The notes under the pieces were generated by a model. The model made no database searches. It saw only the letters and a program-made list of their open reading frames with translations, and was not told the origin of the DNA. The translations under genes and the position numbers were made by a program. 64,000 nt of DNA, taken from Bacteroidales bacterium. GTDB lineage: Bacteria; Bacteroidota; Bacteroidia; Bacteroidales; JAAUTT01. The stretch is taken from positions 19,963 through 83,962 of the forward strand of contig JBBQTB010000013.1 in NCBI GenBank assembly GCA_038213375.1. The letters are read 5' to 3'. Positions 1 to 64,000 of the stretch are shown here, one piece after another (position 1 is the stretch's first letter; each line of letters starts with the position of its first letter).

Positions 1-9512: not shown

Positions 9513-10373
9513 ATGACAGCTGAATTTAAAAAAATATTGGACGAAATTTACTTTTATGCAGGCGAGGCACAACATGAAGATATTAAAGAAGCCGAAACCG
9601 CCTTTATTGCCGGCAATATGCCTGTATATTTTGATTTAAACATAAATATTCAACTTGCGGATGTGTGCTGGGCCCTCGAAAAGTGGGACGAAGCAAAGCA
9701 ATGGTACGAGCACAATGCTCAGTTAATGATGAAAAGACGCATGTGGCATCTTAAATTTAGTGAACCAGATTACCCCTTGGATATCAACGCCGATTGGGAA
9801 GCTGCTACCCTTGTAAAAGCCGGACATCATAATTCCGCAACGGAATCCATTGAAAAAGCACTCTCGTATTGGGCACTACAACCATCTTCCCAAGAAATCA
9901 TTATACAGCTTGCATTACATGCTGCACAAATTGGCTTAAAAAATTTGGCAGAAAATACCATTCTTAACCTAAAGGATAATAATGGCAATGCGGTTAACGA
10001 ACTAGAATTACAATTTGTAAAATTGGAAATTTTACTTTTAATGCAACAATGGACCGAATTCCATGATTCTTTAAAACCTTTTCAGGAAGCAGTTCGGCAA
10101 TACCGAAATAAAGATCTGTCGGATGATTCCATTCTTCAATCGCTATTCGAGGTGTCGTCGGGATTTGATGCATTGGATTCACTTCGTGTAAGCCCAATGG
10201 ATGATAAGACTTTGGTCGAAAAAGCCAAATTTTCTTTTGAAAATGCTATGTTTCATTTTTATAATTACACTGGGTATGTTGGTGGCTATGTATATTTTAT
10301 GCGCTTAAATGCTCGGATTGCGGAAGAATATTGGGGTAAAAAAGTACTCCAAAATACATTATCAATTAAGTAA
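9513..10373 (+). CDS. hypothetical helical (TPR-like) protein between eCIS cargo and ATPase
   Basis: 286-aa ORF starting 7 nt after the preceding stop. Its composition is Trp/Ala/Leu-rich and helical (CWALEKWDEAKQWYEHNAQL). No catalytic motif was recognised. Confidence 0.55.
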   Translation: MTAEFKKILDEIYFYAGEAQHEDIKEAETAFIAGNMPVYFDLNINIQLADVCWALEKWDEAKQWYEHNAQLMMKRRMWHLKFSEPDYPLDINADWEAATLVKAGHHNSATESIEKALSYWALQPSSQEIIIQLALHAAQIGLKNLAENTILNLKDNNGNAVNELELQFVKLEILLLMQQWTEFHDSLKPFQEAVRQYRNKDLSDDSILQSLFEVSSGFDALDSLRVSPMDDKTLVEKAKFSFENAMFHFYNYTGYVGGYVYFMRLNARIAEEYWGKKVLQNTLSIK

Positions 10374-10437
10374 TGAGTTGACGAAAAAGTTAAATTAGTG
10401 ATTGGCATGAAATTAATTTATTACTAAAAATTTTAAA

Positions 10438-11904
10438 ATGAATAATATAACATGGTTTTGGCAACAAAAGGATAAAGCAGCAGGGACAAAATCTAACCAA
10501 AACGATGTTCAAAAAATGGAAACTATGGATGAACCTTTTACAATGGGCAAAGGTACCAAAGATGAAGAGAACCATCAGGGAATATCACTATTGAGCGGAC
10601 CTGCAGAATTTCAATACCTTGGTAATCTTATTCTTTTTCGTCTGGATGATTCGTTTCATAGTAATCATATTCGGGTTGCCCCAGGTATGCCAGCGCTTGA
10701 ACAATGGAGTTTGCCGATGAAAGATTTTATTCGCACCGAAAACCTCACTTCCGTGGAAGCAACCTTATTATTAATTGCGCTGGTTCCGCATCTTCAACCG
10801 CATCTTTTCGATACTTTTATCGAAAGTCGACTTCCTGATCCTGGAAATTTCCCCAAAATAGGCGGAATGCGCGGAAAGAATGCACGTAATTTTTTACCCA
10901 CAGGCGAAACTGCTCTTTATCTTCTGGGTGGTGAAGATCTGGAATCCCGTCTCAAAGTTCAACAACTGTTTGATGCTGATCATCTGTTCAGTCGAAAAAA
11001 AATTTTGTGGATTGAAGAGTTACCTATGGGCGAGCCTGCTATGAGTGGTCGCATCATCATCTCGCAGGAATATGTTGATTTATTTGCTTCAAACCGTATT
11101 TCGAAACCTCATTTTGGATCCGGATTTCCGGCAGAGCCATTGGAGACCAAGCAGGAATGGGACGATCTTGTGTTGCCGCCCGAAACAATGCAGCAAATTG
11201 AAGAATTGGAAATGTGGATTTTACATGGAAATACGCTGCTCTACGAATTAAACATGATAAAAAAATTAAAACCTGGTTATAGGGTGTTGTTTCATGGACC
11301 ATCCGGTACCGGGAAAACAATGACAGCATCTCTGCTGGCACGGAAAACCGGCAGAAGCGCTTTCCGGATTGATTTGTCTATGATTGTTTCCAAATATATT
11401 GGAGAAACCGAAAAAAATCTGGCCAATCTTTTTGATAGAGCAGAAAACAAAGATTGGATTTTATTTTTTGATGAAGCTGATGCCTTATTCGGAAAGCGAA
11501 CCAGTGTGCGCGATGCCCATGATAAATATGCCAATCAGGAGGTGTCGTACCTGCTGCAACGAGTGGAGAATTATGCAGGTCTGGTTATTTTGGCGACTAA
11601 TTTCCGAAACAATATCGATGAGGCCTTTTCTCGTCGGTTTCAAAGTCAGATTTATTTTCCAATACCCCAATACAATGAGCGGTTAACACTTTGGCAAAAG
11701 GCATTTCCGGTGAAAATGTCGCTTGATAATCAAACCGAATTAAATTTATTGGCACGTCAATATGAGCTCAATGGAGCCAACATTATGAATTGTGTTCAGT
11801 ATGCGTGTTTGCAGGCTCTATTTAAAAATGAGCGTATTGTTCGTTACAAGGATATTTTGGAAGGCATTCGTAAAGAATTTCATAAAGATGGTAAAATTTT
11901 TTAA
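10438..11904 (+). CDS. AAA+ ATPase, eCIS Afp15-like
   Basis: 488 aa. Walker A is GPSGTGKT and Walker B is ILFFDEADALF, with a second-region-of-homology-like segment ATNFRNNIDEAFSRRF. A roughly 250-aa N-terminal non-ATPase domain is present, as in CIS-associated ATPases. Confidence 0.8.
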   Translation: MNNITWFWQQKDKAAGTKSNQNDVQKMETMDEPFTMGKGTKDEENHQGISLLSGPAEFQYLGNLILFRLDDSFHSNHIRVAPGMPALEQWSLPMKDFIRTENLTSVEATLLLIALVPHLQPHLFDTFIESRLPDPGNFPKIGGMRGKNARNFLPTGETALYLLGGEDLESRLKVQQLFDADHLFSRKKILWIEELPMGEPAMSGRIIISQEYVDLFASNRISKPHFGSGFPAEPLETKQEWDDLVLPPETMQQIEELEMWILHGNTLLYELNMIKKLKPGYRVLFHGPSGTGKTMTASLLARKTGRSAFRIDLSMIVSKYIGETEKNLANLFDRAENKDWILFFDEADALFGKRTSVRDAHDKYANQEVSYLLQRVENYAGLVILATNFRNNIDEAFSRRFQSQIYFPIPQYNERLTLWQKAFPVKMSLDNQTELNLLARQYELNGANIMNCVQYACLQALFKNERIVRYKDILEGIRKEFHKDGKIF

Positions 11905-12105
11905 GCGCTTCGTCAAATAAAATCGATGGTAAACGCAATTTTCATTTTCTTTATTATATTAAATCTAAATAAAAATAACGTTCTAAATGAGGGAGAATTA
12001 AACCATAATATTTATCAGTTGTTTAATTCATCTAGGTGCAAATAATTCAGAACAAACCATCAGATCCGGCGATATAAATCAACCCTAAATGGTAAAATTA
12101 TCCGC

Positions 12106-13557
12106 ATGAAAAATCTGATTCGACTGGTAAATACCCTTAAGACGAAAGAAATTCAATTGTTACGGCAGATGTATATTAGTTACTTTCGGGAAACTTCCAA
12201 AGAATATATGGGATTAAAACTTCTAAATTCGATTATTAAAAATAAGATTCAAAATAATAAAGAAGCCACTCAATTGATTTGTCCCGGTAAGCACAATTCA
12301 ATCGTTAGTCAGGTGAAAAAAAAGTTGGAAAGCGATATCTTAAACATCATGTTACTTTCGACACTGATCGAAGAAAAGGATGATGAAAAGAAACAATCCT
12401 TTGCATGTCATAAAAATTTACTTTTAGGCAAAATGCTAATCGACAGAGGATTAACTGACGAGGCTGTGACTATTCTTCTTAATACCTCGCAGCAAGCAGA
12501 AAAATCGGAATTGCATGATGTTAAAATAAATTGCGACAATATATTACATTCTGTTTATTACGGCGATACATACAGTATTACTCGCATAATCCATAAAACC
12601 AATATGGGAAATACCATTGAACAATATAGTAACGTATTACATGCAAGGTTTATCAACCAACCATTCATGTACGGACAATCCGTTTATCAACCGGATACAG
12701 CCACAGATTACAACACAGGTAATTTAATGATAGAGATGCAAAAATCCAATTCCAGAAAGGCTGTATATTGGTATAACATGGGTATTATTCATTATTATAT
12801 TCAACAAAATGATCACAAACATGCACTCAGTGCTTCATTGGATTTGTTAAATAACAAAAACCTTCAGAATGATATCGCTTCAGCAGATGAACGCAATGAA
12901 TTATATTTACAGATGGCTCGGATATTCATTTATCTGAATGATTTTCATCATGCAATTGATGCCGCAAAATTATGCATTAATGACATGCCTGCGAGATTAT
13001 CAGGCATTACCTTACCCTTTCAATTGCTTTTCAGATGTTATCTGCGGTTAAATGAATTCGATATGGCTGCAAATGCGATCGAAAAAGCATTCTCCTCGAA
13101 TCAAAACAAAAACAATGGTTATTTTAGCGTTTGGTATTTATTTAAAGCAGGAATGTTATTTCTCGATAACCGTTATAAAGATGCTTGCCGGTTGCTTATT
13201 GCTAACGAACAAAGTTTCAATAGCAACTTATCCCAAAAAACGTATGCAATGTTGTTTGAGCTTATAAATCTGTTAGAAACCGGCGATTTTCATTGGTTCG
13301 ATTATAAGTATGAGTCGTTTCGAAAAAGGTTACAACGTTATACACTAAGTGATGCGGATCGCTTGTATCAACTTTATCAGATGATTAGTATTGTAAAACG
13401 CAATAATTATCAGTATAAAATAGACAATGCCGTATTGGCAAATTCATTTCGGAAATGCTCTAATAGTAAATGGGATCCCTTGGGAAATGAAATTATTAAC
13501 CTTAGCGACTGGATCTATAATCGTGTAGGATTGCCTCTTACCAATAGCATGGCTTAA
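12106..13557 (+). CDS. hypothetical helical-repeat (TPR-like) protein
   Basis: 483-aa ORF with an all-helical composition and no recognisable catalytic motif. It lies 200 nt downstream of the eCIS ATPase on the same strand. Confidence 0.5.
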   Translation: MKNLIRLVNTLKTKEIQLLRQMYISYFRETSKEYMGLKLLNSIIKNKIQNNKEATQLICPGKHNSIVSQVKKKLESDILNIMLLSTLIEEKDDEKKQSFACHKNLLLGKMLIDRGLTDEAVTILLNTSQQAEKSELHDVKINCDNILHSVYYGDTYSITRIIHKTNMGNTIEQYSNVLHARFINQPFMYGQSVYQPDTATDYNTGNLMIEMQKSNSRKAVYWYNMGIIHYYIQQNDHKHALSASLDLLNNKNLQNDIASADERNELYLQMARIFIYLNDFHHAIDAAKLCINDMPARLSGITLPFQLLFRCYLRLNEFDMAANAIEKAFSSNQNKNNGYFSVWYLFKAGMLFLDNRYKDACRLLIANEQSFNSNLSQKTYAMLFELINLLETGDFHWFDYKYESFRKRLQRYTLSDADRLYQLYQMISIVKRNNYQYKIDNAVLANSFRKCSNSKWDPLGNEIINLSDWIYNRVGLPLTNSMA

Positions 13558-14116
13558 ATTTAATTGGGTTGAATACTTTTATTTTAGCACGAAAAAACTT
13601 AGGTAAACCCCTAAGATATAGTTTCTCAAATTAAACCAAACAGCATTGCACATCAATTCCTTACCAATCGAAAAAAACATTTATTACAGAGGAAAGGATT
13701 ATGGGAATTTTTTTCTGCCTGAAACGTTTGCCGAAATTGAACGCTACCTAAATGATTTGTTACAAATTGACCGACTGGAACAGTCCAAAATTTGGATTGA
13801 CATGATGACCGACATAGCATTACAAACATTTTATCAGGCAAATCAATTTATCGACGTTAGGGAACAGCATATTGAGGAGTAAGGTGTTTATATGTTTTAT
13901 TATGGAAAAATATTGTGATTGAGCAAAAAAAAGAATCTATCGATTTTAAAAAGTTGCAAAAAGAACACCTTATTGGGTTAAAGAGGTAGCAACTGAACTT
14001 TGAGAACGTGTGAAAGTGATAAAAATCGTTTACCAAATGATGGATGGCATTACCGGTTGGAATCAAAACGAATTACATTTAGCAAAATAACATATACTAT
14101 ACTTATAATTAAGACA

Positions 14117-14503
14117 ATGGAATATTTTTTTAGTAAAATTTTACATACTAATTTTGACGATGCCAAAACTAAAGTTATTGAAGCCCTGAAAACGGATGGG
14201 TTTGGAATAATAAACATGATTGATATGCAATCGAATTTAAAGGAAAAATTGGATGTCGATTTCAAAAAATACCATATTTTGTGAAAATGCAACCCTGCAT
14301 TTGCTAATAAAGCTCTGCAATCGGAAGAAAAAATAGGCGTAATGTTACCTTGCAATATCCTTGTTATTGATAGATAAGATAAAACCATCGATATATCAAC
14401 CGTCAATCCTATCGCTTCAATGATGGCAATTAAAAATCCGGCACTAGAACCACTAGCCAATGAGGTAACCTAAAAATTAAAAAGGGTTATTGAACTTTTG
14501 TAA
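14117..14503 (+). pseudogene. DUF302 family gene inactivated by three in-frame stop codons
   Basis: A single frame reads MEYFFSKIL...KKYHIL*KCNPAFANKALQSEEKIGVMLPCNILVIDR*DKTIDISTVNPIASMMAIKNPALEPLANEVT*KLKRVIELL*. Internal stops are TGA 14282-84, TAA 14375-77 and TAA 14471-73. The family motifs (CNP, LPCN) lie downstream of the first stop. Confidence 0.75.
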
Positions 14504-14735
14504 TAGTTAAATTTGATAGTCTTTTAGGGTCTCTTCGGTAATGGATATTATGGAACAAAGGAGTTTGCCAATTGAAATAAACCATGAGACAAGAAATAAG
14601 CTTGTTCTATTGTAATGCTGTCAAATATTGATTTAAAAATTGCACTTTCCTTACAAACGGAACGCCTTACAAAAGACCAGCTTATTTTGTAATGTGCGAA
14701 TTCTTGTGTATTATTATGTTGTCATAACCCTTTGT

Positions 14736-15884
14736 ATGCAACAAAAAGAAGATCCTTCTTATACCGATTTGTTCGTTTCGTTCTTTTGGATCGGGCTTAC
14801 TGCCTTTGGTGGCCTTGCCATGACAGCGCATATCCGAAAATATGTAGTGGATAAAAAACAATGGCTTGACTCGAACACTTTCGATTCTGGTCTTGCCCTA
14901 TGTCAGGTTATTCCGGGAGCAATTGTAATGCAGTTGGCAGCATATATTGGCTTGAAATTAAAGGGTATCCGTGGAGCTGTGGTAACTTTTGTTGCGTTTG
15001 GCTTTCCGGCTTTCATCATCATGTTTATTCTTTCGGTTCTCTATAAGCATTCTAAAAACATTACCGGGGTTGAATTGGTGTTAGGCGGGTTAAGGGTAAT
15101 TATAATAGCTATAGTTGCTAATGCAGTATATATCTTCGGAAAGAAAAATCTTCACAATATCAATGATTGGGTAATTGTAATTATTGCATCCGCACTATTT
15201 CTTACCAAATTGCATCCGGCTCTGGTGCTAGTTATTTCTGGTTTATTAGGTTTGGCATTCTCCAAAAAGATTATCATTCAACCTGAAAAACGAGTTAGAA
15301 TACGAACCTTTCGATTTTTTCTAATATTATTGCTGATAGTGACTGCTTTTGCAGGTATCTTATTCTTTGTGAATAAAGAATATTTTACACTTGCGACAAT
15401 TATGCTGCATATTGATCTATTTTCGTTTGGCGGAGGCTTGGCTGCGATGCCTATTATGTATCACGAGTTGGTAGACTTATTCGGATGGTTTGACGAAAAA
15501 ACATTCATGGATGGCGTTATTCTGGGTCAGGTAACACCAGGCTCAATCATTATCGCTGCCACGTTTTTCGGGTATATGCACTTCGGTGTTTTAGGAAGTA
15601 TACTTGCCACATTTTGCGTGTTTACCCCGTCGTTCCTTATCCTGATGGGTGTCATACCCTTTTTCGACAAACTTAGGTCTTATTCTCAATTCAATAAGGT
15701 AATAAATGGAATTCTTTGCTCATTCGTGGGGCTCCTTACTATAATTACATATCGCTTTACCATCGGTATTCATTGGAATTTCATCAATATATTATTCACA
15801 CTGGTTGCTTTCGTATTGCTAGTGCGAGAAGTGAATGTTATTTGGGTAATATCAGCGGGTATTTTAATATCATTGATAGTATAA
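14736..15884 (+). CDS. chrA: chromate transporter (CHR family, two-domain)
   Basis: Has FFWIGLTAFGGLAMTAHIRKYVVDKKQWLD and a second CHR repeat SFGGGLAAMPIMYHELV...GQVTPGS. It is polytopic. The ATG at 14736 is preferred over the upstream TTG at 14640. Confidence 0.85.
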   Translation: MQQKEDPSYTDLFVSFFWIGLTAFGGLAMTAHIRKYVVDKKQWLDSNTFDSGLALCQVIPGAIVMQLAAYIGLKLKGIRGAVVTFVAFGFPAFIIMFILSVLYKHSKNITGVELVLGGLRVIIIAIVANAVYIFGKKNLHNINDWVIVIIASALFLTKLHPALVLVISGLLGLAFSKKIIIQPEKRVRIRTFRFFLILLLIVTAFAGILFFVNKEYFTLATIMLHIDLFSFGGGLAAMPIMYHELVDLFGWFDEKTFMDGVILGQVTPGSIIIAATFFGYMHFGVLGSILATFCVFTPSFLILMGVIPFFDKLRSYSQFNKVINGILCSFVGLLTIITYRFTIGIHWNFINILFTLVAFVLLVREVNVIWVISAGILISLIV

Positions 15885-15923
15885 CCTTGCTTAAAAAGAT
15901 GATTTATTGTTAAGTAAATAACA

Positions 15924-18900
15924 CTAATTTAATTTAAAATCAATCTCTTCCCGCATCTTTAAATATGAAAGTAATTCGTCGGTTAAATCAATTCGTTGTC
16001 CACGCGAGTGCATGTCTACAGCAATATTTTCCTCTCTGTCAATAATTTTGAATTTAAGTTCTACCTTCCCTTTGGTATTGTCGGTATGCGCTTTAAGCTC
16101 AGTTATCAACTCGTCTGTAACCAATTGCACCGGAACTACGATAGAGATACTTTTTACCATTTCCTCTCTTATATTAGCAAGCATATTAATTGATTTCATC
16201 TTAATTTCAAGTTCATTGTCACCAAAAGGTCTGGGCTGAACTTTCGCTTTAAAATAAAGGGCATAACCCAGAATACAATATTTGCTATAGTCGACCCAAT
16301 CGTTTGAAAAAAACATTATTTTGTGTGAATCAGTATAATCTTCAATAGTTATAGATCCATAAGGTTTATTGGTTTTGGTTATACCCGAACGAACCTCAGT
16401 GATGATTCCGGCAAACGAGATATCACGACCATTTAATTCCGGCAGGTGTTTTAATTCAGATAGAGTATTAGAACTAAAATGATCTATTTCAATCCGATAG
16501 CTATCTAGTGGATGAGCCGAAAGATATATGCCCACCAGTTCCTTTTCTTTATTCAGCTTTTCCAGATTGTTCCAATCCTCACAGTTTGGTGCATCGGGTT
16601 TGGAAACATCAACCTGCATATTTCCACCCATTCCGCCAAATAGAGTGTTAGCTGTGCTGGCTTTATCATTTTTTAATTTGGTGCCATATCGTATCATATT
16701 TTCCAAAAAACTAATTCCTTTGTCGTCAGTAGCAAAAAATTGAGAGCGGCGAATTCCAAAACCGTCAATAGCGCCAGCCACAACAATATTTTCAAAACTT
16801 TTGCGATTAACCGACGATAAATTTACGCGCTCCACAAAGTTATACACATCGGTAAATGGGCCATTTTTATCACGTTCCTCAATGATGGCAATTACGGCTC
16901 CTTCTCCTACTCCTTTGATTGCACCTAAACCGAAACGAATATTACCTTGTTTATTCACAGTAAAGGCCATATAACTCTCGTTAACATCAGGACCTAGTAC
17001 CTGACGTCCCATGCGTTTGCACTCGTCCATGAAAAAAGTAATTTTTTCGATGTTGCTGGCATTGTTTAGCACCGAGGCCATGTATTCGGCCGGATAATGT
17101 GCTTTAAGATAGGCTGTTTGATAAGCTACAAAACCATAACAAGTGGAATGCGATTTATTGAAAGCATAGGATGCAAAAGCTTCCCAGTCAGTCCATATTT
17201 TTTCGAGCTTCGCGGGATCGTGACCCTTTTTGTTTGCATTTTCAATAAACTGAGGTTTCAGCTTATCAAGCGTTTTCTTGTCCTTTTTCCCCATTGCTTT
17301 ACGCAAAATATCTGCATCCCCTTTCGTAAATCCGGCAAGTTTCTGCGAAAGCAACATCACCTGCTCCTGATAAACCGTAATACCATAAGTATCCTTCAGG
17401 TATTCCTCCATATCGGGCACATCGTAGGTAACAGCTTCTCTACCATGTTTACGGGCGATAAAGTTGGGGATATATTCGATAGGTCCCGGACGATACAAGG
17501 CATTCATAGCTATAAGATCGTCGAACTTATCGGGTTTTAGTTCGCGAAGGTATTTTTGCATCCCAGGACTTTCAAACTGGAAGGTGCCATTTGTTTCACC
17601 TTTTTGATATAAATCAAATGTTGCGGCATCGTCGAGAGGTATCGTGTCAATATCAATATCAATTCCATAATTAAGCTTAATTAACCTCAAAGCCCCTTTG
17701 ATGATGGTAAGGGTTTTCAAGCCAAGGAAGTCCATCTTTATAACCCCAGCTTCTTCAATTACCTTGCCTTCAAACTGAGTTACTAACAGATCCGAATCTT
17801 TGGCCGTTGCCATAGGCACTATGTCGGTAAGATCGCTAGGTGCAATAATGATACCTGCAGCATGAACTCCGGTATTTCGCACTGAACCTTCGAGCAACCG
17901 GGCAGCCCGCAAAACCTGAGCTGGAAGATCGTTTCCTTTTATTATTTCGCGTAGGCGTTTAACGTTCACTATTTCGTCCGGGTTCAGACCTTCTTTTTCC
18001 TTAAGGCTTTTATCACCGTCAAGGGGGGCATCAAATATTCGTTTCAGGTCAATCCCCGGACTTTCCGGAACCAGTTTAGCCAATTCATTACTTTCATTCA
18101 GCGGAAGATCAAGTACCCTTGCAACATCCTTGATACTCATCTTGGCGGCCATAGTACCATAAGTAATAATTTGGGCTACCTGATTACGTCCATATTTCTG
18201 CGCCACGTATTCAATTACCTTCTGACGTCCTTCATCATCAAAGTCAGTATCAATATCGGGCAAGCTCTTACGGTCGGGATTTAAAAACCGTTCGAACAGG
18301 AGGTTATACTTGATAGGGTCAATATTTGTGATACTTATACAATAGGCTACTGCCGAACCAGCTGCGGAACCACGGCCTGGACCAATAAAAACTCCAAGGT
18401 CGCGACCGGCTCTGATAAAGTCCATTACAATAAGAAAATAACCAGCAAATCCCATTGTTTCAACAGTCTGTAGCTCAAAATTTAGCCTGTCTTCAATCTC
18501 AGAAGTTATTTCGCCATATCTGCGTTTAGCTCCTTCGAAGGTCAGATGCCGCAGATACTGATCCTGCGTGAGAAATTCAGGTGGAATAGGGAAATTTGGG
18601 AGCATCATGCTACGTCTTAAATCAAGTAGCTCTACTTTATCAACAATGTCGTTAGTATTATCAATGGCCTGAGGAAGGTCAGCGAATAATTTCGACATTT
18701 CCTGAGTGGTTTTAAAATAGAATTGATCGTTATAAAAACCAAACCGTGAGTTTTTATTACTAACCTCATCATCATCAAGGTATTCCTTAATTACCGGGGT
18801 ACTTTTCTTTTCTCCGGTATTGATACACAAAAGAATATCATGTGCGTTATAATCCGTAACATCAACATAATGGCTATCATTGCTGGCAATAATTTTAACG

Positions 18901-19532
18901 TTATATTTTTCGGCAAATTTCAGTAAAACCAGATTAACTTTGTCCTGGTCGGCAATCCCATGGCGTTGTAATTCAATGTAATAATTTTCTCCAAAAATGT
19001 CCAGCCACCATTTAAACTCTTTTTCACCCTCATCCTCACCTTTTTTCAAAATAGCTTTTGGAACGCTTGCCCCTAAACAGCAGGTTGTGGCGATAAGTCC
19101 TTCGTGATATTTTAAAATTAATTGCTTGTCAATTCGTGGATATTTACCGTACAAACCCTCAATATAACCTAAGGAACAAAGTTTTATAAGGTTACGATAA
19201 CCAACATCATTTTTTGCAAGAAATATCTGATGAAAACGCTTATCTTTTTCCGTTTTGGTAAAACTATGTCTGGTGCGGTCTTCCACCAGATAAAATTCGC
19301 AACCTACAATGGGTTTAACTTTCAGTCTCTTGTCGTTTTTATCATCCGGATTCAACTTATGCTTATATGCTTCCGCAACAAACTCAAAAGCTCCGAACAT
19401 GTTTCCATGATCGGTAATTGCCAGAGCCGGCATTCCATCATTAATTGCTTTTTTATAAAGGTTTTTAATGTCGGCAGCACCATCGAGCAGCGAAAACTGA
19501 GTATGAACATGAAGGTGAGAAAATTTAGCCAT
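15924..19532 (-). CDS. dnaE: DNA polymerase III alpha subunit
   Basis: About 1200 aa. It has the PHP domain start FSHLHVHTQFSLLDGA, a polymerase core and an OB-fold C-terminus. The start was chosen at MAKFSHLH. Confidence 0.95.
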   Translation of the reverse strand: MAKFSHLHVHTQFSLLDGAADIKNLYKKAINDGMPALAITDHGNMFGAFEFVAEAYKHKLNPDDKNDKRLKVKPIVGCEFYLVEDRTRHSFTKTEKDKRFHQIFLAKNDVGYRNLIKLCSLGYIEGLYGKYPRIDKQLILKYHEGLIATTCCLGASVPKAILKKGEDEGEKEFKWWLDIFGENYYIELQRHGIADQDKVNLVLLKFAEKYNVKIIASNDSHYVDVTDYNAHDILLCINTGEKKSTPVIKEYLDDDEVSNKNSRFGFYNDQFYFKTTQEMSKLFADLPQAIDNTNDIVDKVELLDLRRSMMLPNFPIPPEFLTQDQYLRHLTFEGAKRRYGEITSEIEDRLNFELQTVETMGFAGYFLIVMDFIRAGRDLGVFIGPGRGSAAGSAVAYCISITNIDPIKYNLLFERFLNPDRKSLPDIDTDFDDEGRQKVIEYVAQKYGRNQVAQIITYGTMAAKMSIKDVARVLDLPLNESNELAKLVPESPGIDLKRIFDAPLDGDKSLKEKEGLNPDEIVNVKRLREIIKGNDLPAQVLRAARLLEGSVRNTGVHAAGIIIAPSDLTDIVPMATAKDSDLLVTQFEGKVIEEAGVIKMDFLGLKTLTIIKGALRLIKLNYGIDIDIDTIPLDDAATFDLYQKGETNGTFQFESPGMQKYLRELKPDKFDDLIAMNALYRPGPIEYIPNFIARKHGREAVTYDVPDMEEYLKDTYGITVYQEQVMLLSQKLAGFTKGDADILRKAMGKKDKKTLDKLKPQFIENANKKGHDPAKLEKIWTDWEAFASYAFNKSHSTCYGFVAYQTAYLKAHYPAEYMASVLNNASNIEKITFFMDECKRMGRQVLGPDVNESYMAFTVNKQGNIRFGLGAIKGVGEGAVIAIIEERDKNGPFTDVYNFVERVNLSSVNRKSFENIVVAGAIDGFGIRRSQFFATDDKGISFLENMIRYGTKLKNDKASTANTLFGGMGGNMQVDVSKPDAPNCEDWNNLEKLNKEKELVGIYLSAHPLDSYRIEIDHFSSNTLSELKHLPELNGRDISFAGIITEVRSGITKTNKPYGSITIEDYTDSHKIMFFSNDWVDYSKYCILGYALYFKAKVQPRPFGDNELEIKMKSINMLANIREEMVKSISIVVPVQLVTDELITELKAHTDNTKGKVELKFKIIDREENIAVDMHSRGQRIDLTDELLSYLKMREEIDFKLN

Positions 19533-19742
19533 AATTGTCGTGAATATTTGCATTCCAATAATTGACTACAAAGTTACAGATAATACAAATCGACATTCGG
19601 CATTGTTGATAAGAAGTTAAAAGTAAAAGAGAAAAATATTAATTCCTTCAAAAATCTCCTATCTTATTAATAATTAGGCAGAAATAATAAATATAATTTT
19701 CTTATCTTCACAGCGGAAAATGCTCAAAGATAGGACTTCATC

Positions 19743-21098
19743 ATGAAAATACACCTTATAGCAATTGGCGGAAGTGCGATGCATAATCTTGCAATTGCTC
19801 TGCAAGATAAAGAATATCAGATAACCGGATCTGATGATGAAATTTTTGAACCATCCCGATCACGACTTCAAAAAAAAGGGTTACTGCCTGAAGAACTAGG
19901 TTGGTTTCCTGAAAAAATTACCAATAATCTCGATGCTGTTATTTTAGGAATGCATGCCCGTGAAGATAACACCGAGTTGCAAAAAGCAAGGGAATTGAAG
20001 CTCAAAATTTATTCCTATCCTGAATATCTTTACGAACAAACCAAAAACAAAAAGCGTGTGGTTATCGCCGGAAGTCATGGAAAAACAACAATTACTTCGA
20101 TGATCATGCATGTTCTAAAACAATGCAATAACGAATTTGATTACATGGTGGGAGCCAGTGTGGAAGGGTTTGACACGATGGTTAGTTTGTCAGAATCATC
20201 TCCGGTTGCTATTTTCGAAGGCGATGAATATTTGTCGTCTCCACTGGATAAAAGGCCAAAATTTCATCTTTACAAACCGCACATAGCTGTTATCTCCGGG
20301 ATTGCATGGGATCACATCAATGTTTTTCCCACATTTGAAATTTACAAAGAACAGTTTTTGACTTTTGCGAATCTGATTGAAACGAACGGAACTTTATTTT
20401 ACTATCAAGGTGATGTGGTACTTAAGGAAGTTATAAATAAAAGCATGAACAGTATTTGTAAGCTTTCGTATACCGAACATAACCATGTGGTGCGTGAAAA
20501 CATTACTTATCTGATAAATCAATTCGGCTTGTTTAGGTTAAACGTTTTCGGAAAACATAACCTTCAAAATATTTCGGCGGCCAAATTAGTTTGTAGCAAA
20601 ATAGGAGTTGGTGAACAGGAATTTTACAAAGCCATCTCAACATTTAAAGGGGCGGCAAAGCGAATGCAGGTATTGCGGACCAATGTAAACTCAACCATAT
20701 TTCTGGATTTTGCGCATGCACCATCGAAGGTAAAGGCGACAGTTAATGCCCTTAGGGAACAATATCCCAACCGAAAACTTATTGCCTGCCTTGAACTTCA
20801 TACATTTAGCAGTTTGAATGATAATTTTCTCGATCAGTATAGCGGAACCATGGAGGGAATTGTTTCGGCCATTGTTTATTATAATCCCGAAACCTTTCGC
20901 CACAAGCAATTACCCGAAATATCAAGCGAACGAATAAAGGCTGCCTTCAACAATCCTGATCTTATCGTTTTTACCTCCGAGAAGGAATTAATGAATCATA
21001 TTAGAACGTTTGAATTCGACCATACCAATTTGTTGCTTATGAGTTCCGGTAACTTTGGAGGAATCGATTTGTCTTCGTTTGCAAAAGAGCTCATATAA
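19743..21098 (+). CDS. mpl: Mur ligase family protein (UDP-N-acetylmuramate:tripeptide ligase Mpl-like)
   Basis: 451 aa. It has the N-terminal Rossmann segment IHLIAIGGSAMHNLAIAL, the P-loop VIAGSHGKTTITSM and a Mur ligase middle and C-terminal layout. Confidence 0.75.
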   Translation: MKIHLIAIGGSAMHNLAIALQDKEYQITGSDDEIFEPSRSRLQKKGLLPEELGWFPEKITNNLDAVILGMHAREDNTELQKARELKLKIYSYPEYLYEQTKNKKRVVIAGSHGKTTITSMIMHVLKQCNNEFDYMVGASVEGFDTMVSLSESSPVAIFEGDEYLSSPLDKRPKFHLYKPHIAVISGIAWDHINVFPTFEIYKEQFLTFANLIETNGTLFYYQGDVVLKEVINKSMNSICKLSYTEHNHVVRENITYLINQFGLFRLNVFGKHNLQNISAAKLVCSKIGVGEQEFYKAISTFKGAAKRMQVLRTNVNSTIFLDFAHAPSKVKATVNALREQYPNRKLIACLELHTFSSLNDNFLDQYSGTMEGIVSAIVYYNPETFRHKQLPEISSERIKAAFNNPDLIVFTSEKELMNHIRTFEFDHTNLLLMSSGNFGGIDLSSFAKELI

Positions 21099-21252
21099 GG
21101 TTTCATTAATATAGTAAGCAATAATTATAACTATAGAATGATAAATACTGGTTTGAGTTTATGAATTTTTTAAAGGCTTTTAATTTTGACTTTTATAATA
21201 GAAAAAAATAGTTCTTTTGCAGAATAATTATTTTTAGAATAAAAAGAAGGTT

Positions 21253-21741
21253 ATGCGAATAATAACAGAAAACTATTTTATAAACCCTCTTAACCTGTTT
21301 GAGTTAGAATTACTTGTTGATTCGATGGAAAATGGCACTGATTTCGAATTAGCAAGTTATGATGCAAATACTTTCTCGTGGGAATTTAAAAAGGCACTAA
21401 TAGAAACATATGTTCCTGCGGTAAAAAGGCATCAAAAGGATTATCTGTTATACACGCTATGGCTATTGATTTCAAAAAGTGACAATCGTATTAATGGGGC
21501 GATTTCATATTATCATTTACCTATGGAACAAAAACTTCTTGAGATATCATATCAAGTATTCGATTTAACTAATGATGAAGCGCTCATTTTCGAATCGTTA
21601 TCCGGGATATTGCAGTGGCTTACGGAAGAATACAATTTTTCAAGAGTTCGTTTATTTAACGATTACGAAAGCATCACCGATCAATGTTTTTTTGTAAAAG
21701 GATTTCAAAAATCTGATAATAATTTGTATATTAAACAGTAA
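21253..21741 (+). CDS. hypothetical protein, weakly GNAT-acetyltransferase-like
   Basis: 162-aa ORF. The layout resembles RimJ/RimL-type GNAT proteins (WLLISKSDNRINGAISYY ... VKGFQK), but the motifs are degenerate. Confidence 0.4.
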   Translation: MRIITENYFINPLNLFELELLVDSMENGTDFELASYDANTFSWEFKKALIETYVPAVKRHQKDYLLYTLWLLISKSDNRINGAISYYHLPMEQKLLEISYQVFDLTNDEALIFESLSGILQWLTEEYNFSRVRLFNDYESITDQCFFVKGFQKSDNNLYIKQ

Positions 21742-21802
21742 AGGTGATTAAAAATATTTTTTACTTTTTTTTGAAATCCATTTGAAGAGAAAAAAAAAAT
21801 TC

Positions 21803-21810
21803 TACCTTTG
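21803..21810 (+). promoter_or_regulatory. Bacteroidota-type -7 promoter box (TAnnTTTG) for tRNA-Glu
   Basis: TACCTTTG lies 19 nt upstream of the tRNA 5' end. Confidence 0.5.
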
Positions 21811-21828
21811 CAGCGCAAAATAAAAAAC

Positions 21829-21900
21829 GGTCCGTTCATCTAGGGGTTAGGATACAAGGTTTTCATCCTTGACACAGGGGTTCGATTCCCCTACGGACTA
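21829..21900 (+). tRNA. tRNA-Glu (anticodon UUC)
   Basis: The cloverleaf was folded by hand. Acceptor is GGTCCGT/ACGGACT (G1-U71 wobble) and D stem is ATCT/GGAT. The anticodon stem CAAGG/CCTTG carries loop TTTTCAT, and the T arm AGGGG-TTCGATT-CCCCT is followed by discriminator A. No CCA is encoded. Confidence 0.9.
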
Positions 21901-21902
21901 CG

Positions 21903-21928
21903 AAAAGCCTTGAGTAATCAAGGCTTTT
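21903..21928. terminator. intrinsic terminator hairpin, potentially bidirectional (tRNA-Glu and topB)
   Basis: Perfect 11-bp stem AAAAGCCTTGA / TCAAGGCTTTT with loop GTAA. It has A-rich and T-rich flanks. Confidence 0.75.
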
Positions 21929-22022
21929 GGTATTTTTAGGTGGTAATTTATAAAAATACTCCATTGTAAGATTTTGAAAAGTTAGGGAAAGTTGTTTGGG
22001 AGATGGATTTTGGAGAGGGTTA

Positions 22023-24377
22023 TCAAAGTTTATAAAACTGGTTATAGTTTGAAAGTATTTCAACAGTTAAATTTGATGAATGGAATTTTTGAAATAAATC
22101 ATTAAATGGAATTATAAATCCACAGCCCTCTTTATATCGATTGCACCCCCAGGCACTATTGCCTTTCAATAAGTTACCTTTTTTGCACACTGGACAAACA
22201 AGTATTGGATTTTCAATTACTGGTTTTGGCGTTTCAGGCTCTTTTACTTGCTCTATTTGTAATGAAACCGAAAAGTCGTCAAGCAACAGGATACTGCCGT
22301 TTACTTTCTGATTGTTTTTTAAGAAGCCTTTTATCAGAGGAGTTTTACTTGTCCTAATAAACGTCAGTAGTTGTTTATCAGTGAGTTTTTTGCCAAATTG
22401 TTCGAACCCTATTTTAAAGTTACAGCCGTCTTTAAAAGCATTACATCCGAAAGCAGTTTTGCCCTTTAGAATTATCCCTTTTTTGCATTTTGGACACATT
22501 AAAGATGAATTATTTGTAGCTTTAATTACTTTCTCTCCCTTTTCTTCTGTTTTTGTTACTATCTCCGTTTTTATTGATTTTGTTGTGTTTTCTTCCGAAA
22601 TAGTAATGGTTGCAAAGTTGTCTTTCTTAACCTCATTTACCAGATCGGTAACCATTTGTTTCATTTCGTCCATGAAAGTTTTAGGATTGTATTCGCCTTT
22701 TTCAATCTGACGTAGTTTTTTCTCCCACAACCCAGTTAATTCAACTGATTTAAGCAATTCGCTATGAATGGTTTTAATAAGCTCGACGCCCGTGATGGTC
22801 GGAACCAGGTTTTTTTTCTGACGAACAACATACGAACGCTTAAAAAGTGTTTCAATAATATTAGCCCGGGTCGACGGACGGCCAATACCATTTTCTTTCA
22901 TGAGGTCGCGTAACTCCGGGTCTTCCACTTGTTTTCCGGCTGTTTCCATGGCACGAAGCAAGGTAGCTTCGGTATAGTATTTGGGTGGCTGGGTTTGTTT
23001 TTCGAGCAAATCGGGATAATGAGGGCCTCTTTCGCCCTTGGTAAATATTGGCATTTCATAATCTTCCTCATCGGCTGCATCATTGTCCTTTTTGGGATAC
23101 AACACGCGCCAACCTTCTTCAAGAATCACCTTTCCGGTGGCGGAAAACTCATTTCCATCAACATCGCCAATAACGGTAGTATTTGACACGATACAATCGG
23201 GATAAAATGCGGCAATGAATTTACGGGCAATAATATCATAAACCTGCTTTTCCTGAATGGCCATTCCACCAGACGGAACAATACCTGTGGGGATAATAGC
23301 ATGGTGATCGGTTATTTTACTGTCGTCGAACACCTTTTTGTTTTTGCGGATTGGTTTATCAGTAATTTCCTTGGTGAAATTCAAATACGGTCTCATTTCC
23401 TGTAAAATACCTTTCACTTTGGGGTGCATATTGTGGGGCAAATAGGTAGTATCGACGCGTGGATACGTTACCAGCTTTTGTTCGTAAAGTTTTTGAATAA
23501 ATTTGAGAGTATCATCGGCCGTGAAATTGAACTTTTTATTGCATTCAACCTGCAACGAGGTAAGGTCGAACAGTGCCGGAGGCTGCTCATTTGCTTTCTT
23601 TTTCGATGATGAAATAATCTCAAACTCCTTGTTCTTTATGTTTTCGAGAAGTTTGAGAGCTTCCTTCTGATTGACAAATTTTTTAGTTGTTGAATTGAAT
23701 ATGACCTCACGAAACTTTGTTTTTATCTCCCAGTAGGTTTCCGGGATAAAATTCAGAATTTCATTATGCCTGTTAACAATGAGCGCAAGCGTTGGGGTTT
23801 GCACCCTACCAATGGATAATACTCCTTTTCCATTGGCATATTTAACGGTGTATAATCGACTGGCATTCATACCTAGCAACCAATCTCCAATGGCGCGGGC
23901 ATTACCGGCGGCATACAATAAATCGAATTCCTTACCATCTTTTAAATTGTTAAATCCTTCCTTTATGGCTTCATCGGTGAGGGATGAAATCCATAACCGT
24001 TTAACTGGTTTGTTACAACGCGCCAACGACAATACCCAGCGTTGAATCAATTCTCCTTCGATTCCGGCATCACCACAGTTTATAATTTCCGAGCTATTTT
24101 CTATTAATAATTTTAATGTATTAAATTGCTTTTGAACCCCCATGTTGTCAATTACTTTGATTTGGAAACGAGGCGGAATCATTGGCAGGATCGATAATCC
24201 CCAACGTTTCCATGCATCAGTATAGTCGTTGGGAGTTTTAAGAGAGCATAAATGTCCAAATGTCCAGCTAACATAATAGCCATTACCCTCAAAATAGCCA
24301 TCCCGACGGTCTCTGGCACCCAATATTCGGGCTATTTCCTTTCCAACACTAGGTTTTTCAGCTATGCAAAGTATCAA
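22023..24377 (-). CDS. topB: DNA topoisomerase III with C-terminal zinc-ribbon repeats
   Basis: 784 aa. It has the Toprim start MILCIAEKPSVGKEIA and the type IA core (GRVQTPTL). The C-terminus has CPKCKKG...CNAFKDGC and CPVCKKG...CNRYKEGC fingers. The stop is TGA. Confidence 0.9.
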   Translation of the reverse strand: MILCIAEKPSVGKEIARILGARDRRDGYFEGNGYYVSWTFGHLCSLKTPNDYTDAWKRWGLSILPMIPPRFQIKVIDNMGVQKQFNTLKLLIENSSEIINCGDAGIEGELIQRWVLSLARCNKPVKRLWISSLTDEAIKEGFNNLKDGKEFDLLYAAGNARAIGDWLLGMNASRLYTVKYANGKGVLSIGRVQTPTLALIVNRHNEILNFIPETYWEIKTKFREVIFNSTTKKFVNQKEALKLLENIKNKEFEIISSSKKKANEQPPALFDLTSLQVECNKKFNFTADDTLKFIQKLYEQKLVTYPRVDTTYLPHNMHPKVKGILQEMRPYLNFTKEITDKPIRKNKKVFDDSKITDHHAIIPTGIVPSGGMAIQEKQVYDIIARKFIAAFYPDCIVSNTTVIGDVDGNEFSATGKVILEEGWRVLYPKKDNDAADEEDYEMPIFTKGERGPHYPDLLEKQTQPPKYYTEATLLRAMETAGKQVEDPELRDLMKENGIGRPSTRANIIETLFKRSYVVRQKKNLVPTITGVELIKTIHSELLKSVELTGLWEKKLRQIEKGEYNPKTFMDEMKQMVTDLVNEVKKDNFATITISEENTTKSIKTEIVTKTEEKGEKVIKATNNSSLMCPKCKKGIILKGKTAFGCNAFKDGCNFKIGFEQFGKKLTDKQLLTFIRTSKTPLIKGFLKNNQKVNGSILLLDDFSVSLQIEQVKEPETPKPVIENPILVCPVCKKGNLLKGNSAWGCNRYKEGCGFIIPFNDLFQKFHSSNLTVEILSNYNQFYKL

Positions 24378-24766
24378 AGCGAACCATTTATGAAGTTAAT
24401 TTTTCAACTTGTTTTGACTAAAGATTGTTAGACAACGATGGAATTCGGGATATTTTGTATATCCTATAACATCCAAAATAATTGTTTTTTGCACGATTGG
24501 AAGTTTATTTTATACTTATAAATACTAAATCGTTTGACCTAAGTTAACAGCATTAATAAATTTTGTGCAATATTAATTAAAATCAGGTTACGATTTTATC
24601 AAAAAACACCCAAAAAGAAAGATACTGATCACAAGGTTTATAGTAAAATGCCTTTAAACTATTAACAAACAATTGAGATGATGACCTATTTTTTATTTTG
24701 CTATATTGCCCAAAAATTTTGCCGATTAAGTCCGCTCAACGTAAATTATATTTATTTTAAAAGCTT

Positions 24767-25429
24767 ATGTGTTTTTCTGCCGGAGCAAGTTTTGGAGCAA
24801 GTGCCGTACTTTCTGTAATTGGTGTTGCCGTAATAAAAAAAACAACATCGCCTTCCCAAATAGCTTTTGCAAGTATTCCATTAATTTTTGCGGTTCAACA
24901 ATTCTCCGAGGGCTTTGTATGGTTGGCCCTGTCGAACTCAGCTTTTGCCCCATTGGAAAAAGTTTCGTCATACACATTTCTGGTTTTTGCCCAAATTATT
25001 TGGCCTCTTTATGTTCCAATATCTATTGCAATGCTTGAAAAGAATGTTAAACGTAAAAAATTATTACAACTATTTGTTGGTTTAGGGGTTCTGGTATCGT
25101 CCTATTTTGCCCATAGGTTACTAATGTATGGGGTTCATCCAAATATAACGGGACATCATGTAGCATACAAGCAAGTTTATCCGGACTCATGGGGTCATGT
25201 TGCCGATATGTTTTACGGTATCGCAACCATCGCCCCAACTTTTCTTTCGAAAGTTAAAAAGATGTGGACTTTCGGCTTGGCAGTTTGCATTTCCTACGTT
25301 ATTGCATATGTAGTTTATACGAATTATATCCTTTCGGTTTGGTGCTTTTTTGCTTCAATTATAAGCATATTGATATACGCAATCATTAAGGGATTAGTAA
25401 CATCGCATCACTTGGCTTTTTCTCAATAA
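24767..25429 (+). CDS. hypothetical integral membrane protein
   Basis: 220 aa with about 6 hydrophobic segments. The start reads MCFSAGASFGASAVLSVIG. Confidence 0.6.
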   Translation: MCFSAGASFGASAVLSVIGVAVIKKTTSPSQIAFASIPLIFAVQQFSEGFVWLALSNSAFAPLEKVSSYTFLVFAQIIWPLYVPISIAMLEKNVKRKKLLQLFVGLGVLVSSYFAHRLLMYGVHPNITGHHVAYKQVYPDSWGHVADMFYGIATIAPTFLSKVKKMWTFGLAVCISYVIAYVVYTNYILSVWCFFASIISILIYAIIKGLVTSHHLAFSQ

Positions 25430-25535
25430 AAGGATTTTCTGTAAATGTGGGAGAGAACAAACTGGCAGTAAATATAAATGCGTGCAAAAACACTTTTTAC
25501 TTACTGGGAAAATTTTATTAATCATAATAGAAAAA

Positions 25536-25661
25536 ATGGGAAAAGTACAAGAACTGGCAATGATGATCGATCATTCTATACTTCATCCAACGCATACCGA
25601 TGAGTATTTGAGAAAGCAGTGCGTAATTGCTAAGGAATACTATAATTACCCCCAAATTTAG
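25536..25661 (+). pseudogene. N-terminal remnant resembling deoxyribose-phosphate aldolase
   Basis: A 41-codon ORF, MGKVQELAMMIDHSILHPTHTDEYLRKQCVIAKEY..., matches the usual DeoC N-terminus (IDHT.L.p..t) and then terminates. No remaining part of the gene follows. Confidence 0.4.
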
Positions 25662-25679
25662 GACAACAGTGTTGGTAAA

Positions 25680-25898
25680 ATGAATGAACAGAAAATTGAC
25701 TTTATTTCCACAAAAAACAACCAGCAGCTCTAAATTCAGGTGGAATATTTGCTTTCCGACAAAAAAAACATAGAACTTGAATTTGGAGCCTTTGAAAAAA
25801 TTAACGACAATTATCCAAAAGTAGTTCAGTCGCTAGACAAATTTCTTTCAAACGACCGCAATGGTATTAAACGATACAACCTTTACCAATTTTCTTAA
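25680..25898 (+). pseudogene. C-terminal remnant of a DUF4143-type AAA ATPase with an internal in-frame stop
   Basis: One frame reads MNEQKIDFISTKNNQQL*IQVEYLLSDKKNIELEFGAFEKINDNYPKVVQSLDKFLSNDRNGIKRYNLYQFS*. This is the typical C-terminal tail of roughly 400-aa DUF4143 ATPases. The upstream ~300 codons are absent. Confidence 0.5.
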
Positions 25899-25954
25899 AA
25901 CTGTTCAATTTTAAGATAAACCATAAAGTCACCAACCATATTTAAAAGCTACGA

Positions 25955-27598
25955 TTAAAGTATAAAATCTGTATTCAGAAAATTGGAATGTCTTCCAATT
26001 ACGATATTTTGAATGATATCCCTGCCGTTTTCATTTGCCTGAGCTGCTACCAGCGATCGTATTGAGAAACACCTCAAAGCATCGCTAATTGATAGTGTTG
26101 CTTCAGCAGAATCTTTACGTCCCGTGAAGGGAAGTGTATCAGGGCCCCGTTGACATTGACTATTTATATTAATACGGCTTACCTGATTTGTCAACCGGTC
26201 AATTAATCGCGCCATTGTGCTGGGGTCATTTCCAAATAGACTTAACTGTTGTCCATAATTCGAATTAGTTACGAAATCAAGAAATTCCTGCTCATCACTA
26301 TACGAGCAAACCGGGACAACCGGGCCAAATTGTTCAACCCCGTATAAGGCAGCCTCCGGGGTGATTGGGTAGACAATGGCAGGTCGAAACATTGTCTCAT
26401 AAAATGTTCCACCACCCTCATTCATAATGCTTGCTCCTTTTGCAATGGCATCATCTACATACCCTTTTAAGGTATTTGCTTTGTTAAATTCAGGTAATGG
26501 CGTAAGTTTTACTCCTTTTTCCCAAGGCATTCCCTGAGGCAGGGCATCAATAGCAGTAACCAACTTTTTCAAAAACTGATCGACAATTGATTTATGTACA
26601 AACATAATTTTTATACCAGTACATCGTTGTCCATTAAAGGTTAAGCTTCCCATTACACATTCTCGCACAGCAAGGTCAATATCGGCATCGGGCATTACAA
26701 GTGCCGGATTTTTGGCATCGAGCCCCAGAATACTGCGCATGCGATGTGGACGTGGATGTTGGAGCTTAAGAATGTCGGCAACGCGACTGGAACCAATAAA
26801 TGCAAGCACATCGATGAGTCCGCTTTTCATGATTGGCGTGATAATTTTAGCTCCATCACCATAAATGAAATTTACTACACCTGCAGGAAAACATTCCGCG
26901 AAAGCTTTCAACAAAGGTTGATGTAACAAAACCCCAAACTTGGGAGGTTTTACTACAAGTGTATTTCCCATTATTAAAGCGGGAATTAGTGTTGTGTATG
27001 TTTCATTTAATGGATAATTGAATGGACCCATGGATAGGCAAACCCCCAGAGGGGACCGTCGAACCTGGGCAATAACGCCATCGTCTAAGCTAAACCTGGA
27101 ATTGTTACGGTCAACGTCTTTGAGAGCCTCCATAGTTTTTATGATATATTCAACCGTACGGTCGAATTCTTTATAACTGTCGTCCAAGCTTTTGCCAATT
27201 TCCCACATCATCAGTTTTACTACCTCGTCGCGCACTAATCGCATCCGTACAACGAATTTTTCAACGGCTGTAATCCGTCCTTTCACACTCATGGTTGGCC
27301 AAATACCCCGTCCATTGTCCCAAGCGCGAACGGCGGCATGAAGTCCTTCCATCGCAGCTGCCTCATCCATCAATGGAACCTGACCAATAATCAATCGATT
27401 TAATTTTCCATTCTGGGTTACGCATATCGGGGAACTTACTTCCTCAAGTGGTCCATTCCATTTCTGTATTTTCCCATCAAGTAAAAAAATAGGTTCATAT
27501 TTTTTTCCCAATATTTTAACTTCCTGAGGTATACTTTCTAAAGTGGGGAATGAGTTCTTTAGTTTTTCTTTATAATTATTTACTGATTGTTCCGACAT
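25955..27598 (-). CDS. aldehyde dehydrogenase family protein (GapN-like), atypical general-base motif
   Basis: 547 aa from MSEQSVNNY. The catalytic Cys motif FNGQRCTG is present. The usual LELGGK is replaced by LGLDAK. Confidence 0.8.
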   Translation of the reverse strand: MSEQSVNNYKEKLKNSFPTLESIPQEVKILGKKYEPIFLLDGKIQKWNGPLEEVSSPICVTQNGKLNRLIIGQVPLMDEAAAMEGLHAAVRAWDNGRGIWPTMSVKGRITAVEKFVVRMRLVRDEVVKLMMWEIGKSLDDSYKEFDRTVEYIIKTMEALKDVDRNNSRFSLDDGVIAQVRRSPLGVCLSMGPFNYPLNETYTTLIPALIMGNTLVVKPPKFGVLLHQPLLKAFAECFPAGVVNFIYGDGAKIITPIMKSGLIDVLAFIGSSRVADILKLQHPRPHRMRSILGLDAKNPALVMPDADIDLAVRECVMGSLTFNGQRCTGIKIMFVHKSIVDQFLKKLVTAIDALPQGMPWEKGVKLTPLPEFNKANTLKGYVDDAIAKGASIMNEGGGTFYETMFRPAIVYPITPEAALYGVEQFGPVVPVCSYSDEQEFLDFVTNSNYGQQLSLFGNDPSTMARLIDRLTNQVSRININSQCQRGPDTLPFTGRKDSAEATLSISDALRCFSIRSLVAAQANENGRDIIQNIVIGRHSNFLNTDFIL

Positions 27599-27674
27599 GG
27601 TAATATTTTTTAAGAAATGAACTTCTAAGTTAATAAATTGCATGAAAAAGCCGTCCAATAGAGTAATTATTTGC

Positions 27675-28514
27675 TTAAATTAAACCAAATACGTCAATAA
27701 TTCTTCTTGTCTTCATGCGCATAGTATCATCCATAAACGAACACCCAGATTTTAATAATTCATTTAATGCGATAAGAACTGATAATCCATGATTAGCATA
27801 AAAATTACTAAGGGTATCTTCGGTAACATCAACCCATTTAAAATCTCTAGCATCATCGCCAGCCGATATTACCATATTTTGGAGTATTTGATACGATAAA
27901 TGAGTGTGAATGACAGTTGTTTCCATCCATGCATTATCCGTATTTCTTGGATCATCCACGTATCCCGTAAAAACTACTTTTTCGTATAACGGATTTGATA
28001 AATCACTCCCGTTTATCGATAGTTCTTCTGATAACTCTCTGTTCCTGGTTTCAAATGCCGTTTCATTCGAATCGCTCATACCTCCCGGAAAAGCGGTTTC
28101 GCCAGTATCGCTTCTGACAATGGTTAAAACCTTAAAAAAATTAGTTTCAGGATGGATAGCAGTTATTAAACCATCTACCGCAAAATTAGCGGCCCACTTA
28201 CCTAAAACGCCTCTGCCACATAACCCTGTTCTGCCAAAAGGATTTATCGGTATACCTTTATGGAATTTTACTTCACCTTCAAAGCTTATAAACGATCTAT
28301 TTACTTTTAGGATGTCTTGTGGGTCAGCCCAGGGTGTGTTTATATCTAAAACAATTGGTGCATTAAATTCAATAGGATTATATTCAGGAAATTCTGTTTG
28401 CCAGGAAACTTTATTATCCGGAACAAACATTCTGACAGGATAACTTGAATGTTTTTCAGTTCTCGATTTCTTATGCAATTTATAATCTTTGAATAGATTA
28501 CCGATATTTCCCAT
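27675..28514 (-). CDS. NUDT9-like Nudix hydrolase (putative ADP-ribose pyrophosphatase)
   Basis: 279 aa. The Nudix box is GGMSDSNETAFETRNRELSEELS. The NUDT9-type upstream segment is GRTGLCGRGVLGKWAANFAVDGLIT. Confidence 0.7.
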   Translation of the reverse strand: MGNIGNLFKDYKLHKKSRTEKHSSYPVRMFVPDNKVSWQTEFPEYNPIEFNAPIVLDINTPWADPQDILKVNRSFISFEGEVKFHKGIPINPFGRTGLCGRGVLGKWAANFAVDGLITAIHPETNFFKVLTIVRSDTGETAFPGGMSDSNETAFETRNRELSEELSINGSDLSNPLYEKVVFTGYVDDPRNTDNAWMETTVIHTHLSYQILQNMVISAGDDARDFKWVDVTEDTLSNFYANHGLSVLIALNELLKSGCSFMDDTMRMKTRRIIDVFGLI

Positions 28515-28548
28515 ATATTTACAAACCTAATTTATTTATAGTGTAAAA

Positions 28549-29475
28549 ATGATTGATAAAGTTATATATTCCACACAAAACACCGAGTATCTTTCTAGCG
28601 AAATTGCACAAATATTAAACATCCCATTTGGAAAAATAAACTGGGTTCAGTTCGAGGACGAAGAATTTGAAATTCAGATTTGTGACAGACTTGCCCCCAT
28701 AAACAAACATATTATTATCATCGGTTCTGCCGAAAACCTTAGATATTATGCCGATTTAGCTGATTTGGTAAGTACGTTTAAACAACAATACAAGGCAAAC
28801 ATTGTAGATGTTATTGTTCCTTATATTGGCTATTCTACTGCCGAGCGTTCAAAACCTAATTCCGGCATTTGTCCGAGGGGAATCTATAGGGTTCAGAGCT
28901 TGTTTGACACCATGCCACGGAAGATAACCTTTTTTGACCTGCATGCAGATGGTATCATGAATGTTGGGGGCCGTAATGGAATTTCCGATCATATCTATTC
29001 GGAACAACTTGTAATTCAAATTATCAATAAGATAAAGCAAGAAAATAAGGAACTTATCCTTGTATCGCCCGATGCCGGAAGAGGCAAATGGGTAAAAGCA
29101 CTTGCCTATAAAACAGAGCTTCCTCACGATATTATGAGCAAGGATCGATATGGGATTGATAAAGTTAAACTTGGCAATGCCTCTTCCAAAGTAAAGGATA
29201 AAGTTGCCATTATTTTCGATGATATGATTCGTTCCGGAAACACTGCAATAAAAGCAGCTGAGCAGATCCTTAATGCCGGGGCTAAAGAAGTAAGGATGAT
29301 TGCCTCACATGCTATTCTTCCCAAAACCCTTACAGTTGATGCAGAAAAGCGCATGCACGAATCGGTCATCTCAAAAATCTATGTCACTAACTCGCATTCC
29401 CGCTCACAAACTTTGACTTCTCCAAAATTCGAGGTGAGAAGTATAGCAGCTATATTGGCGAATTCAATTTCTTGA
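28549..29475 (+). CDS. ribose-phosphate pyrophosphokinase-like protein (divergent Prs paralogue)
   Basis: 308 aa with a two-PRTase-domain layout. DLHAD and the PRPP-loop segment IIFDDMIRSGNT are retained. The canonical PY.GYARQDR is PYIGYSTAERS and the KRR flexible loop is altered. The stop is TGA. Confidence 0.7.
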   Translation: MIDKVIYSTQNTEYLSSEIAQILNIPFGKINWVQFEDEEFEIQICDRLAPINKHIIIIGSAENLRYYADLADLVSTFKQQYKANIVDVIVPYIGYSTAERSKPNSGICPRGIYRVQSLFDTMPRKITFFDLHADGIMNVGGRNGISDHIYSEQLVIQIINKIKQENKELILVSPDAGRGKWVKALAYKTELPHDIMSKDRYGIDKVKLGNASSKVKDKVAIIFDDMIRSGNTAIKAAEQILNAGAKEVRMIASHAILPKTLTVDAEKRMHESVISKIYVTNSHSRSQTLTSPKFEVRSIAAILANSIS

Positions 29476-29603
29476 TTTCATGAAAAACTAACTTTCCTGC
29501 AAATCAAATATTATTTGATGTATTTAGTTCCGATTTTATTCACGTTCTGAAACTCTTTTAACTCTATTATTGTTTAGAATAATTAAACAATGCAACAAAA
29601 TTC

Positions 29604-30188
29604 ATGAATAAAAACAGATTAGAAGCTTTTAGTGATGGTGTTTTGGCCATAATCATTACTATTATGGTACTCGATTTGAAAGTACCTCATGATAATAGTT
29701 TTTCCTCATTGAAACCTTTATTTCCTATATTTCTCAGCTATACACTTAGTTTTATCTATATTGGTATTTATTGGAACAATCATCACCATATGTTACATAC
29801 AGCGAAACAGGTTACCGGTGGAATCTTGTGGGCAAACCTCCACTTATTGTTTTGGCTTTCGCTTGTACCCGCAGTTACTGGTTGGATGGGAGAAAACAAT
29901 TTTGCGAAGGCTCCAATTGCGCTTTATGGCGTGATCCTTCTTATGGCTGCCATAGCCTATTTTATTCTTCAACGTCTGATACTACTTAAACAAGGTAAGG
30001 ATTCGCTTCTTTCCAAAGCACTGGGTAAAGATATGAAAGGTAAAATATCGCCCATTCTCTATTTGATTGCAATTCCATCAGCATTTATAAACCAATGGAT
30101 TTCAGGTACTATTTATGTTATTGTTGCACTAATTTGGCTAATTCCCGATAGAAGAATAGAGTGTATTTTTAATGATAAAAGTGAATAA
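29604..30188 (+). CDS. TMEM175-family potassium channel (DUF1211)
   Basis: Has the signature RLEAFSDGVLAIIITIMVLDL at the N-terminus and 6 TM segments. Confidence 0.8.
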   Translation: MNKNRLEAFSDGVLAIIITIMVLDLKVPHDNSFSSLKPLFPIFLSYTLSFIYIGIYWNNHHHMLHTAKQVTGGILWANLHLLFWLSLVPAVTGWMGENNFAKAPIALYGVILLMAAIAYFILQRLILLKQGKDSLLSKALGKDMKGKISPILYLIAIPSAFINQWISGTIYVIVALIWLIPDRRIECIFNDKSE

Positions 30189-30433
30189 ACTTAATTGGAC
30201 CTAAATACCTCTCCCACGTGTGAGGCGCTGTTTCTATTTACATTGCATTTAACTGAATTCATTAGACTTTCTCTTTTAAAAAAATCAAGCTCAATCGTGT
30301 TTAGAATATAAATGCGTAAATGAATGAATATTGTAATTTTTTAATATAATTATGTAACAAATAGTAATTTATGGTTCTTACCTTTGCATTCGTTAAAGCT
30401 TTTCATTAGGTAGATTGAGGTTTTTTATTTAGT

Positions 30434-30465
30434 AAAAAGGCAATGTCCAAAGATATTGCCTTTTT
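30434..30465. terminator. orphan intrinsic terminator hairpin
   Basis: 11-bp stem AAAAAGGCAAT / ATTGCCTTTTT with a 10-nt loop and a T-run after it. It lies 246 nt after the TMEM175 stop and 48 nt after a TACCTTTG box. Confidence 0.55.
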
Positions 30466-30510
30466 CGATTTTAGTGAACTGCATAACAAACGATGCTCTA
30501 TGAATTATTA

Positions 30511-30546
30511 CTTTTAGCGAGTTGAATACTTTTAGCGAGTTGATAA
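30511..30546 (+). repeat. 18-nt tandem direct repeat (2 copies) upstream of lipoprotein gene
   Basis: CTTTTAGCGAGTTGAATA followed by CTTTTAGCGAGTTGATAA. The first 15 nt are identical. Confidence 0.8.
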
Positions 30547-30604
30547 AAACGCCTCTGTTTAATTTTAATTCTTAACTTTACTAATAACTTAAAATCGTAT
30601 AAAA

Positions 30605-31159
30605 ATGAAAATCAGGACAATTTTTTCGTTCATATTTATTGCATTAACAACATTTGTTTGGACAGCATGTGTCAAAGAGGGACCAGCTGGTCGTAATGGT
30701 TTAGATGGCTTGAATGGTTTCGATGGCTTGAATGGAAAAGCTAATGTGATTGCATCACCTTGGTATTCTCCAAACTCTTGGTCTGGTAAAAGTGGTGATT
30801 GGTATTTTGACGTTTCAAACTCTGAAATTACTGCAGATGTGGTTGAAGGTGGAGCCATTTTAGCATACATCAGTCTTCCTGGCGATGTATATGATTTTGC
30901 CGTTAGACCTCTTCCTGCATTTATCATCGGAGCTAATTGGGATTTTTTACTTCCCAACGATGGAATATCTAATTACGGTGCAATAGAATTTACCTCAGAC
31001 ATGATAAATAGTCCAGGAACAGCTGGTTATAATTTTCGTTTTATCATCATTCCGGCAAGCTATACCTTAAAGTCTGCCAGATTAAAAAGTACTAATCTAA
31101 GTGATTTAAAGAAGATGCCTTACAAGGAAGTATGTCAATTATTTGGCCTAAAGGAATAG
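30605..31159 (+). CDS. lipoprotein with short collagen-like G-x-x repeat
   Basis: Signal peptide plus lipobox (LTTFVWTAC), followed by GPAGRNGLDGLNGFDGLNGKA. Confidence 0.65.
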   Translation: MKIRTIFSFIFIALTTFVWTACVKEGPAGRNGLDGLNGFDGLNGKANVIASPWYSPNSWSGKSGDWYFDVSNSEITADVVEGGAILAYISLPGDVYDFAVRPLPAFIIGANWDFLLPNDGISNYGAIEFTSDMINSPGTAGYNFRFIIIPASYTLKSARLKSTNLSDLKKMPYKEVCQLFGLKE

Positions 31160-31183
31160 CTTTTTCTTCAAATTGGTTATTTT

Positions 31184-33301
31184 CTAATAATTAGAGACAG
31201 CTTTGTTGTAAGCCACGTTTAACGAAAAAGAAATCCATCGGGGCATCGCAGGATAATAGAATCGCGGAGCTCTTGATGCAATAAAAGGGGCATTTACTAC
31301 CACCATGGAAGCATAGTGTTGATTTCCGATGTTGTTTATTGAAACTAATGTGTTGATTTCCCAGTGGCGTCCGAATTTATGTTCGAATCCACCTTTGGCA
31401 TTCATAACCACATACGGATTGGTATATCTATCATTACCATCCGTTAATGGTATTTTACCTGCCGATATCACGCTAAAACTGAAATAAAATCCTTTGATCT
31501 TTGCTTCCAGATTGGCCGAAAGACTATGGTCAGGCATTCCGGGTATTTTTCTGCCCGAATAATCGGTTTCGTCTTCGATAAAGTTCCGAAAAGTATATCT
31601 GTTGGCTGAATAAGCCAAATAGGCTGTCGCTGAAAAGGATTTATTAACTATTGCCGAGTTGTTGTCAAATAGCCTTTGATGCCAGCTAATTTCTATTCCT
31701 CTATGCACCGAAGAGCCTGCATTCATCCCTATATATGTGTCTTCGCCTGTCCTTTTTGGCACAATTAAATCAGTAACTATCATATAGTATGAAGCAATAT
31801 CAACAAACGTAACGTTCTTTAAAAGCATTAACCTTAATCCTCCCTCAAAGCTCAATGCCCTTTCAGGTTTTATTTCGCGGTTGATTAAACCCAACGGACT
31901 CAATGTTTCGGAAAGCGATGGTACAGAGAACCCATGGTTGACTGCCGAATACAGGTTTACACCGGCAATCGGGTTCCATGCAAGAGAAACACGCGGTGAT
32001 ACGATGGGTTGAAAATGATAAAACCCTGTTTGATTGATAGTATCTACTGAAAACTGATCCGTAAACGTAAATCCTGAAATATTAAAATTTAAACCTGCCG
32101 TAAGAGTGATTCCTTTTATCTTTATTTCTCCTTGGGTAAAAATGTCAGTTTGGTAGATGTTTTCTTTCCCTTTTTGCTGCAAACTTCCTATCACTCCCTT
32201 CCCACCAATATTTTCAAGAATGCTGCTTTGGTAACGTTCAAAAAAAAGATTAGTGCCCGAAACCCACTGGAATCGCATTCCTGAGGTGTTTTTAGAATAT
32301 ACGGCTATTATTCGAGAGCCATAGGATACTTCCGATTCACGCAGGAAATTAAATGGCCTGTTTTCCTCGGTTTTCCGGTAGTTTCCAAAAATACTGGCTG
32401 ATAAATTCCAGTTCAAAGACGCAGAATATGTCATCTTATATCCACCAAGTATCCGTTTAGGGCGCTCATAACCACGGCTTTTAACCCATGTAGGTGCCCC
32501 GCTCGAAGGACTTGTAAAATATGTAACTGAATCAACAGAACTGGGTATTTGCGATTTTATTACTGATACTGAAAGAAGCAATGATCCGGTAAGTTTTTTG
32601 TTAAATGATTGTTTGTAATGAATGAAAAAGGATTTACGGTTATAATTGTTATTTTGGCGATATCCATCGGATTGAATCTCAGAATAAGATATGTAGAGAT
32701 CATTTTGGCCTTTTCCGATAGCATAGGTTAGTGAATGGTTTTCGTAACCATAAGAACCAAATGTGGTACGCAGCTTTATTTTTGATTGATTATAGCCAGA
32801 TCTTCGCGGGTACAGTATTACTGTTCCTCCTAACGAAGCGCCGTAAATACTTGATGCCGGGCCTCGAAGTATTTCTATCTTGCTAAGATATTCAGGATTT
32901 ATATCATCAAAAGTAGTTTCCCCTTCGGCACTGTAAAGAGGAATATCATCAAAAAACATTTTTATTTTTTTCGTCCCATAAGCGTATCTTGACCCTATTC
33001 CCCGAAGCGTAAGTTTGACAGTTCCAGCGGTTCCTTCCTGAACAAAAACACCCGGACTGGCTGATAATGATGAAACTATATTTATATTATCCCTCTGTGC
33101 GGGTCCAAATGAAATTACGGAAACTGCACCTGCCACAGCCCTAAGGACATCGGGAGTGTGAAAAGCAATTACTTCAACTTCTGAAATGTTTAAAGAATCT
33201 TTTGATTCGTCATCAGCCACTTTGTCTGCAACCTGAGAATAACCTAAATAAGAGGACATACAAAATAAACCTGCTAAGAAAATTTGTTTTAGCGAAATCA
33301 T
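31184..33301 (-). CDS. TonB-dependent outer-membrane receptor
   Basis: 705 aa with a signal peptide. Plug-domain motifs are present (LRGIGSRY..., IEILRGPASSIYGASLGG), followed by a long beta-barrel-type sequence. Confidence 0.85.
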   Translation of the reverse strand: MISLKQIFLAGLFCMSSYLGYSQVADKVADDESKDSLNISEVEVIAFHTPDVLRAVAGAVSVISFGPAQRDNINIVSSLSASPGVFVQEGTAGTVKLTLRGIGSRYAYGTKKIKMFFDDIPLYSAEGETTFDDINPEYLSKIEILRGPASSIYGASLGGTVILYPRRSGYNQSKIKLRTTFGSYGYENHSLTYAIGKGQNDLYISYSEIQSDGYRQNNNYNRKSFFIHYKQSFNKKLTGSLLLSVSVIKSQIPSSVDSVTYFTSPSSGAPTWVKSRGYERPKRILGGYKMTYSASLNWNLSASIFGNYRKTEENRPFNFLRESEVSYGSRIIAVYSKNTSGMRFQWVSGTNLFFERYQSSILENIGGKGVIGSLQQKGKENIYQTDIFTQGEIKIKGITLTAGLNFNISGFTFTDQFSVDTINQTGFYHFQPIVSPRVSLAWNPIAGVNLYSAVNHGFSVPSLSETLSPLGLINREIKPERALSFEGGLRLMLLKNVTFVDIASYYMIVTDLIVPKRTGEDTYIGMNAGSSVHRGIEISWHQRLFDNNSAIVNKSFSATAYLAYSANRYTFRNFIEDETDYSGRKIPGMPDHSLSANLEAKIKGFYFSFSVISAGKIPLTDGNDRYTNPYVVMNAKGGFEHKFGRHWEINTLVSINNIGNQHYASMVVVNAPFIASRAPRFYYPAMPRWISFSLNVAYNKAVSNY

Positions 33302-33424
33302 AGTTTAGTTGGATTTGCCATGTTTATGCGCGAAAACCCTTGCCCATTGTTTTTTAATTTTTAGCCATTAAACAACTGAATAGCCTGCATTGTTTTATTA
33401 CTGTTTAACACAAAGATTTTCTTT

Positions 33425-33622
33425 ATGGCAATATCTAAAGTATGGCTTGATGAAAGCAACGATGAATGCATCTCGTGTGGTGCATGTGAGGGAATTTGTC
33501 CCGAAGTATTTGAAGTACCCGACAAAATGGTGATAAAAGCAGGAGTGGACTTTGCAAAATATGAATCGCAAATTCAGGAATCGGCAGATAGTTGCCCAAC
33601 ACAGGTAATAAAATACGAGTAA
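33425..33622 (+). CDS. small 4Fe-4S ferredoxin
   Basis: 65 aa with CISCGACEGICP plus a distal C(P) motif (ADSCP). Confidence 0.8.
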   Translation: MAISKVWLDESNDECISCGACEGICPEVFEVPDKMVIKAGVDFAKYESQIQESADSCPTQVIKYE

Positions 33623-33649
33623 CTTTTTAACATATTGGATGGAAATAGA

Positions 33650-33684
33650 AAGGGGAATACGCGACAACTGCCACGATTCCCCTT
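33650..33684. terminator. hairpin between convergent ferredoxin and GH16 genes
   Basis: 9-bp GC-containing stem AAGGGGAAT / ATTCCCCTT with a 17-nt loop. Confidence 0.5.
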
Positions 33685-33709
33685 GATACTTTATCTTTAA
33701 GAATTTATT

Positions 33710-35590
33710 TTAATTTTTCTGATAACACCGGATCCAATCAATCTCCATTTTAGAAGGAATCATGTTTTGATCACCAACAACACCGGAATTTAAAACGATG
33801 TACATTGAATCCTGAGGAATATTTTCAGTTTGGGTTTTAACTTCTAGGTTATTGATACGCCATATGATTTTATCGGCATCCCATTCAATGGAATAAATGA
33901 ATTGTTTCCCAACAAATTTCGCTGCATTGAGTGTTGAGGTATCATGCTTTATGCCTCCTTTAACCTCTGGATGACCAAAGAAAGTGCTTAACAGAAGTTT
34001 GTTATTATATAGTTTAAATATATCGATCTGTGGAACCATGGTGTCTCCTCCTAACCAGAATGCATGAAATATACCCGATGCTGATTCAAGTTTAATTTTT
34101 GCCTCAATTTTGCCATATTTGGCACGGAAATGATTTCCTGAGCATAATAATCCTGATGTATAATCAAATTCTTTTGGCATAAAACCGAATACTGGATTCC
34201 ATTCTTTGCCTGTTACTTTCTCTGATTTAGTTACTATTTTAACCGTAGTTCCATTTAATTCCAAATTTTTACCATCAGTTATAAAGTGTTTTTCTCCTGG
34301 CAATGCATATGAATCGTTTAAAAGAACATCGCCCCAGAAATAACGGTTAATCCATTTGTTTTTATCAATCTTCCCCGAAGCAAAATCATCTTCAAAGGCA
34401 AGACTCCATGTTTTTAACTCATCATATTTGTGAGAATCTTTTACTTTGAAGTACCAAACAATTTTCGGATTCTTTTTTAACGTTTGGTATTCCTGAAATT
34501 TCCTGAATTCTTCGGTTTTTTGCCACTTTTTCGGATCAAGCAAATAAATTTTCCTGTTTTTGAATTCGTCGGACTTTATGTATTTTTCAAGTGCTTCGTA
34601 ATCGGTAATCATTTTCGATCCGTCCAAATTGCGGTATTCCGAAAGAGCTTCCGAAGTTTTAATTTTATAAAAATCTTTGATTCGGCGTGATGATGTTAAC
34701 TTTTGGTATTCCTGAAGTTTTTTGTATTCGTAGGTTTGATCAAAACGAAGTGATTCAATTTGTTTCTTCTTCTCTTTAAACTGAGGTGATTTCACGAATG
34801 TCTCCAGTTCTTTATAATTCGCTAACTCTTCGGAGTTGCGTAATTTCTTATAATCGGCATACATATCGCTTTTTTTAAGCTTAAAGTAGTTTTTAAATGC
34901 CGACGACTTCTTCCACTTACCAAATTCTTTAAACTTCGCGTAAGCTTCCGATTTTTTAAATTCTTTTGAACTTACTGACTCTCCAAATTCAATTGAATGA
35001 ATATATTTTTCGCGTGTTTCATAGGCAGCAATTTCAGTAGACTGATATAGTTTTGTAAAATCCGAGTATTCTTTTGATTTAACAAATTTAAAATATCCGA
35101 TAAAACCCGAATTTTTCAATAAAGCTTCGAACTCCTGTAATTTTCTATATTCGTCGGTTTTCTCCCACCTTTTCTTGTCGTTCATGTATTCCCGAACCTT
35201 TTTGAATTCCGCCGATTCCATGAAGGCTTTGAGTTGCTCGAAATCGGAAATTTCCTTCGATCCATTGAGTGATGAAAAATGAGCTAGTGCTGATGACGCT
35301 TTATATTTGTAATAGAACTTTACCTCGTGCCATTTTACTAACCGACGGTATTCTTTTTCTTTTTTCTGTTCATCGCTACCAGAAAAAGTCAAATTTTCCA
35401 AATAACTTTTACGTTCGGCAAATTCCTTAGAATTAACAAACTTATCGAGAGTGAGGTAATGGATCAGCTCCTCAGATTTAGCAAACTGATTAATCTCCTC
35501 ATATTCTTTAATTAATTCATTATGTTTTTTCTCAATATCATCAGTCTTTGGATACCAACCTATAAAAAACTTGAATGCTGAATTTGCCAT
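33710..35590 (-). CDS. protein with about 24 short helical repeats fused to a C-terminal GH16/concanavalin-like domain
   Basis: 626 aa. The C-terminal ~230 aa are laminarinase-like (ENIPQDSMYIVLNSGVVG..., HAFWLGGD). The N-terminal ~370 aa are iterations of [KN][ST]xE[FYI]xx[YF]xxL. No signal peptide is obvious. Confidence 0.65.
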   Translation of the reverse strand: MANSAFKFFIGWYPKTDDIEKKHNELIKEYEEINQFAKSEELIHYLTLDKFVNSKEFAERKSYLENLTFSGSDEQKKEKEYRRLVKWHEVKFYYKYKASSALAHFSSLNGSKEISDFEQLKAFMESAEFKKVREYMNDKKRWEKTDEYRKLQEFEALLKNSGFIGYFKFVKSKEYSDFTKLYQSTEIAAYETREKYIHSIEFGESVSSKEFKKSEAYAKFKEFGKWKKSSAFKNYFKLKKSDMYADYKKLRNSEELANYKELETFVKSPQFKEKKKQIESLRFDQTYEYKKLQEYQKLTSSRRIKDFYKIKTSEALSEYRNLDGSKMITDYEALEKYIKSDEFKNRKIYLLDPKKWQKTEEFRKFQEYQTLKKNPKIVWYFKVKDSHKYDELKTWSLAFEDDFASGKIDKNKWINRYFWGDVLLNDSYALPGEKHFITDGKNLELNGTTVKIVTKSEKVTGKEWNPVFGFMPKEFDYTSGLLCSGNHFRAKYGKIEAKIKLESASGIFHAFWLGGDTMVPQIDIFKLYNNKLLLSTFFGHPEVKGGIKHDTSTLNAAKFVGKQFIYSIEWDADKIIWRINNLEVKTQTENIPQDSMYIVLNSGVVGDQNMIPSKMEIDWIRCYQKN

Positions 35591-35916
35591 TGGGTAGTTA
35601 AATTGATTTGTTTCTAAATTTACTAAAATTCTCTTTCAACTTTCAAAAAATAGTCGACCGAATTTTATACGTGTCCGTTCATAAGAAGTTTAGGTTAGCG
35701 AGGTTTATTTTCTATAAGAAATTGCAAAAGTTATATATTGTAAAGACTTGGCTAGTGTTAATCATTAATTTTATGGCATTTATATCCAATACAAGTAATC
35801 TATTTTAAGGCTTGGCGTCATTTAACTCCGATGAGGTTGTTTCAACACCAACCCTTATAAAAGTCGATGATTAGTTCGTTTGCTTATGAATTTCGAATTA
35901 TACCAACGACTTTTTT

Positions 35917-37134
35917 TCAAAATATCCATCGAACAAAGGGATAAATGGTTGTCCAGAATGGTATCTCAAGATATAACATGCATTTTTCCTCGAAATGTTT
36001 GGTTAAATTAATGTATTGTTTTGGTATTGGCTTAAAAAGATAAAGTTTATGGGGTATTTTTAGTATTTGCTCAATAAATGCATCCAGAAATAGGTAAAAA
36101 ACTATTCCAAAATTAATTAATGCAGTGGTATAGATATTGAATGTAGATAGGTTAAATACTGAGCAAGCGCTAATAACGCCAAGCCAGAGAATAATTTTTA
36201 TGAACATGCCGTAACTAATCATATAAGCGGATTTTGACCGCGTTTGAAAAAACCACAGCAATGCTGAGGATATCATCCAACCCATCAATATTCCTCCGAT
36301 AAATCGCCAAACGATGCTGGTAATTGGTAAAAAAAGAAGAGATGCCAAAATGCAACATAATTTAAGGGTTGAGACTACGGAGTGAATGATAAATGCCTTT
36401 TGAGACCGGGGAAAAATAATGGTGATATTTTTCCGGTTGTATCCTGCCTGGTGTTGCATAGGTCCATTGTTTCTAAGCTGAATATCTTTCACCTTAATCA
36501 ACTCCATTTTAAATGGAATGGAGTTAGCCTTTAATCCGTTGCAGTAGAAGCATTCGTCCAAGGCCTTTTCGTTGGTCTTTATGTAAAGTTCTTTTATTTT
36601 ATTGTAGGAGTAGTAAAATTTCCCTAAATTGAAGTATTTATCTTTTTCCTGATATGCGTTATAAAGCAGAAAACCACCAATTAACCAAAAGAAACAAAGG
36701 TAAAAGAATGGAAAAATCGAACGTTCCGAAATGCAAACAGATACGGGGATAAAAATCATACCCATTGAGATGATTGGTAAAAAAATTTTACCAATGTATT
36801 TAAACAGTAACCCAACGTCGTAAAGCCCGCTTTCGCGAAACGCTTCATGTTGACGTTCGAATTTTTCGTATCGCATACCCGCTTGTTTCTTTGCTGTTTC
36901 GCGAACATCCCGAAGAAATTCTTCGTAATCGACATGTGGTTGGGTTTCCTCTTTTCCAGCCGCACGATGAAAAAGAACCTCGTATGCTTCAGAAATTTCA
37001 ATGAATTGTCGGTGAGCGTCGGGCGATTTATTAATATCTGGGTGATACTGCTTGGCTAAATTCCTATAAGCCTTTTTAATTTCCTCTACAGAACTGTTCT
37101 CACTTACCTCCAGAATTTGATAATAATTTTTCAT
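35917..37134 (-). CDS. J-domain (DnaJ-like) polytopic membrane protein
   Basis: The N-terminus [32 protein letters not shown] carries the HPD motif. It is followed by about 8 hydrophobic segments. Confidence 0.8.
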
Positions 37135-37854
37135 TATTGTAAATGGCAGGTTACTGGCATAAAGATATAATTTTCAGTAAAAAGGTAAATCAATATTTTT
37201 AAAATTGTTTCAATTTAAGACTCAATGTCTTACATTTATCTGCAGCGTCAACGGACTCAATTTATGTACCAACAACTTCGGATATCACAACCACAGCTTC
37301 ACTTGCCGAATTGCCGCAAGGACGAACGAAATGTTTGTTAATCATTCGTTAAAATATCAACCTAAATAATTATTCTTTAAAATGCAAATATGACTTATAT
37401 CATATCTTTAAGCAAAACCCTTTCGTTTATTCATAAAAATTATTTTACTTTACGTTTTCAAAATATAAACAATAATGAATATTAATTTTCATAGGAATTT
37501 ACCTCTCAGGCCGGCATGGTTTAATGCTGTATGGTAGTGCTGTATGAAAACAAATCATATAAAAAACTTGCCATTCAACGCAGGTTTTTTTTATTTTTGT
37601 AAAGAAAGCAAATAAGGAAGAAAGTAGAAAAGGGTATTAAACCTTTACATTTGAATAAGCTATCTAGCTAATCCATACTTAGAAAATATATGAATTTAGA
37701 AACACGAATGTAAAAGACAAGATTATTGAACACGATGTCTCAAAGTAAAACTTCATACTATTCATACTATGTGTCTATACATCTTCATGTTTTATTTATT
37801 ATTTTATTCCGGCGTAGCTGGATTTGTAATGTGTACAACTAATATTAAAAAATA

Positions 37855-39051
37855 ATGAAAGAAAAAGTATTATTGGCATTCAGTGGAGGGTTAGATACCT
37901 CATATTGTGCTAAATATTTGAGAGAAGAAAAAGGAATGGACATCCATTCAGCCATTGTAAATACCGGAGGTTTTTCTGAAAATGAATTGAAAGAAATTGA
38001 AGCCAAAGCTTTTCGGTTGGGAGTTTCGTCTCATAAAGCACTGGATGTGACCGAACAATACTATTCAAGGTGCATTAAATACCTCATCTTCGGAAATATA
38101 TTGAAAAATAATACCTATCCACTTTCGGTAAGTTCTGAACGAGTTTTTCAGGCAATAGCCATTGCTGAATATGCCAAAAAAATAGGCGCTCAATACATTG
38201 CGCATGGAAGTACCGGGGCTGGCAACGATCAGGTTCGGTTCGATCTGGTATTTCATATTATGGCTCCCGAAATTGGGGTAATCACTCCTATCCGTGACAT
38301 GAAACTTTCGCGCGATGCCGAAATAGAATACTTGAAAAGCAAAGGAGTGGAATCCGACTGGTCAAAATCTACATACTCCATCAATAAAGGTCTATGGGGA
38401 ACAAGTATTGGTGGAAAAGAAACCCTCACTTCAAATAATACTTTACCGGATGAGGCCTATCCTACTCAACTTCAACAAAAAGGTGATGAATTGCTAACCA
38501 TTGAGTTTATAAAAGGAGAGCTAAAAAGTGTAAATGGAAAAAGATTCGAAAACCCGGTGGATGCCATCCGTGAAATTGAAAAAATTGCCGGCCCTTACGC
38601 CATTGGTCGTGATATGCATGTTGGTGATACCATTATTGGTATCAAAGGCCGTGTTGGTTTTGAGGCTGCCGCTCCACTCGTTATTATCAAGGCTCATCAC
38701 TTACTCGAAAAACATGTTCTCACCAAATGGCAACTTTATTGGAAAGAACAATTGGCAAATTGGTACGGTATGTTTGTTCACGAATCTCAGTACTTGGAGC
38801 CTGTAATGCGCAATATCGAGAAATTTCTCGACGACTCACAAGAGTTTGTCACTGGCAAAGTGTTTTTAAAATTGATGCCTCATCGATTCGAAACCATTGG
38901 TATTGAGTCGAAACACGACCTCATGAATGCAAAATTTGCTAAATATGGCGAAGAAAATACTTCCTTTTCCGGAGAAGATGTAAAAGGTTTCACTAAGATT
39001 TTAGCTAATCAAATGAGGATATTTTCGGCGATAAATAAGTCGGAAGTCTAA
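37855..39051 (+). CDS. argG: argininosuccinate synthase
   Basis: 398 aa with the PP-loop AFSGGLDTS and typical length and motifs. Confidence 0.9.
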   Translation: MKEKVLLAFSGGLDTSYCAKYLREEKGMDIHSAIVNTGGFSENELKEIEAKAFRLGVSSHKALDVTEQYYSRCIKYLIFGNILKNNTYPLSVSSERVFQAIAIAEYAKKIGAQYIAHGSTGAGNDQVRFDLVFHIMAPEIGVITPIRDMKLSRDAEIEYLKSKGVESDWSKSTYSINKGLWGTSIGGKETLTSNNTLPDEAYPTQLQQKGDELLTIEFIKGELKSVNGKRFENPVDAIREIEKIAGPYAIGRDMHVGDTIIGIKGRVGFEAAAPLVIIKAHHLLEKHVLTKWQLYWKEQLANWYGMFVHESQYLEPVMRNIEKFLDDSQEFVTGKVFLKLMPHRFETIGIESKHDLMNAKFAKYGEENTSFSGEDVKGFTKILANQMRIFSAINKSEV

Positions 39052-39054
39052 AAA

Positions 39055-40131
39055 ATGTACAAAACAGTAACCATAAAAATCGGGTCGAATGTGCTTACCA
39101 CAGCTGACGGAATGCCAAATGAGAAGCGCATAGCTCATCTTGTTGATCAAATGGCATATCTACGCTCGAAAGGGGTTAGTATATTGTTGGTGTCATCAGG
39201 CGCTGTTGCTTCCGGCAGGAAAATTGTTACCTGCAACAAACGTACCGATCCGGTTTCGTGCCGTCAGCTATGGGCTTCGGTTGGTCAGGTAAAACTTATA
39301 CAAAAATACTCGGAACTATTTGAACAGCACAACATGCTTTGCTCTCAGGTTCTAGTAACTAAAGAAGATTTTCGCGATCGCCAGCATTTTCTCAATATCA
39401 GGAATTGTCTTGAAACGTTATTGGATCACAACATTCTACCCATTATAAACGAAAATGATGTGGTTTCTGTTACTGAACTAATGTTCACAGATAACGATGA
39501 ATTAGCCGGACTAATTTCGTCAATGATGAATACAGAGGCCATGATTATATTAAGTAATGTGGATGGAATTTATAACGGAAATCCAGAATGTTCAGAATCA
39601 AAATTAATTTCTGTTATTGAACTAGATTTAAATACGATAACGAAGTTTATATCTACTGATAAATCAAATTTTGGCCGTGGAGGGATGATAACAAAATTCG
39701 GTATGGCAAAGAAAGTAGCTCTCTCTGGAACGCCAGTTCACCTCGCTAATGGTAGTCGCGAAAACATTTTAATCGACATTCTGGAGAACAGGCCGGGATT
39801 GATACAAACCTATTTTACTCCCGGTAAAAAGTCAACAACCATTAAAAAGTGGCTGTCATATTCAGACGTTAGTACCAAAGGAGAAGTGCACATCAACGAA
39901 GGCGCCCGAAAATCTCTTTTCCAACACAAAGCAACAAGTTTGTTGTTAATAGGTGTAACTGATATAAAAGGTTCCTTTATGAAAGGCGACATTGTTAGAA
40001 TAGTTGATCACGATGGTCATTTTGTTGGATTAGGAAAATCACAATATAATTCTGAGTCTGCTCTAAAAAAACTTGGAGAAAAAAACAACAAACCCATCAT
40101 TCATTATGATTATTTGTATTTAAAATCGTAA
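39055..40131 (+). CDS. proB: glutamate 5-kinase with PUA domain
   Basis: 358 aa with IKIGSNVLT and LVSSGAVASG, plus a C-terminal PUA-like domain. Confidence 0.85.
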   Translation: MYKTVTIKIGSNVLTTADGMPNEKRIAHLVDQMAYLRSKGVSILLVSSGAVASGRKIVTCNKRTDPVSCRQLWASVGQVKLIQKYSELFEQHNMLCSQVLVTKEDFRDRQHFLNIRNCLETLLDHNILPIINENDVVSVTELMFTDNDELAGLISSMMNTEAMIILSNVDGIYNGNPECSESKLISVIELDLNTITKFISTDKSNFGRGGMITKFGMAKKVALSGTPVHLANGSRENILIDILENRPGLIQTYFTPGKKSTTIKKWLSYSDVSTKGEVHINEGARKSLFQHKATSLLLIGVTDIKGSFMKGDIVRIVDHDGHFVGLGKSQYNSESALKKLGEKNNKPIIHYDYLYLKS

Positions 40132-40167
40132 TAACTACTTATTTTATAATTTTTTAACAGCAACTAT

Positions 40168-41436
40168 ATGTCAAATGAATTTATACCAACTGCTTATTAT
40201 ACAATATTTCAAAATGTTAAAGATGCAGCTAGAGAGATGACTGCGGTGAAAGAAGCAACCATCAACGCTGTGCTATTGGCGTTAGCGGACGAAACAGAAA
40301 ATCAATCAGCCTTTATTCTTGCTGAAAACCAAAAAGATATAGATTTAATGGATTCGCAAAATCCAAAATACGATCGCCTTAAATTAACCACCGACAGAAT
40401 AAAGGATATTGTTTCGGATATTCGAAATGTCGCACAACTGCCATCACCACTTGGAAAAATACATGAACATCGCGAACTTTCCAACGGATTAAAACTATCC
40501 AAAGTATCAGTTCCAATGGGTGTTATCGGAATTATTTATGAAGCGCGACCTAACGTTACATTCGATTGCTTTTCGCTTTGTATCAAATCAGGTAATGCAT
40601 GCATTTTAAAAGGTGGCAGTGACGCTCAATTTTCCAATATAGCCATCATTTCCATAATTAAAAAGCTGCTTACAAAATTTGGATTAAATTCTTCCATAGC
40701 TGAACTTCTTCCTATAGAACGCGAAGCAACTATGGCGCTTTTAACAGCACGTGGTTTTGTAGATGTCCTTATTCCCCGTGGAAGCCAAAGTTTGATTAAC
40801 TTTGTTGCCGAGAATGCAAAAATTCCGGTGATAGAAACAGGGGCAGGTATAGTTCATACATACCTCGACGATACTGCTGATATTGACAAAGCGCGCGAAA
40901 TTATCGCCAATGCCAAAACCCGAAGGGTCAGTGTTTGCAATGCCCTCGATTGTCTGGTTGTACATAAAAATCAACTTGGAAATCTTCCCTTTGTTTTGAA
41001 GCCCTTGGCCAAAAGCAACGTTATTATTTATGCTGATGAGCCTTCGATGATGATTTTGATTGGTCAATATCCTAATGAATTGCTTAAACCGGCAACGGAC
41101 GAATCGTTCGGTACTGAGTTTCTCGACTACAAAATGGCCGTAAAAACTGTGAACAATTTTGAGGAGGCGCTAACGCATATCTACACGTTTAGCTCAAAAC
41201 ACAGTGAAGCAATCCTCAGTGAAAATATTGAAAATATTGAACGATTTATTAATGAAGTAGATGCAGCTGCTGTTTATTCAAATGCTTCAACATCTTTTAC
41301 TGATGGCGCTCAATTCGGATTGGGAGCTGAAATAGGCATCAGTACCCAAAAACTCCATGCCCGCGGTCCGATGGCATTGGCAGAATTAACCAGTTATAAA
41401 TGGGTGGTTAGGGGTAGCGGACAAGTCAGAAAATAG
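40168..41436 (+). CDS. proA: gamma-glutamyl phosphate reductase
   Basis: 422 aa with an ALDH-like fold and the catalytic region [14 protein letters not shown] typical of ProA. Confidence 0.85.
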
Positions 41437-41461
41437 TACTAAAAGCCATATACATAGAAAA

Positions 41462-42412
41462 ATGAAACATTTCACTTCCATTCACGATGTAACTGACTTG
41501 AATCAAATGCTTAAAGAGGCATTTGTAATCAAGAAAGATCAGTATCAATTCGAAAATCTGGGTAAACACAAAACGATGTGTTTATTATTTTTCAACTCCA
41601 GCTTGCGTACTCGCATAAGTACCCAAAAGGCAGCTGAAAATCTTGGAATGAAAACTATCATTCTCAATATTAATGAGGATGGTTGGAAAATTGAAACCGA
41701 GTTTGGAGTGGTTATGGATGGCGACAAAGCCGAACACATCAAGGAAGCGGCCGGTGTTATTGGTCGTTACAGTGATATTATTGGTATTCGATCGTTTGCC
41801 GAATTGAAAAACCGTGAATTGGATTATTCAGAACACGTGTTGGGGCAGTTTATCCAATATGCCGGAACTCCCATTGTAAGCATGGAAGCCGCTACAGGGC
41901 ATCCTCTGCAAAGTTTCGCTGATGTTATCACCATCGAGGAATATAAAAAGAAAGAACGCCCAAAAGTTGTTCTCACATGGGCGCCCCATCCAAAAGCATT
42001 ACCTCAGGCTGTTCCCAACTCTTTTGCAGAATGGACGGTTGCTGCCGGATACGAAGTAGTGGTTACACATCCTGAAGGATACGAGCTAGATGAAAAGTTT
42101 ACCCATGGTGCAAAAATTGAGTATAACCAAAATAAAGCATTCGAAGGAGCTGATTTTATCTACGCAAAAAATTGGTCTAATTATAAAAACTACGGTCAGA
42201 TTTTGAATATGGATCTAAACTGGACCGTATCAGCTGATAAGATGAAACTTACAAATCAGGCCAAATTTATGCACTGTCTACCTGTTCGTCGAAACATGAT
42301 TGTTACTGATGAAGTCATTGACAGCCCTGATTCAATTGTGATTGACGAAGCCGAAAATCGTATCTATTCGGCGCAAACTATCATTAAAAGAATTTTGGAA
42401 AATTTAAAATAA
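41462..42412 (+). CDS. argF: N-acyl(acetyl/succinyl)-L-ornithine carbamoyltransferase
   Basis: 316 aa. It has the carbamoyltransferase motifs FFNSSLRTR and HCLP. The length and sequence are of the Bacteroidota ArgF' type rather than classical OTCase. Confidence 0.75.
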   Translation: MKHFTSIHDVTDLNQMLKEAFVIKKDQYQFENLGKHKTMCLLFFNSSLRTRISTQKAAENLGMKTIILNINEDGWKIETEFGVVMDGDKAEHIKEAAGVIGRYSDIIGIRSFAELKNRELDYSEHVLGQFIQYAGTPIVSMEAATGHPLQSFADVITIEEYKKKERPKVVLTWAPHPKALPQAVPNSFAEWTVAAGYEVVVTHPEGYELDEKFTHGAKIEYNQNKAFEGADFIYAKNWSNYKNYGQILNMDLNWTVSADKMKLTNQAKFMHCLPVRRNMIVTDEVIDSPDSIVIDEAENRIYSAQTIIKRILENLK

Positions 42413-42495
42413 CTGCATATTGAATATATAGTAGTTTATATTGTTATTTTAAATTTGAGTGTTTTCTCAAATCATTTTAGTACTATAATAATAAA

Positions 42496-43557
42496 ATGGA
42501 ATTCTATTATCAACAGGCTATAAATACTTTAAAAAAGCTTATTGCAATTCCTTCTTTAAGCAAGGAAGAGGACAAAACTGCCGATTTAATTTTTAATTAT
42601 ATACAATCGAACGGTTTTTCCCCAGAACGAAAAGGAAACAATGTTTGGGTGCGGTCGATCATTTCTGATAAACTGCCAACCGTTTTACTTAATTCGCATC
42701 ACGACACTGTAAAACCATCGTCATCCTGGACTTTCGACCCATTTACACCAACAGAAAAAGATGGTAAACTATACGGATTGGGAAGTAATGATGCGGGGGC
42801 ATCAGTGGTGAGTCAGATGATGGCATTTTTTGAATTATCCAAACAACCCAACCGACCCTATAACCTCATTTATAGTGCGACAGCTGAAGAAGAGATTACC
42901 GGGTTGGGTGGAGTTATCAGCATATTGCCCTATCTTGGAAAAATTGATCTGGCTATTGTAGGCGAACCAACCCAAATGCAAATGGCCATTGCAGAGAAAG
43001 GATTGATGGTACTCGATTGCAAAGTGATGGGTAAAACCGGACATGCGGCGCGTGACGAAGGCCTTAATCCTATTTATCTGGCACTGGAAGATATTGAATG
43101 GTTCCGGACATTTCAATTCCCAAAGGAATCCGAAATTCTGGGGAAGGTAAAAACATCGGTTACTATAATAAATGCGGGGTATCAACATAATGTGGTCCCC
43201 GATATATGCACCTATGTAGTAGATGTTCGTACCAACGAGCAATATACAAATGAACAATCTCTTGAACTCATTCTCAACCACATGAAACATTCGGAAGTAA
43301 CACCCCGGTCATTGCGGCATAATTCATCATACATTCCACTTAACCATCCGCTGGTCAAGCGCGGTCAAGGGTTGGGATTGACTTATTACGGATCGCCAAC
43401 CACATCCGATCAGGCGGTGATGCGATTAACTTCCATGAAAATCGGTCCAGGAGACTCAGCACGTTCCCACACGGCAAACGAATACATTGAACTTGTTGAG
43501 ATTAAAAAAGGGATATCAACTTATATAGAGCTATTGAATGGTTTAGTTTTATCCTAA
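42496..43557 (+). CDS. argE: M20 family metallohydrolase (acyl-ornithine deacylase ArgE-like)
   Basis: 353 aa with M20 motifs (LNSHHDTV, GSNDAG, AEEE). It lies between argF' and argH. Confidence 0.65.
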   Translation: MEFYYQQAINTLKKLIAIPSLSKEEDKTADLIFNYIQSNGFSPERKGNNVWVRSIISDKLPTVLLNSHHDTVKPSSSWTFDPFTPTEKDGKLYGLGSNDAGASVVSQMMAFFELSKQPNRPYNLIYSATAEEEITGLGGVISILPYLGKIDLAIVGEPTQMQMAIAEKGLMVLDCKVMGKTGHAARDEGLNPIYLALEDIEWFRTFQFPKESEILGKVKTSVTIINAGYQHNVVPDICTYVVDVRTNEQYTNEQSLELILNHMKHSEVTPRSLRHNSSYIPLNHPLVKRGQGLGLTYYGSPTTSDQAVMRLTSMKIGPGDSARSHTANEYIELVEIKKGISTYIELLNGLVLS

Positions 43558-43583
43558 TTTTGAATTTTAAAAACAATCTTTAC

Positions 43584-44915
43584 ATGAAACTCTGGGACAA
43601 AGGAACAACAGTTAACGAATGGATTGAGCGGTTTACAGTTGGCAGCGACCGTGAAATGGATCTCTACCTTGCCGAATTTGACGTGCTGGGAACCATCGCA
43701 CACATTACCATGCTTGAAACCATCGGGTTGATTGGTAAAGCTGAACTTCCTTTGTTGAAAAAAGAACTTTCGGAAATATATTATAAAATAAAAGCTGGAA
43801 GCTTTACTATAGAAGAAGGTGTTGAAGACGTTCATTCACAAGTAGAACTAATACTTACTCATAAACTGGGCGATCTTGGAAAGAAAGTTCATAGCGGCCG
43901 ATCACGTAACGATCAGGTACTGGTTGACAGTAAATTATTTATAAGAAATGAGATTCAGAAAACGGTTGAATCGGTAAAAACGCTTTTTGATGTACTCATC
44001 GCACAAAGTGAGCGTTATAAGGAGGTTTTATTACCCGGATATACGCATTTGCAGGTGGCTATGCCATCATCATTTGGGTTGTGGTTTGGTGCTTATGCAG
44101 AAAGCCTCACCGACGATATATTATTGCTTCATACTTCCTATAAAATTGCTAACCAGAATCCATTGGGTTCTGCAGCAGGTTATGGGTCCTCGTTTCCACT
44201 TAACCGCACACTAACTACTCAATTATTAGGATTCGAAAACCTAAGTTATAATGTAGTTTACGCCCAAATGGGGAGAGGCAAAACCGAAAAAATAGCAGCT
44301 TTTGCCATGTCCTCAGTAGCAGCTACCCTGTCCCGCCTTGCAATGGATGTATGCCTCTACATGAGTCAGAACTTCGGATTTTTAAGTTTACCCGACGAAT
44401 ATACCACTGGTTCAAGCATCATGCCTCATAAAAAAAACCCCGATGTGTTTGAGCTTATCCGGGCCAGATGCAATAAACTTCAAGCATTACCCAACGACAT
44501 CACAATAATGTTGGCCAACCTTCCATCTGGTTATTTTCGGGATTTACAACTTCTAAAGGAAACAATTTTTCCTGCATTTGCCGAGTTACGGAGTTGCATT
44601 GACATCGTAGCTTTTATGATGGACAAACTCATCATCAATCGAAATATACTGGAAGATGGTCGTTACAAATATCTATTCAGTGTTGATGTACTAAACAAAC
44701 TCGTACTCCGTGGAACACCATTCCGTGATGCATATAAAATTGTTAGCAAAGATATTAAAGATGGTAACTTTAATCCTGAAATGAATGTTGAACATACACA
44801 TGAGGGTAGCATTGGGAATTTGTGTAATGAACAGATTTCAGAAAAAATGCAGCAAACTTTTAGCCTGTTCAACTTCGAAAAAATATCTGAAATTCTTTTT
44901 GACCTTGTTAAATAG
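43584..44915 (+). CDS. argH: argininosuccinate lyase
   Basis: The start was taken at MKLWDKG. The fumarate-lyase signature GSSIMPHKKNP is present. Confidence 0.9.
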   Translation: MKLWDKGTTVNEWIERFTVGSDREMDLYLAEFDVLGTIAHITMLETIGLIGKAELPLLKKELSEIYYKIKAGSFTIEEGVEDVHSQVELILTHKLGDLGKKVHSGRSRNDQVLVDSKLFIRNEIQKTVESVKTLFDVLIAQSERYKEVLLPGYTHLQVAMPSSFGLWFGAYAESLTDDILLLHTSYKIANQNPLGSAAGYGSSFPLNRTLTTQLLGFENLSYNVVYAQMGRGKTEKIAAFAMSSVAATLSRLAMDVCLYMSQNFGFLSLPDEYTTGSSIMPHKKNPDVFELIRARCNKLQALPNDITIMLANLPSGYFRDLQLLKETIFPAFAELRSCIDIVAFMMDKLIINRNILEDGRYKYLFSVDVLNKLVLRGTPFRDAYKIVSKDIKDGNFNPEMNVEHTHEGSIGNLCNEQISEKMQQTFSLFNFEKISEILFDLVK

Positions 44916-45036
44916 TGTTTGCAAGAACACCAAATTTATAATCAAAAGTATCTCTGATCATATTATAAAAACGCTATCCTGTAAAAACAGATACTATTTT
45001 TTATGTACCTTTCCCAAACAAACTTAACAAATAGAA

Positions 45037-45642
45037 ATGAATATTATTTTAAAATCTTTGTCGATCCTGATTGCTCTATTTTCATGTTATACCTCAATTA
45101 ATGCTCAAGATGCAGCGCTTCTAAAAAAAACAGATCAATGGTTTAAAAGTCAGAAATATTTAGACGGATTATCTCTAAAACCTTTCGAGGGTGTAAATAA
45201 AGTAGAATTCTATATTCAGTATCAAAAAAATAAAAATCTGTTGGATAAAGCTTTTTCGTACTTAAAAAAAACCAATCTAGACACGATTTCTGTAGGAAAA
45301 CATGTGATTGACGGCGACTCTGTTTTTGCATCGGTAACTGAAAATCCAACCAAATCTTTTGAGGACACCAAATGGGAATTTCATAAGAAATATATAGATA
45401 TTCAATATGTTATAAAAGGTAAAGAGAAAATGGGAACTACTCCAATTGAAAGCCTTTCGATAACAACCCCATACAACGAAATTAAAGATGTTGGGTTTGG
45501 CGATGCTTCAAACGGCAAGTTTTATATAGCCGAACCCGGTAGGTTTTTAATCTTTTTCCCAACCGATGCGCATAGGCCAAATATTAAAATAGAAGGTTTT
45601 GAAAAAACCAAAAAGGTTGTAGTGAAAATAATGGCGAAATAA
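45037..45642 (+). CDS. YhcH/YjgK/YiaL (DUF386) family protein, secreted
   Basis: 201 aa with a signal peptide. The family-typical C-terminal segment FLIFFPTDAHRP is present. Confidence 0.65.
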   Translation: MNIILKSLSILIALFSCYTSINAQDAALLKKTDQWFKSQKYLDGLSLKPFEGVNKVEFYIQYQKNKNLLDKAFSYLKKTNLDTISVGKHVIDGDSVFASVTENPTKSFEDTKWEFHKKYIDIQYVIKGKEKMGTTPIESLSITTPYNEIKDVGFGDASNGKFYIAEPGRFLIFFPTDAHRPNIKIEGFEKTKKVVVKIMAK

Positions 45643-45677
45643 TGCATTTAATGTAAACTCATTTTATCAACTTATCT

Positions 45678-46994
45678 ATGAGGAATGTGGATATGATGCC
45701 CGAAAAAAATCAAAGAAAAATAATAAACGCTTGGTGTTCATATGATATTGCTAATTCAGCGTATTGTTTAAGTATAAGTACAGTCTTATATCCAATATAT
45801 TATCAAGCCATTACAAAACAAACATGGGGTTCAGATTTGGTATCTTTTATGGGCATAAGTATCAAAAATACGGTTCTATATGACTATTTTATTGCTTTTG
45901 GTTATTTCCTCATTATTTTTTTAACTCCTCTGCTCTCAGGTATTGCCGATATGGGAGGATATCGAAAACGCTTTATGCAATTTTTTACTTTAATTGGTTC
46001 ATTATCCTGCATTGGATTATATTGGTTTAACGGATATAATATTATTTTTGGAGTTGCACTTCCAGCATTGGCAGTAGTTGGATTTGCAGGTTCGCTAGTA
46101 TATTATAATTCTTTTTTACCAATTATAGCAACGCCAGACAGGCATGATAAAATAAGTGCGAGGGGCTTTTCATGGGGTTATGGAGGAAGTATGATTTTGT
46201 TAATTTTCAATTTATATTGTATTGAAAACTACCAGAAATTTGGCTTTACCGGAAAATTAGATGCAATAAAATTCGCCTTTGTTGAAGTGGGGATCTGGTG
46301 GTTTGCAATAGCCCAAATAGCATTTTGGCATTTGAAAGAGTACAAGGGAGGTTTTACAATTAAATCGCACGTTTTCACGAAAGGATTTCAGGAGATTATA
46401 AAAGTGTTTAGCATTATAAAAAAGGATACAACCATGCTGAGGTTTTTACTTTCGTTTTTTCTTTTTAGTATTGGAGTTCAAACTATCATTCTGGTGGCTA
46501 CCCTATTTGGAAGCAAGGAATTGGGCATTGAAGGTTCGAAACTAATTGTCACCATCCTTCTTATTCAAATTCTGGCACTTATAGGATCTACTTTTTTTGG
46601 TTGGGTCTCAACAAAGAAAGGAAATAAATTTTCGTTGGTTACCATGCTTATCATATGGTCTGTGGTTTGTTTTATTGCGTACTTCATTCATAACGATATT
46701 CAATTTTTTATTCTGGCATCATTAGTAGGTTTAGTAATGGGTGGAATCCAGTCTCAAGCTCGTTCGACCTATTCAAAACTAATTCCTGAAAACTCAAAAG
46801 ATACAGCTTCATTTTTTAGTTTCTATGATATCACAGAAAAAGCTGCCATTGTGATAGGTATGTTATGTTTCGGTTTTATTGAAGAGGTAACCGGAAGTAT
46901 GCGACTGAGTGCACTTTTGCTTTCCGTATTCTTTCTAGCTAGTTTGATAATTGTTTTGAGAACAAAACTGGTTACAAAAAAATATGTACAATAA
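45678..46994 (+). CDS. MFS transporter, UMF1/Atg22-like
   Basis: 438 aa with about 12 TM segments. The N-terminus is WCSYDIANSAY. Confidence 0.7.
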   Translation: MRNVDMMPEKNQRKIINAWCSYDIANSAYCLSISTVLYPIYYQAITKQTWGSDLVSFMGISIKNTVLYDYFIAFGYFLIIFLTPLLSGIADMGGYRKRFMQFFTLIGSLSCIGLYWFNGYNIIFGVALPALAVVGFAGSLVYYNSFLPIIATPDRHDKISARGFSWGYGGSMILLIFNLYCIENYQKFGFTGKLDAIKFAFVEVGIWWFAIAQIAFWHLKEYKGGFTIKSHVFTKGFQEIIKVFSIIKKDTTMLRFLLSFFLFSIGVQTIILVATLFGSKELGIEGSKLIVTILLIQILALIGSTFFGWVSTKKGNKFSLVTMLIIWSVVCFIAYFIHNDIQFFILASLVGLVMGGIQSQARSTYSKLIPENSKDTASFFSFYDITEKAAIVIGMLCFGFIEEVTGSMRLSALLLSVFFLASLIIVLRTKLVTKKYVQ

Positions 46995-47012
46995 ATGGTT
47001 ACAAATTGAATT

Positions 47013-47408
47013 TTATTCTTTTTCTGTAGCCAAAATCATCTTTACCTCAACGCGTTTACCAATTTCAAGAACATCGACCAAATCTTGAATAGTCAAATGG
47101 CTATCAGCTCTAAGCACAACGGTCATATCATTAATCTTTTTCTTCCGTTCAGTTAAAGCAAGTTCCAAATCAGCAGGCGCAACCATCAATTGATCAAGGT
47201 AATATTTCTTATCAGCAGTAATTGAAAGTGTTATTTGTTTCTTCGAAAGCGTTTGACTGGAGCTGGCTTTCGGTAGCATCAATTTAATTACATTTGGGTT
47301 AGCAAAAGTGGCAACGATAAGAAAAAACAGCAACAGGAAAAACATAATGTCGTTTAATGATGCCGTTGCTACCTCAGCTTTAAAATCGTGACTACGTTTA
47401 ATCTTCAT
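47013..47408 (-). CDS. exbD: ExbD/TolR biopolymer transport protein
   Basis: 131 aa with a single N-terminal TM segment (LNDIMFFLLLFFLI) and a periplasmic domain. It is downstream of the MotA/ExbB gene. Confidence 0.8.
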   Translation of the reverse strand: MKIKRSHDFKAEVATASLNDIMFFLLLFFLIVATFANPNVIKLMLPKASSSQTLSKKQITLSITADKKYYLDQLMVAPADLELALTERKKKINDMTVVLRADSHLTIQDLVDVLEIGKRVEVKMILATEKE

Positions 47409-47450
47409 ATCTAAATAAATCGTAAGTTCTAATGGTAAACCATCAGTAAA

Positions 47451-48155
47451 TTATTCCTCTTTTTTCGCCCTTAATTCTTTTACGGAATTTAAAATCTCAA
47501 ACGATTCAGCTTCTACAAATGAGATAAAACGATCGAGTTTCATATTTAACACATGGTAACCGCAATAGGCAATTACTCCGACAATTAAACCACTTCCGCT
47601 CGAAATCATTTTCTCGTATAAACCGCCGGATATAATTCCGATACTAATGTTATCTGTTACCGAAATATTGTAAAAAATTTTGATAATTCCTGAGATAGTC
47701 CCAATAAAACCAAGCATTGGAGCAACACCGGCAATAATTCCCAAATAATTAAGGTTTTGATTCAACTTGGAAATTTCAATATTACTTACGCTTTCAATCT
47801 CAGCTTCAATTTCCTTTACCGGACCACTTAGGTTTTTAAGAAAATGTGTAAAGATTGCCTTGTAAGCACCCGATCCTGCCGAAAGGGCTGTCATTGCCTT
47901 TTCTGGTTCGTTATTTTTAACGTGTAGCTTAAAATTTGACCGAATCGAGGAAACTATTTTTGTTCCCTTGTTAATGATATAATATTTTTCAGCAATCAAA
48001 TAAATAGCAATTATGGATAAAATTCCAATTGGAATGAGAATTACTCCACCCTTCATCAAAAGGTCAAACACAGATAGATGATGGTTAGCAACATCTTCGA
48101 CTTTGAGTTTGTTTAATGTTTCGGATACTTGCAAAATTGTAGTTAGAGAAATCAT
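47451..48155 (-). CDS. exbB: MotA/TolQ/ExbB proton channel
   Basis: 234 aa with the conserved C-terminal region GIIAGVAPMLGFIGTISGII. Confidence 0.8.
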   Translation of the reverse strand: MISLTTILQVSETLNKLKVEDVANHHLSVFDLLMKGGVILIPIGILSIIAIYLIAEKYYIINKGTKIVSSIRSNFKLHVKNNEPEKAMTALSAGSGAYKAIFTHFLKNLSGPVKEIEAEIESVSNIEISKLNQNLNYLGIIAGVAPMLGFIGTISGIIKIFYNISVTDNISIGIISGGLYEKMISSGSGLIVGVIAYCGYHVLNMKLDRFISFVEAESFEILNSVKELRAKKEE

Positions 48156-48469
48156 TTTAAATGCCTAATTTTAAAATTTATGCAAACGTATGGGTTTTTT
48201 TTGGAATTCCAAATTTGGAAAAATTTAAGATTACATGGTAGATTAAGGACAAAAATGTTCTCTTTTTTAATTTGTATGCAAAATTAAATTTTATTAAGTG
48301 CTGCAAAACATATATTTTTACACCCTGAAATTTTGTTAGGTTGTGCCCACAAAGTTTTGTGAATGAGAATTTAAGTTTGAAATGGTGTGACTTTTGCATA
48401 CAAATCGCCAGATCATTTAGTTGCTCTTTCAATAAAAATTTCAGTTAATCTTATAAAATCTACACGGAG

Positions 48470-51400
48470 ATGGACAAAAGCATAAAGAAAGTAATTGTAC
48501 TTGGTTCGGGTGCGCTAAAAATCGGTGAAGCGGGTGAATTTGACTATTCGGGATCGCAAGCGCTCAAAGCATTGCATGAGGAAGGTGTGTATACCATCCT
48601 CATCAACCCAAACATTGCCACTGTTCAAACATCTGAAGGATTAGCCGATAAGATTTACTTTCTGCCAGTAACACCTTATTTTGTAGAAAAGGTTATTCAA
48701 AAAGAAAAACCGGACGGTATACTACTTGCTTTTGGTGGTCAGACAGCCCTAAATTGCGGCATTGCTCTGTTCAGAGACAATATTTTCGTAAAATACAATC
48801 TTCGTGTTCTTGGTACTCCTATTCAGTCCATAATGGACACTGAAGATCGTGAATTGTTTGTAAATAAACTCAACGAAATAGATGTAATAACCGCACGAAG
48901 CATTGCTGCATCGAACCTTGACGACACGCTTGCCGCAGCCGAAAAACTTGGTTTTCCATTGATCATCCGTGCAGCATATGCACTAGGCGGCCTTGGTTCA
49001 GGTTTTTGTTATAACATGGATCAGCTTAAAAAGCTAGCCAGCAAAGCTTTTGCGTATTCTCCTCAAGTGTTAGTTGAAGAATCCCTGAAAGGCTGGAAAG
49101 AAGTAGAATACGAAGTGGTGCGTGATAAATACGATAATTGCATCACAGTTTGTAACATGGAGAACTTTGATCCATTAGGAATCCATACCGGTGAAAGCAT
49201 CGTTGTAGCTCCTTCACAAACACTTACAAATGCTGAATATCATAAACTCCGGCAATTAGCCATTAAAATTATCCGCCATATCGGTATCGTTGGTGAATGC
49301 AATGTTCAGTATGCACTTGATCCAAATTCAGAAGACTATCGTGTAATTGAAGTAAATGCACGTTTGTCCCGGTCCTCAGCTCTGGCATCCAAAGCAACCG
49401 GTTATCCGTTGGCTTTTGTAGCTGCCAAACTGGCACTTGGATATGGTCTTCACGAGTTGAAGAATTCTATTACAAAAACTACTTCGGCTTTTTTCGAACC
49501 GGCGCTTGACTATATCGTTTGTAAAATCCCGCGGTGGGATATGAACAAATTCGTGGGAGTTTCCAAGCAAATCGGATCATCGATGAAGAGCGTGGGGGAA
49601 GTAATGTCCATCGGAAAAACATTTGAAGAGGCCATTCAAAAAGGCTTACGAATGATTGGTCAGGGAATGCACGGGTTTGTTGGAAATCGGGATATTGAAC
49701 TCGAAGATATTGAGAAAGAATTGTCGGAACCGACCGACATGCGAATTTTTGTTATCGCGAGTGCTTTTGAAAAAGGACTTACTGTAGATAAAATTCATCA
49801 GTTAACCAAAATCGACAAATGGTTTCTGATCAAACTCAGGAATATCTTCGACCTAAAAAATGATCTGGAAAAAAGCAATTCGCTTGATGAATTGCCCCTC
49901 GAATTACTGAAGGATGCCAAACGCTCGGGGTTTTCTGATTTCCAGGTGGCTCGTTTCGTTCTGAAGGGCGACAATGACCAGATGGAGGATTATATTCTAA
50001 ATGTTCGTAAATTTCGTAAATCTCATAATATTGTACCCAGTGTAAAACAGATTGATACCCTTGCAGCTGAGTACCCTGCCAAAACCAATTACCTGTATCT
50101 AACTTATCATGGTCAGGAACACGATGTACAATTTGAAAGGGACAATCAATCGGTAGTCGTTTTAGGTTCCGGAGCATATCGTATTGGAAGTTCTGTGGAA
50201 TTTGACTGGTGTGGTGTTAGTGCACTGAATACCATCAAAGAGCAGGGATTCCGATCGATCATGATCAATTACAATCCCGAAACAGTAAGTACCGATTACG
50301 ATGTTTGCGACCGTCTTTATTTCGATGAACTTTCACTGGAGCGAGTGCTGGACATAATGGATCTGGAAATCCCAAGAGGTGTAATTATATCCACCGGTGG
50401 ACAAATTCCAAACAACTTGGCTATCCGACTGCATAATCAGCAAATTCCGATTCTGGGTACATCTCCTCTTTCAATTGACAGAGCCGAAGATCGTCATAAA
50501 TTTTCGACCATGTGCGATAATCTGGATATCGATCAACCTCGTTGGAAAGAGCTTACAAGCATCGACGATATCTATGAATTTACCGAAATGGTTGGTTTTC
50601 CGGTTTTGATTCGCCCTTCATACGTTCTTTCAGGCGCTGCAATGAACGTAGTTTCGAACCGCGATGAATTGAAGTATTTTTTGGAGCTTGCGGCTAACGT
50701 ATCGAAGAAATATCCGGTTGTAGTTTCGGAATTCATTGTGAATTCAAAAGAAATTGAAATTGATGCTGTGGCCAGTAAAGGAGAAATAATGGCTTATGCT
50801 ATTTCTGAACATATAGAGTTTGCCGGAGTGCATAGTGGTGATGCCACCATGGTTTTTCCTCCTCAAAAAATTTACTTCGAAACAGTTCGCCGTATCAAAC
50901 GGATAGCCCGAAAAATTGCCAAAGAGCTTGATATTTCAGGACCATTTAACATTCAATATCTTGCCAAAGATAATGATATCAAAGTTATCGAATGTAACCT
51001 TCGCGCATCACGTTCCATGCCGTTCGTATCAAAAGTTCTTAAAGTAAACCTCATCGACTTGGCAACAAAAATTATGTTGGGTGTTGCGGTTGACAAAATC
51101 GATAAATCTATTTTCGATTTAGATTATATGGGCATCAAGGCACCTCAGTTTTCATTCCAGAGGTTGCTGAAAGCCGACCCAGTTTTGGGTGTGGAAATGG
51201 CCTCCACGGGCGAAGTAGGTTGCATTGGCGAGGATTATTACGAAACGTTGTTGAAATCAATGCTATCTGTAGGTTATACCATTCCAAAAAAGAACATATT
51301 ATTCTCCACTGGTCCTGCCCGTGATAAAGTTGAACTATTGAATAGTGCCAAATTACTGGTTGAGAAAGGTTACAATCTGTTTGCTACTAAAGGCTCGGCA

Positions 51401-51688
51401 GAATTTTTTCGAAAAAATGGTGTTGAAGTTACTGCGCTTCACTGGCCGGATGAAGACAAAGAGCCGAATACTCTTGATTATATTCGTGAAAAGAAGATTG
51501 ACCTGGTAATTAACATCCCAAAAGACCTGTCGAAAACTGAATTAAATAACGACTATACCATCCGCAGAAGTGCTGTTGACTATAATATTCCATTACTCAC
51601 CAATGCCCGTTTGGCTAGTGCATTTCTTACGGCCATATGCAAACGAAGTATGGATGATATTAAGATAAAAAGTTGGGATGAATATTAA
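48470..51688 (+). CDS. carB: carbamoyl-phosphate synthase large subunit
   Basis: 1072 aa with duplicated ATP-grasp halves. The start is [26 protein letters not shown] and an MGS-like C-terminus is present. Confidence 0.95.
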   Translation: [1072 protein letters not shown]

Positions 51689-51833
51689 CACACTACGTTA
51701 ATACTTAATTATTAAATTTTTAAAAAGTATTTACGTTTAAATCGAAGCACACGAATTTCAGAAAACAGTTATACCAGGGATTAAATAACTGATTTTGAAG
51801 ATGTGTCAATTTAAATATAATAGAATCTGGAAA

Positions 51834-52637
51834 TTATAATTTATAACCAGATACAGTAATGCTGAAAATGCCTCTTTTACCGTTTTTGAAACTTGTAATT
51901 TCATCTTTTGAAAGGTAATTTTCGAGTAATTCAAAAGGGATTTCTATTTCCTTTTGTTTGTGGACAATTACATTTTTAAAGCCTTGTTTATTAATAATTT
52001 CAAGGTATTCGTTTATATCGATAGCGCCCGACACACATCCCGCGTACATTTCAGCATCCTTGCGTAATTTATCAGGTAAATTGCCCTTTATAACAACATC
52101 AGAAACACAGAAATGCCCATTGGACTTTAAAACCCTCATAATTTGGGCAAAGGCTTTATTTTTATCCGGCACTAAATTTAAAACACAATTTGACACCACA
52201 ACATCAAAGCTTTTATCTGGCAAAGGCATTTCTTCAATGTCGCCTTTTACAAATTCTACGTTTTTAAAACCAAGTTTTCTGCTGTTTTCATTAGCTTTAG
52301 CAAGCATAGCAACGGTAAAGTCCAAACCAGTAACTTTGCCTGTTTCACCAACAATGGCATGGGCAACAAAGCAATCGTTACCTGCACCGCTGCCCAAATC
52401 AAGCACATGGTCGCCTTTATTTATTCCGGCAAACTGTGTTGGGATGCCACAACCTAATCCTAAATCGGCATCGGGGTTGTAACCTTCGAGCTTTTCATAA
52501 TTTTCGCTGAATATTGTATAATCAACCGTTGAGCAATTTATAGTTCCACAACATGACGATTCGTTTTGCTGTTTCGATTGACTGGCAATTTCACCATATT
52601 TTTCTTTCACAATCAATTTCAAATCCTCTGCTTCCAT
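51834..52637 (-). CDS. arsM: arsenite S-adenosylmethionine methyltransferase
   Basis: The start was taken at MEAEDLK. It has N-terminal Cys pairs (SSCCG) and SAM motif I (VLDLGSGAGND). It is within the ars operon. Confidence 0.8.
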   Translation of the reverse strand: MEAEDLKLIVKEKYGEIASQSKQQNESSCCGTINCSTVDYTIFSENYEKLEGYNPDADLGLGCGIPTQFAGINKGDHVLDLGSGAGNDCFVAHAIVGETGKVTGLDFTVAMLAKANENSRKLGFKNVEFVKGDIEEMPLPDKSFDVVVSNCVLNLVPDKNKAFAQIMRVLKSNGHFCVSDVVIKGNLPDKLRKDAEMYAGCVSGAIDINEYLEIINKQGFKNVIVHKQKEIEIPFELLENYLSKDEITSFKNGKRGIFSITVSGYKL

Positions 52638-52641
52638 AATA

Positions 52642-53067
52642 TTAATGTTTAATTGACAAATAAAATTCATAAAACTTCGTATTTATCTCGTCCCTGACTT
52701 TTCGAAATTCGCTCAGGATAAACTCATCGGTGCCTCTGGCACGCGAAGGATCTTCAAATCCAATGTGCAAGCGGTGGTTCACCTTTCCATAAAAAGCAGG
52801 ACAAGTTTCGTTGGCATTATCGCATACAGTTATTATATAGTCCCATTGATTCTTCAAATATTGGTCAACCATTTCTGGAGTATGGTGGCTGATGTCAATA
52901 CCAATATCCTTCATTACTTTAACAGCTATTGGATTTACCTGTTTTGCAGGTTCTGTTCCACCCGAATGAACTTCAATTTTTTTATCAAAAGATTGTAAAA
53001 AGCCATGTGCCATTTGGCTTCGGCAACTGTTGCCCGTACAAAGAATTAATACTTTCAGTTTATCCAT
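52642..53067 (-). CDS. arsC: arsenate reductase, LMW-PTPase type
   Basis: 141 aa with the P-loop LCTGNSCRSQMA. Confidence 0.85.
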   Translation of the reverse strand: MDKLKVLILCTGNSCRSQMAHGFLQSFDKKIEVHSGGTEPAKQVNPIAVKVMKDIGIDISHHTPEMVDQYLKNQWDYIITVCDNANETCPAFYGKVNHRLHIGFEDPSRARGTDEFILSEFRKVRDEINTKFYEFYLSIKH

Positions 53068-53076
53068 AGCAAAATC

Positions 53077-53415
53077 CTATTTACAGTTTACTTCACAATT
53101 AATGTCCATCGTTTTCATATCTTTAAAAAAGTCATCAAACATTTCTTTGTATTTTAAAATTGTAGAATGACATAGACAATAATTAATTTTAAGCCCATCG
53201 ATCTCTCCGTGAATTAACCCAAACTCTTTAAGTTCTTTTAAATGTTGAGAAACAGTGCTGCGACTCAATGGCAAATAATCGGAAATATCGCCTGAAATAC
53301 AAGTTTTTGTTTCGGCCAGGTATTCCAAAATTGATAGCCTTGCAGGATGAGAAAGAACTTTCGTAAATTTTGCCAGTTCTTGTAGTTCTTTCGTAAATGA
53401 TTCAGTTTTTATCAT
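53077..53415 (-). CDS. arsR: ArsR/SmtB family transcriptional repressor
   Basis: 112 aa with the wHTH segments LSHPARLSILEYL and ISDYLPLSRSTVSQHLKELK. Confidence 0.85.
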   Translation of the reverse strand: MIKTESFTKELQELAKFTKVLSHPARLSILEYLAETKTCISGDISDYLPLSRSTVSQHLKELKEFGLIHGEIDGLKINYCLCHSTILKYKEMFDDFFKDMKTMDINCEVNCK

Positions 53416-53430
53416 AATTTTATGATTAAG

Positions 53431-53446
53431 GTCGTAAAATTACGAC
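53431..53446. promoter_or_regulatory. perfect 16-nt palindrome upstream of arsR (candidate ArsR operator)
   Basis: GTCGTAA-AA-TTACGAC lies 16-31 nt upstream of the arsR start codon. Confidence 0.4.
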
Positions 53447-53690
53447 ATATATTTATAAAATACTATTAATAATGCCAAAATTTATTGGTTACTAATTTTG
53501 GTTCTGCGAATGCCATTGCTTTATAAAGAACTATCTAATCACCATATAAGCAAGCTTTACGCCAAAAGCAGCACCAAAATCTGTGACTACACGAACCAAA
53601 AAGGCATCTACTTTTTGAGGCCATTGCCAAAGAGTTAGATTAATGATTTTGTGAAGTAAACTCTGTTTTGGCATTTCCATTTATTTTCTA

Positions 53691-53707
53691 TGCGTAATTT
53701 TTACGCA
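53691..53707. promoter_or_regulatory. candidate NrtR operator 1
   Basis: Perfect palindrome TGCGTAA-TTT-TTACGCA, 61 nt upstream of the nrtR ATG. Confidence 0.5.
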
Positions 53708-53741
53708 ATAAAATTTGCAAATGAAATATTCATTATTATCT

Positions 53742-53760
53742 TTGCGTAACAATTACGCAA
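53742..53760. promoter_or_regulatory. candidate NrtR operator 2, overlapping a TAnnTTTG -7 box
   Basis: Perfect palindrome TTGCGTAA-CAA-TTACGCAA, 8 nt upstream of the nrtR ATG. The box TATCTTTG at 53737-53744 overlaps its left arm. Confidence 0.5.
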
Positions 53761-53767
53761 AGATATT

Positions 53768-54466
53768 ATGGAAACCAATAATTACTGTTACGAATATCCC
53801 CGACCATCCTTTACAACCGATTGTGTCATCTTCGGTTTCGATGCAGGTGAACTAAAACTTCTTCTTATTGAAAGAGGAATAGAACCTTTCAAAGGAAAAT
53901 GGGCCTTTCCGGGAGGTTTTTTGAATATGGATGAAAATTCCGATGAATGTGCTCGTAGGGAACTATTCGAGGAAACTGGAATAGAGAATGTCTTTATTGA
54001 GCAACTCTATACCTTTAGTGATGTAAACCGAGATCCAAGGGGAAGAGTTATCACTGTGGCATATTATGCACTCGTCAAGTTGTCCGATTTTAAAATTCAA
54101 GCTGGCGACGATGCCCAAAGTGCAAAATGGTTTCCAATCTCACAAATCCCTTCGCTAGCTTTTGACCACAACCTCATCTTGCGAATAGCATTAAACAGGG
54201 TTCGCGCCAAAATTCGCTATCAACCCATTGGTTTTGAATTACTCTCTGAGAAATTTACGTTGCCTGAACTTCAGAATCTCTACGAAACAATACTTGAAAA
54301 GCAACTCGACCGGAGAAATTTCAGAAAAAAAATTCTTGAAACCCAACTACTTATCGACCATCAGGAATCAGTAAAGGGAGTTCCTCACAAAGGTGCCAAA
54401 TATTTCAGTTTCGACAAGAATAAATATAAAGCATTATCGGAAAGAGGTTTCAATTTCGAAATATAA
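53768..54466 (+). CDS. nrtR: NrtR-type Nudix-related transcriptional regulator of NAD metabolism
   Basis: 232 aa. The N-terminal Nudix box is GGFLNMDENSDECARRELFEETGI. The C-terminal winged-helix segment is LPELQNLYETILEKQLDRRNFRKKIL. It heads a pncB-pncA-nadE operon. Confidence 0.8.
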   Translation: METNNYCYEYPRPSFTTDCVIFGFDAGELKLLLIERGIEPFKGKWAFPGGFLNMDENSDECARRELFEETGIENVFIEQLYTFSDVNRDPRGRVITVAYYALVKLSDFKIQAGDDAQSAKWFPISQIPSLAFDHNLILRIALNRVRAKIRYQPIGFELLSEKFTLPELQNLYETILEKQLDRRNFRKKILETQLLIDHQESVKGVPHKGAKYFSFDKNKYKALSERGFNFEI

Positions 54467-54496
54467 AGCAATGATTTAACTTTAAAAATAGAAAAA

Positions 54497-55651
54497 ATGA
54501 TTATTCGCGATTTTACCGACAACGATCTTTACAAGTTCACTACCATGAACGCTATTCAGAAAAAATTTCCTACGGCAGAAGTACTTTACAAGTTCATCAA
54601 CCGCGGAAAAACTGAGTTCCCTGTTGGTTTTGCAGAGGCCTTGCGTAACGAAGTAAATGCCATGCAAAATCTATGTCTTAGCAACGAAGCCGAAAAGTTT
54701 ATTCGAGATAGATGTTACTATTTCGAACCCGTATTTATTGATCTCTTAAAGGGTTACCGGTATAATCCGGAAGAAGTTCGAATTACCCAAACCGGCGGAA
54801 CACTTGAGGTAGATATTGTGGGGTTATGGTATCGCACCGTTCTTTGGGAAGTTCCACTCATGGCAATCATTTCTGAGCTTTATTTTACAATGACCAATCA
54901 AAAAGCCGACGATTACGAACCAAGGGCTATTGCAAAAGCAAAAGGATTTGCTGCTATTGGCGCAGAACTTTCAGAATTTGGAACACGTCGCCGTTTCTCC
55001 TTCGAAGTACAAAACCGTGTGGTGGAAATTTTGAAAGAACATGCTAGTAAATGTCTCAACGGAACCAGCAATGTTTATTTGGCAATGAAAAATAACCTTA
55101 CTCCTATGGGAACGCACCCTCACGAGTGGTTTATGTATCATGGCGCACATTATGGTTACCGCATGGCCAATGCCATTGGTCTTGAAAACTGGGTAGACGT
55201 TTATCAGGGAAGTCTGGGGATTGCATTAACCGACACATTTACAACTGACAATTTCTTTCACAGTTTCAATTCGAAATATGCAAAACTTTTCGACGGTGTG
55301 CGCTGGGATAGTGGTGACCCGCTTGAGTTTACCGACAAAACATTAAAACATTATGCAGCATGTAGGATAGACCCAAAAAGTAAAACCATTGTATACAGTG
55401 ACGCCCTGGATCTTGAAAAAGTGAAAGAAATAAAAAAATTTGTTAAAGGAAGAATTCACGATGTATATGGAATTGGAACATACCTCAGCAACGATGTGGG
55501 CGTTAAACCAATGAACATGGTTATCAAGCTTTTCGCAGCTAAGCCTTATGGCTACGATAATTTTTTCCAAACCGTGAAGCTCTCGGATGTAGACGGAAAG
55601 CATACAGGTGGACAGGATGAAATAGATATTTGTTTAAAAACGATAAGATAA
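54497..55651 (+). CDS. pncB: nicotinate phosphoribosyltransferase
   Basis: 384 aa with the N-terminal TDNDLYKFTTMNA and a typical PncB layout. Confidence 0.85.
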   Translation: MIIRDFTDNDLYKFTTMNAIQKKFPTAEVLYKFINRGKTEFPVGFAEALRNEVNAMQNLCLSNEAEKFIRDRCYYFEPVFIDLLKGYRYNPEEVRITQTGGTLEVDIVGLWYRTVLWEVPLMAIISELYFTMTNQKADDYEPRAIAKAKGFAAIGAELSEFGTRRRFSFEVQNRVVEILKEHASKCLNGTSNVYLAMKNNLTPMGTHPHEWFMYHGAHYGYRMANAIGLENWVDVYQGSLGIALTDTFTTDNFFHSFNSKYAKLFDGVRWDSGDPLEFTDKTLKHYAACRIDPKSKTIVYSDALDLEKVKEIKKFVKGRIHDVYGIGTYLSNDVGVKPMNMVIKLFAAKPYGYDNFFQTVKLSDVDGKHTGGQDEIDICLKTIR

Positions 55652-55677
55652 ACATTAATTCTTAATACCTCAACCAA

Positions 55678-56466
55678 ATGAACAATCAAAATGCAATTTT
55701 AATCATTGACGGTCAGTTCGATTTTTGTAATCCACAAGGTGCACTATTTGTAGCTGGTGCAGATGCAGATATGAAACGGTTATCTAATTGGATTAAATCC
55801 AATAAAAGCCAGATCGACCATATCTCAGTTACAATGGATAGCCATCCGGTGAATGATATTTCTCATCCCTCGTTCTGGCAAGATAAAAATGGAAAATTTC
55901 CAAATCCGTTTACTGCCATTTCTTCCCAAGAGATAAAAGATGGAAAATGGAGTCCACGGTTTTTCCCAAAGGAAGCTATCAATTATGTTGAAGCTTTAGA
56001 AAAACAAGGCGAATTTGGACATTTTATCTGGCCTTACCATTGTTTAATAGGTTCCAGAGGGGCTGCTTTGGACGATAACATCATGGAAGCCCTAATTGAA
56101 TGGACAAAGGATGGTAAGTTCTATCAGGTTGTGGCTAAAGGCACTTATCCACTTACCGAGCATTTCGGGATATTCAGGGCAAATGTCCCTGCGGCAAACA
56201 GACCTGAAACACAGCTTAATCAAGCATTGATCGATACCTTGGAAAAGTACCAGAATGTTTATCTGGTGGGCGAAGCAAAATCGCATTGTGTGGCCAATAG
56301 TCTAAAACAGGCTATGGAAGAAGCGCCTAACCTCGCTGGTAAGTTTGTAATTCTTGAAGATTGTATGTCAGATGTTACAGGTCTTAGCCATTTAGGAACA
56401 CCAATATATGCCCAAGCAAAAACGATGGGGATTAGATTCGCTAAATCTGTAGATATCACTCTTTAA
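55678..56466 (+). CDS. pncA: nicotinamidase (isochorismatase/cysteine hydrolase family)
   Basis: 262 aa with catalytic elements IDGQFDF (Asp) and GEAKSHCV (Cys). The NAD salvage context supports the call. Confidence 0.7.
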   Translation: MNNQNAILIIDGQFDFCNPQGALFVAGADADMKRLSNWIKSNKSQIDHISVTMDSHPVNDISHPSFWQDKNGKFPNPFTAISSQEIKDGKWSPRFFPKEAINYVEALEKQGEFGHFIWPYHCLIGSRGAALDDNIMEALIEWTKDGKFYQVVAKGTYPLTEHFGIFRANVPAANRPETQLNQALIDTLEKYQNVYLVGEAKSHCVANSLKQAMEEAPNLAGKFVILEDCMSDVTGLSHLGTPIYAQAKTMGIRFAKSVDITL

Positions 56467-56502
56467 GATTATTGAATTACAAATTATTAACCTAATAAAA
56501 TA

Positions 56503-57192
56503 ATGATTATGGACAATTTTAATCTTCCCGATTTTAATATAGATTTTGGAAACTTCGATCCACAGGAAATATCTTCTGACGAAACCATAAATGCTGTTTT
56601 GATTGTTGACGTATCACCTTCTGTTGATAGTTATGTTAATGATCTTAACAAAGCATTTAAAGAGTTTCTTGAAGAAATGCAAAGAAGCCATGTGGCAGAA
56701 AAACTAATGGTTTCCATTATTGAATTCAACGATACCATAAACGTGCGTACGGGGTTTCAACCTGTTAATTCCATTGATTTAGACAAGATATCATTCCAAC
56801 CATGTGGCAGCGGTACTGCATTGTACGATGCTGTTTTATCGGGGATTACCAATGCTGTTAATTACAGAACAAACCTTGAAAATTCGGGTGTAAACTGCCA
56901 GACCCTTATTTTTATAATTACCGATGGAGAAGACAACTCATCGCAAAATAGCGCAGGCAAAGTTAAAAGTGTATTATATAATATTGTGAAAGAGGAGAAA
57001 AACTCATTTAACTTTGAAACCATACTTTTTGGTGTTGGCAATGATGCTAATTTTGAAAATGCCCAAAAAGAAATGGGTATTAAACATTTAGCAAAAATTG
57101 GCAATTCCTCAAAAGAAATACGAAAAATGATAGGGTTTATTTCAGCATCTATTTCAAAAAGCTCCGGAGGTAATACTCAAGTAGTGTTTTAA
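56503..57192 (+). CDS. TerY-like von Willebrand factor A domain protein
   Basis: 229 aa. The MIDAS motif is DVSPS (D at 56608-56610), plus GTALYDAV and FIITDGEDN. Confidence 0.8.
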   Translation: MIMDNFNLPDFNIDFGNFDPQEISSDETINAVLIVDVSPSVDSYVNDLNKAFKEFLEEMQRSHVAEKLMVSIIEFNDTINVRTGFQPVNSIDLDKISFQPCGSGTALYDAVLSGITNAVNYRTNLENSGVNCQTLIFIITDGEDNSSQNSAGKVKSVLYNIVKEEKNSFNFETILFGVGNDANFENAQKEMGIKHLAKIGNSSKEIRKMIGFISASISKSSGGNTQVVF

Positions 57193-57208
57193 TTAATTTA
57201 TTTTATAT

Positions 57209-57931
57209 ATGATACATATTTCAACAGTTTCGAGACGAGGTTCGTCGCATCCCGATTGGAACGAGGACAACTTTTATTTCAAACTAACCGACAATTCAAT
57301 TATTGGAGGTGTATTTGATGGGTGCAGCTCCGCAAAGGATTCCTACTTTGCCTCGAAACTGTTTGCTAATATGTATAAAAAAACGATTTTTGATTTAAAT
57401 GAAGCAGACATAAACATAAAGAATTTTTCCTCTATTATAAATGTCTTTTTCAAAAATCTGAATGGAATAATAAAAACCATTGGCCTTGCCACTGACGAGA
57501 CGTTATCAACTGCTGTTCTTTTTGTTTATGAATTAAACAGCAATAACTTATTAGTTAAGTTTTTTGGTGATGGGGTAGCCTATGCAAACAATCAATACCT
57601 CGAAATTTTTAATAACGATGAAGAAAACAAACCTGATTATCTTGGATATTCTCTTGATGAAATCCTGACAGGCAAAAATTTCAGAACCTATTGGGATATG
57701 AAAAAATCGTTTGCCGCTAATACAAAAGACTTCAGCGTTTCGTCCGATGGGATATTTTCGTTTAAGAAAACAAACGAAAATGAACCCGACTTTTTATGTG
57801 AAAGCTATTTGGTACAAGATAATTTTTTATATAAAAACCCGGCATCCCTTAAAAGAAAGCTGAATATTTTAAGGAACAAAGGATATGAACATTACGATGA
57901 CGTCACAATAATTAGAGTCAAAACAGAGTAA
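57209..57931 (+). CDS. PP2C-family Ser/Thr protein phosphatase
   Basis: 240 aa with GGVFDGCSS, FFGDGVAY and the C-terminal YDDVTIIRV typical of PP2C metal-binding motifs. Confidence 0.7.
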   Translation: MIHISTVSRRGSSHPDWNEDNFYFKLTDNSIIGGVFDGCSSAKDSYFASKLFANMYKKTIFDLNEADINIKNFSSIINVFFKNLNGIIKTIGLATDETLSTAVLFVYELNSNNLLVKFFGDGVAYANNQYLEIFNNDEENKPDYLGYSLDEILTGKNFRTYWDMKKSFAANTKDFSVSSDGIFSFKKTNENEPDFLCESYLVQDNFLYKNPASLKRKLNILRNKGYEHYDDVTIIRVKTE

Positions 57932-57935
57932 TATT

Positions 57936-59600
57936 ATGAATAAAATAAAACTTTACGATTCCGGAGGTTCAACCAAGTTTGAGGTTGATATTTCAAAGGA
58001 AATTGATCGTGGAGGGGAAGGTTCTATCTTTCCACACCCTAATGATAAAAACCAGGTAATTAAGATATATCACGAAGGCATTGTCCATAACCTAACACAG
58101 CAAACCTGGATTTATCTTAGTCAGCTTGATAAAAGATTTGTTAAACCGTTGGAATTATTTTATAATGATACCGAAGCAATTATTGGTTTTAGCATGAATC
58201 TGTTGGATAACTCCTATTACAGGATTTCGCAAATTTTTACTAAGTCGCAATGTGCCAAATTGGGAATTAACGAAATAATAAAGAATAAAATTTCAAATGA
58301 ACTCATTTCTATAATAAAAGAAGCTCATAGCAAAAACATTGTGATTGGAGATTTTAATCCTTATAATATTTTTATTAACCCTCATGGAGATATACAAATT
58401 TTAGATGTTGATAGTTTTGAAACCCCAGCCTTAAAGCATTCAGGCCGTTTGCTTGACGATATTAGGGATCATTATTATTTGGGAAAGGTAAGCCGCCAAA
58501 GCGATTATTATGCTCTGGCAGTAAATGTTTTCAGGCTTTTAACGTATGTGCATCCTTACAAAGGAGTTCATAATATATGGAAACAGCTTGAAGAAAGAGC
58601 AATAAAAAGAATATCCGTACTTAGCAACGATACCGATTTAATAATTCCTGCATTTTACGAACCCATTGGTAGTAAAGCATTAGAAATGCAATTTAAACGG
58701 ATATTTGAAGATGGCGAAAGGTTTTTAATTCAGGTGGACCAAATAATCACAATCAAGAAACCACAAACTGTTATTCAAACCAACCGCACGAATATTATGG
58801 TGAAAGTAATTTCAGATAACGTAATTGATTTCTATTTCAATGAAACATTGGGGTATATAAAAACTGATACCATTTCTGAATTGTACGATTGCACTTTCAA
58901 AGGTAATCTGAGTTTAACCGGAAAAATAAACAATACAGACTATGATTCTCTATGGGTTGGAAATAAAAATATACTTCGGGTGAATGATAATCAACTTTAT
59001 TATCATCATGACCTTATAATCAACTTCAAAATACCTGAAAATTTCCGTGTTATTCAATTAGATCATATTCTGTTTGGTGTTGACTGGGAAAATATCTACC
59101 ATATTTATCCTGATAAAATAATTAATAAAACTATTTCATGGAGCAAGATACCTTCCTGGGGACGTGGGTTTAAATTTGAATTTAGCCCAATACAACTAAC
59201 TGGAGGAATTGCCCGAACACATTTTAGATATGGAGATGCCATAAACTCGGTGAAATTACCATTGAATGCTAAAAACCTGAATTTGAAAGGAAATACTGGT
59301 GTAATTACCTATTTCGAAGATGAAAAAATTAAACATAATTGGTTTTGCATAAATGGATTAAACCTTGTGATGTGCAAAGAAACCGAAGAAATATTTAGCT
59401 TTGCTGTTAAACAAACAACAGGAACTGCATTTGTTTTTGTTCCCAAGGATGGAAAAATTGAAATATTGCGAACACCTGATTTTAGCGAAGTGGATTCAAT
59501 TGAATTTGATGTATGCACTGCGCAGTCGCAAATTTTCTTAACCCGATCCGGTTTATTGCTTTTGGAGAATAAAATATTGTATTTAATTAATAGAAATTAA
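57936..59600 (+). CDS. Ser/Thr protein kinase-like protein with ~300-aa uncharacterised C-terminal domain
   Basis: 554 aa. The Gly loop is RGGEGSIF and the Lys is in VIKIY. The catalytic loop is IGDFNPYN (D at 58350-58352) and the DFG-equivalent is LDVDSF. Confidence 0.75.
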   Translation: MNKIKLYDSGGSTKFEVDISKEIDRGGEGSIFPHPNDKNQVIKIYHEGIVHNLTQQTWIYLSQLDKRFVKPLELFYNDTEAIIGFSMNLLDNSYYRISQIFTKSQCAKLGINEIIKNKISNELISIIKEAHSKNIVIGDFNPYNIFINPHGDIQILDVDSFETPALKHSGRLLDDIRDHYYLGKVSRQSDYYALAVNVFRLLTYVHPYKGVHNIWKQLEERAIKRISVLSNDTDLIIPAFYEPIGSKALEMQFKRIFEDGERFLIQVDQIITIKKPQTVIQTNRTNIMVKVISDNVIDFYFNETLGYIKTDTISELYDCTFKGNLSLTGKINNTDYDSLWVGNKNILRVNDNQLYYHHDLIINFKIPENFRVIQLDHILFGVDWENIYHIYPDKIINKTISWSKIPSWGRGFKFEFSPIQLTGGIARTHFRYGDAINSVKLPLNAKNLNLKGNTGVITYFEDEKIKHNWFCINGLNLVMCKETEEIFSFAVKQTTGTAFVFVPKDGKIEILRTPDFSEVDSIEFDVCTAQSQIFLTRSGLLLLENKILYLINRN

Positions 59601-59605
59601 TTTCC

Positions 59606-61489
59606 ATGATGTCTTCCACTAATTCTGTAAAAATAGCTGTTGCTCAATTAGAAGTTATTGCCGGACATCCGGATATAAATGCAAAAAAGGTTCTTCGGGA
59701 AATTGAAAATGCAAAAGATGCCGGAGACGATATCATCGTTTTCCCTGAAATGTCTGTTCCCGGTTATTTGCTTGGTGATGAGTGGGAAAACACCGCATTT
59801 GTAAATGATTGTTATTCATATAACGATGAAATAAAAAATGCAACTGATAACATTGTGGCTATCTGGGGAAATGTTGATTTGGATGAAACTATGAAAAATG
59901 AAGATGGCAGGATTAGAAAATACAACGCAGCCTTTGTTGCCCAAAACAAAAATTATCAAGGGGCTGGTCGTGTTCATAAAACTTTAATGCCAAAATATCG
60001 TGAATTTGACGATGAACGGCATTTTTATTCAGCCAGAAAAGAAGCTCAAGACAGGTATTTACATATTGAGGAAGTATTTGATCCTTTTGATGTTACTATA
60101 AAAGAAACAAGCCACAAACTTGGAGTTATCCTATGTGAGGACATGTGGAGTGACGATTACACCATAAACCCCATTAATATTCTTTTGAGAAAGGAGGCCG
60201 GATTAATTGTAAACCTTTCATGCTCTCCCTGGACTTGGCGAAAGAATAATAAACGGCATTCTGTAGTGCGAAACAGGATTCAAAACCAACCAGTTTATTT
60301 TATCTATGCCAATAATATCGGGATTCAAAATAATGGTAAAAACATTTTTCTTTTCGATGGCAATTCTACCATTTATAATCCTGATGGCTCACTCCAAAAA
60401 GTAGCAAAAGATTATACTGAAGAAACAATCAGGGCAACCATATTTGGTGAAAAAATAGAGATAATGCCCAATCCCGATGTAAGTGACGAAAGGGATAAGG
60501 AAGAACTGTATAAAGGTCTCGTGTACGGGATTAGGAAATTTTTTGACATTTTTCCAAACCGTCGTGTTGTATTAGGACTAAGTGGTGGAATAGATTCAGC
60601 TTTGAGCGCAGTGTTACTTGCCGAGGCGTTAGGTTCTGAGAATGTTTACGCCATTAATATGCCCTCTCAGTTTAATTCCGAAACTACCAAAAGCGCTGCA
60701 AAAATTCTGGCACAAAATCTTGGCATTCATTACACCACTATACCCATTCAGGCTTCATATGAGAATACAATCATGGATTTGGAATCAGCCATATTTACCC
60801 GATTAGATGGTTCGAATGCAACCACAGAGTTAAAACTTTCAGGTATTAATAAAGAAAATATCCAGGCGAGAGATCGGGGCTCCCGCCTGCTAGCAGGAGT
60901 AGCTTCCATTTTAGGGGCTGTATTTGTAAACAATGGCAATAAAACCGAAACTGCTTTTGGCTATGCGACTCTGTATGGAGATGTGAATGGGGCTCTTGCT
61001 CCCATTGCCGACCTATATAAAATGGAGGTTTATGAATTGGCTGCATTTATAAACAGTAAAAAAAATGTTATACCGGCCACCATCTTTAATATTCCGGCTT
61101 CAGCCGAATTGAGCGCCGATCAGAATATAAACGAAGGAAAAGGTGACCCCATTTATTATCCATACCATGACAAATTGGTGCGTGCATTTGTCGAGTTCCG
61201 CCTCGACCCGGAAGATATCCTTCGCTATTACACCGAAGGTACATTGGGGCAAGTTCTACATTGCGACCAAGCAATTATTGACAATTATTTTAAAGATAAC
61301 GCATCCTTTATCGCCGACCTAGAACACAAGTGGAAACTCTACAAACTTAATTACTTCAAACGTATCCAGGCACCTCCGATTATTGCAGTTAGCAAACGTG
61401 CTTTTGGCTTCGATTTACGCGAATCGCAAAACGGGGTGTATTTTACCAGGGGATATCTACAATTGAAAAACAAAATCTTGCACAAATAA
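59606..61489 (+). CDS. nadE: glutamine-dependent NAD+ synthetase (nitrilase + synthetase domains)
   Basis: 627 aa. The CN-hydrolase triad context is FPEMSVPGY and LCEDMW. The PP-loop is GLSGGIDSA. Confidence 0.9.
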   Translation: MMSSTNSVKIAVAQLEVIAGHPDINAKKVLREIENAKDAGDDIIVFPEMSVPGYLLGDEWENTAFVNDCYSYNDEIKNATDNIVAIWGNVDLDETMKNEDGRIRKYNAAFVAQNKNYQGAGRVHKTLMPKYREFDDERHFYSARKEAQDRYLHIEEVFDPFDVTIKETSHKLGVILCEDMWSDDYTINPINILLRKEAGLIVNLSCSPWTWRKNNKRHSVVRNRIQNQPVYFIYANNIGIQNNGKNIFLFDGNSTIYNPDGSLQKVAKDYTEETIRATIFGEKIEIMPNPDVSDERDKEELYKGLVYGIRKFFDIFPNRRVVLGLSGGIDSALSAVLLAEALGSENVYAINMPSQFNSETTKSAAKILAQNLGIHYTTIPIQASYENTIMDLESAIFTRLDGSNATTELKLSGINKENIQARDRGSRLLAGVASILGAVFVNNGNKTETAFGYATLYGDVNGALAPIADLYKMEVYELAAFINSKKNVIPATIFNIPASAELSADQNINEGKGDPIYYPYHDKLVRAFVEFRLDPEDILRYYTEGTLGQVLHCDQAIIDNYFKDNASFIADLEHKWKLYKLNYFKRIQAPPIIAVSKRAFGFDLRESQNGVYFTRGYLQLKNKILHK

Positions 61490-61796
61490 CTAACAAATGC
61501 TGCCCGCCAAAAACGGGGCAATGCTCCTTACCTCGAATTTGGGTAACGTAAGCCTTTGGGAACTTGATTGTGAGTTGGTTACATATATTTTTGAAATCAC
61601 AGAATCGTGTATCCGTTTTTTCAGCGATAAATTGATACGTGATACCTCCTTTAAACAACCTTAAAAAGTAATGTAAAAAATTACCTGATACCACTTTTAT
61701 TCATTTGTTTGATGTGATAGAAATATCATTTTTCTGTGACTTTTCTGTGACAACTTTAAAAGACCTTTGATGGTACAAACCATTAAATGTAAAATT

Positions 61797-63116
61797 ATGA
61801 ATACAAAAATTATTTTTAGTTCATTGTTGTCATCAAGCCTGATATTGTTTACCCAGTGCGATAAACTGGAGGAGCTAGGTGAAGGGGGTTTTGGAAAGGC
61901 AACTTCAGAAAAATTCAAAATTACCATCGAAAACGTACAAGCCCCAAAGAAGTATTTTGCTTCGGGAATTTTTAACACCCCGATCGGTGCTTCCAAAGCA
62001 GGCCCGGCCACACCAGGGAATAGTTTTGAATTTTCATTTAACGCCGGAAAAGGCCATAAGCTTTCTTTCGTAACCATGTTTGGCCGCTCTAACGACCTGT
62101 TCTTTGCCCCTGATGGTAAAGGTATCGAACTTTACAACGGCGATACACCTCTAAGTGGCGAAATCACGTCGATGATCAAACTTTGGGATTCCGGGACTGA
62201 AGTAAACGAAGCCCCCGGTATGGGAATGTACCAGGCAAATACGCAATCTGCCCCCGACATGGGTCCGGATGAGAGCATTCCTGTTATGGAAATCAGTAAG
62301 GTTAACGATGGCTTTACTTACCCATCGGTGGCAAGCATCATTAAAGTTTCTATATCAAATGATGGAGGCACCATGTTCACAGTTCGGATAGATGATCTTA
62401 CAGGTGCTTTTACCCCAGTTTCTCCTGGTGTTTGGTTAATACACACCTCTGACAATCCCATTTTTGAACCTGGTCAATTGGATCGTGGTTTAGGTCTGAA
62501 GAACATTGCCGAAGATGCCAACCCAACAGCCCTTGGAAAATACTTGGCTGACAATAGTGGCCTGGTGACACCAATTTCCCCAGGGGTTTGGACAATCACG
62601 AAAAAGGGTATGCACCCTATATTTCAAAATAACCAGTTGGATTACGCGGAAGGCCTTAAATTCATTGCCCAAGGTGGCGATCCCACAACACTTGCAGCCT
62701 CTTTAAAAACAAAAAGCGGAATAATTTCAACTGGTGTTTTTAACATGCCGAAAGGAGCTTCTTCCCCTGGGCCATTAATGCCTGGTGAAAAATATGAATT
62801 TACAGTGAAGGCTTCAAAAGGGGATTATTTAAGCTTTGCCAGTATGTTTGGACAATCAAATGATTTGTTCTTTGCACCTTCGGATATGGGCATTCCTCTA
62901 TGGATTGACAAACTTCCGACTTTTGGGGACGTGAGCTCACAAATTTCCGTCTGGGACGATGGAACCGAAGTGGATGAATATCCGGGAGCCGGAAACCATC
63001 AACCTGCACGTGGGCCTGGCGGCATTGTCGAAAGCAAGAACATTGTGGTCGTGAATGATGGGTTTATGTACCCCACCACCAAAAGTTTGATCAAAGTAAC
63101 AGTTACTCCACTTTAA
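61797..63116 (+). CDS. lipoprotein with repeated spondin_N-like modules
   Basis: The start was taken at MNTKIIF with lipobox LFTQC. The segments LSFVTMFGRSNDLFFAP and LSFASMFGQSNDLFFAP are repeated. A tandem pair reads TP[VI]SPGVW.I...PIF..QLD..GLK.IA. Confidence 0.65.
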   Translation: MNTKIIFSSLLSSSLILFTQCDKLEELGEGGFGKATSEKFKITIENVQAPKKYFASGIFNTPIGASKAGPATPGNSFEFSFNAGKGHKLSFVTMFGRSNDLFFAPDGKGIELYNGDTPLSGEITSMIKLWDSGTEVNEAPGMGMYQANTQSAPDMGPDESIPVMEISKVNDGFTYPSVASIIKVSISNDGGTMFTVRIDDLTGAFTPVSPGVWLIHTSDNPIFEPGQLDRGLGLKNIAEDANPTALGKYLADNSGLVTPISPGVWTITKKGMHPIFQNNQLDYAEGLKFIAQGGDPTTLAASLKTKSGIISTGVFNMPKGASSPGPLMPGEKYEFTVKASKGDYLSFASMFGQSNDLFFAPSDMGIPLWIDKLPTFGDVSSQISVWDDGTEVDEYPGAGNHQPARGPGGIVESKNIVVVNDGFMYPTTKSLIKVTVTPL

Positions 63117-63202
63117 AAATTCTTCACTTGGTGCCTGTATAAAAAGTCTGTTTTAAGCGGCAAACCACTTATCTGCCCAAACGACTTATTATCATCAATT
63201 CG

Positions 63203-63238
63203 AAATATAAGCGTAGTTAGAAGGCTACGCTTATATTT
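63203..63238 (+). terminator. intrinsic terminator after spondin-like gene
   Basis: Perfect 14-bp stem AAATATAAGCGTAG / CTACGCTTATATTT with loop TTAGAAGG and a T-rich tail. Confidence 0.7.
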
Positions 63239-63592
63239 TAAACTTTATCTACAGCAACAGGGATTGGTGGTTAAATCACCACAATGGACACAAGACTTTT
63301 GATAAAAGTTCAAAAGACGTAACCAATCTACTATCCGGTGTTTTCTTTAAAAATCATACCTTTCTGAAATATAATTCTATCTCGGTTATGGATCAGAATT
63401 TTGATTCACATTAATATTAATGTATTTATGATCATTTTGGGGTTTTTAACTGTTTAGATAATCGTCGAGGTACTTTAAAAATAGCACCAAGGAAGTTTGC
63501 TCAACATTAATCTAATTCACTCCCACAACCAGCGTCCTTGTGAAGTATATCATCAATTTTTTTGAAAGTCTGTTCGAACTTTATCTATTATA

Positions 63593-63919
63593 CTATTTTA
63601 TTAAAAGTCTCAAAAATAACATTTCTGAGTTATCATTTAGTTGCAAGTCTTTTAAATGCACTAACCTATCTTCGAAGTAGGATGAGGGAAGAAAGGAAGT
63701 GTATGGAAGCGTATGGATGAATTGGGGCATGTTTGTCAAACTTTTGCTTTTTGGGTTGGCACATTTTCTTTTTTCTTTTTCAATCAAGCTGTAAGGTATC
63801 ACCGGAGAATTTTTTCTTCGGCTTGTTGCCAATAAAGGCAGTATCCATAAAAGAAATGCGAGTGCCGTCGCTAGTCGTATGAGAAAAGCTGATGAACCCG
63901 CTCTTGTAAAGGAATCCAT
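63593..63919 (-). CDS. hypothetical small protein with N-terminal hydrophobic segment
   Basis: A 108-aa ORF only. No motif was recognised and the composition is partly low-complexity. Confidence 0.25.
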   Translation of the reverse strand: MDSFTRAGSSAFLIRLATALAFLLWILPLLATSRRKNSPVIPYSLIEKEKRKCANPKSKSLTNMPQFIHTLPYTSFLPSSYFEDRLVHLKDLQLNDNSEMLFLRLLIK

Positions 63920-64000
63920 TCAATTAGTCCCTAATTGTAATGTTAAATTGTGATTGAATTTTTCAACTGCAGTTATTAACGCTCGTTATGTTTCTCTTGA

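Follow-up and report, generated by a model that had tools for sequence, protein, structure and literature searches.

A Divergent NUDT9-Type Nudix/Prs Paralog Gene Pair in Bacteroidales as a Possible ADP-Ribose Salvage Branch of NAD Recycling

The window analyzed here, a stretch of 64,000 nucleotides from contig JBBQTB010000013.1 of a Bacteroidales bacterium, contains a NUDT9-type Nudix gene and a Prs-like gene in head-to-head orientation, which are transcribed divergently from a spacer of 34 nt (28515-28548), exactly as an earlier note on this DNA had given the distance between the two starts. An ALDH gene follows the Nudix gene at a distance of 76 nt and may be co-transcribed with it, and an NAD operon with its own operators lies farther along the window (Table 1). 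Two putative promoter boxes stand back to back at the spacer: The plus-strand box is located 20-35 nt before the start of the Prs-like gene and is kept in seven genomes, whichever gene is the neighbor. The minus-strand box is weak evidence, because the motif TAnnTTTG is not enriched across the window as a whole.

Table 1. Positions of the genes and sequence elements discussed in the text, numbered from the first letter of the window.
Feature	Positions	Strand	Basis
NUDT9-type ADP-ribose pyrophosphatase (predicted), 279 aa	27675-28514	-	Pfam NUDIX, human NUDT9 match
Prs-like gene (STxER-class Prs paralog), 308 aa	28549-29475	+	TIGR01251, class signature
GapN-related ALDH, 547 aa from Met21	25955-27598	-	Pfam Aldedh, 300 bits
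Back-to-back -7-like promoter boxes (putative), 34-nt spacer	28514-28529	both	sequence match
-7-like box TATATTTA, candidate promoter of the Prs-like gene	28514-28521	+	
-7-like box TAGGTTTG	28529-28522	-	exact TAnnTTTG match
NrtR operators and nrtR-pncB-pncA-like-(vWA/PP2C/kinase)-nadE operon	53691-61489	+	Pfam; 25 kb from the pair

The Nudix protein aligns with human NUDT9 (1Q33) over residues 14-246 at E = 8e-40, whereby both the N-terminal and the Nudix domain are homologous and the catalytic box R-E-x2-E-E is intact; the NUDT9-like character that had been read from the DNA is hence borne out. Its homologues carry PF00293 and PF25969 in precomputed database annotation and are named ADP-ribose pyrophosphatase. 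In contrast to the human enzyme, the locus protein is a bacterial stand-alone enzyme, and its activity on ADP-ribose is a prediction from homology.

The Prs-like protein passes the family model TIGR01251 (147 bits, cut-off 113) and no equivalog model. Its AF2 model (pLDDT 93.5) shows the two-domain PRPP-synthetase (PRTase) fold, with Foldseek TM values of 0.83-0.88 to PRPS1, PRPS2, and bacterial Prs. With the class I enzymes from human (PRPS1), B. subtilis, and E. coli it shares the flag region F-x-D-x-E, the His, the PP-loop Asp, the catalytic K-x-R, and the DD pair, yet it is only 23-26% identical to them and deviates at defined positions. D130-L-H-A133 and DDMIRSGNT (224-232) are present, and S96-T-A-E-R-S101 occupies the position of the canonical ARQDRK, so that the earlier note was right on both the conserved and the replaced motifs. 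It had also reported an altered KRR loop: The loop does differ, but it reads S-K198-D-R200 where human PRPS1 has K-E-R, and the catalytic Lys and Arg are therefore retained. His132, Asp175, and the two Asp residues that bind ribose are conserved as well. Changed are the flexible loop, where R96 and Q97 of human PRPS1 correspond to Thr97 and Ala/Met98 in related paralogs (T-A in this protein), the PP loop (GG to GR), and the R5P loop, where R228 takes the place of the canonical Asp (DDMID-T-x-G-T). In addition, the protein stops about 14 residues short of canonical Prs and lacks the allosteric tail S-x-S-x-[LF]-F, whereas a terminal helix at 300-307 is still present in the model. As far as the alignment can tell, the nucleotide site is rewired.

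On the basis of these features the protein can be assigned to a widespread and clearly delimited class of Prs paralogs, which we name STxER. Its signature consists of YST[AM]ER for ARQDR, DxGR for DxGG, DDMIR for DDMID, and the absence of the allosteric tail, and its members form a clade with an SH-aLRT of 99 in a quick tree. Across 33 class members there is no variation at K198, H132, D175, D224, or D225 and almost none at R200; the same holds for the class-specific positions, of which Thr97 and Arg228 in the phosphate-binding loop are invariant and Arg178 of the PP loop is nearly invariant. No solved structure of the class was found in the PDB, where the best entry reaches 222 bits against at least 300 for members; PRPS II of T. 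thermophilus, a structural match, scores 186 bits against the class profile and was rejected as a member. Likewise, the open-access literature yielded no experimental study of any member. The class is recognizable by sequence alone, and its short signature separates it from housekeeping prs in annotation. Prior knowledge of it dates from 2008 and is limited to a "second prs" of NAD operons that was left unexplained. Rodionov et al. described such an NrtR-linked second paralog of unexplained significance in the prs-nadV operons of Shewanella oneidensis, Acinetobacter ADP1, and Cytophaga hutchinsonii (PMC2330246). Those paralogs resemble the one studied here in being an extra Prs beside the housekeeping enzyme that is assigned to NAD salvage by context, and metagenomic STxER members stand in similar nrtR-nampt-nadR-like operons, from which look-alikes we infer that the paralogs of the named species probably belong to the class. 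The partner differs, however: NadV there, and here a NUDT9-type hydrolase with PncA/PncB salvage and no NrtR operator at the pair.

A canonical Prs is also encoded in all 33 examined genomes with an STxER member. In the present genome it lies on another contig and scores 343.9 bits against TIGR01251, compared with 147-150.5 bits for the copy in the window, which sustains the earlier view that the latter is not the housekeeping gene. That an STxER protein is never the sole Prs fits a function beyond the reach of the canonical enzyme, or the reverse. The contexts of the class are repeatedly tied to enzymes of NAD salvage and ADP-ribose handling: NUDT9, NADAR, ARH, NamPT, a PncA fusion, and NrtR operons. 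Sister branches stand in nrtR-NamPT-NadR-like-PrsL-ARH operons, and one STxER protein carries a fused nicotinamidase (PncA) that passes the NF008623 cut-off. The Desulfobulbia-type branch, the largest sampled, is flanked by leuB and asd, and its neighborhood contains no NAD genes.

The Nudix/Prs pair recurs in three more genomes of the genus (G003, G008, and G001), which answers in the affirmative whether relatives keep the two genes as neighbors. In G001 two contigs overlap within the spacer, and nadE follows 3 kb downstream. Two further genomes (G004 and G009) have the same Prs paralog between a NADAR gene and nadE-pncA-pncB-nrtR; here, NADAR occupies the Nudix position, and a stretch of about 12 nt ahead of the Prs paralog still matches the 5' end of the Nudix gene. 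Matching lengths of metagenome contigs suggest that the genes may co-occur further, with all three together at length 44621, the Prs-like gene with the ALDH at 3713 and 5517, and the ALDH with the Nudix gene at 9643 and 40025. A second divergent Nudix/PRTase pair on contig C2 consists of a generic Nudix gene beside pyrE and is irrelevant here. All three genes are patchy in distribution: The Prs-like gene was detected in 5 of 12 sister genomes, and neither the 48 remaining families of the order nor 400 further genomes sampled from the phylum yielded it; for the Nudix gene, 150 further genomes sampled from the class were likewise negative. This patchiness, together with the housekeeping neighbors in the Desulfobulbia branch, would suit an adjacency without pathway meaning, in which the Prs paralog is a general PRPP synthase isozyme under different regulation and the Nudix and ALDH genes are accessory neighbors in a variable region. 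We regard this as unlikely: The pair is kept in four genomes with orthologues that are 81-98% identical, the lost Nudix gene was replaced in position by the ADP-ribose-related NADAR, and independent branches of the class lie within NAD salvage operons or are fused to PncA.

On balance, we lean toward the explanation that the two divergent genes form a branch of NAD recycling in which ADP-ribose is salvaged via ribose-5-phosphate to PRPP. Free ADP-ribose released by NAD-consuming enzymes would be cleaved by the NUDT9-type hydrolase into AMP and ribose-5-phosphate, a step for which homology is strong. The Prs paralog would then pyrophosphorylate ribose-5-phosphate to PRPP, and PRPP would be used by the nicotinate phosphoribosyltransferase (pncB) of the nrtR-pncB-pncA-nadE operon. 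This operon is the likely consumer, and in sister genomes the Prs-like gene adjoins it. The sole gene of the NAPRTase family in the genome is pncB (54497-55651). The sequence of ADP-ribose to Rib-P by a Nudix enzyme and on to PRPP was already proposed by Rodionov et al. (PMC2330246); the pairing with NUDT9 suggests a simple three-enzyme route from ADP-ribose to NaMN. Because the regulatory Arg-Gln of the flexible loop and the S-x-S-x-[LF]-F tail are lost, the paralog would probably escape the ADP/GDP feedback that acts on the housekeeping enzyme and be insensitive to it. Ordinary substrate use is nevertheless not assured, because the ATP-binding residues are replaced and an Arg stands for Asp in the R5P loop. 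Further points against the salvage route are the Desulfobulbia branch with its lack of nearby NAD genes, the absence of an NrtR operator at the pair, and the constant presence of a canonical Prs beside the class. The palindrome TGCGTAA-N3-TTACGCA occurs in the genome only at 53691-53707 and 53743-53759, upstream of nrtR; a genome-wide scan found none near the pair, and sites with up to two mismatches are no commoner than in the control. Control of the pair by NrtR was accordingly rejected.

The earlier note had proposed an ADP-ribose-recycling or NAD-related module in place of housekeeping PRPP synthesis, and had hinted that the Prs-like enzyme itself acts on ADP-ribose in the manner of the NARP1 kinase Adps. 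The NAD and ADP-ribose contexts agree with the former; an ADP-ribose-directed Prs of the Adps kind does not hold up. Adps, the ADP-ribose diphosphokinase of phage NARP1, which converts ADP-roribose plus ATP to ADPR-PP, has in common with the Prs-like protein the PRPS fold, the lost allosteric C-terminal motif, and a context of NAD reconstitution, but it keeps A-R-x-D-R, has a remodelled PP loop (DDIC-D-x-[AG]-[AG]), and is partnered by Namat, whereas the Prs-like protein has S-T-A-E-R and DDMIR and no Namat. As for the C-terminal alpha11-alpha12 module that Adps has lost, the Prs-like protein is shorter than canonical Prs by about 14 residues, yet its model ends in the helix at 300-307. The Felixounavirus Adps control reads N-A-R-Y-D-R and DDICDGGRT against S-T-A-E-R and DDMIRSGNT, the equivalent of Arg87 is missing along with the DDICD loop, and the tblastn match to Felixounavirus Adps covers only residues 171-282, about one third of the protein, at E ~1e-7. 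In the quick tree, Adps lies outside the STxER clade on a branch of 5.1 units, whose length is itself a caveat. Moreover, a Namat gene is found in the immediate vicinity of 97% of Adps (Osterman et al., bioRxiv 10.1101/2024.02.11.579819), whereas the present genome contains neither a Namat nor a NamPT gene, be it next to the locus or elsewhere. Identity with Adps was therefore rejected, and NARP3 (PnuC/NadR) is unrelated to the locus.

A related idea is that the STxER class is a neofunctionalized Prs of independent origin, parallel to Adps, and that it transfers pyrophosphate to an acceptor other than ribose-5-phosphate (ADP-ribose or another ribosyl compound) or uses a donor other than ATP. 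Its attraction lies in the invariant Thr97 and Arg228 and the nearly invariant Arg178, in the constant company of a canonical Prs, in the adjoining NUDT9, NADAR, and ARH genes, in the distance of the class from any solved structure, and in the precedent that the PRPS fold can accept ADP-ribose, as Adps does (PMC13586617). If so, the Arg residues gained in the PP and phosphate loops would hold the additional phosphates. We consider it quite unlikely in view of the separation from the Adps branch with the loss of the Arg87 equivalent and of DDICD, and of the missing Namat and NamPT genes. The NamPT partners of the sister branches, which lack the motif GSxxxxxxTRD that is present in the Felixounavirus Namat control, are of the PRPP-using type. 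Furthermore, the neighboring ADP-ribose pyrophosphatase would compete for ADP-ribose and would destroy the substrate of an Adps. Were it true, STxER would be a second independent neofunctionalization of the PRPP-synthetase fold after the phage Adps, widespread in bacteria, and would define an undescribed step of bacterial ADP-ribose/NAD metabolism; the discovery of Adps illustrates that proteins annotated as Prs can conceal new chemistry.

NAD depletion and ADP-ribose signaling are central in phage defense and stress physiology, and NADAR, Nudix, and ARH domains have been described as counter-measures to ADP-ribose signals (PMC9503650). The locus might thus be a conflict element, in which the NUDT9-like enzyme degrades ADP-ribose immune signals or toxic ADP-ribose of NADase defense and the Prs paralog rebuilds NAD after abortive infection; the accessory, patchy distribution and a match of the Prs-like protein to phrog_619 (4.7e-23) would be in line with this. 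We judge it very unlikely, as PADLOC gave no substantial match, no phage or defense genes were identified among the annotated neighbors, and the best phage homologue is only 28% identical. Membership in a defense system was rejected, with marginal PRTase matches as the only PADLOC result.

The ALDH open reading frame spans 25955-27658 on the minus strand, but translation almost certainly starts at Met21 (27598), which yields a predicted protein of 547 aa, the length of the homologues. As the earlier note had recognized, the Cys nucleophile is present (GQRCTG) and LGLDAK replaces LELGGK, with which it aligns gaplessly in GapN (3PRL); the general base Glu268 is thereby changed to Gly, and an Asp follows two positions later. 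Every one of 120 close homologues reads LGLDAK, which therefore represents a family trait and not a lesion. The best PDB matches are GapN enzymes (1e-57), and the protein shares with this group (ALDH11; 3PRL, 1EUH) the Arg preceding the nucleophile (QRC) and the C-terminal motif QRGPD..PF.G.K.S. It differs from GapN by its invariant L-G-L-D-A-K and by N- and C-terminal extensions, and its score of 173 falls well short of the cut-off of 780 for the GapN equivalog model. This ALDH variant family occurs widely in unrelated settings and is not specific to the Nudix/Prs module. One may speculate that its general base has moved to the Asp or that it uses an acyl acceptor other than water.

The window lies on contig C13 of a 4.9-Mb Bacteroidales-type genome, to which, judged from this locus, a Bacteroidales MAG is the nearest public relative. 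The gene set and motifs that the earlier note had described are confirmed: a NUDT9-type Nudix gene and a Prs-like gene diverge from a 34-nt spacer, and a variant ALDH gene follows the Nudix gene on the same (minus) strand, 76 nt beyond its stop. The flanking genes on both sides (topoisomerase, DUF6629, TMEM175-like channel, TonB receptor) are unrelated. The topoisomerase, with Toprim and Topoisom_bac domains, occupies 22023-24377 (-), and as a flank of the locus it could be a sign that this region is variable or was once mobile. The GC content of 26-28 kb is 0.40 versus 0.34-0.37 around it.

Features of the Nudix/Prs-like locus (window coordinates) and of related loci in sister genomes (L-numbers denote contigs)
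Feature	Location	Strand	Remark
NUDT9-type Nudix gene	27675-28514	-	ORF
Prs-like gene	28549-29475	+	ORF
Variant ALDH	start Met21 at 27598, 547 aa	-	length equal to that of homologues
NrtR-family paralog, G006	L105:3352-4122	-	35% identical to the window's NrtR
Variant ALDH orthologue, G006	L105:1498-3138	-	directly downstream of NrtR-family paralog
NADAR-domain protein, 313 aa	L007:489-1421, L008:6936-7877		replaces NUDT9-like gene beside Prs paralog in two sister genomes

The Nudix protein matches human NUDT9 (1Q33) over residues 14-246 with E = 8e-40, its R-E-x2-E-E box is intact, and homologues carry the annotation ADP-ribose pyrophosphatase with PF00293 and PF25969; we accept it as a predicted NUDT9-type ADP-ribose (ADPR) pyrophosphatase. 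The Prs-like protein clears the general family model TIGR01251 only and passes no equivalog. A canonical prs is present on contig C43, scoring 343.9 bits to this model versus 150.5 for the window locus, in keeping with the earlier view that the latter is not the housekeeping gene. The AF2 model of the Prs-like protein is confident (pLDDT 93.5), and structural comparison with PRPS1, PRPS2 and bacterial Prs gives TM 0.83-0.88. According to the alignment, the flag region F-x-D-x-E, His132, Asp175, Lys198/Arg200 and Asp224/225 are kept; A-R-Q-D-R-K is changed to S-T-A-E-R-S, D-x-G-G to D-x-G-R and D-D-M-I-D-T to D-D-M-I-R-S, and the C-terminal S-x-S-x-[LF]-F tail is absent. In PRPS enzymes, the residues at these altered or lost sites serve ATP binding and allosteric ADP binding. 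These roles are described in part in PMC13586617.

Prs paralogs with YST[AM]ER, DxGR and DDMIR and without the allosteric tail, here called the STxER class, separate from canonical Prs with an SH-aLRT of 99 and a branch of 0.91 in a quick ML tree of 54 sequences. When 1.84 billion representatives were searched exhaustively, only 11 clusters reached E < 1e-30, and the signature also occurs in many of the more distant matches. The class comprises two groups. Group A contains a Prs-nicotinamidase fusion from a Bdellovibrionota MAG (P0302, 578 aa; STxER-class Prs domain plus PncA nicotinamidase above the NF008623 cut-off) and the genes of operons on four metagenome contigs (L219, L220, L221, L223), in which nrtR, a NamPT-like gene, a NadR-like gene (cytidylyltransferase plus AAA_28) and the STxER-class prs are followed by a convergent ADP-ribosylglycohydrolase gene. 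The motif GSxxxxxxTRD (PMC12774641) of Namat, the partner of the phage ADPR diphosphokinase Adps, is missing from the group A NamPT partners and present in the Felixounavirus Namat control; the operons therefore look PRPP-based. Rodionov et al. 2008 (PMC2330246) pointed out a second prs paralog under NrtR control and called its significance 'yet to be elucidated'. Group B unites the small subclade of the window protein with a large Desulfobulbia-type branch that typically has leuB, asd and a sigma-54 activator nearby. In this branch the arrangement leuB-prsL-asd (or sigma-54 activator) is conserved, as seen in L149, L157, L164, L189, some 30 further metagenome loci and among genomes G462-G501. 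Of 41 genomes sampled from its class, 29 have the Desulfobulbia-type branch, always alongside canonical Prs. Two relatives of the Prs paralog (P0282 and P0283, 460 and 513 aa) carry an additional N-terminal Pribosyltran_N domain copy. Co-presence extends to all 33 examined genomes with an STxER member, namely these 29 (from the class of the Desulfobulbaceae MAG G061), the source genome, G004, G009 and a Marivirga MAG. No member was found among PDB entries, nor a biochemical study of one in the open-access literature. A change of specificity across the whole class seems unlikely to us.

The Prs-like gene is accessory: 5 of 12 sister genomes in the genus carry it, and it was found in none of the order's 48 other families and in none of 400 further genomes sampled from the phylum. 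The Nudix gene is just as rare, with no find in 150 further genomes sampled from the class. The two are kept as neighbours in relatives: the divergent pair recurs in G003 (98% identical), G008 (81% identical, spacer 176 nt) and G001, where two contigs overlap inside the spacer and nadE follows 3 kb downstream. Genomes G004 and G009 yielded no NUDT9-like gene; there the divergent neighbour is a NADAR-domain gene, nadE-pncA-pncB-nrtR abuts the Prs-like gene, and the sequence upstream of the latter still has about 12 nt that match the first codons of the Nudix gene. The C-terminal ~125 residues of the NADAR-domain protein are without domain assignment. The source genome, G003 and G008 yielded no NADAR gene. 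One ADPR-related enzyme appears to have been swapped for another at the same spot, which points to functional coupling and is the strongest contextual argument.

The source genome can make NAD de novo (NadA) and encodes one sirtuin as a source of ADPR derivatives. The most likely mechanism, favoured slightly beyond even odds, is that ADPR would be converted to ribose-5-phosphate and this to PRPP, which would supply PncB-dependent salvage. An identity of the Prs-like protein with Adps was rejected: the similarity is only partial, the loop residues are wrong, and the partner enzyme would hydrolyse ADPR. In the quick tree Felixounavirus Adps forms a very long branch outside both the STxER class and canonical Prs, and neither Namat nor NamPT was found in the source genome. 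The proposal of an NAD- or ADPR-related module instead of housekeeping PRPP synthesis is broadly right, and it is wrong if taken to mean an Adps-like enzyme.

The Bacteroidota -7 element has the consensus TAnnTTTG, and in 7/7 genomes a similar TATATTTA/G box precedes the Prs-like start by 20-35 nt, regardless of the neighbour. In the window an exact TAGGTTTG abuts it on the opposite strand; by these motif matches, two putative promoters would therefore stand back to back, with upstream elements within each other's coding regions, which agrees with the overlap proposed earlier. A genome-wide palindrome search found no NrtR operator at the pair. The only two perfect TGCGTAA-N3-TTACGCA palindromes of the genome lie upstream of nrtR (53691-53707 and 53743-53759), and the NrtR regulon therefore appears to be a single operon.

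The closest structural relatives of the ALDH are GapN enzymes. It keeps the Cys, the Arg before it and the QRGPD..PF.G.K.S motif, and has Gly at the general-base Glu position with Asp two residues on. L-G-L-D-A-K is invariant in the 120 best matches of this 547-aa family, which share at least 68% identity and come, where the source is named, from Bacteroidota, Pirellulales and Verrucomicrobia MAGs among others; the variant is not specific to this module. In the genus, the source genome and G003 have it behind the Nudix gene, and G006 has the orthologue behind an NrtR-family paralog. The G006 order hints at possible control of the ALDH by a Nudix-type regulator in that species. Together these placements give a weak but recurrent association with Nudix-fold sensors of ADPR or pentose.

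What the first reader, a model, noticed from the sequence alone, without database searches (positions are those of the whole stretch)
56503..59600. TerY-P-type triad (vWA + PP2C phosphatase + Ser/Thr kinase) inserted inside an NrtR-controlled NAD salvage operon
Three genes are wedged between pncA and nadE, with gaps of only 36, 16, 4 and 5 nt. They encode a 229-aa TerY-like vWA protein with an intact MIDAS motif, a PP2C phosphatase, and a Hanks-type kinase with a large extra domain. This gene triad is known from comparative genomics of Ter (tellurite-resistance-associated) systems as the TerY phosphorylation triad, and it has been reported as an anti-phage system. Its mechanism and trigger are unknown. 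Embedding in an operon for nicotinamide and nicotinate recycling and NAD synthesis, apparently under an NAD-metabolite-sensing repressor, is unexpected. It suggests a functional link, with two readings. Phospho-signalling may regulate NAD salvage enzymes, or a defence or stress module may be co-induced with NAD replenishment when NAD or ADP-ribose levels are perturbed, for example by NAD-depleting immunity or phage attack.
Basis: partly seen in the sequence, partly recalled or inferred. Interest (0 to 1): 0.8.

Follow-up and report, generated by a model that had tools for sequence, protein, structure and literature searches.

The report
Phospho-switch cassette attached to a nicotinamidase
The three signalling genes are real, but with the neighbouring nicotinamidase gene they form a conserved four-gene cassette, found mostly in very large phages and here under an NAD-sensing repressor, which suggests that the first step of nicotinamide recycling is gated by protein phosphorylation.

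Summary
Bases 56503-59600 encode a YegL/TerY-type vWA protein with an intact MIDAS, a PPM/PP2C phosphatase, and a YegI-type Ser/Thr kinase whose C-terminal half is a seven-bladed beta-propeller. The gaps are 36, 16, 4 and 5 nt as stated.

The unit is four genes, not three. The upstream 'pncA' (55678-56466) is a long-form nicotinamidase that keeps its catalytic triad and metal ligands. It travels with the triad in 52 complete cassettes: all 25 IMG/VR viral contigs, a 462-kb huge phage, and bacterial chromosomes from 24 to 71% GC. Two gene orders occur, and both keep pncA→vWA and PP2C→kinase adjacent.

In Bacteroidales the cassette sits behind NrtR and a conserved promoter with two operators, with or without pncB and nadE. 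Close relatives have nrtR-pncB-pncA-nadE without the triad, and the triad is GC-poor. So in this lineage the triad probably landed beside a resident pncA.

Best reading (inferred, about 0.5): the vWA protein is an adaptor for the nicotinamidase, switched by kinase and phosphatase.

It is not the tested TerY-P defence variant. The kinase's C-terminal domain differs, and no vWA or PP2C model in PADLOC reaches significance. I found no published description.

The parts
53692..53706 (.). Distal NrtR operator candidate (palindrome GCGTAATTTTTACGC)
   Evidence: Exact match to GCGTAA-N3-TTACGC. An equivalent palindrome TRYGTAA-N3/4-TACRYA sits at the same position upstream of nrtR in most of the 11 related loci compared, both with and without the triad; no distal box is evident in L055.
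53714..53744 (+). Bacteroidetes-type promoter candidate (-33 TTTG at 53714-53717; -7 TATCTTTG at 53737-53744)
   Evidence: This is the only intergenic -33/-7 pair in 53400-61800. The TTTG and TAnnTTTG elements are conserved in the aligned upstream regions of related loci. Whether it acts as a promoter is inferred.
53744..53758 (.). Proximal NrtR operator candidate (GCGTAACAATTACGC), abutting the -7 element
   Evidence: Its position implies repression by occlusion (inferred).
53768..54466 (+). nrtR: Nudix plus winged-helix repressor
   Evidence: Pfam NUDIX 5.7e-21 and NrtR_WHD 3.9e-23. NCBIfam NF050029 at 173 bits, below its equivalog cut-off.
54497..55651 (+). pncB: nicotinate phosphoribosyltransferase
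   Evidence: TIGR01514 at 406 bits, above its cut-off of 269; Pfam NAPRTase.
55678..56466 (+). Long-form nicotinamidase (PncA-like, 262 aa); first gene of the four-gene cassette
   Evidence: D11/K154/C204 and D54/H56/H121 are invariant and H63 nearly so in 16 diverse relatives. It aligns to yeast Pnc1 (2h0r) and M. tuberculosis PncA (3pl1) across the signature motifs. It scores below the curated cut-offs. It is adjacent to vWA in 31 of 52 informative metagenome loci.
56503..57192 (+). YegL/TerY-type vWA protein (229 aa) with a complete MIDAS and a Ser-rich C-terminal tail ending in Phe
   Evidence: S214 and S216 are invariant, also in classic triads (L020, L021) and aligned in YegL. The gene always lies directly downstream of the nicotinamidase gene, with a median gap of 23 nt.
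57209..57931 (+). PPM/PP2C phosphatase (240 aa)
   Evidence: Pfam PP2C_2 above its cut-off. The metal-binding Asp residues are invariant. The profile hits RsbX and SpoIIE among solved structures.
57936..58745 (+). Ser/Thr kinase domain (residues 1 to ~270) of the 554-aa kinase
   Evidence: Invariant catalytic residues. AF2 plus Foldseek hits to PDK1, PKA and IRAK4. Similarity to YegI.
58785..59600 (+). C-terminal seven-bladed beta-propeller of the kinase (residues ~284-554, plus the stop codon)
   Evidence: AF2 on the domain alone gives pLDDT 92 and pTM 0.87, with 27 strands. Foldseek hits YncE, PROPPIN/Hsv2 and WD40 propellers at TM about 0.5. The profile finds only 159 clusters among 1.84 billion representatives, and in full-length proteins it is always at the C-terminus of ~520-600-aa proteins.
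59606..61489 (+). nadE: glutamine-dependent NAD synthetase, last gene of the operon
   Evidence: Pfam CN_hydrolase plus NAD_synthase. NF010588 at 362 bits, below its cut-off of 479; TIGR00552 nadE at 120.5 bits, above its cut-off of 63.65. No +-strand terminator-like site lies inside the operon.

Best explanation
The unit is a four-gene cassette. It consists of a long-form nicotinamidase (nicotinamide → nicotinate + NH3), a YegL/TerY-type vWA protein, a PP2C phosphatase, and a YegI-type Ser/Thr kinase carrying a C-terminal beta-propeller.

Proposed mechanism:
1. The vWA protein is the hub. It binds the nicotinamidase, most simply through its MIDAS metal site contacting an acidic residue of the enzyme.
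2. This interaction is switched by phosphorylation of the vWA protein's conserved Ser-rich C-terminal tail.
3. The kinase writes the mark when its beta-propeller senses a signal, either a protein or a small ligand.
4. The PP2C erases the mark.

The output is post-translational gating of the entry step of Preiss-Handler NAD recycling, and hence of the cell's free nicotinamide.

In this Bacteroidales chromosome, vWA-PP2C-kinase was probably acquired as a block between a resident pncA and nadE. The whole operon is read from one promoter flanked and overlapped by two NrtR operators. Transcription would then follow ADP-ribose/NAD status, and enzyme activity would follow a second signal.

Shown: gene content, conserved catalytic residues, folds, synteny in two gene orders, distribution in phages and bacteria, conserved operators.

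Inferred: the physical vWA-nicotinamidase contact, the phospho-acceptor, the direction of regulation (activation or inhibition), the signal, co-transcription, and the actual substrate.
For: 1. Linkage.
- Of 51 loci found through the kinase (50 fetched plus the window), 40 carry all four genes. All 25 IMG/VR loci do.
- Sampling by the nicotinamidase instead, 31 of 52 informative loci have vWA next to it. Of 26 loci with wide flanks, 14 have all four genes, 1 has only the pair, and 11 have no vWA.
- Among 52 complete cassettes, 41 are ordered pncA-vWA-PP2C-kinase and 11 PP2C-kinase-pncA-vWA, all on one strand. The pncA→vWA gap has a median of 23 nt, and PP2C→kinase usually overlap.
- Pairwise distance matrices of the four proteins correlate at r 0.71-0.82.

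2. The vWA protein is the shared element.
- pncA-vWA pairs exist without the kinase and PP2C (L051-53, L109, Eisenibacter elegans L137).
- vWA-PP2C-kinase triads exist without pncA (L019-21, E. coli yegL-pphC-yegI).
- Two pair-only loci sit beside other PPM phosphatases (TPR-SpoIIE), and one of them also beside another Hanks kinase.

3. All four proteins look active.
- Nicotinamidase triad and metal ligands.
- MIDAS.
- PP2C Asp residues.
- Kinase catalytic residues.

4. The vWA tail motif S214-x-S216 is invariant from this cassette to classic triads and aligns in YegL.

5. The enzyme really serves NAD salvage.
- The same long-form pncA sits next to pncB, nadE or nrtR in triad-less loci (L054, L056, L075, L079, L080, L085, L096, L110, L134).
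- Cassette-bearing operons with NAD genes recur at 35%, 47-49% and 66% GC (L055, L120/121, L131).
- NADAR and Nudix genes join some of these operons.

6. NrtR control.
- A two-operator promoter architecture is seen in most of the 11 upstream regions compared.
- No other -33/-7 pair lies in an intergenic gap, and no + strand terminator-like site lies inside the operon.
Against: - No direct evidence of any protein-protein contact. No pncA-vWA fusion appeared among the 120 best vWA relatives or the 120 best nicotinamidase relatives. No complex prediction could be run.
- About 40% of long-form nicotinamidases work without a vWA partner, so the partner is not needed for catalysis.
- It is unclear why a lytic phage would need a gated rather than a constitutive nicotinamidase.
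- The kinase might instead phosphorylate the enzyme itself. Ser55, between metal ligands D54 and H56, is Ser in 76 of 80 vWA-linked enzymes but in 4 of 22 vWA-less ones. It might also phosphorylate unrelated host or phage proteins.
- A weak internal -33/-7 match lies at 57048, inside the 3' end of vWA. It could give PP2C-kinase its own transcript.
- Four bacterial loci carry the kinase alone (L006, L008, L012, L014).
Confidence: 0.5

Rival explanations
1. Conflict module whose output is the nicotinamidase. The wiring is the same as in the best explanation, but the biological role is in phage-host warfare rather than housekeeping homeostasis. Two versions are possible. (a) In phages it is a counter-defence. 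When an NADase defence (TIR, SIR2, SEFIR) releases nicotinamide, the cassette converts it to nicotinate so that host PncB/NadD/NadE rebuild NAD. This would be a Preiss-Handler analogue of NARP1-3. (b) It removes nicotinamide, either to starve a competitor's nicotinamide-dependent NARP1/NARP2 pathway or to relieve product inhibition of NAD-consuming enzymes.
For: - All 25 IMG/VR viral contigs (30-500 kb) and the 462-kb phage LR756500.1 carry the full cassette with no pncB, nrtR or strong nadE match within 10 kb; LR756500.1 has only a weak NadE-model hit about 3 kb upstream.
- The neighbourhoods look phage-like: many short unannotated same-strand genes, Thg1, RNA ligase, SSB, ClpP, exonuclease.
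- Distribution is patchy among close bacterial relatives (L054/L056 against the window clade).
- The triad is GC-poor.
- TerY-P-like triads are a recognised defence component (PMC11090510).
- Phage NAD reconstitution is established for NARP1-3.
- NrtR induction by ADP-ribose would couple the bacterial copy to NADase activity. This last point comes from established knowledge of NrtR (PMC2330246).
Against: - No defence or anti-defence model matches the vWA or PP2C significantly.
- In bacteria the cassette lies in ordinary chromosomal settings, next to rpsB/tsf in L138 and carB here, inside a housekeeping salvage operon rather than a defence island.
- A phage nicotinamidase alone depends wholly on host PncB, NadD and NadE.
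- No experiment exists.
Confidence: 0.25
2. The triad is an independent TerY-P-like defence or stress module that merely landed in the NAD operon. It has no functional tie to the nicotinamidase.
For: - Triad-less operons occur in close relatives.
- There is a compositional step at both borders of the triad.
- Classic triads exist without any pncA.
Against: - The same adjacency recurs in 52 complete cassettes across 24-71% GC, in two gene orders that both preserve pncA→vWA.
- pncA-vWA pairs persist without the kinase.
- The four proteins co-vary.
- The propeller-bearing kinase family is found almost only with this cassette. All complete loci carry it except four kinase-only loci.
Confidence: 0.1
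3. The vWA protein is a metal-loading or assembly chaperone for the metallo-nicotinamidase, as vWA partners are in chelatases and MoxR systems. Alternatively, the long-form enzyme acts on a substrate other than free nicotinamide (NMN, nicotinamide riboside, or another amide). In either case the kinase and phosphatase regulate something else.
For: - The vWA profile's weak NCBIfam matches are to chelatase subunits (BchD/ChlD, CobT-like).
- The enzyme needs an active-site metal (D54/H56/H121).
- It has a ~45-residue insertion relative to classic PncA and scores below every curated nicotinamidase cut-off.
- Pair-only loci show that vWA function does not strictly need the cassette kinase.
Against: - No AAA+/MoxR partner is present in any locus.
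- Many long-form enzymes lack a vWA partner altogether.
- Direct adjacency to pncB in many loci argues that nicotinate is the product.
- The phospho-tail motif on the vWA protein is conserved together with the kinase and phosphatase.
Confidence: 0.1

Closest known systems
TerY-P (TerY-phosphorylation) triad: TerY-like vWA + PP2C + Ser/Thr kinase (Anantharaman, Iyer & Aravind 2012, as summarised in PMC11090510). The OB-fold variant was shown to be anti-phage by Gao et al. 2020.
   Same: It has the same three protein types in one operon. The vWA has a complete MIDAS and a Ser-rich tail. The kinase domain is of the YegI type. The predicted logic is a metal- and phosphorylation-dependent switch attached to a variable effector.
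   Different: The kinase's C-terminal fusion is a seven-bladed beta-propeller, not a zinc ribbon or OB fold. PADLOC models give no significant match to the vWA or PP2C. The associated effector is a nicotinamidase, which I did not find mentioned with TerY-P in any paper I could search. Most copies are in phage contigs.
E. coli yegL-pphC(yegK)-yegI (vWA, PP2C phosphatase, Hanks-type kinase; bioRxiv 10.1101/819920 and 10.1101/303594)
   Same: The vWA profile matches YegL over 193 columns, including the tail (probability 99.5%). The kinase N-terminal 211 residues align to YegI, including the GGEG...KIYH and HPY.G motifs. The gene triad is the same.
   Different: YegI is a 648-aa membrane protein with a different C-terminal half. 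The PP2C here shows no detectable similarity to PphC. No nicotinamidase is nearby in E. coli.
NrtR-regulated Preiss-Handler salvage operons (nrtR with pncA, pncB, nadE; Rodionov et al. 2008, PMC2330246)
   Same: It has a Nudix-wHTH repressor, palindromic operators at the promoter, and pncB, pncA and nadE as regulated genes. Triad-less versions of exactly this operon exist in related Bacteroidales (L054, L056).
   Different: That study listed Bacteroidetes NrtR regulons as pentose-utilisation operons, not NAD salvage. No signalling genes were described inside any NrtR regulon.
Phage NAD reconstitution pathways NARP1 (Adps+Namat), NARP2 (Nampt+Nmnat) and NARP3 (PnuC+NadR-like)
   Same: These are phage-borne gene sets acting on the breakdown products or precursors of NAD. 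Nicotinamide is the substrate of NARP1 and NARP2, as it is of this enzyme.
   Different: None of them uses a nicotinamidase or nicotinate, and none carries a kinase/phosphatase/vWA module. No activity is shown for the present cassette.
Yeast Pnc1-Sir2 axis (nicotinamidase relieving nicotinamide inhibition of a sirtuin)
   Same: This is an analogy only: control of nicotinamidase level sets free nicotinamide and thereby the activity of NAD-consuming enzymes. Pnc1 is the closest solved structure by sequence (2h0r).
   Different: It is eukaryotic and its regulation is transcriptional. There is no vWA/kinase partner. Recalled from general knowledge, not tested here.

Membership tests
TerY-P triad | TerY/YegL-like vWA protein with a MIDAS motif | tested here: met
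   D36/S38/S40/T105/D141 are invariant. hhalign to YegL gives probability 99.5%, E 6e-23.
TerY-P triad | Adjacent PP2C-type phosphatase | tested here: met
   Pfam PP2C_2 at 26.9 bits, above its cut-off of 24. Five invariant Asp-containing motifs. PDB profile hits to RsbX and SpoIIE. No similarity to PphC itself.
TerY-P triad | Adjacent Hanks-type Ser/Thr kinase of the YegI type | tested here: met
   Protein-kinase fold. Invariant catalytic residues. BLASTP to YegI gives E 6e-5 over residues 4-211.
TerY-P triad | Kinase fused at its C-terminus to a zinc ribbon (classic) or an OB fold (the anti-phage version) | tested here: not met
   The C-terminal domain is a seven-bladed beta-propeller. The definition is taken from PMC11090510.
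TerY-P triad | Recognition by the defence-system HMMs of PADLOC-DB v2 | tested here: not met
   The vWA has no hit even at E 10. The PP2C has only a generic PP2C model at E 0.013 and PDC-M21C at E 0.026. The kinase has only PD-T4-6, MkoA and Stk2 hits, at E 4e-7 and weaker. I could not inspect which TerY-P models the library holds.
TerY-P triad | Protects against phage | not testable with these tools
   Needs plaque assays.
Nicotinamidase (PncA, isochorismatase-like cysteine hydrolase) | Catalytic Asp-Lys-Cys triad | tested here: met
   D11, K154 and C204 are invariant in 16 diverse relatives. They align with Pnc1 and M. tuberculosis PncA.
Nicotinamidase (PncA, isochorismatase-like cysteine hydrolase) | Active-site metal ligands (Asp, His, His) | tested here: met
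   D54, H56 and H121 (the WPxHC motif) are invariant, and H63 nearly so.
Nicotinamidase (PncA, isochorismatase-like cysteine hydrolase) | Score above the curated family cut-off | tested here: not met
   Pfam Isochorismatase at 17.3 bits against 27. NCBIfam PRK11609 at 45.4 bits against 174. It is a divergent long form with a ~45-residue insertion.
Nicotinamidase (PncA, isochorismatase-like cysteine hydrolase) | Genomic coupling to the next pathway step (pncB) | tested here: met
   It is adjacent to pncB here and in many triad-less loci.
Nicotinamidase (PncA, isochorismatase-like cysteine hydrolase) | Hydrolyses nicotinamide to nicotinate | not testable with these tools
   Needs an enzyme assay.
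NrtR regulon | Nudix-like effector domain plus C-terminal winged-helix domain | tested here: met
   The full Nudix signature G-x5-E-x7-REUxEExGU can be read in the translation.
NrtR regulon | Conserved palindromic operator at the promoter of the regulated operon | tested here: met
   Two palindromes flank and overlap the -33/-7 elements, in most of the 11 related upstream regions compared.
NrtR regulon | ADP-ribose-responsive repression and co-transcription of all seven genes | not testable with these tools
   Only indirect support: short gaps, no internal terminator-like site, and no intergenic promoter match.
Phage NAD reconstitution pathways (NARP1-3) | Adps+Namat, Nampt+Nmnat, or PnuC+NadR-like enzymes | tested here: not met
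   None of the four cassette proteins matches such families.

The most novel reading that the evidence does not exclude
A previously undescribed, mainly phage-borne 'gated nicotinamidase' system. A propeller-bearing kinase senses an infection- or NAD-related cue. Through a vWA adaptor it switches a nicotinamidase on or off, so controlling the fate of the nicotinamide released by NADase immunity. In phages it would be a fourth, Preiss-Handler-type route of NAD restoration, or a way to starve rivals of nicotinamide. In Bacteroidota it has been domesticated under the ADP-ribose sensor NrtR. It would also give the TerY-P-type triad its first defined molecular target.
Probability: 0.3. Interest if true: 0.85.

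Novelty: new variant of a known kind. Interest (0 to 1): 0.72.

Why it matters
vWA/PP2C/kinase triads are widespread, and one variant defends against phage, yet no target or mechanism is known for any of them. Here the triad is welded to a single enzyme with a simple, assayable reaction. That offers a tractable entry point to how the switch works.

NAD and its breakdown products are now a central battlefield between phages and bacteria: NADase effectors on one side, NARP1-3 on the other. A regulated nicotinamidase carried by huge phages, and placed by Bacteroidota under the ADP-ribose-sensing repressor NrtR, points to nicotinamide itself as a controlled metabolite in that conflict.

The finding also shows that Bacteroidales use NrtR for genuine NAD salvage operons. 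The founding study listed NrtR only for pentose utilisation in that phylum.

Tried and rejected
- **PADLOC at E up to 10 for the vWA and PP2C.** Nothing useful.
- **Exact NrtR box (GCGTAA-N3-TTACGC, at most 1 mismatch) in 16 related loci.** Only two hits. Aligning the upstream regions by eye showed the conserved but degenerate TRYGTAA...TACRYA boxes instead.
- **Fold search with the full-length kinase model.** It returned only kinase domains. The propeller had to be modelled alone.
- **PP2C against E. coli PphC.** No similarity by BLASTP or by profile.
- **Lead: a cytidylyltransferase-like gene next to the cassette in six loci might be an NMN/NaMN adenylyltransferase.** NCBIfam places it nearest RfaE domain II and generic nucleotidyltransferases, so no NAD link can be claimed.
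- **Lead: a SIR2-family gene two genes upstream of the kinase-only locus L006.** Seen once, not pursued. The gene I first thought was shared with phage-like L017 is Thg1-like.
- **Search for pncA-vWA fusion proteins as evidence of interaction.** None among the best 120 relatives of either protein.
- **Residues specific to vWA-linked nicotinamidases.** Only Ser55 stood out. The groups are phylogenetically confounded, so it is a lead, not evidence.
- **Donor of the triad in the window's clade.** The kinase, vWA and PP2C are about equally distant from all other groups (30-36%, 37-60% and 28-36% identity), so no donor could be named.
- **Literature.** The founding TerY-P paper (PMC4104200) is not held. 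No paper combines nicotinamidase, von Willebrand, kinase and phage. Two Aravind-lab surveys, of viral NAD/ADPr systems and of jumbo phages, do not mention PncA/isochorismatase or PP2C/TerY triads.

Full report
**1. Observation**

The + strand carries seven tightly packed genes:

| Gene | Coordinates |
|---|---|
| nrtR | 53768-54466 |
| pncB | 54497-55651 |
| 262-aa 'pncA' | 55678-56466 |
| 229-aa vWA gene | 56503-57192 |
| 240-aa PP2C gene | 57209-57931 |
| 554-aa kinase gene | 57936-59600 |
| nadE | 59606-61489 |

Single-sequence domain scores are modest. VWA_2 and Pkinase fall below Pfam's cut-offs, and PP2C_2 is just above. Family-level tests are firm:
- The MIDAS residues D36, S38, S40, T105 and D141 are invariant in 17 relatives.
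- The PP2C metal-binding Asp motifs are invariant in 43 relatives.
- The kinase Gly-loop, K43, D139, N144 and D157/D159 are invariant in 18 relatives.

**2. Anatomy of the kinase**

An AlphaFold2 model has mean pLDDT 89. It shows an N-terminal protein-kinase fold and, after a disordered linker (residues 272-283), an all-beta C-terminal half. Modelled alone, the C-terminal half gives pLDDT 92 and pTM 0.87. It matches seven-bladed propellers (YncE, PROPPIN/Hsv2, WD40) at TM about 0.5.

A profile of this propeller finds only 159 clusters among 1.84 billion representative proteins. In every full-length hit it occupies the C-terminus of a 520-600-aa protein. The domain is therefore rare and specific to this kinase family.

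**3. The unit is four genes**

Searching genomes and viral contigs with the kinase, then labelling neighbours with iterated HMMs, gave 51 loci (50 fetched plus the window), of which 40 carry all four genes. The others are truncated contigs, four kinase-only loci, or distant classic triads. All 25 IMG/VR contigs (30-500 kb) have the four genes. So does the 462-kb uncultured huge phage LR756500.1.

The neighbourhoods of several loci are phage-like: strings of short unannotated same-strand genes, Thg1, RNA ligase, SSB, ClpP and exonuclease. Two 'MAG' contigs, L017 and L018, share genes with viral contigs.

Sampling the other way, by the nicotinamidase, gave these counts:
- 31 of 52 informative metagenome loci have vWA immediately downstream.
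- Of 26 loci with wide flanks, 14 have all four genes, 1 has only the pair, and 11 have no vWA.

Among 52 complete cassettes there are two gene orders: pncA-vWA-PP2C-kinase (41) and PP2C-kinase-pncA-vWA (11). All genes are on one strand. pncA→vWA are always neighbours, with a median gap of 23 nt. PP2C→kinase usually overlap. The distance matrices of the four proteins correlate at r 0.71-0.82. The loci range from 24 to 71% GC.

**4. The 'pncA' is a genuine but divergent nicotinamidase**

- It scores below the curated cut-offs.
- It aligns with yeast Pnc1 and M. tuberculosis PncA across the signature motifs.
- It keeps D11/K154/C204 and D54/H56/H121 invariant across bacterial and phage copies.
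- In triad-less loci it sits beside pncB, nadE or nrtR. This argues that nicotinate is its product.

**5. The vWA protein is the common denominator**

- pncA-vWA pairs occur without the kinase and PP2C in Sphingobacteriales, Microscillaceae and the cultured Eisenibacter elegans. Two of these pairs lie next to other PPM phosphatases (TPR-SpoIIE), and one of them also next to another Hanks kinase.
- vWA-PP2C-kinase triads occur without pncA (L019-21, and E. coli yegL-pphC-yegI).
- The vWA profile matches YegL at probability 99.5%, including the Ser-rich tail.
- S214 and S216 are invariant throughout, and all pncA-linked copies end in Phe.

From this I infer, but have not shown, three things. The vWA protein docks the nicotinamidase. 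Its tail is the phospho-acceptor. The kinase, with its propeller as sensor, and the PP2C toggle the interaction.

Ser55, between two metal ligands of the enzyme, is Ser in 76 of 80 vWA-linked copies against 4 of 22 vWA-less copies. It is an alternative target, but that comparison is phylogenetically confounded.

**6. Context in Bacteroidales**

The cassette follows nrtR in every Bacteroidales locus with enough upstream sequence:
- With pncB and nadE: the window, L003, L055, and L139 on a 6.7-Mb contig.
- With pncB only: L004, L005, L010.
- With neither: L007, L015, L016, and L138, which lies beside rpsB/tsf.

Upstream of nrtR, two palindromes (here exact GCGTAA-N3-TTACGC at 53692 and 53744) bracket a -33 TTTG and overlap a -7 TAnnTTTG. 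This architecture is seen in most of the 11 loci compared, including triad-less ones; L055 shows no clear distal box.

No other intergenic -33/-7 pair and no + strand terminator-like site lies inside the operon. A weak internal match exists at 57048. Co-transcription under NrtR is therefore likely but unproven.

Related operons also recruit a NADAR gene (L003) and a Nudix gene (L005, L010, L055). Cassettes linked to pncB, nrtR or nadE recur in unrelated lineages at 47-49% and 66% GC (L120/121, L131).

**7. Was the triad inserted?**

In this lineage, probably yes:
- L054 and L056 carry nrtR-pncB-pncA-nadE with nothing between pncA and nadE.
- In a neighbour-joining tree of 121 nicotinamidases, they are sister to the window's clade. 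Both nest among chromosomal vWA-less or pair-only Bacteroidota sequences, apart from the phage clades. The tree is rough, with no support values.
- The triad genes are 32-34% GC against 39-40% for nrtR, pncB, pncA and nadE. Other ORFs in the window average 38.1% with SD 2.5%.

A triad landing precisely beside a resident enzyme of the very family it accompanies elsewhere argues for selection on that adjacency, not for chance.

**8. Comparison with what is known**

The classic TerY-P triad has a zinc-ribbon kinase. The experimentally anti-phage version has an OB-fold kinase (PMC11090510). Here the fusion is a propeller, and PADLOC does not recognise the vWA or PP2C. This is therefore a relative of the triad, not a member of the tested defence system.

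Rodionov et al. 2008 described NrtR regulons of NAD salvage in other phyla but only pentose regulons in Bacteroidetes.

NARP1-3 do not involve a nicotinamidase.

I found no paper that describes a nicotinamidase joined to a vWA/PP2C/kinase module, in phages or bacteria. The founding TerY-P paper could not be read.

**9. Verdict**

- It needs three corrections: the unit is four genes, the link is specifically to the nicotinamidase, and the cassette is mainly phage-borne.
- The mechanism (vWA adaptor switched by phosphorylation, gating nicotinamide deamidation) is an inference with about even odds.
- Whether the role is homeostatic or part of phage-host conflict is open.

Noticed in passing
window 53431-53446: The palindrome GTCGTAAAATTACGAC lies about 16 nt upstream of the divergent arsR-like gene (53077-53415, - strand). 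Its CGTAA...TTACG core resembles the NrtR boxes 250 bp away. The terminator scan also flagged it. It could be the ArsR operator, a terminator, or a third NrtR-like site.
   Followed up: no
window 51834-53415 (- strand): An arsenic-type cluster lies directly upstream of the NAD operon: an ArsR-like HTH protein (112 aa), an ArsC/LMW-phosphatase-like protein (141 aa), and a SAM-methyltransferase-like protein (278 aa). This reading is from the translations only. carB lies at 48470-51688.
   Followed up: no
window 61767-63116: A 449-aa protein has three stretches matching a spondin domain (NCBIfam NF038123, E 1e-65). It follows nadE after a 277-nt gap. It has no Pfam match.
   Followed up: no
window 53768-54466 (NrtR residues ~49-72): The NrtR here keeps the complete Nudix hydrolase signature (G-x5-E-x7-REUxEExGU). 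It may therefore still hydrolyse ADP-ribose as well as sense it.
   Followed up: no
L003:2303-3247; L005:11670-12503; L010:9005-9832; L055:9313-10143: Related cassette-bearing operons have picked up extra NAD/ADP-ribose genes. L003 has a NADAR-domain gene between pncB and pncA. L005, L010 and L055 have a ~275-aa Nudix gene after the kinase or nadE.
   Followed up: partly
L006, L008, L012, L014 (kinase at ~10001-11690 in L006, L012 and L014; 6240-7940 in L008): Four bacterial MAG loci carry the full-length propeller kinase alone, with no PP2C, vWA or nicotinamidase on the sequence held (10 kb each side for three; L008 has about 6 kb upstream and 1.8 kb downstream). Their neighbours are housekeeping genes (RecR, ExoVII, ribosomal protein L19, a TetR regulator). 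In L006 a SIR2-family gene lies two genes upstream.
   Followed up: partly
L137 (Eisenibacter elegans GCA_000430505.1) 5195-11593; L053 12-6592: Pair-only loci (nicotinamidase + vWA) sit next to TPR-SpoIIE phosphatases, and in L137 also next to a 479-aa Hanks kinase. This hints that non-orthologous kinase/phosphatase partners may serve the same pair.
   Followed up: no
L018:11572-11991, L045:11575-12000, L024:49-552, L040:8274-8744, L041:7603-8127, L050:3232-3732: A small cytidylyltransferase-like gene recurs near the cassette in six loci, directly after the kinase in two of them. It is closest to RfaE domain II and generic adenylyl/cytidylyltransferases, and is not demonstrably an NMN/NaMN adenylyltransferase.
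   Followed up: partly
L017 (contig binned as Mycoplasmatota MAG) and L018 (binned as Saprospiraceae MAG): L017 has phage-like gene content (Thg1, RNA ligase, SSB), and both contigs share gene families with IMG/VR contigs. They may be phage or prophage sequence mis-binned into MAGs.
   Followed up: partly
window 55840-55842 (Ser55 of the nicotinamidase): The residue between metal ligands D54 and H56 is Ser in 76 of 80 vWA-linked enzymes but variable (N/T/S/A) in vWA-less ones. It is a possible regulatory phosphosite, or simply a clade marker.
   Followed up: partly
window 21829-21900: This is the single tRNA gene, and the only Rfam match at gathering threshold in the 64-kb window.
   Followed up: no
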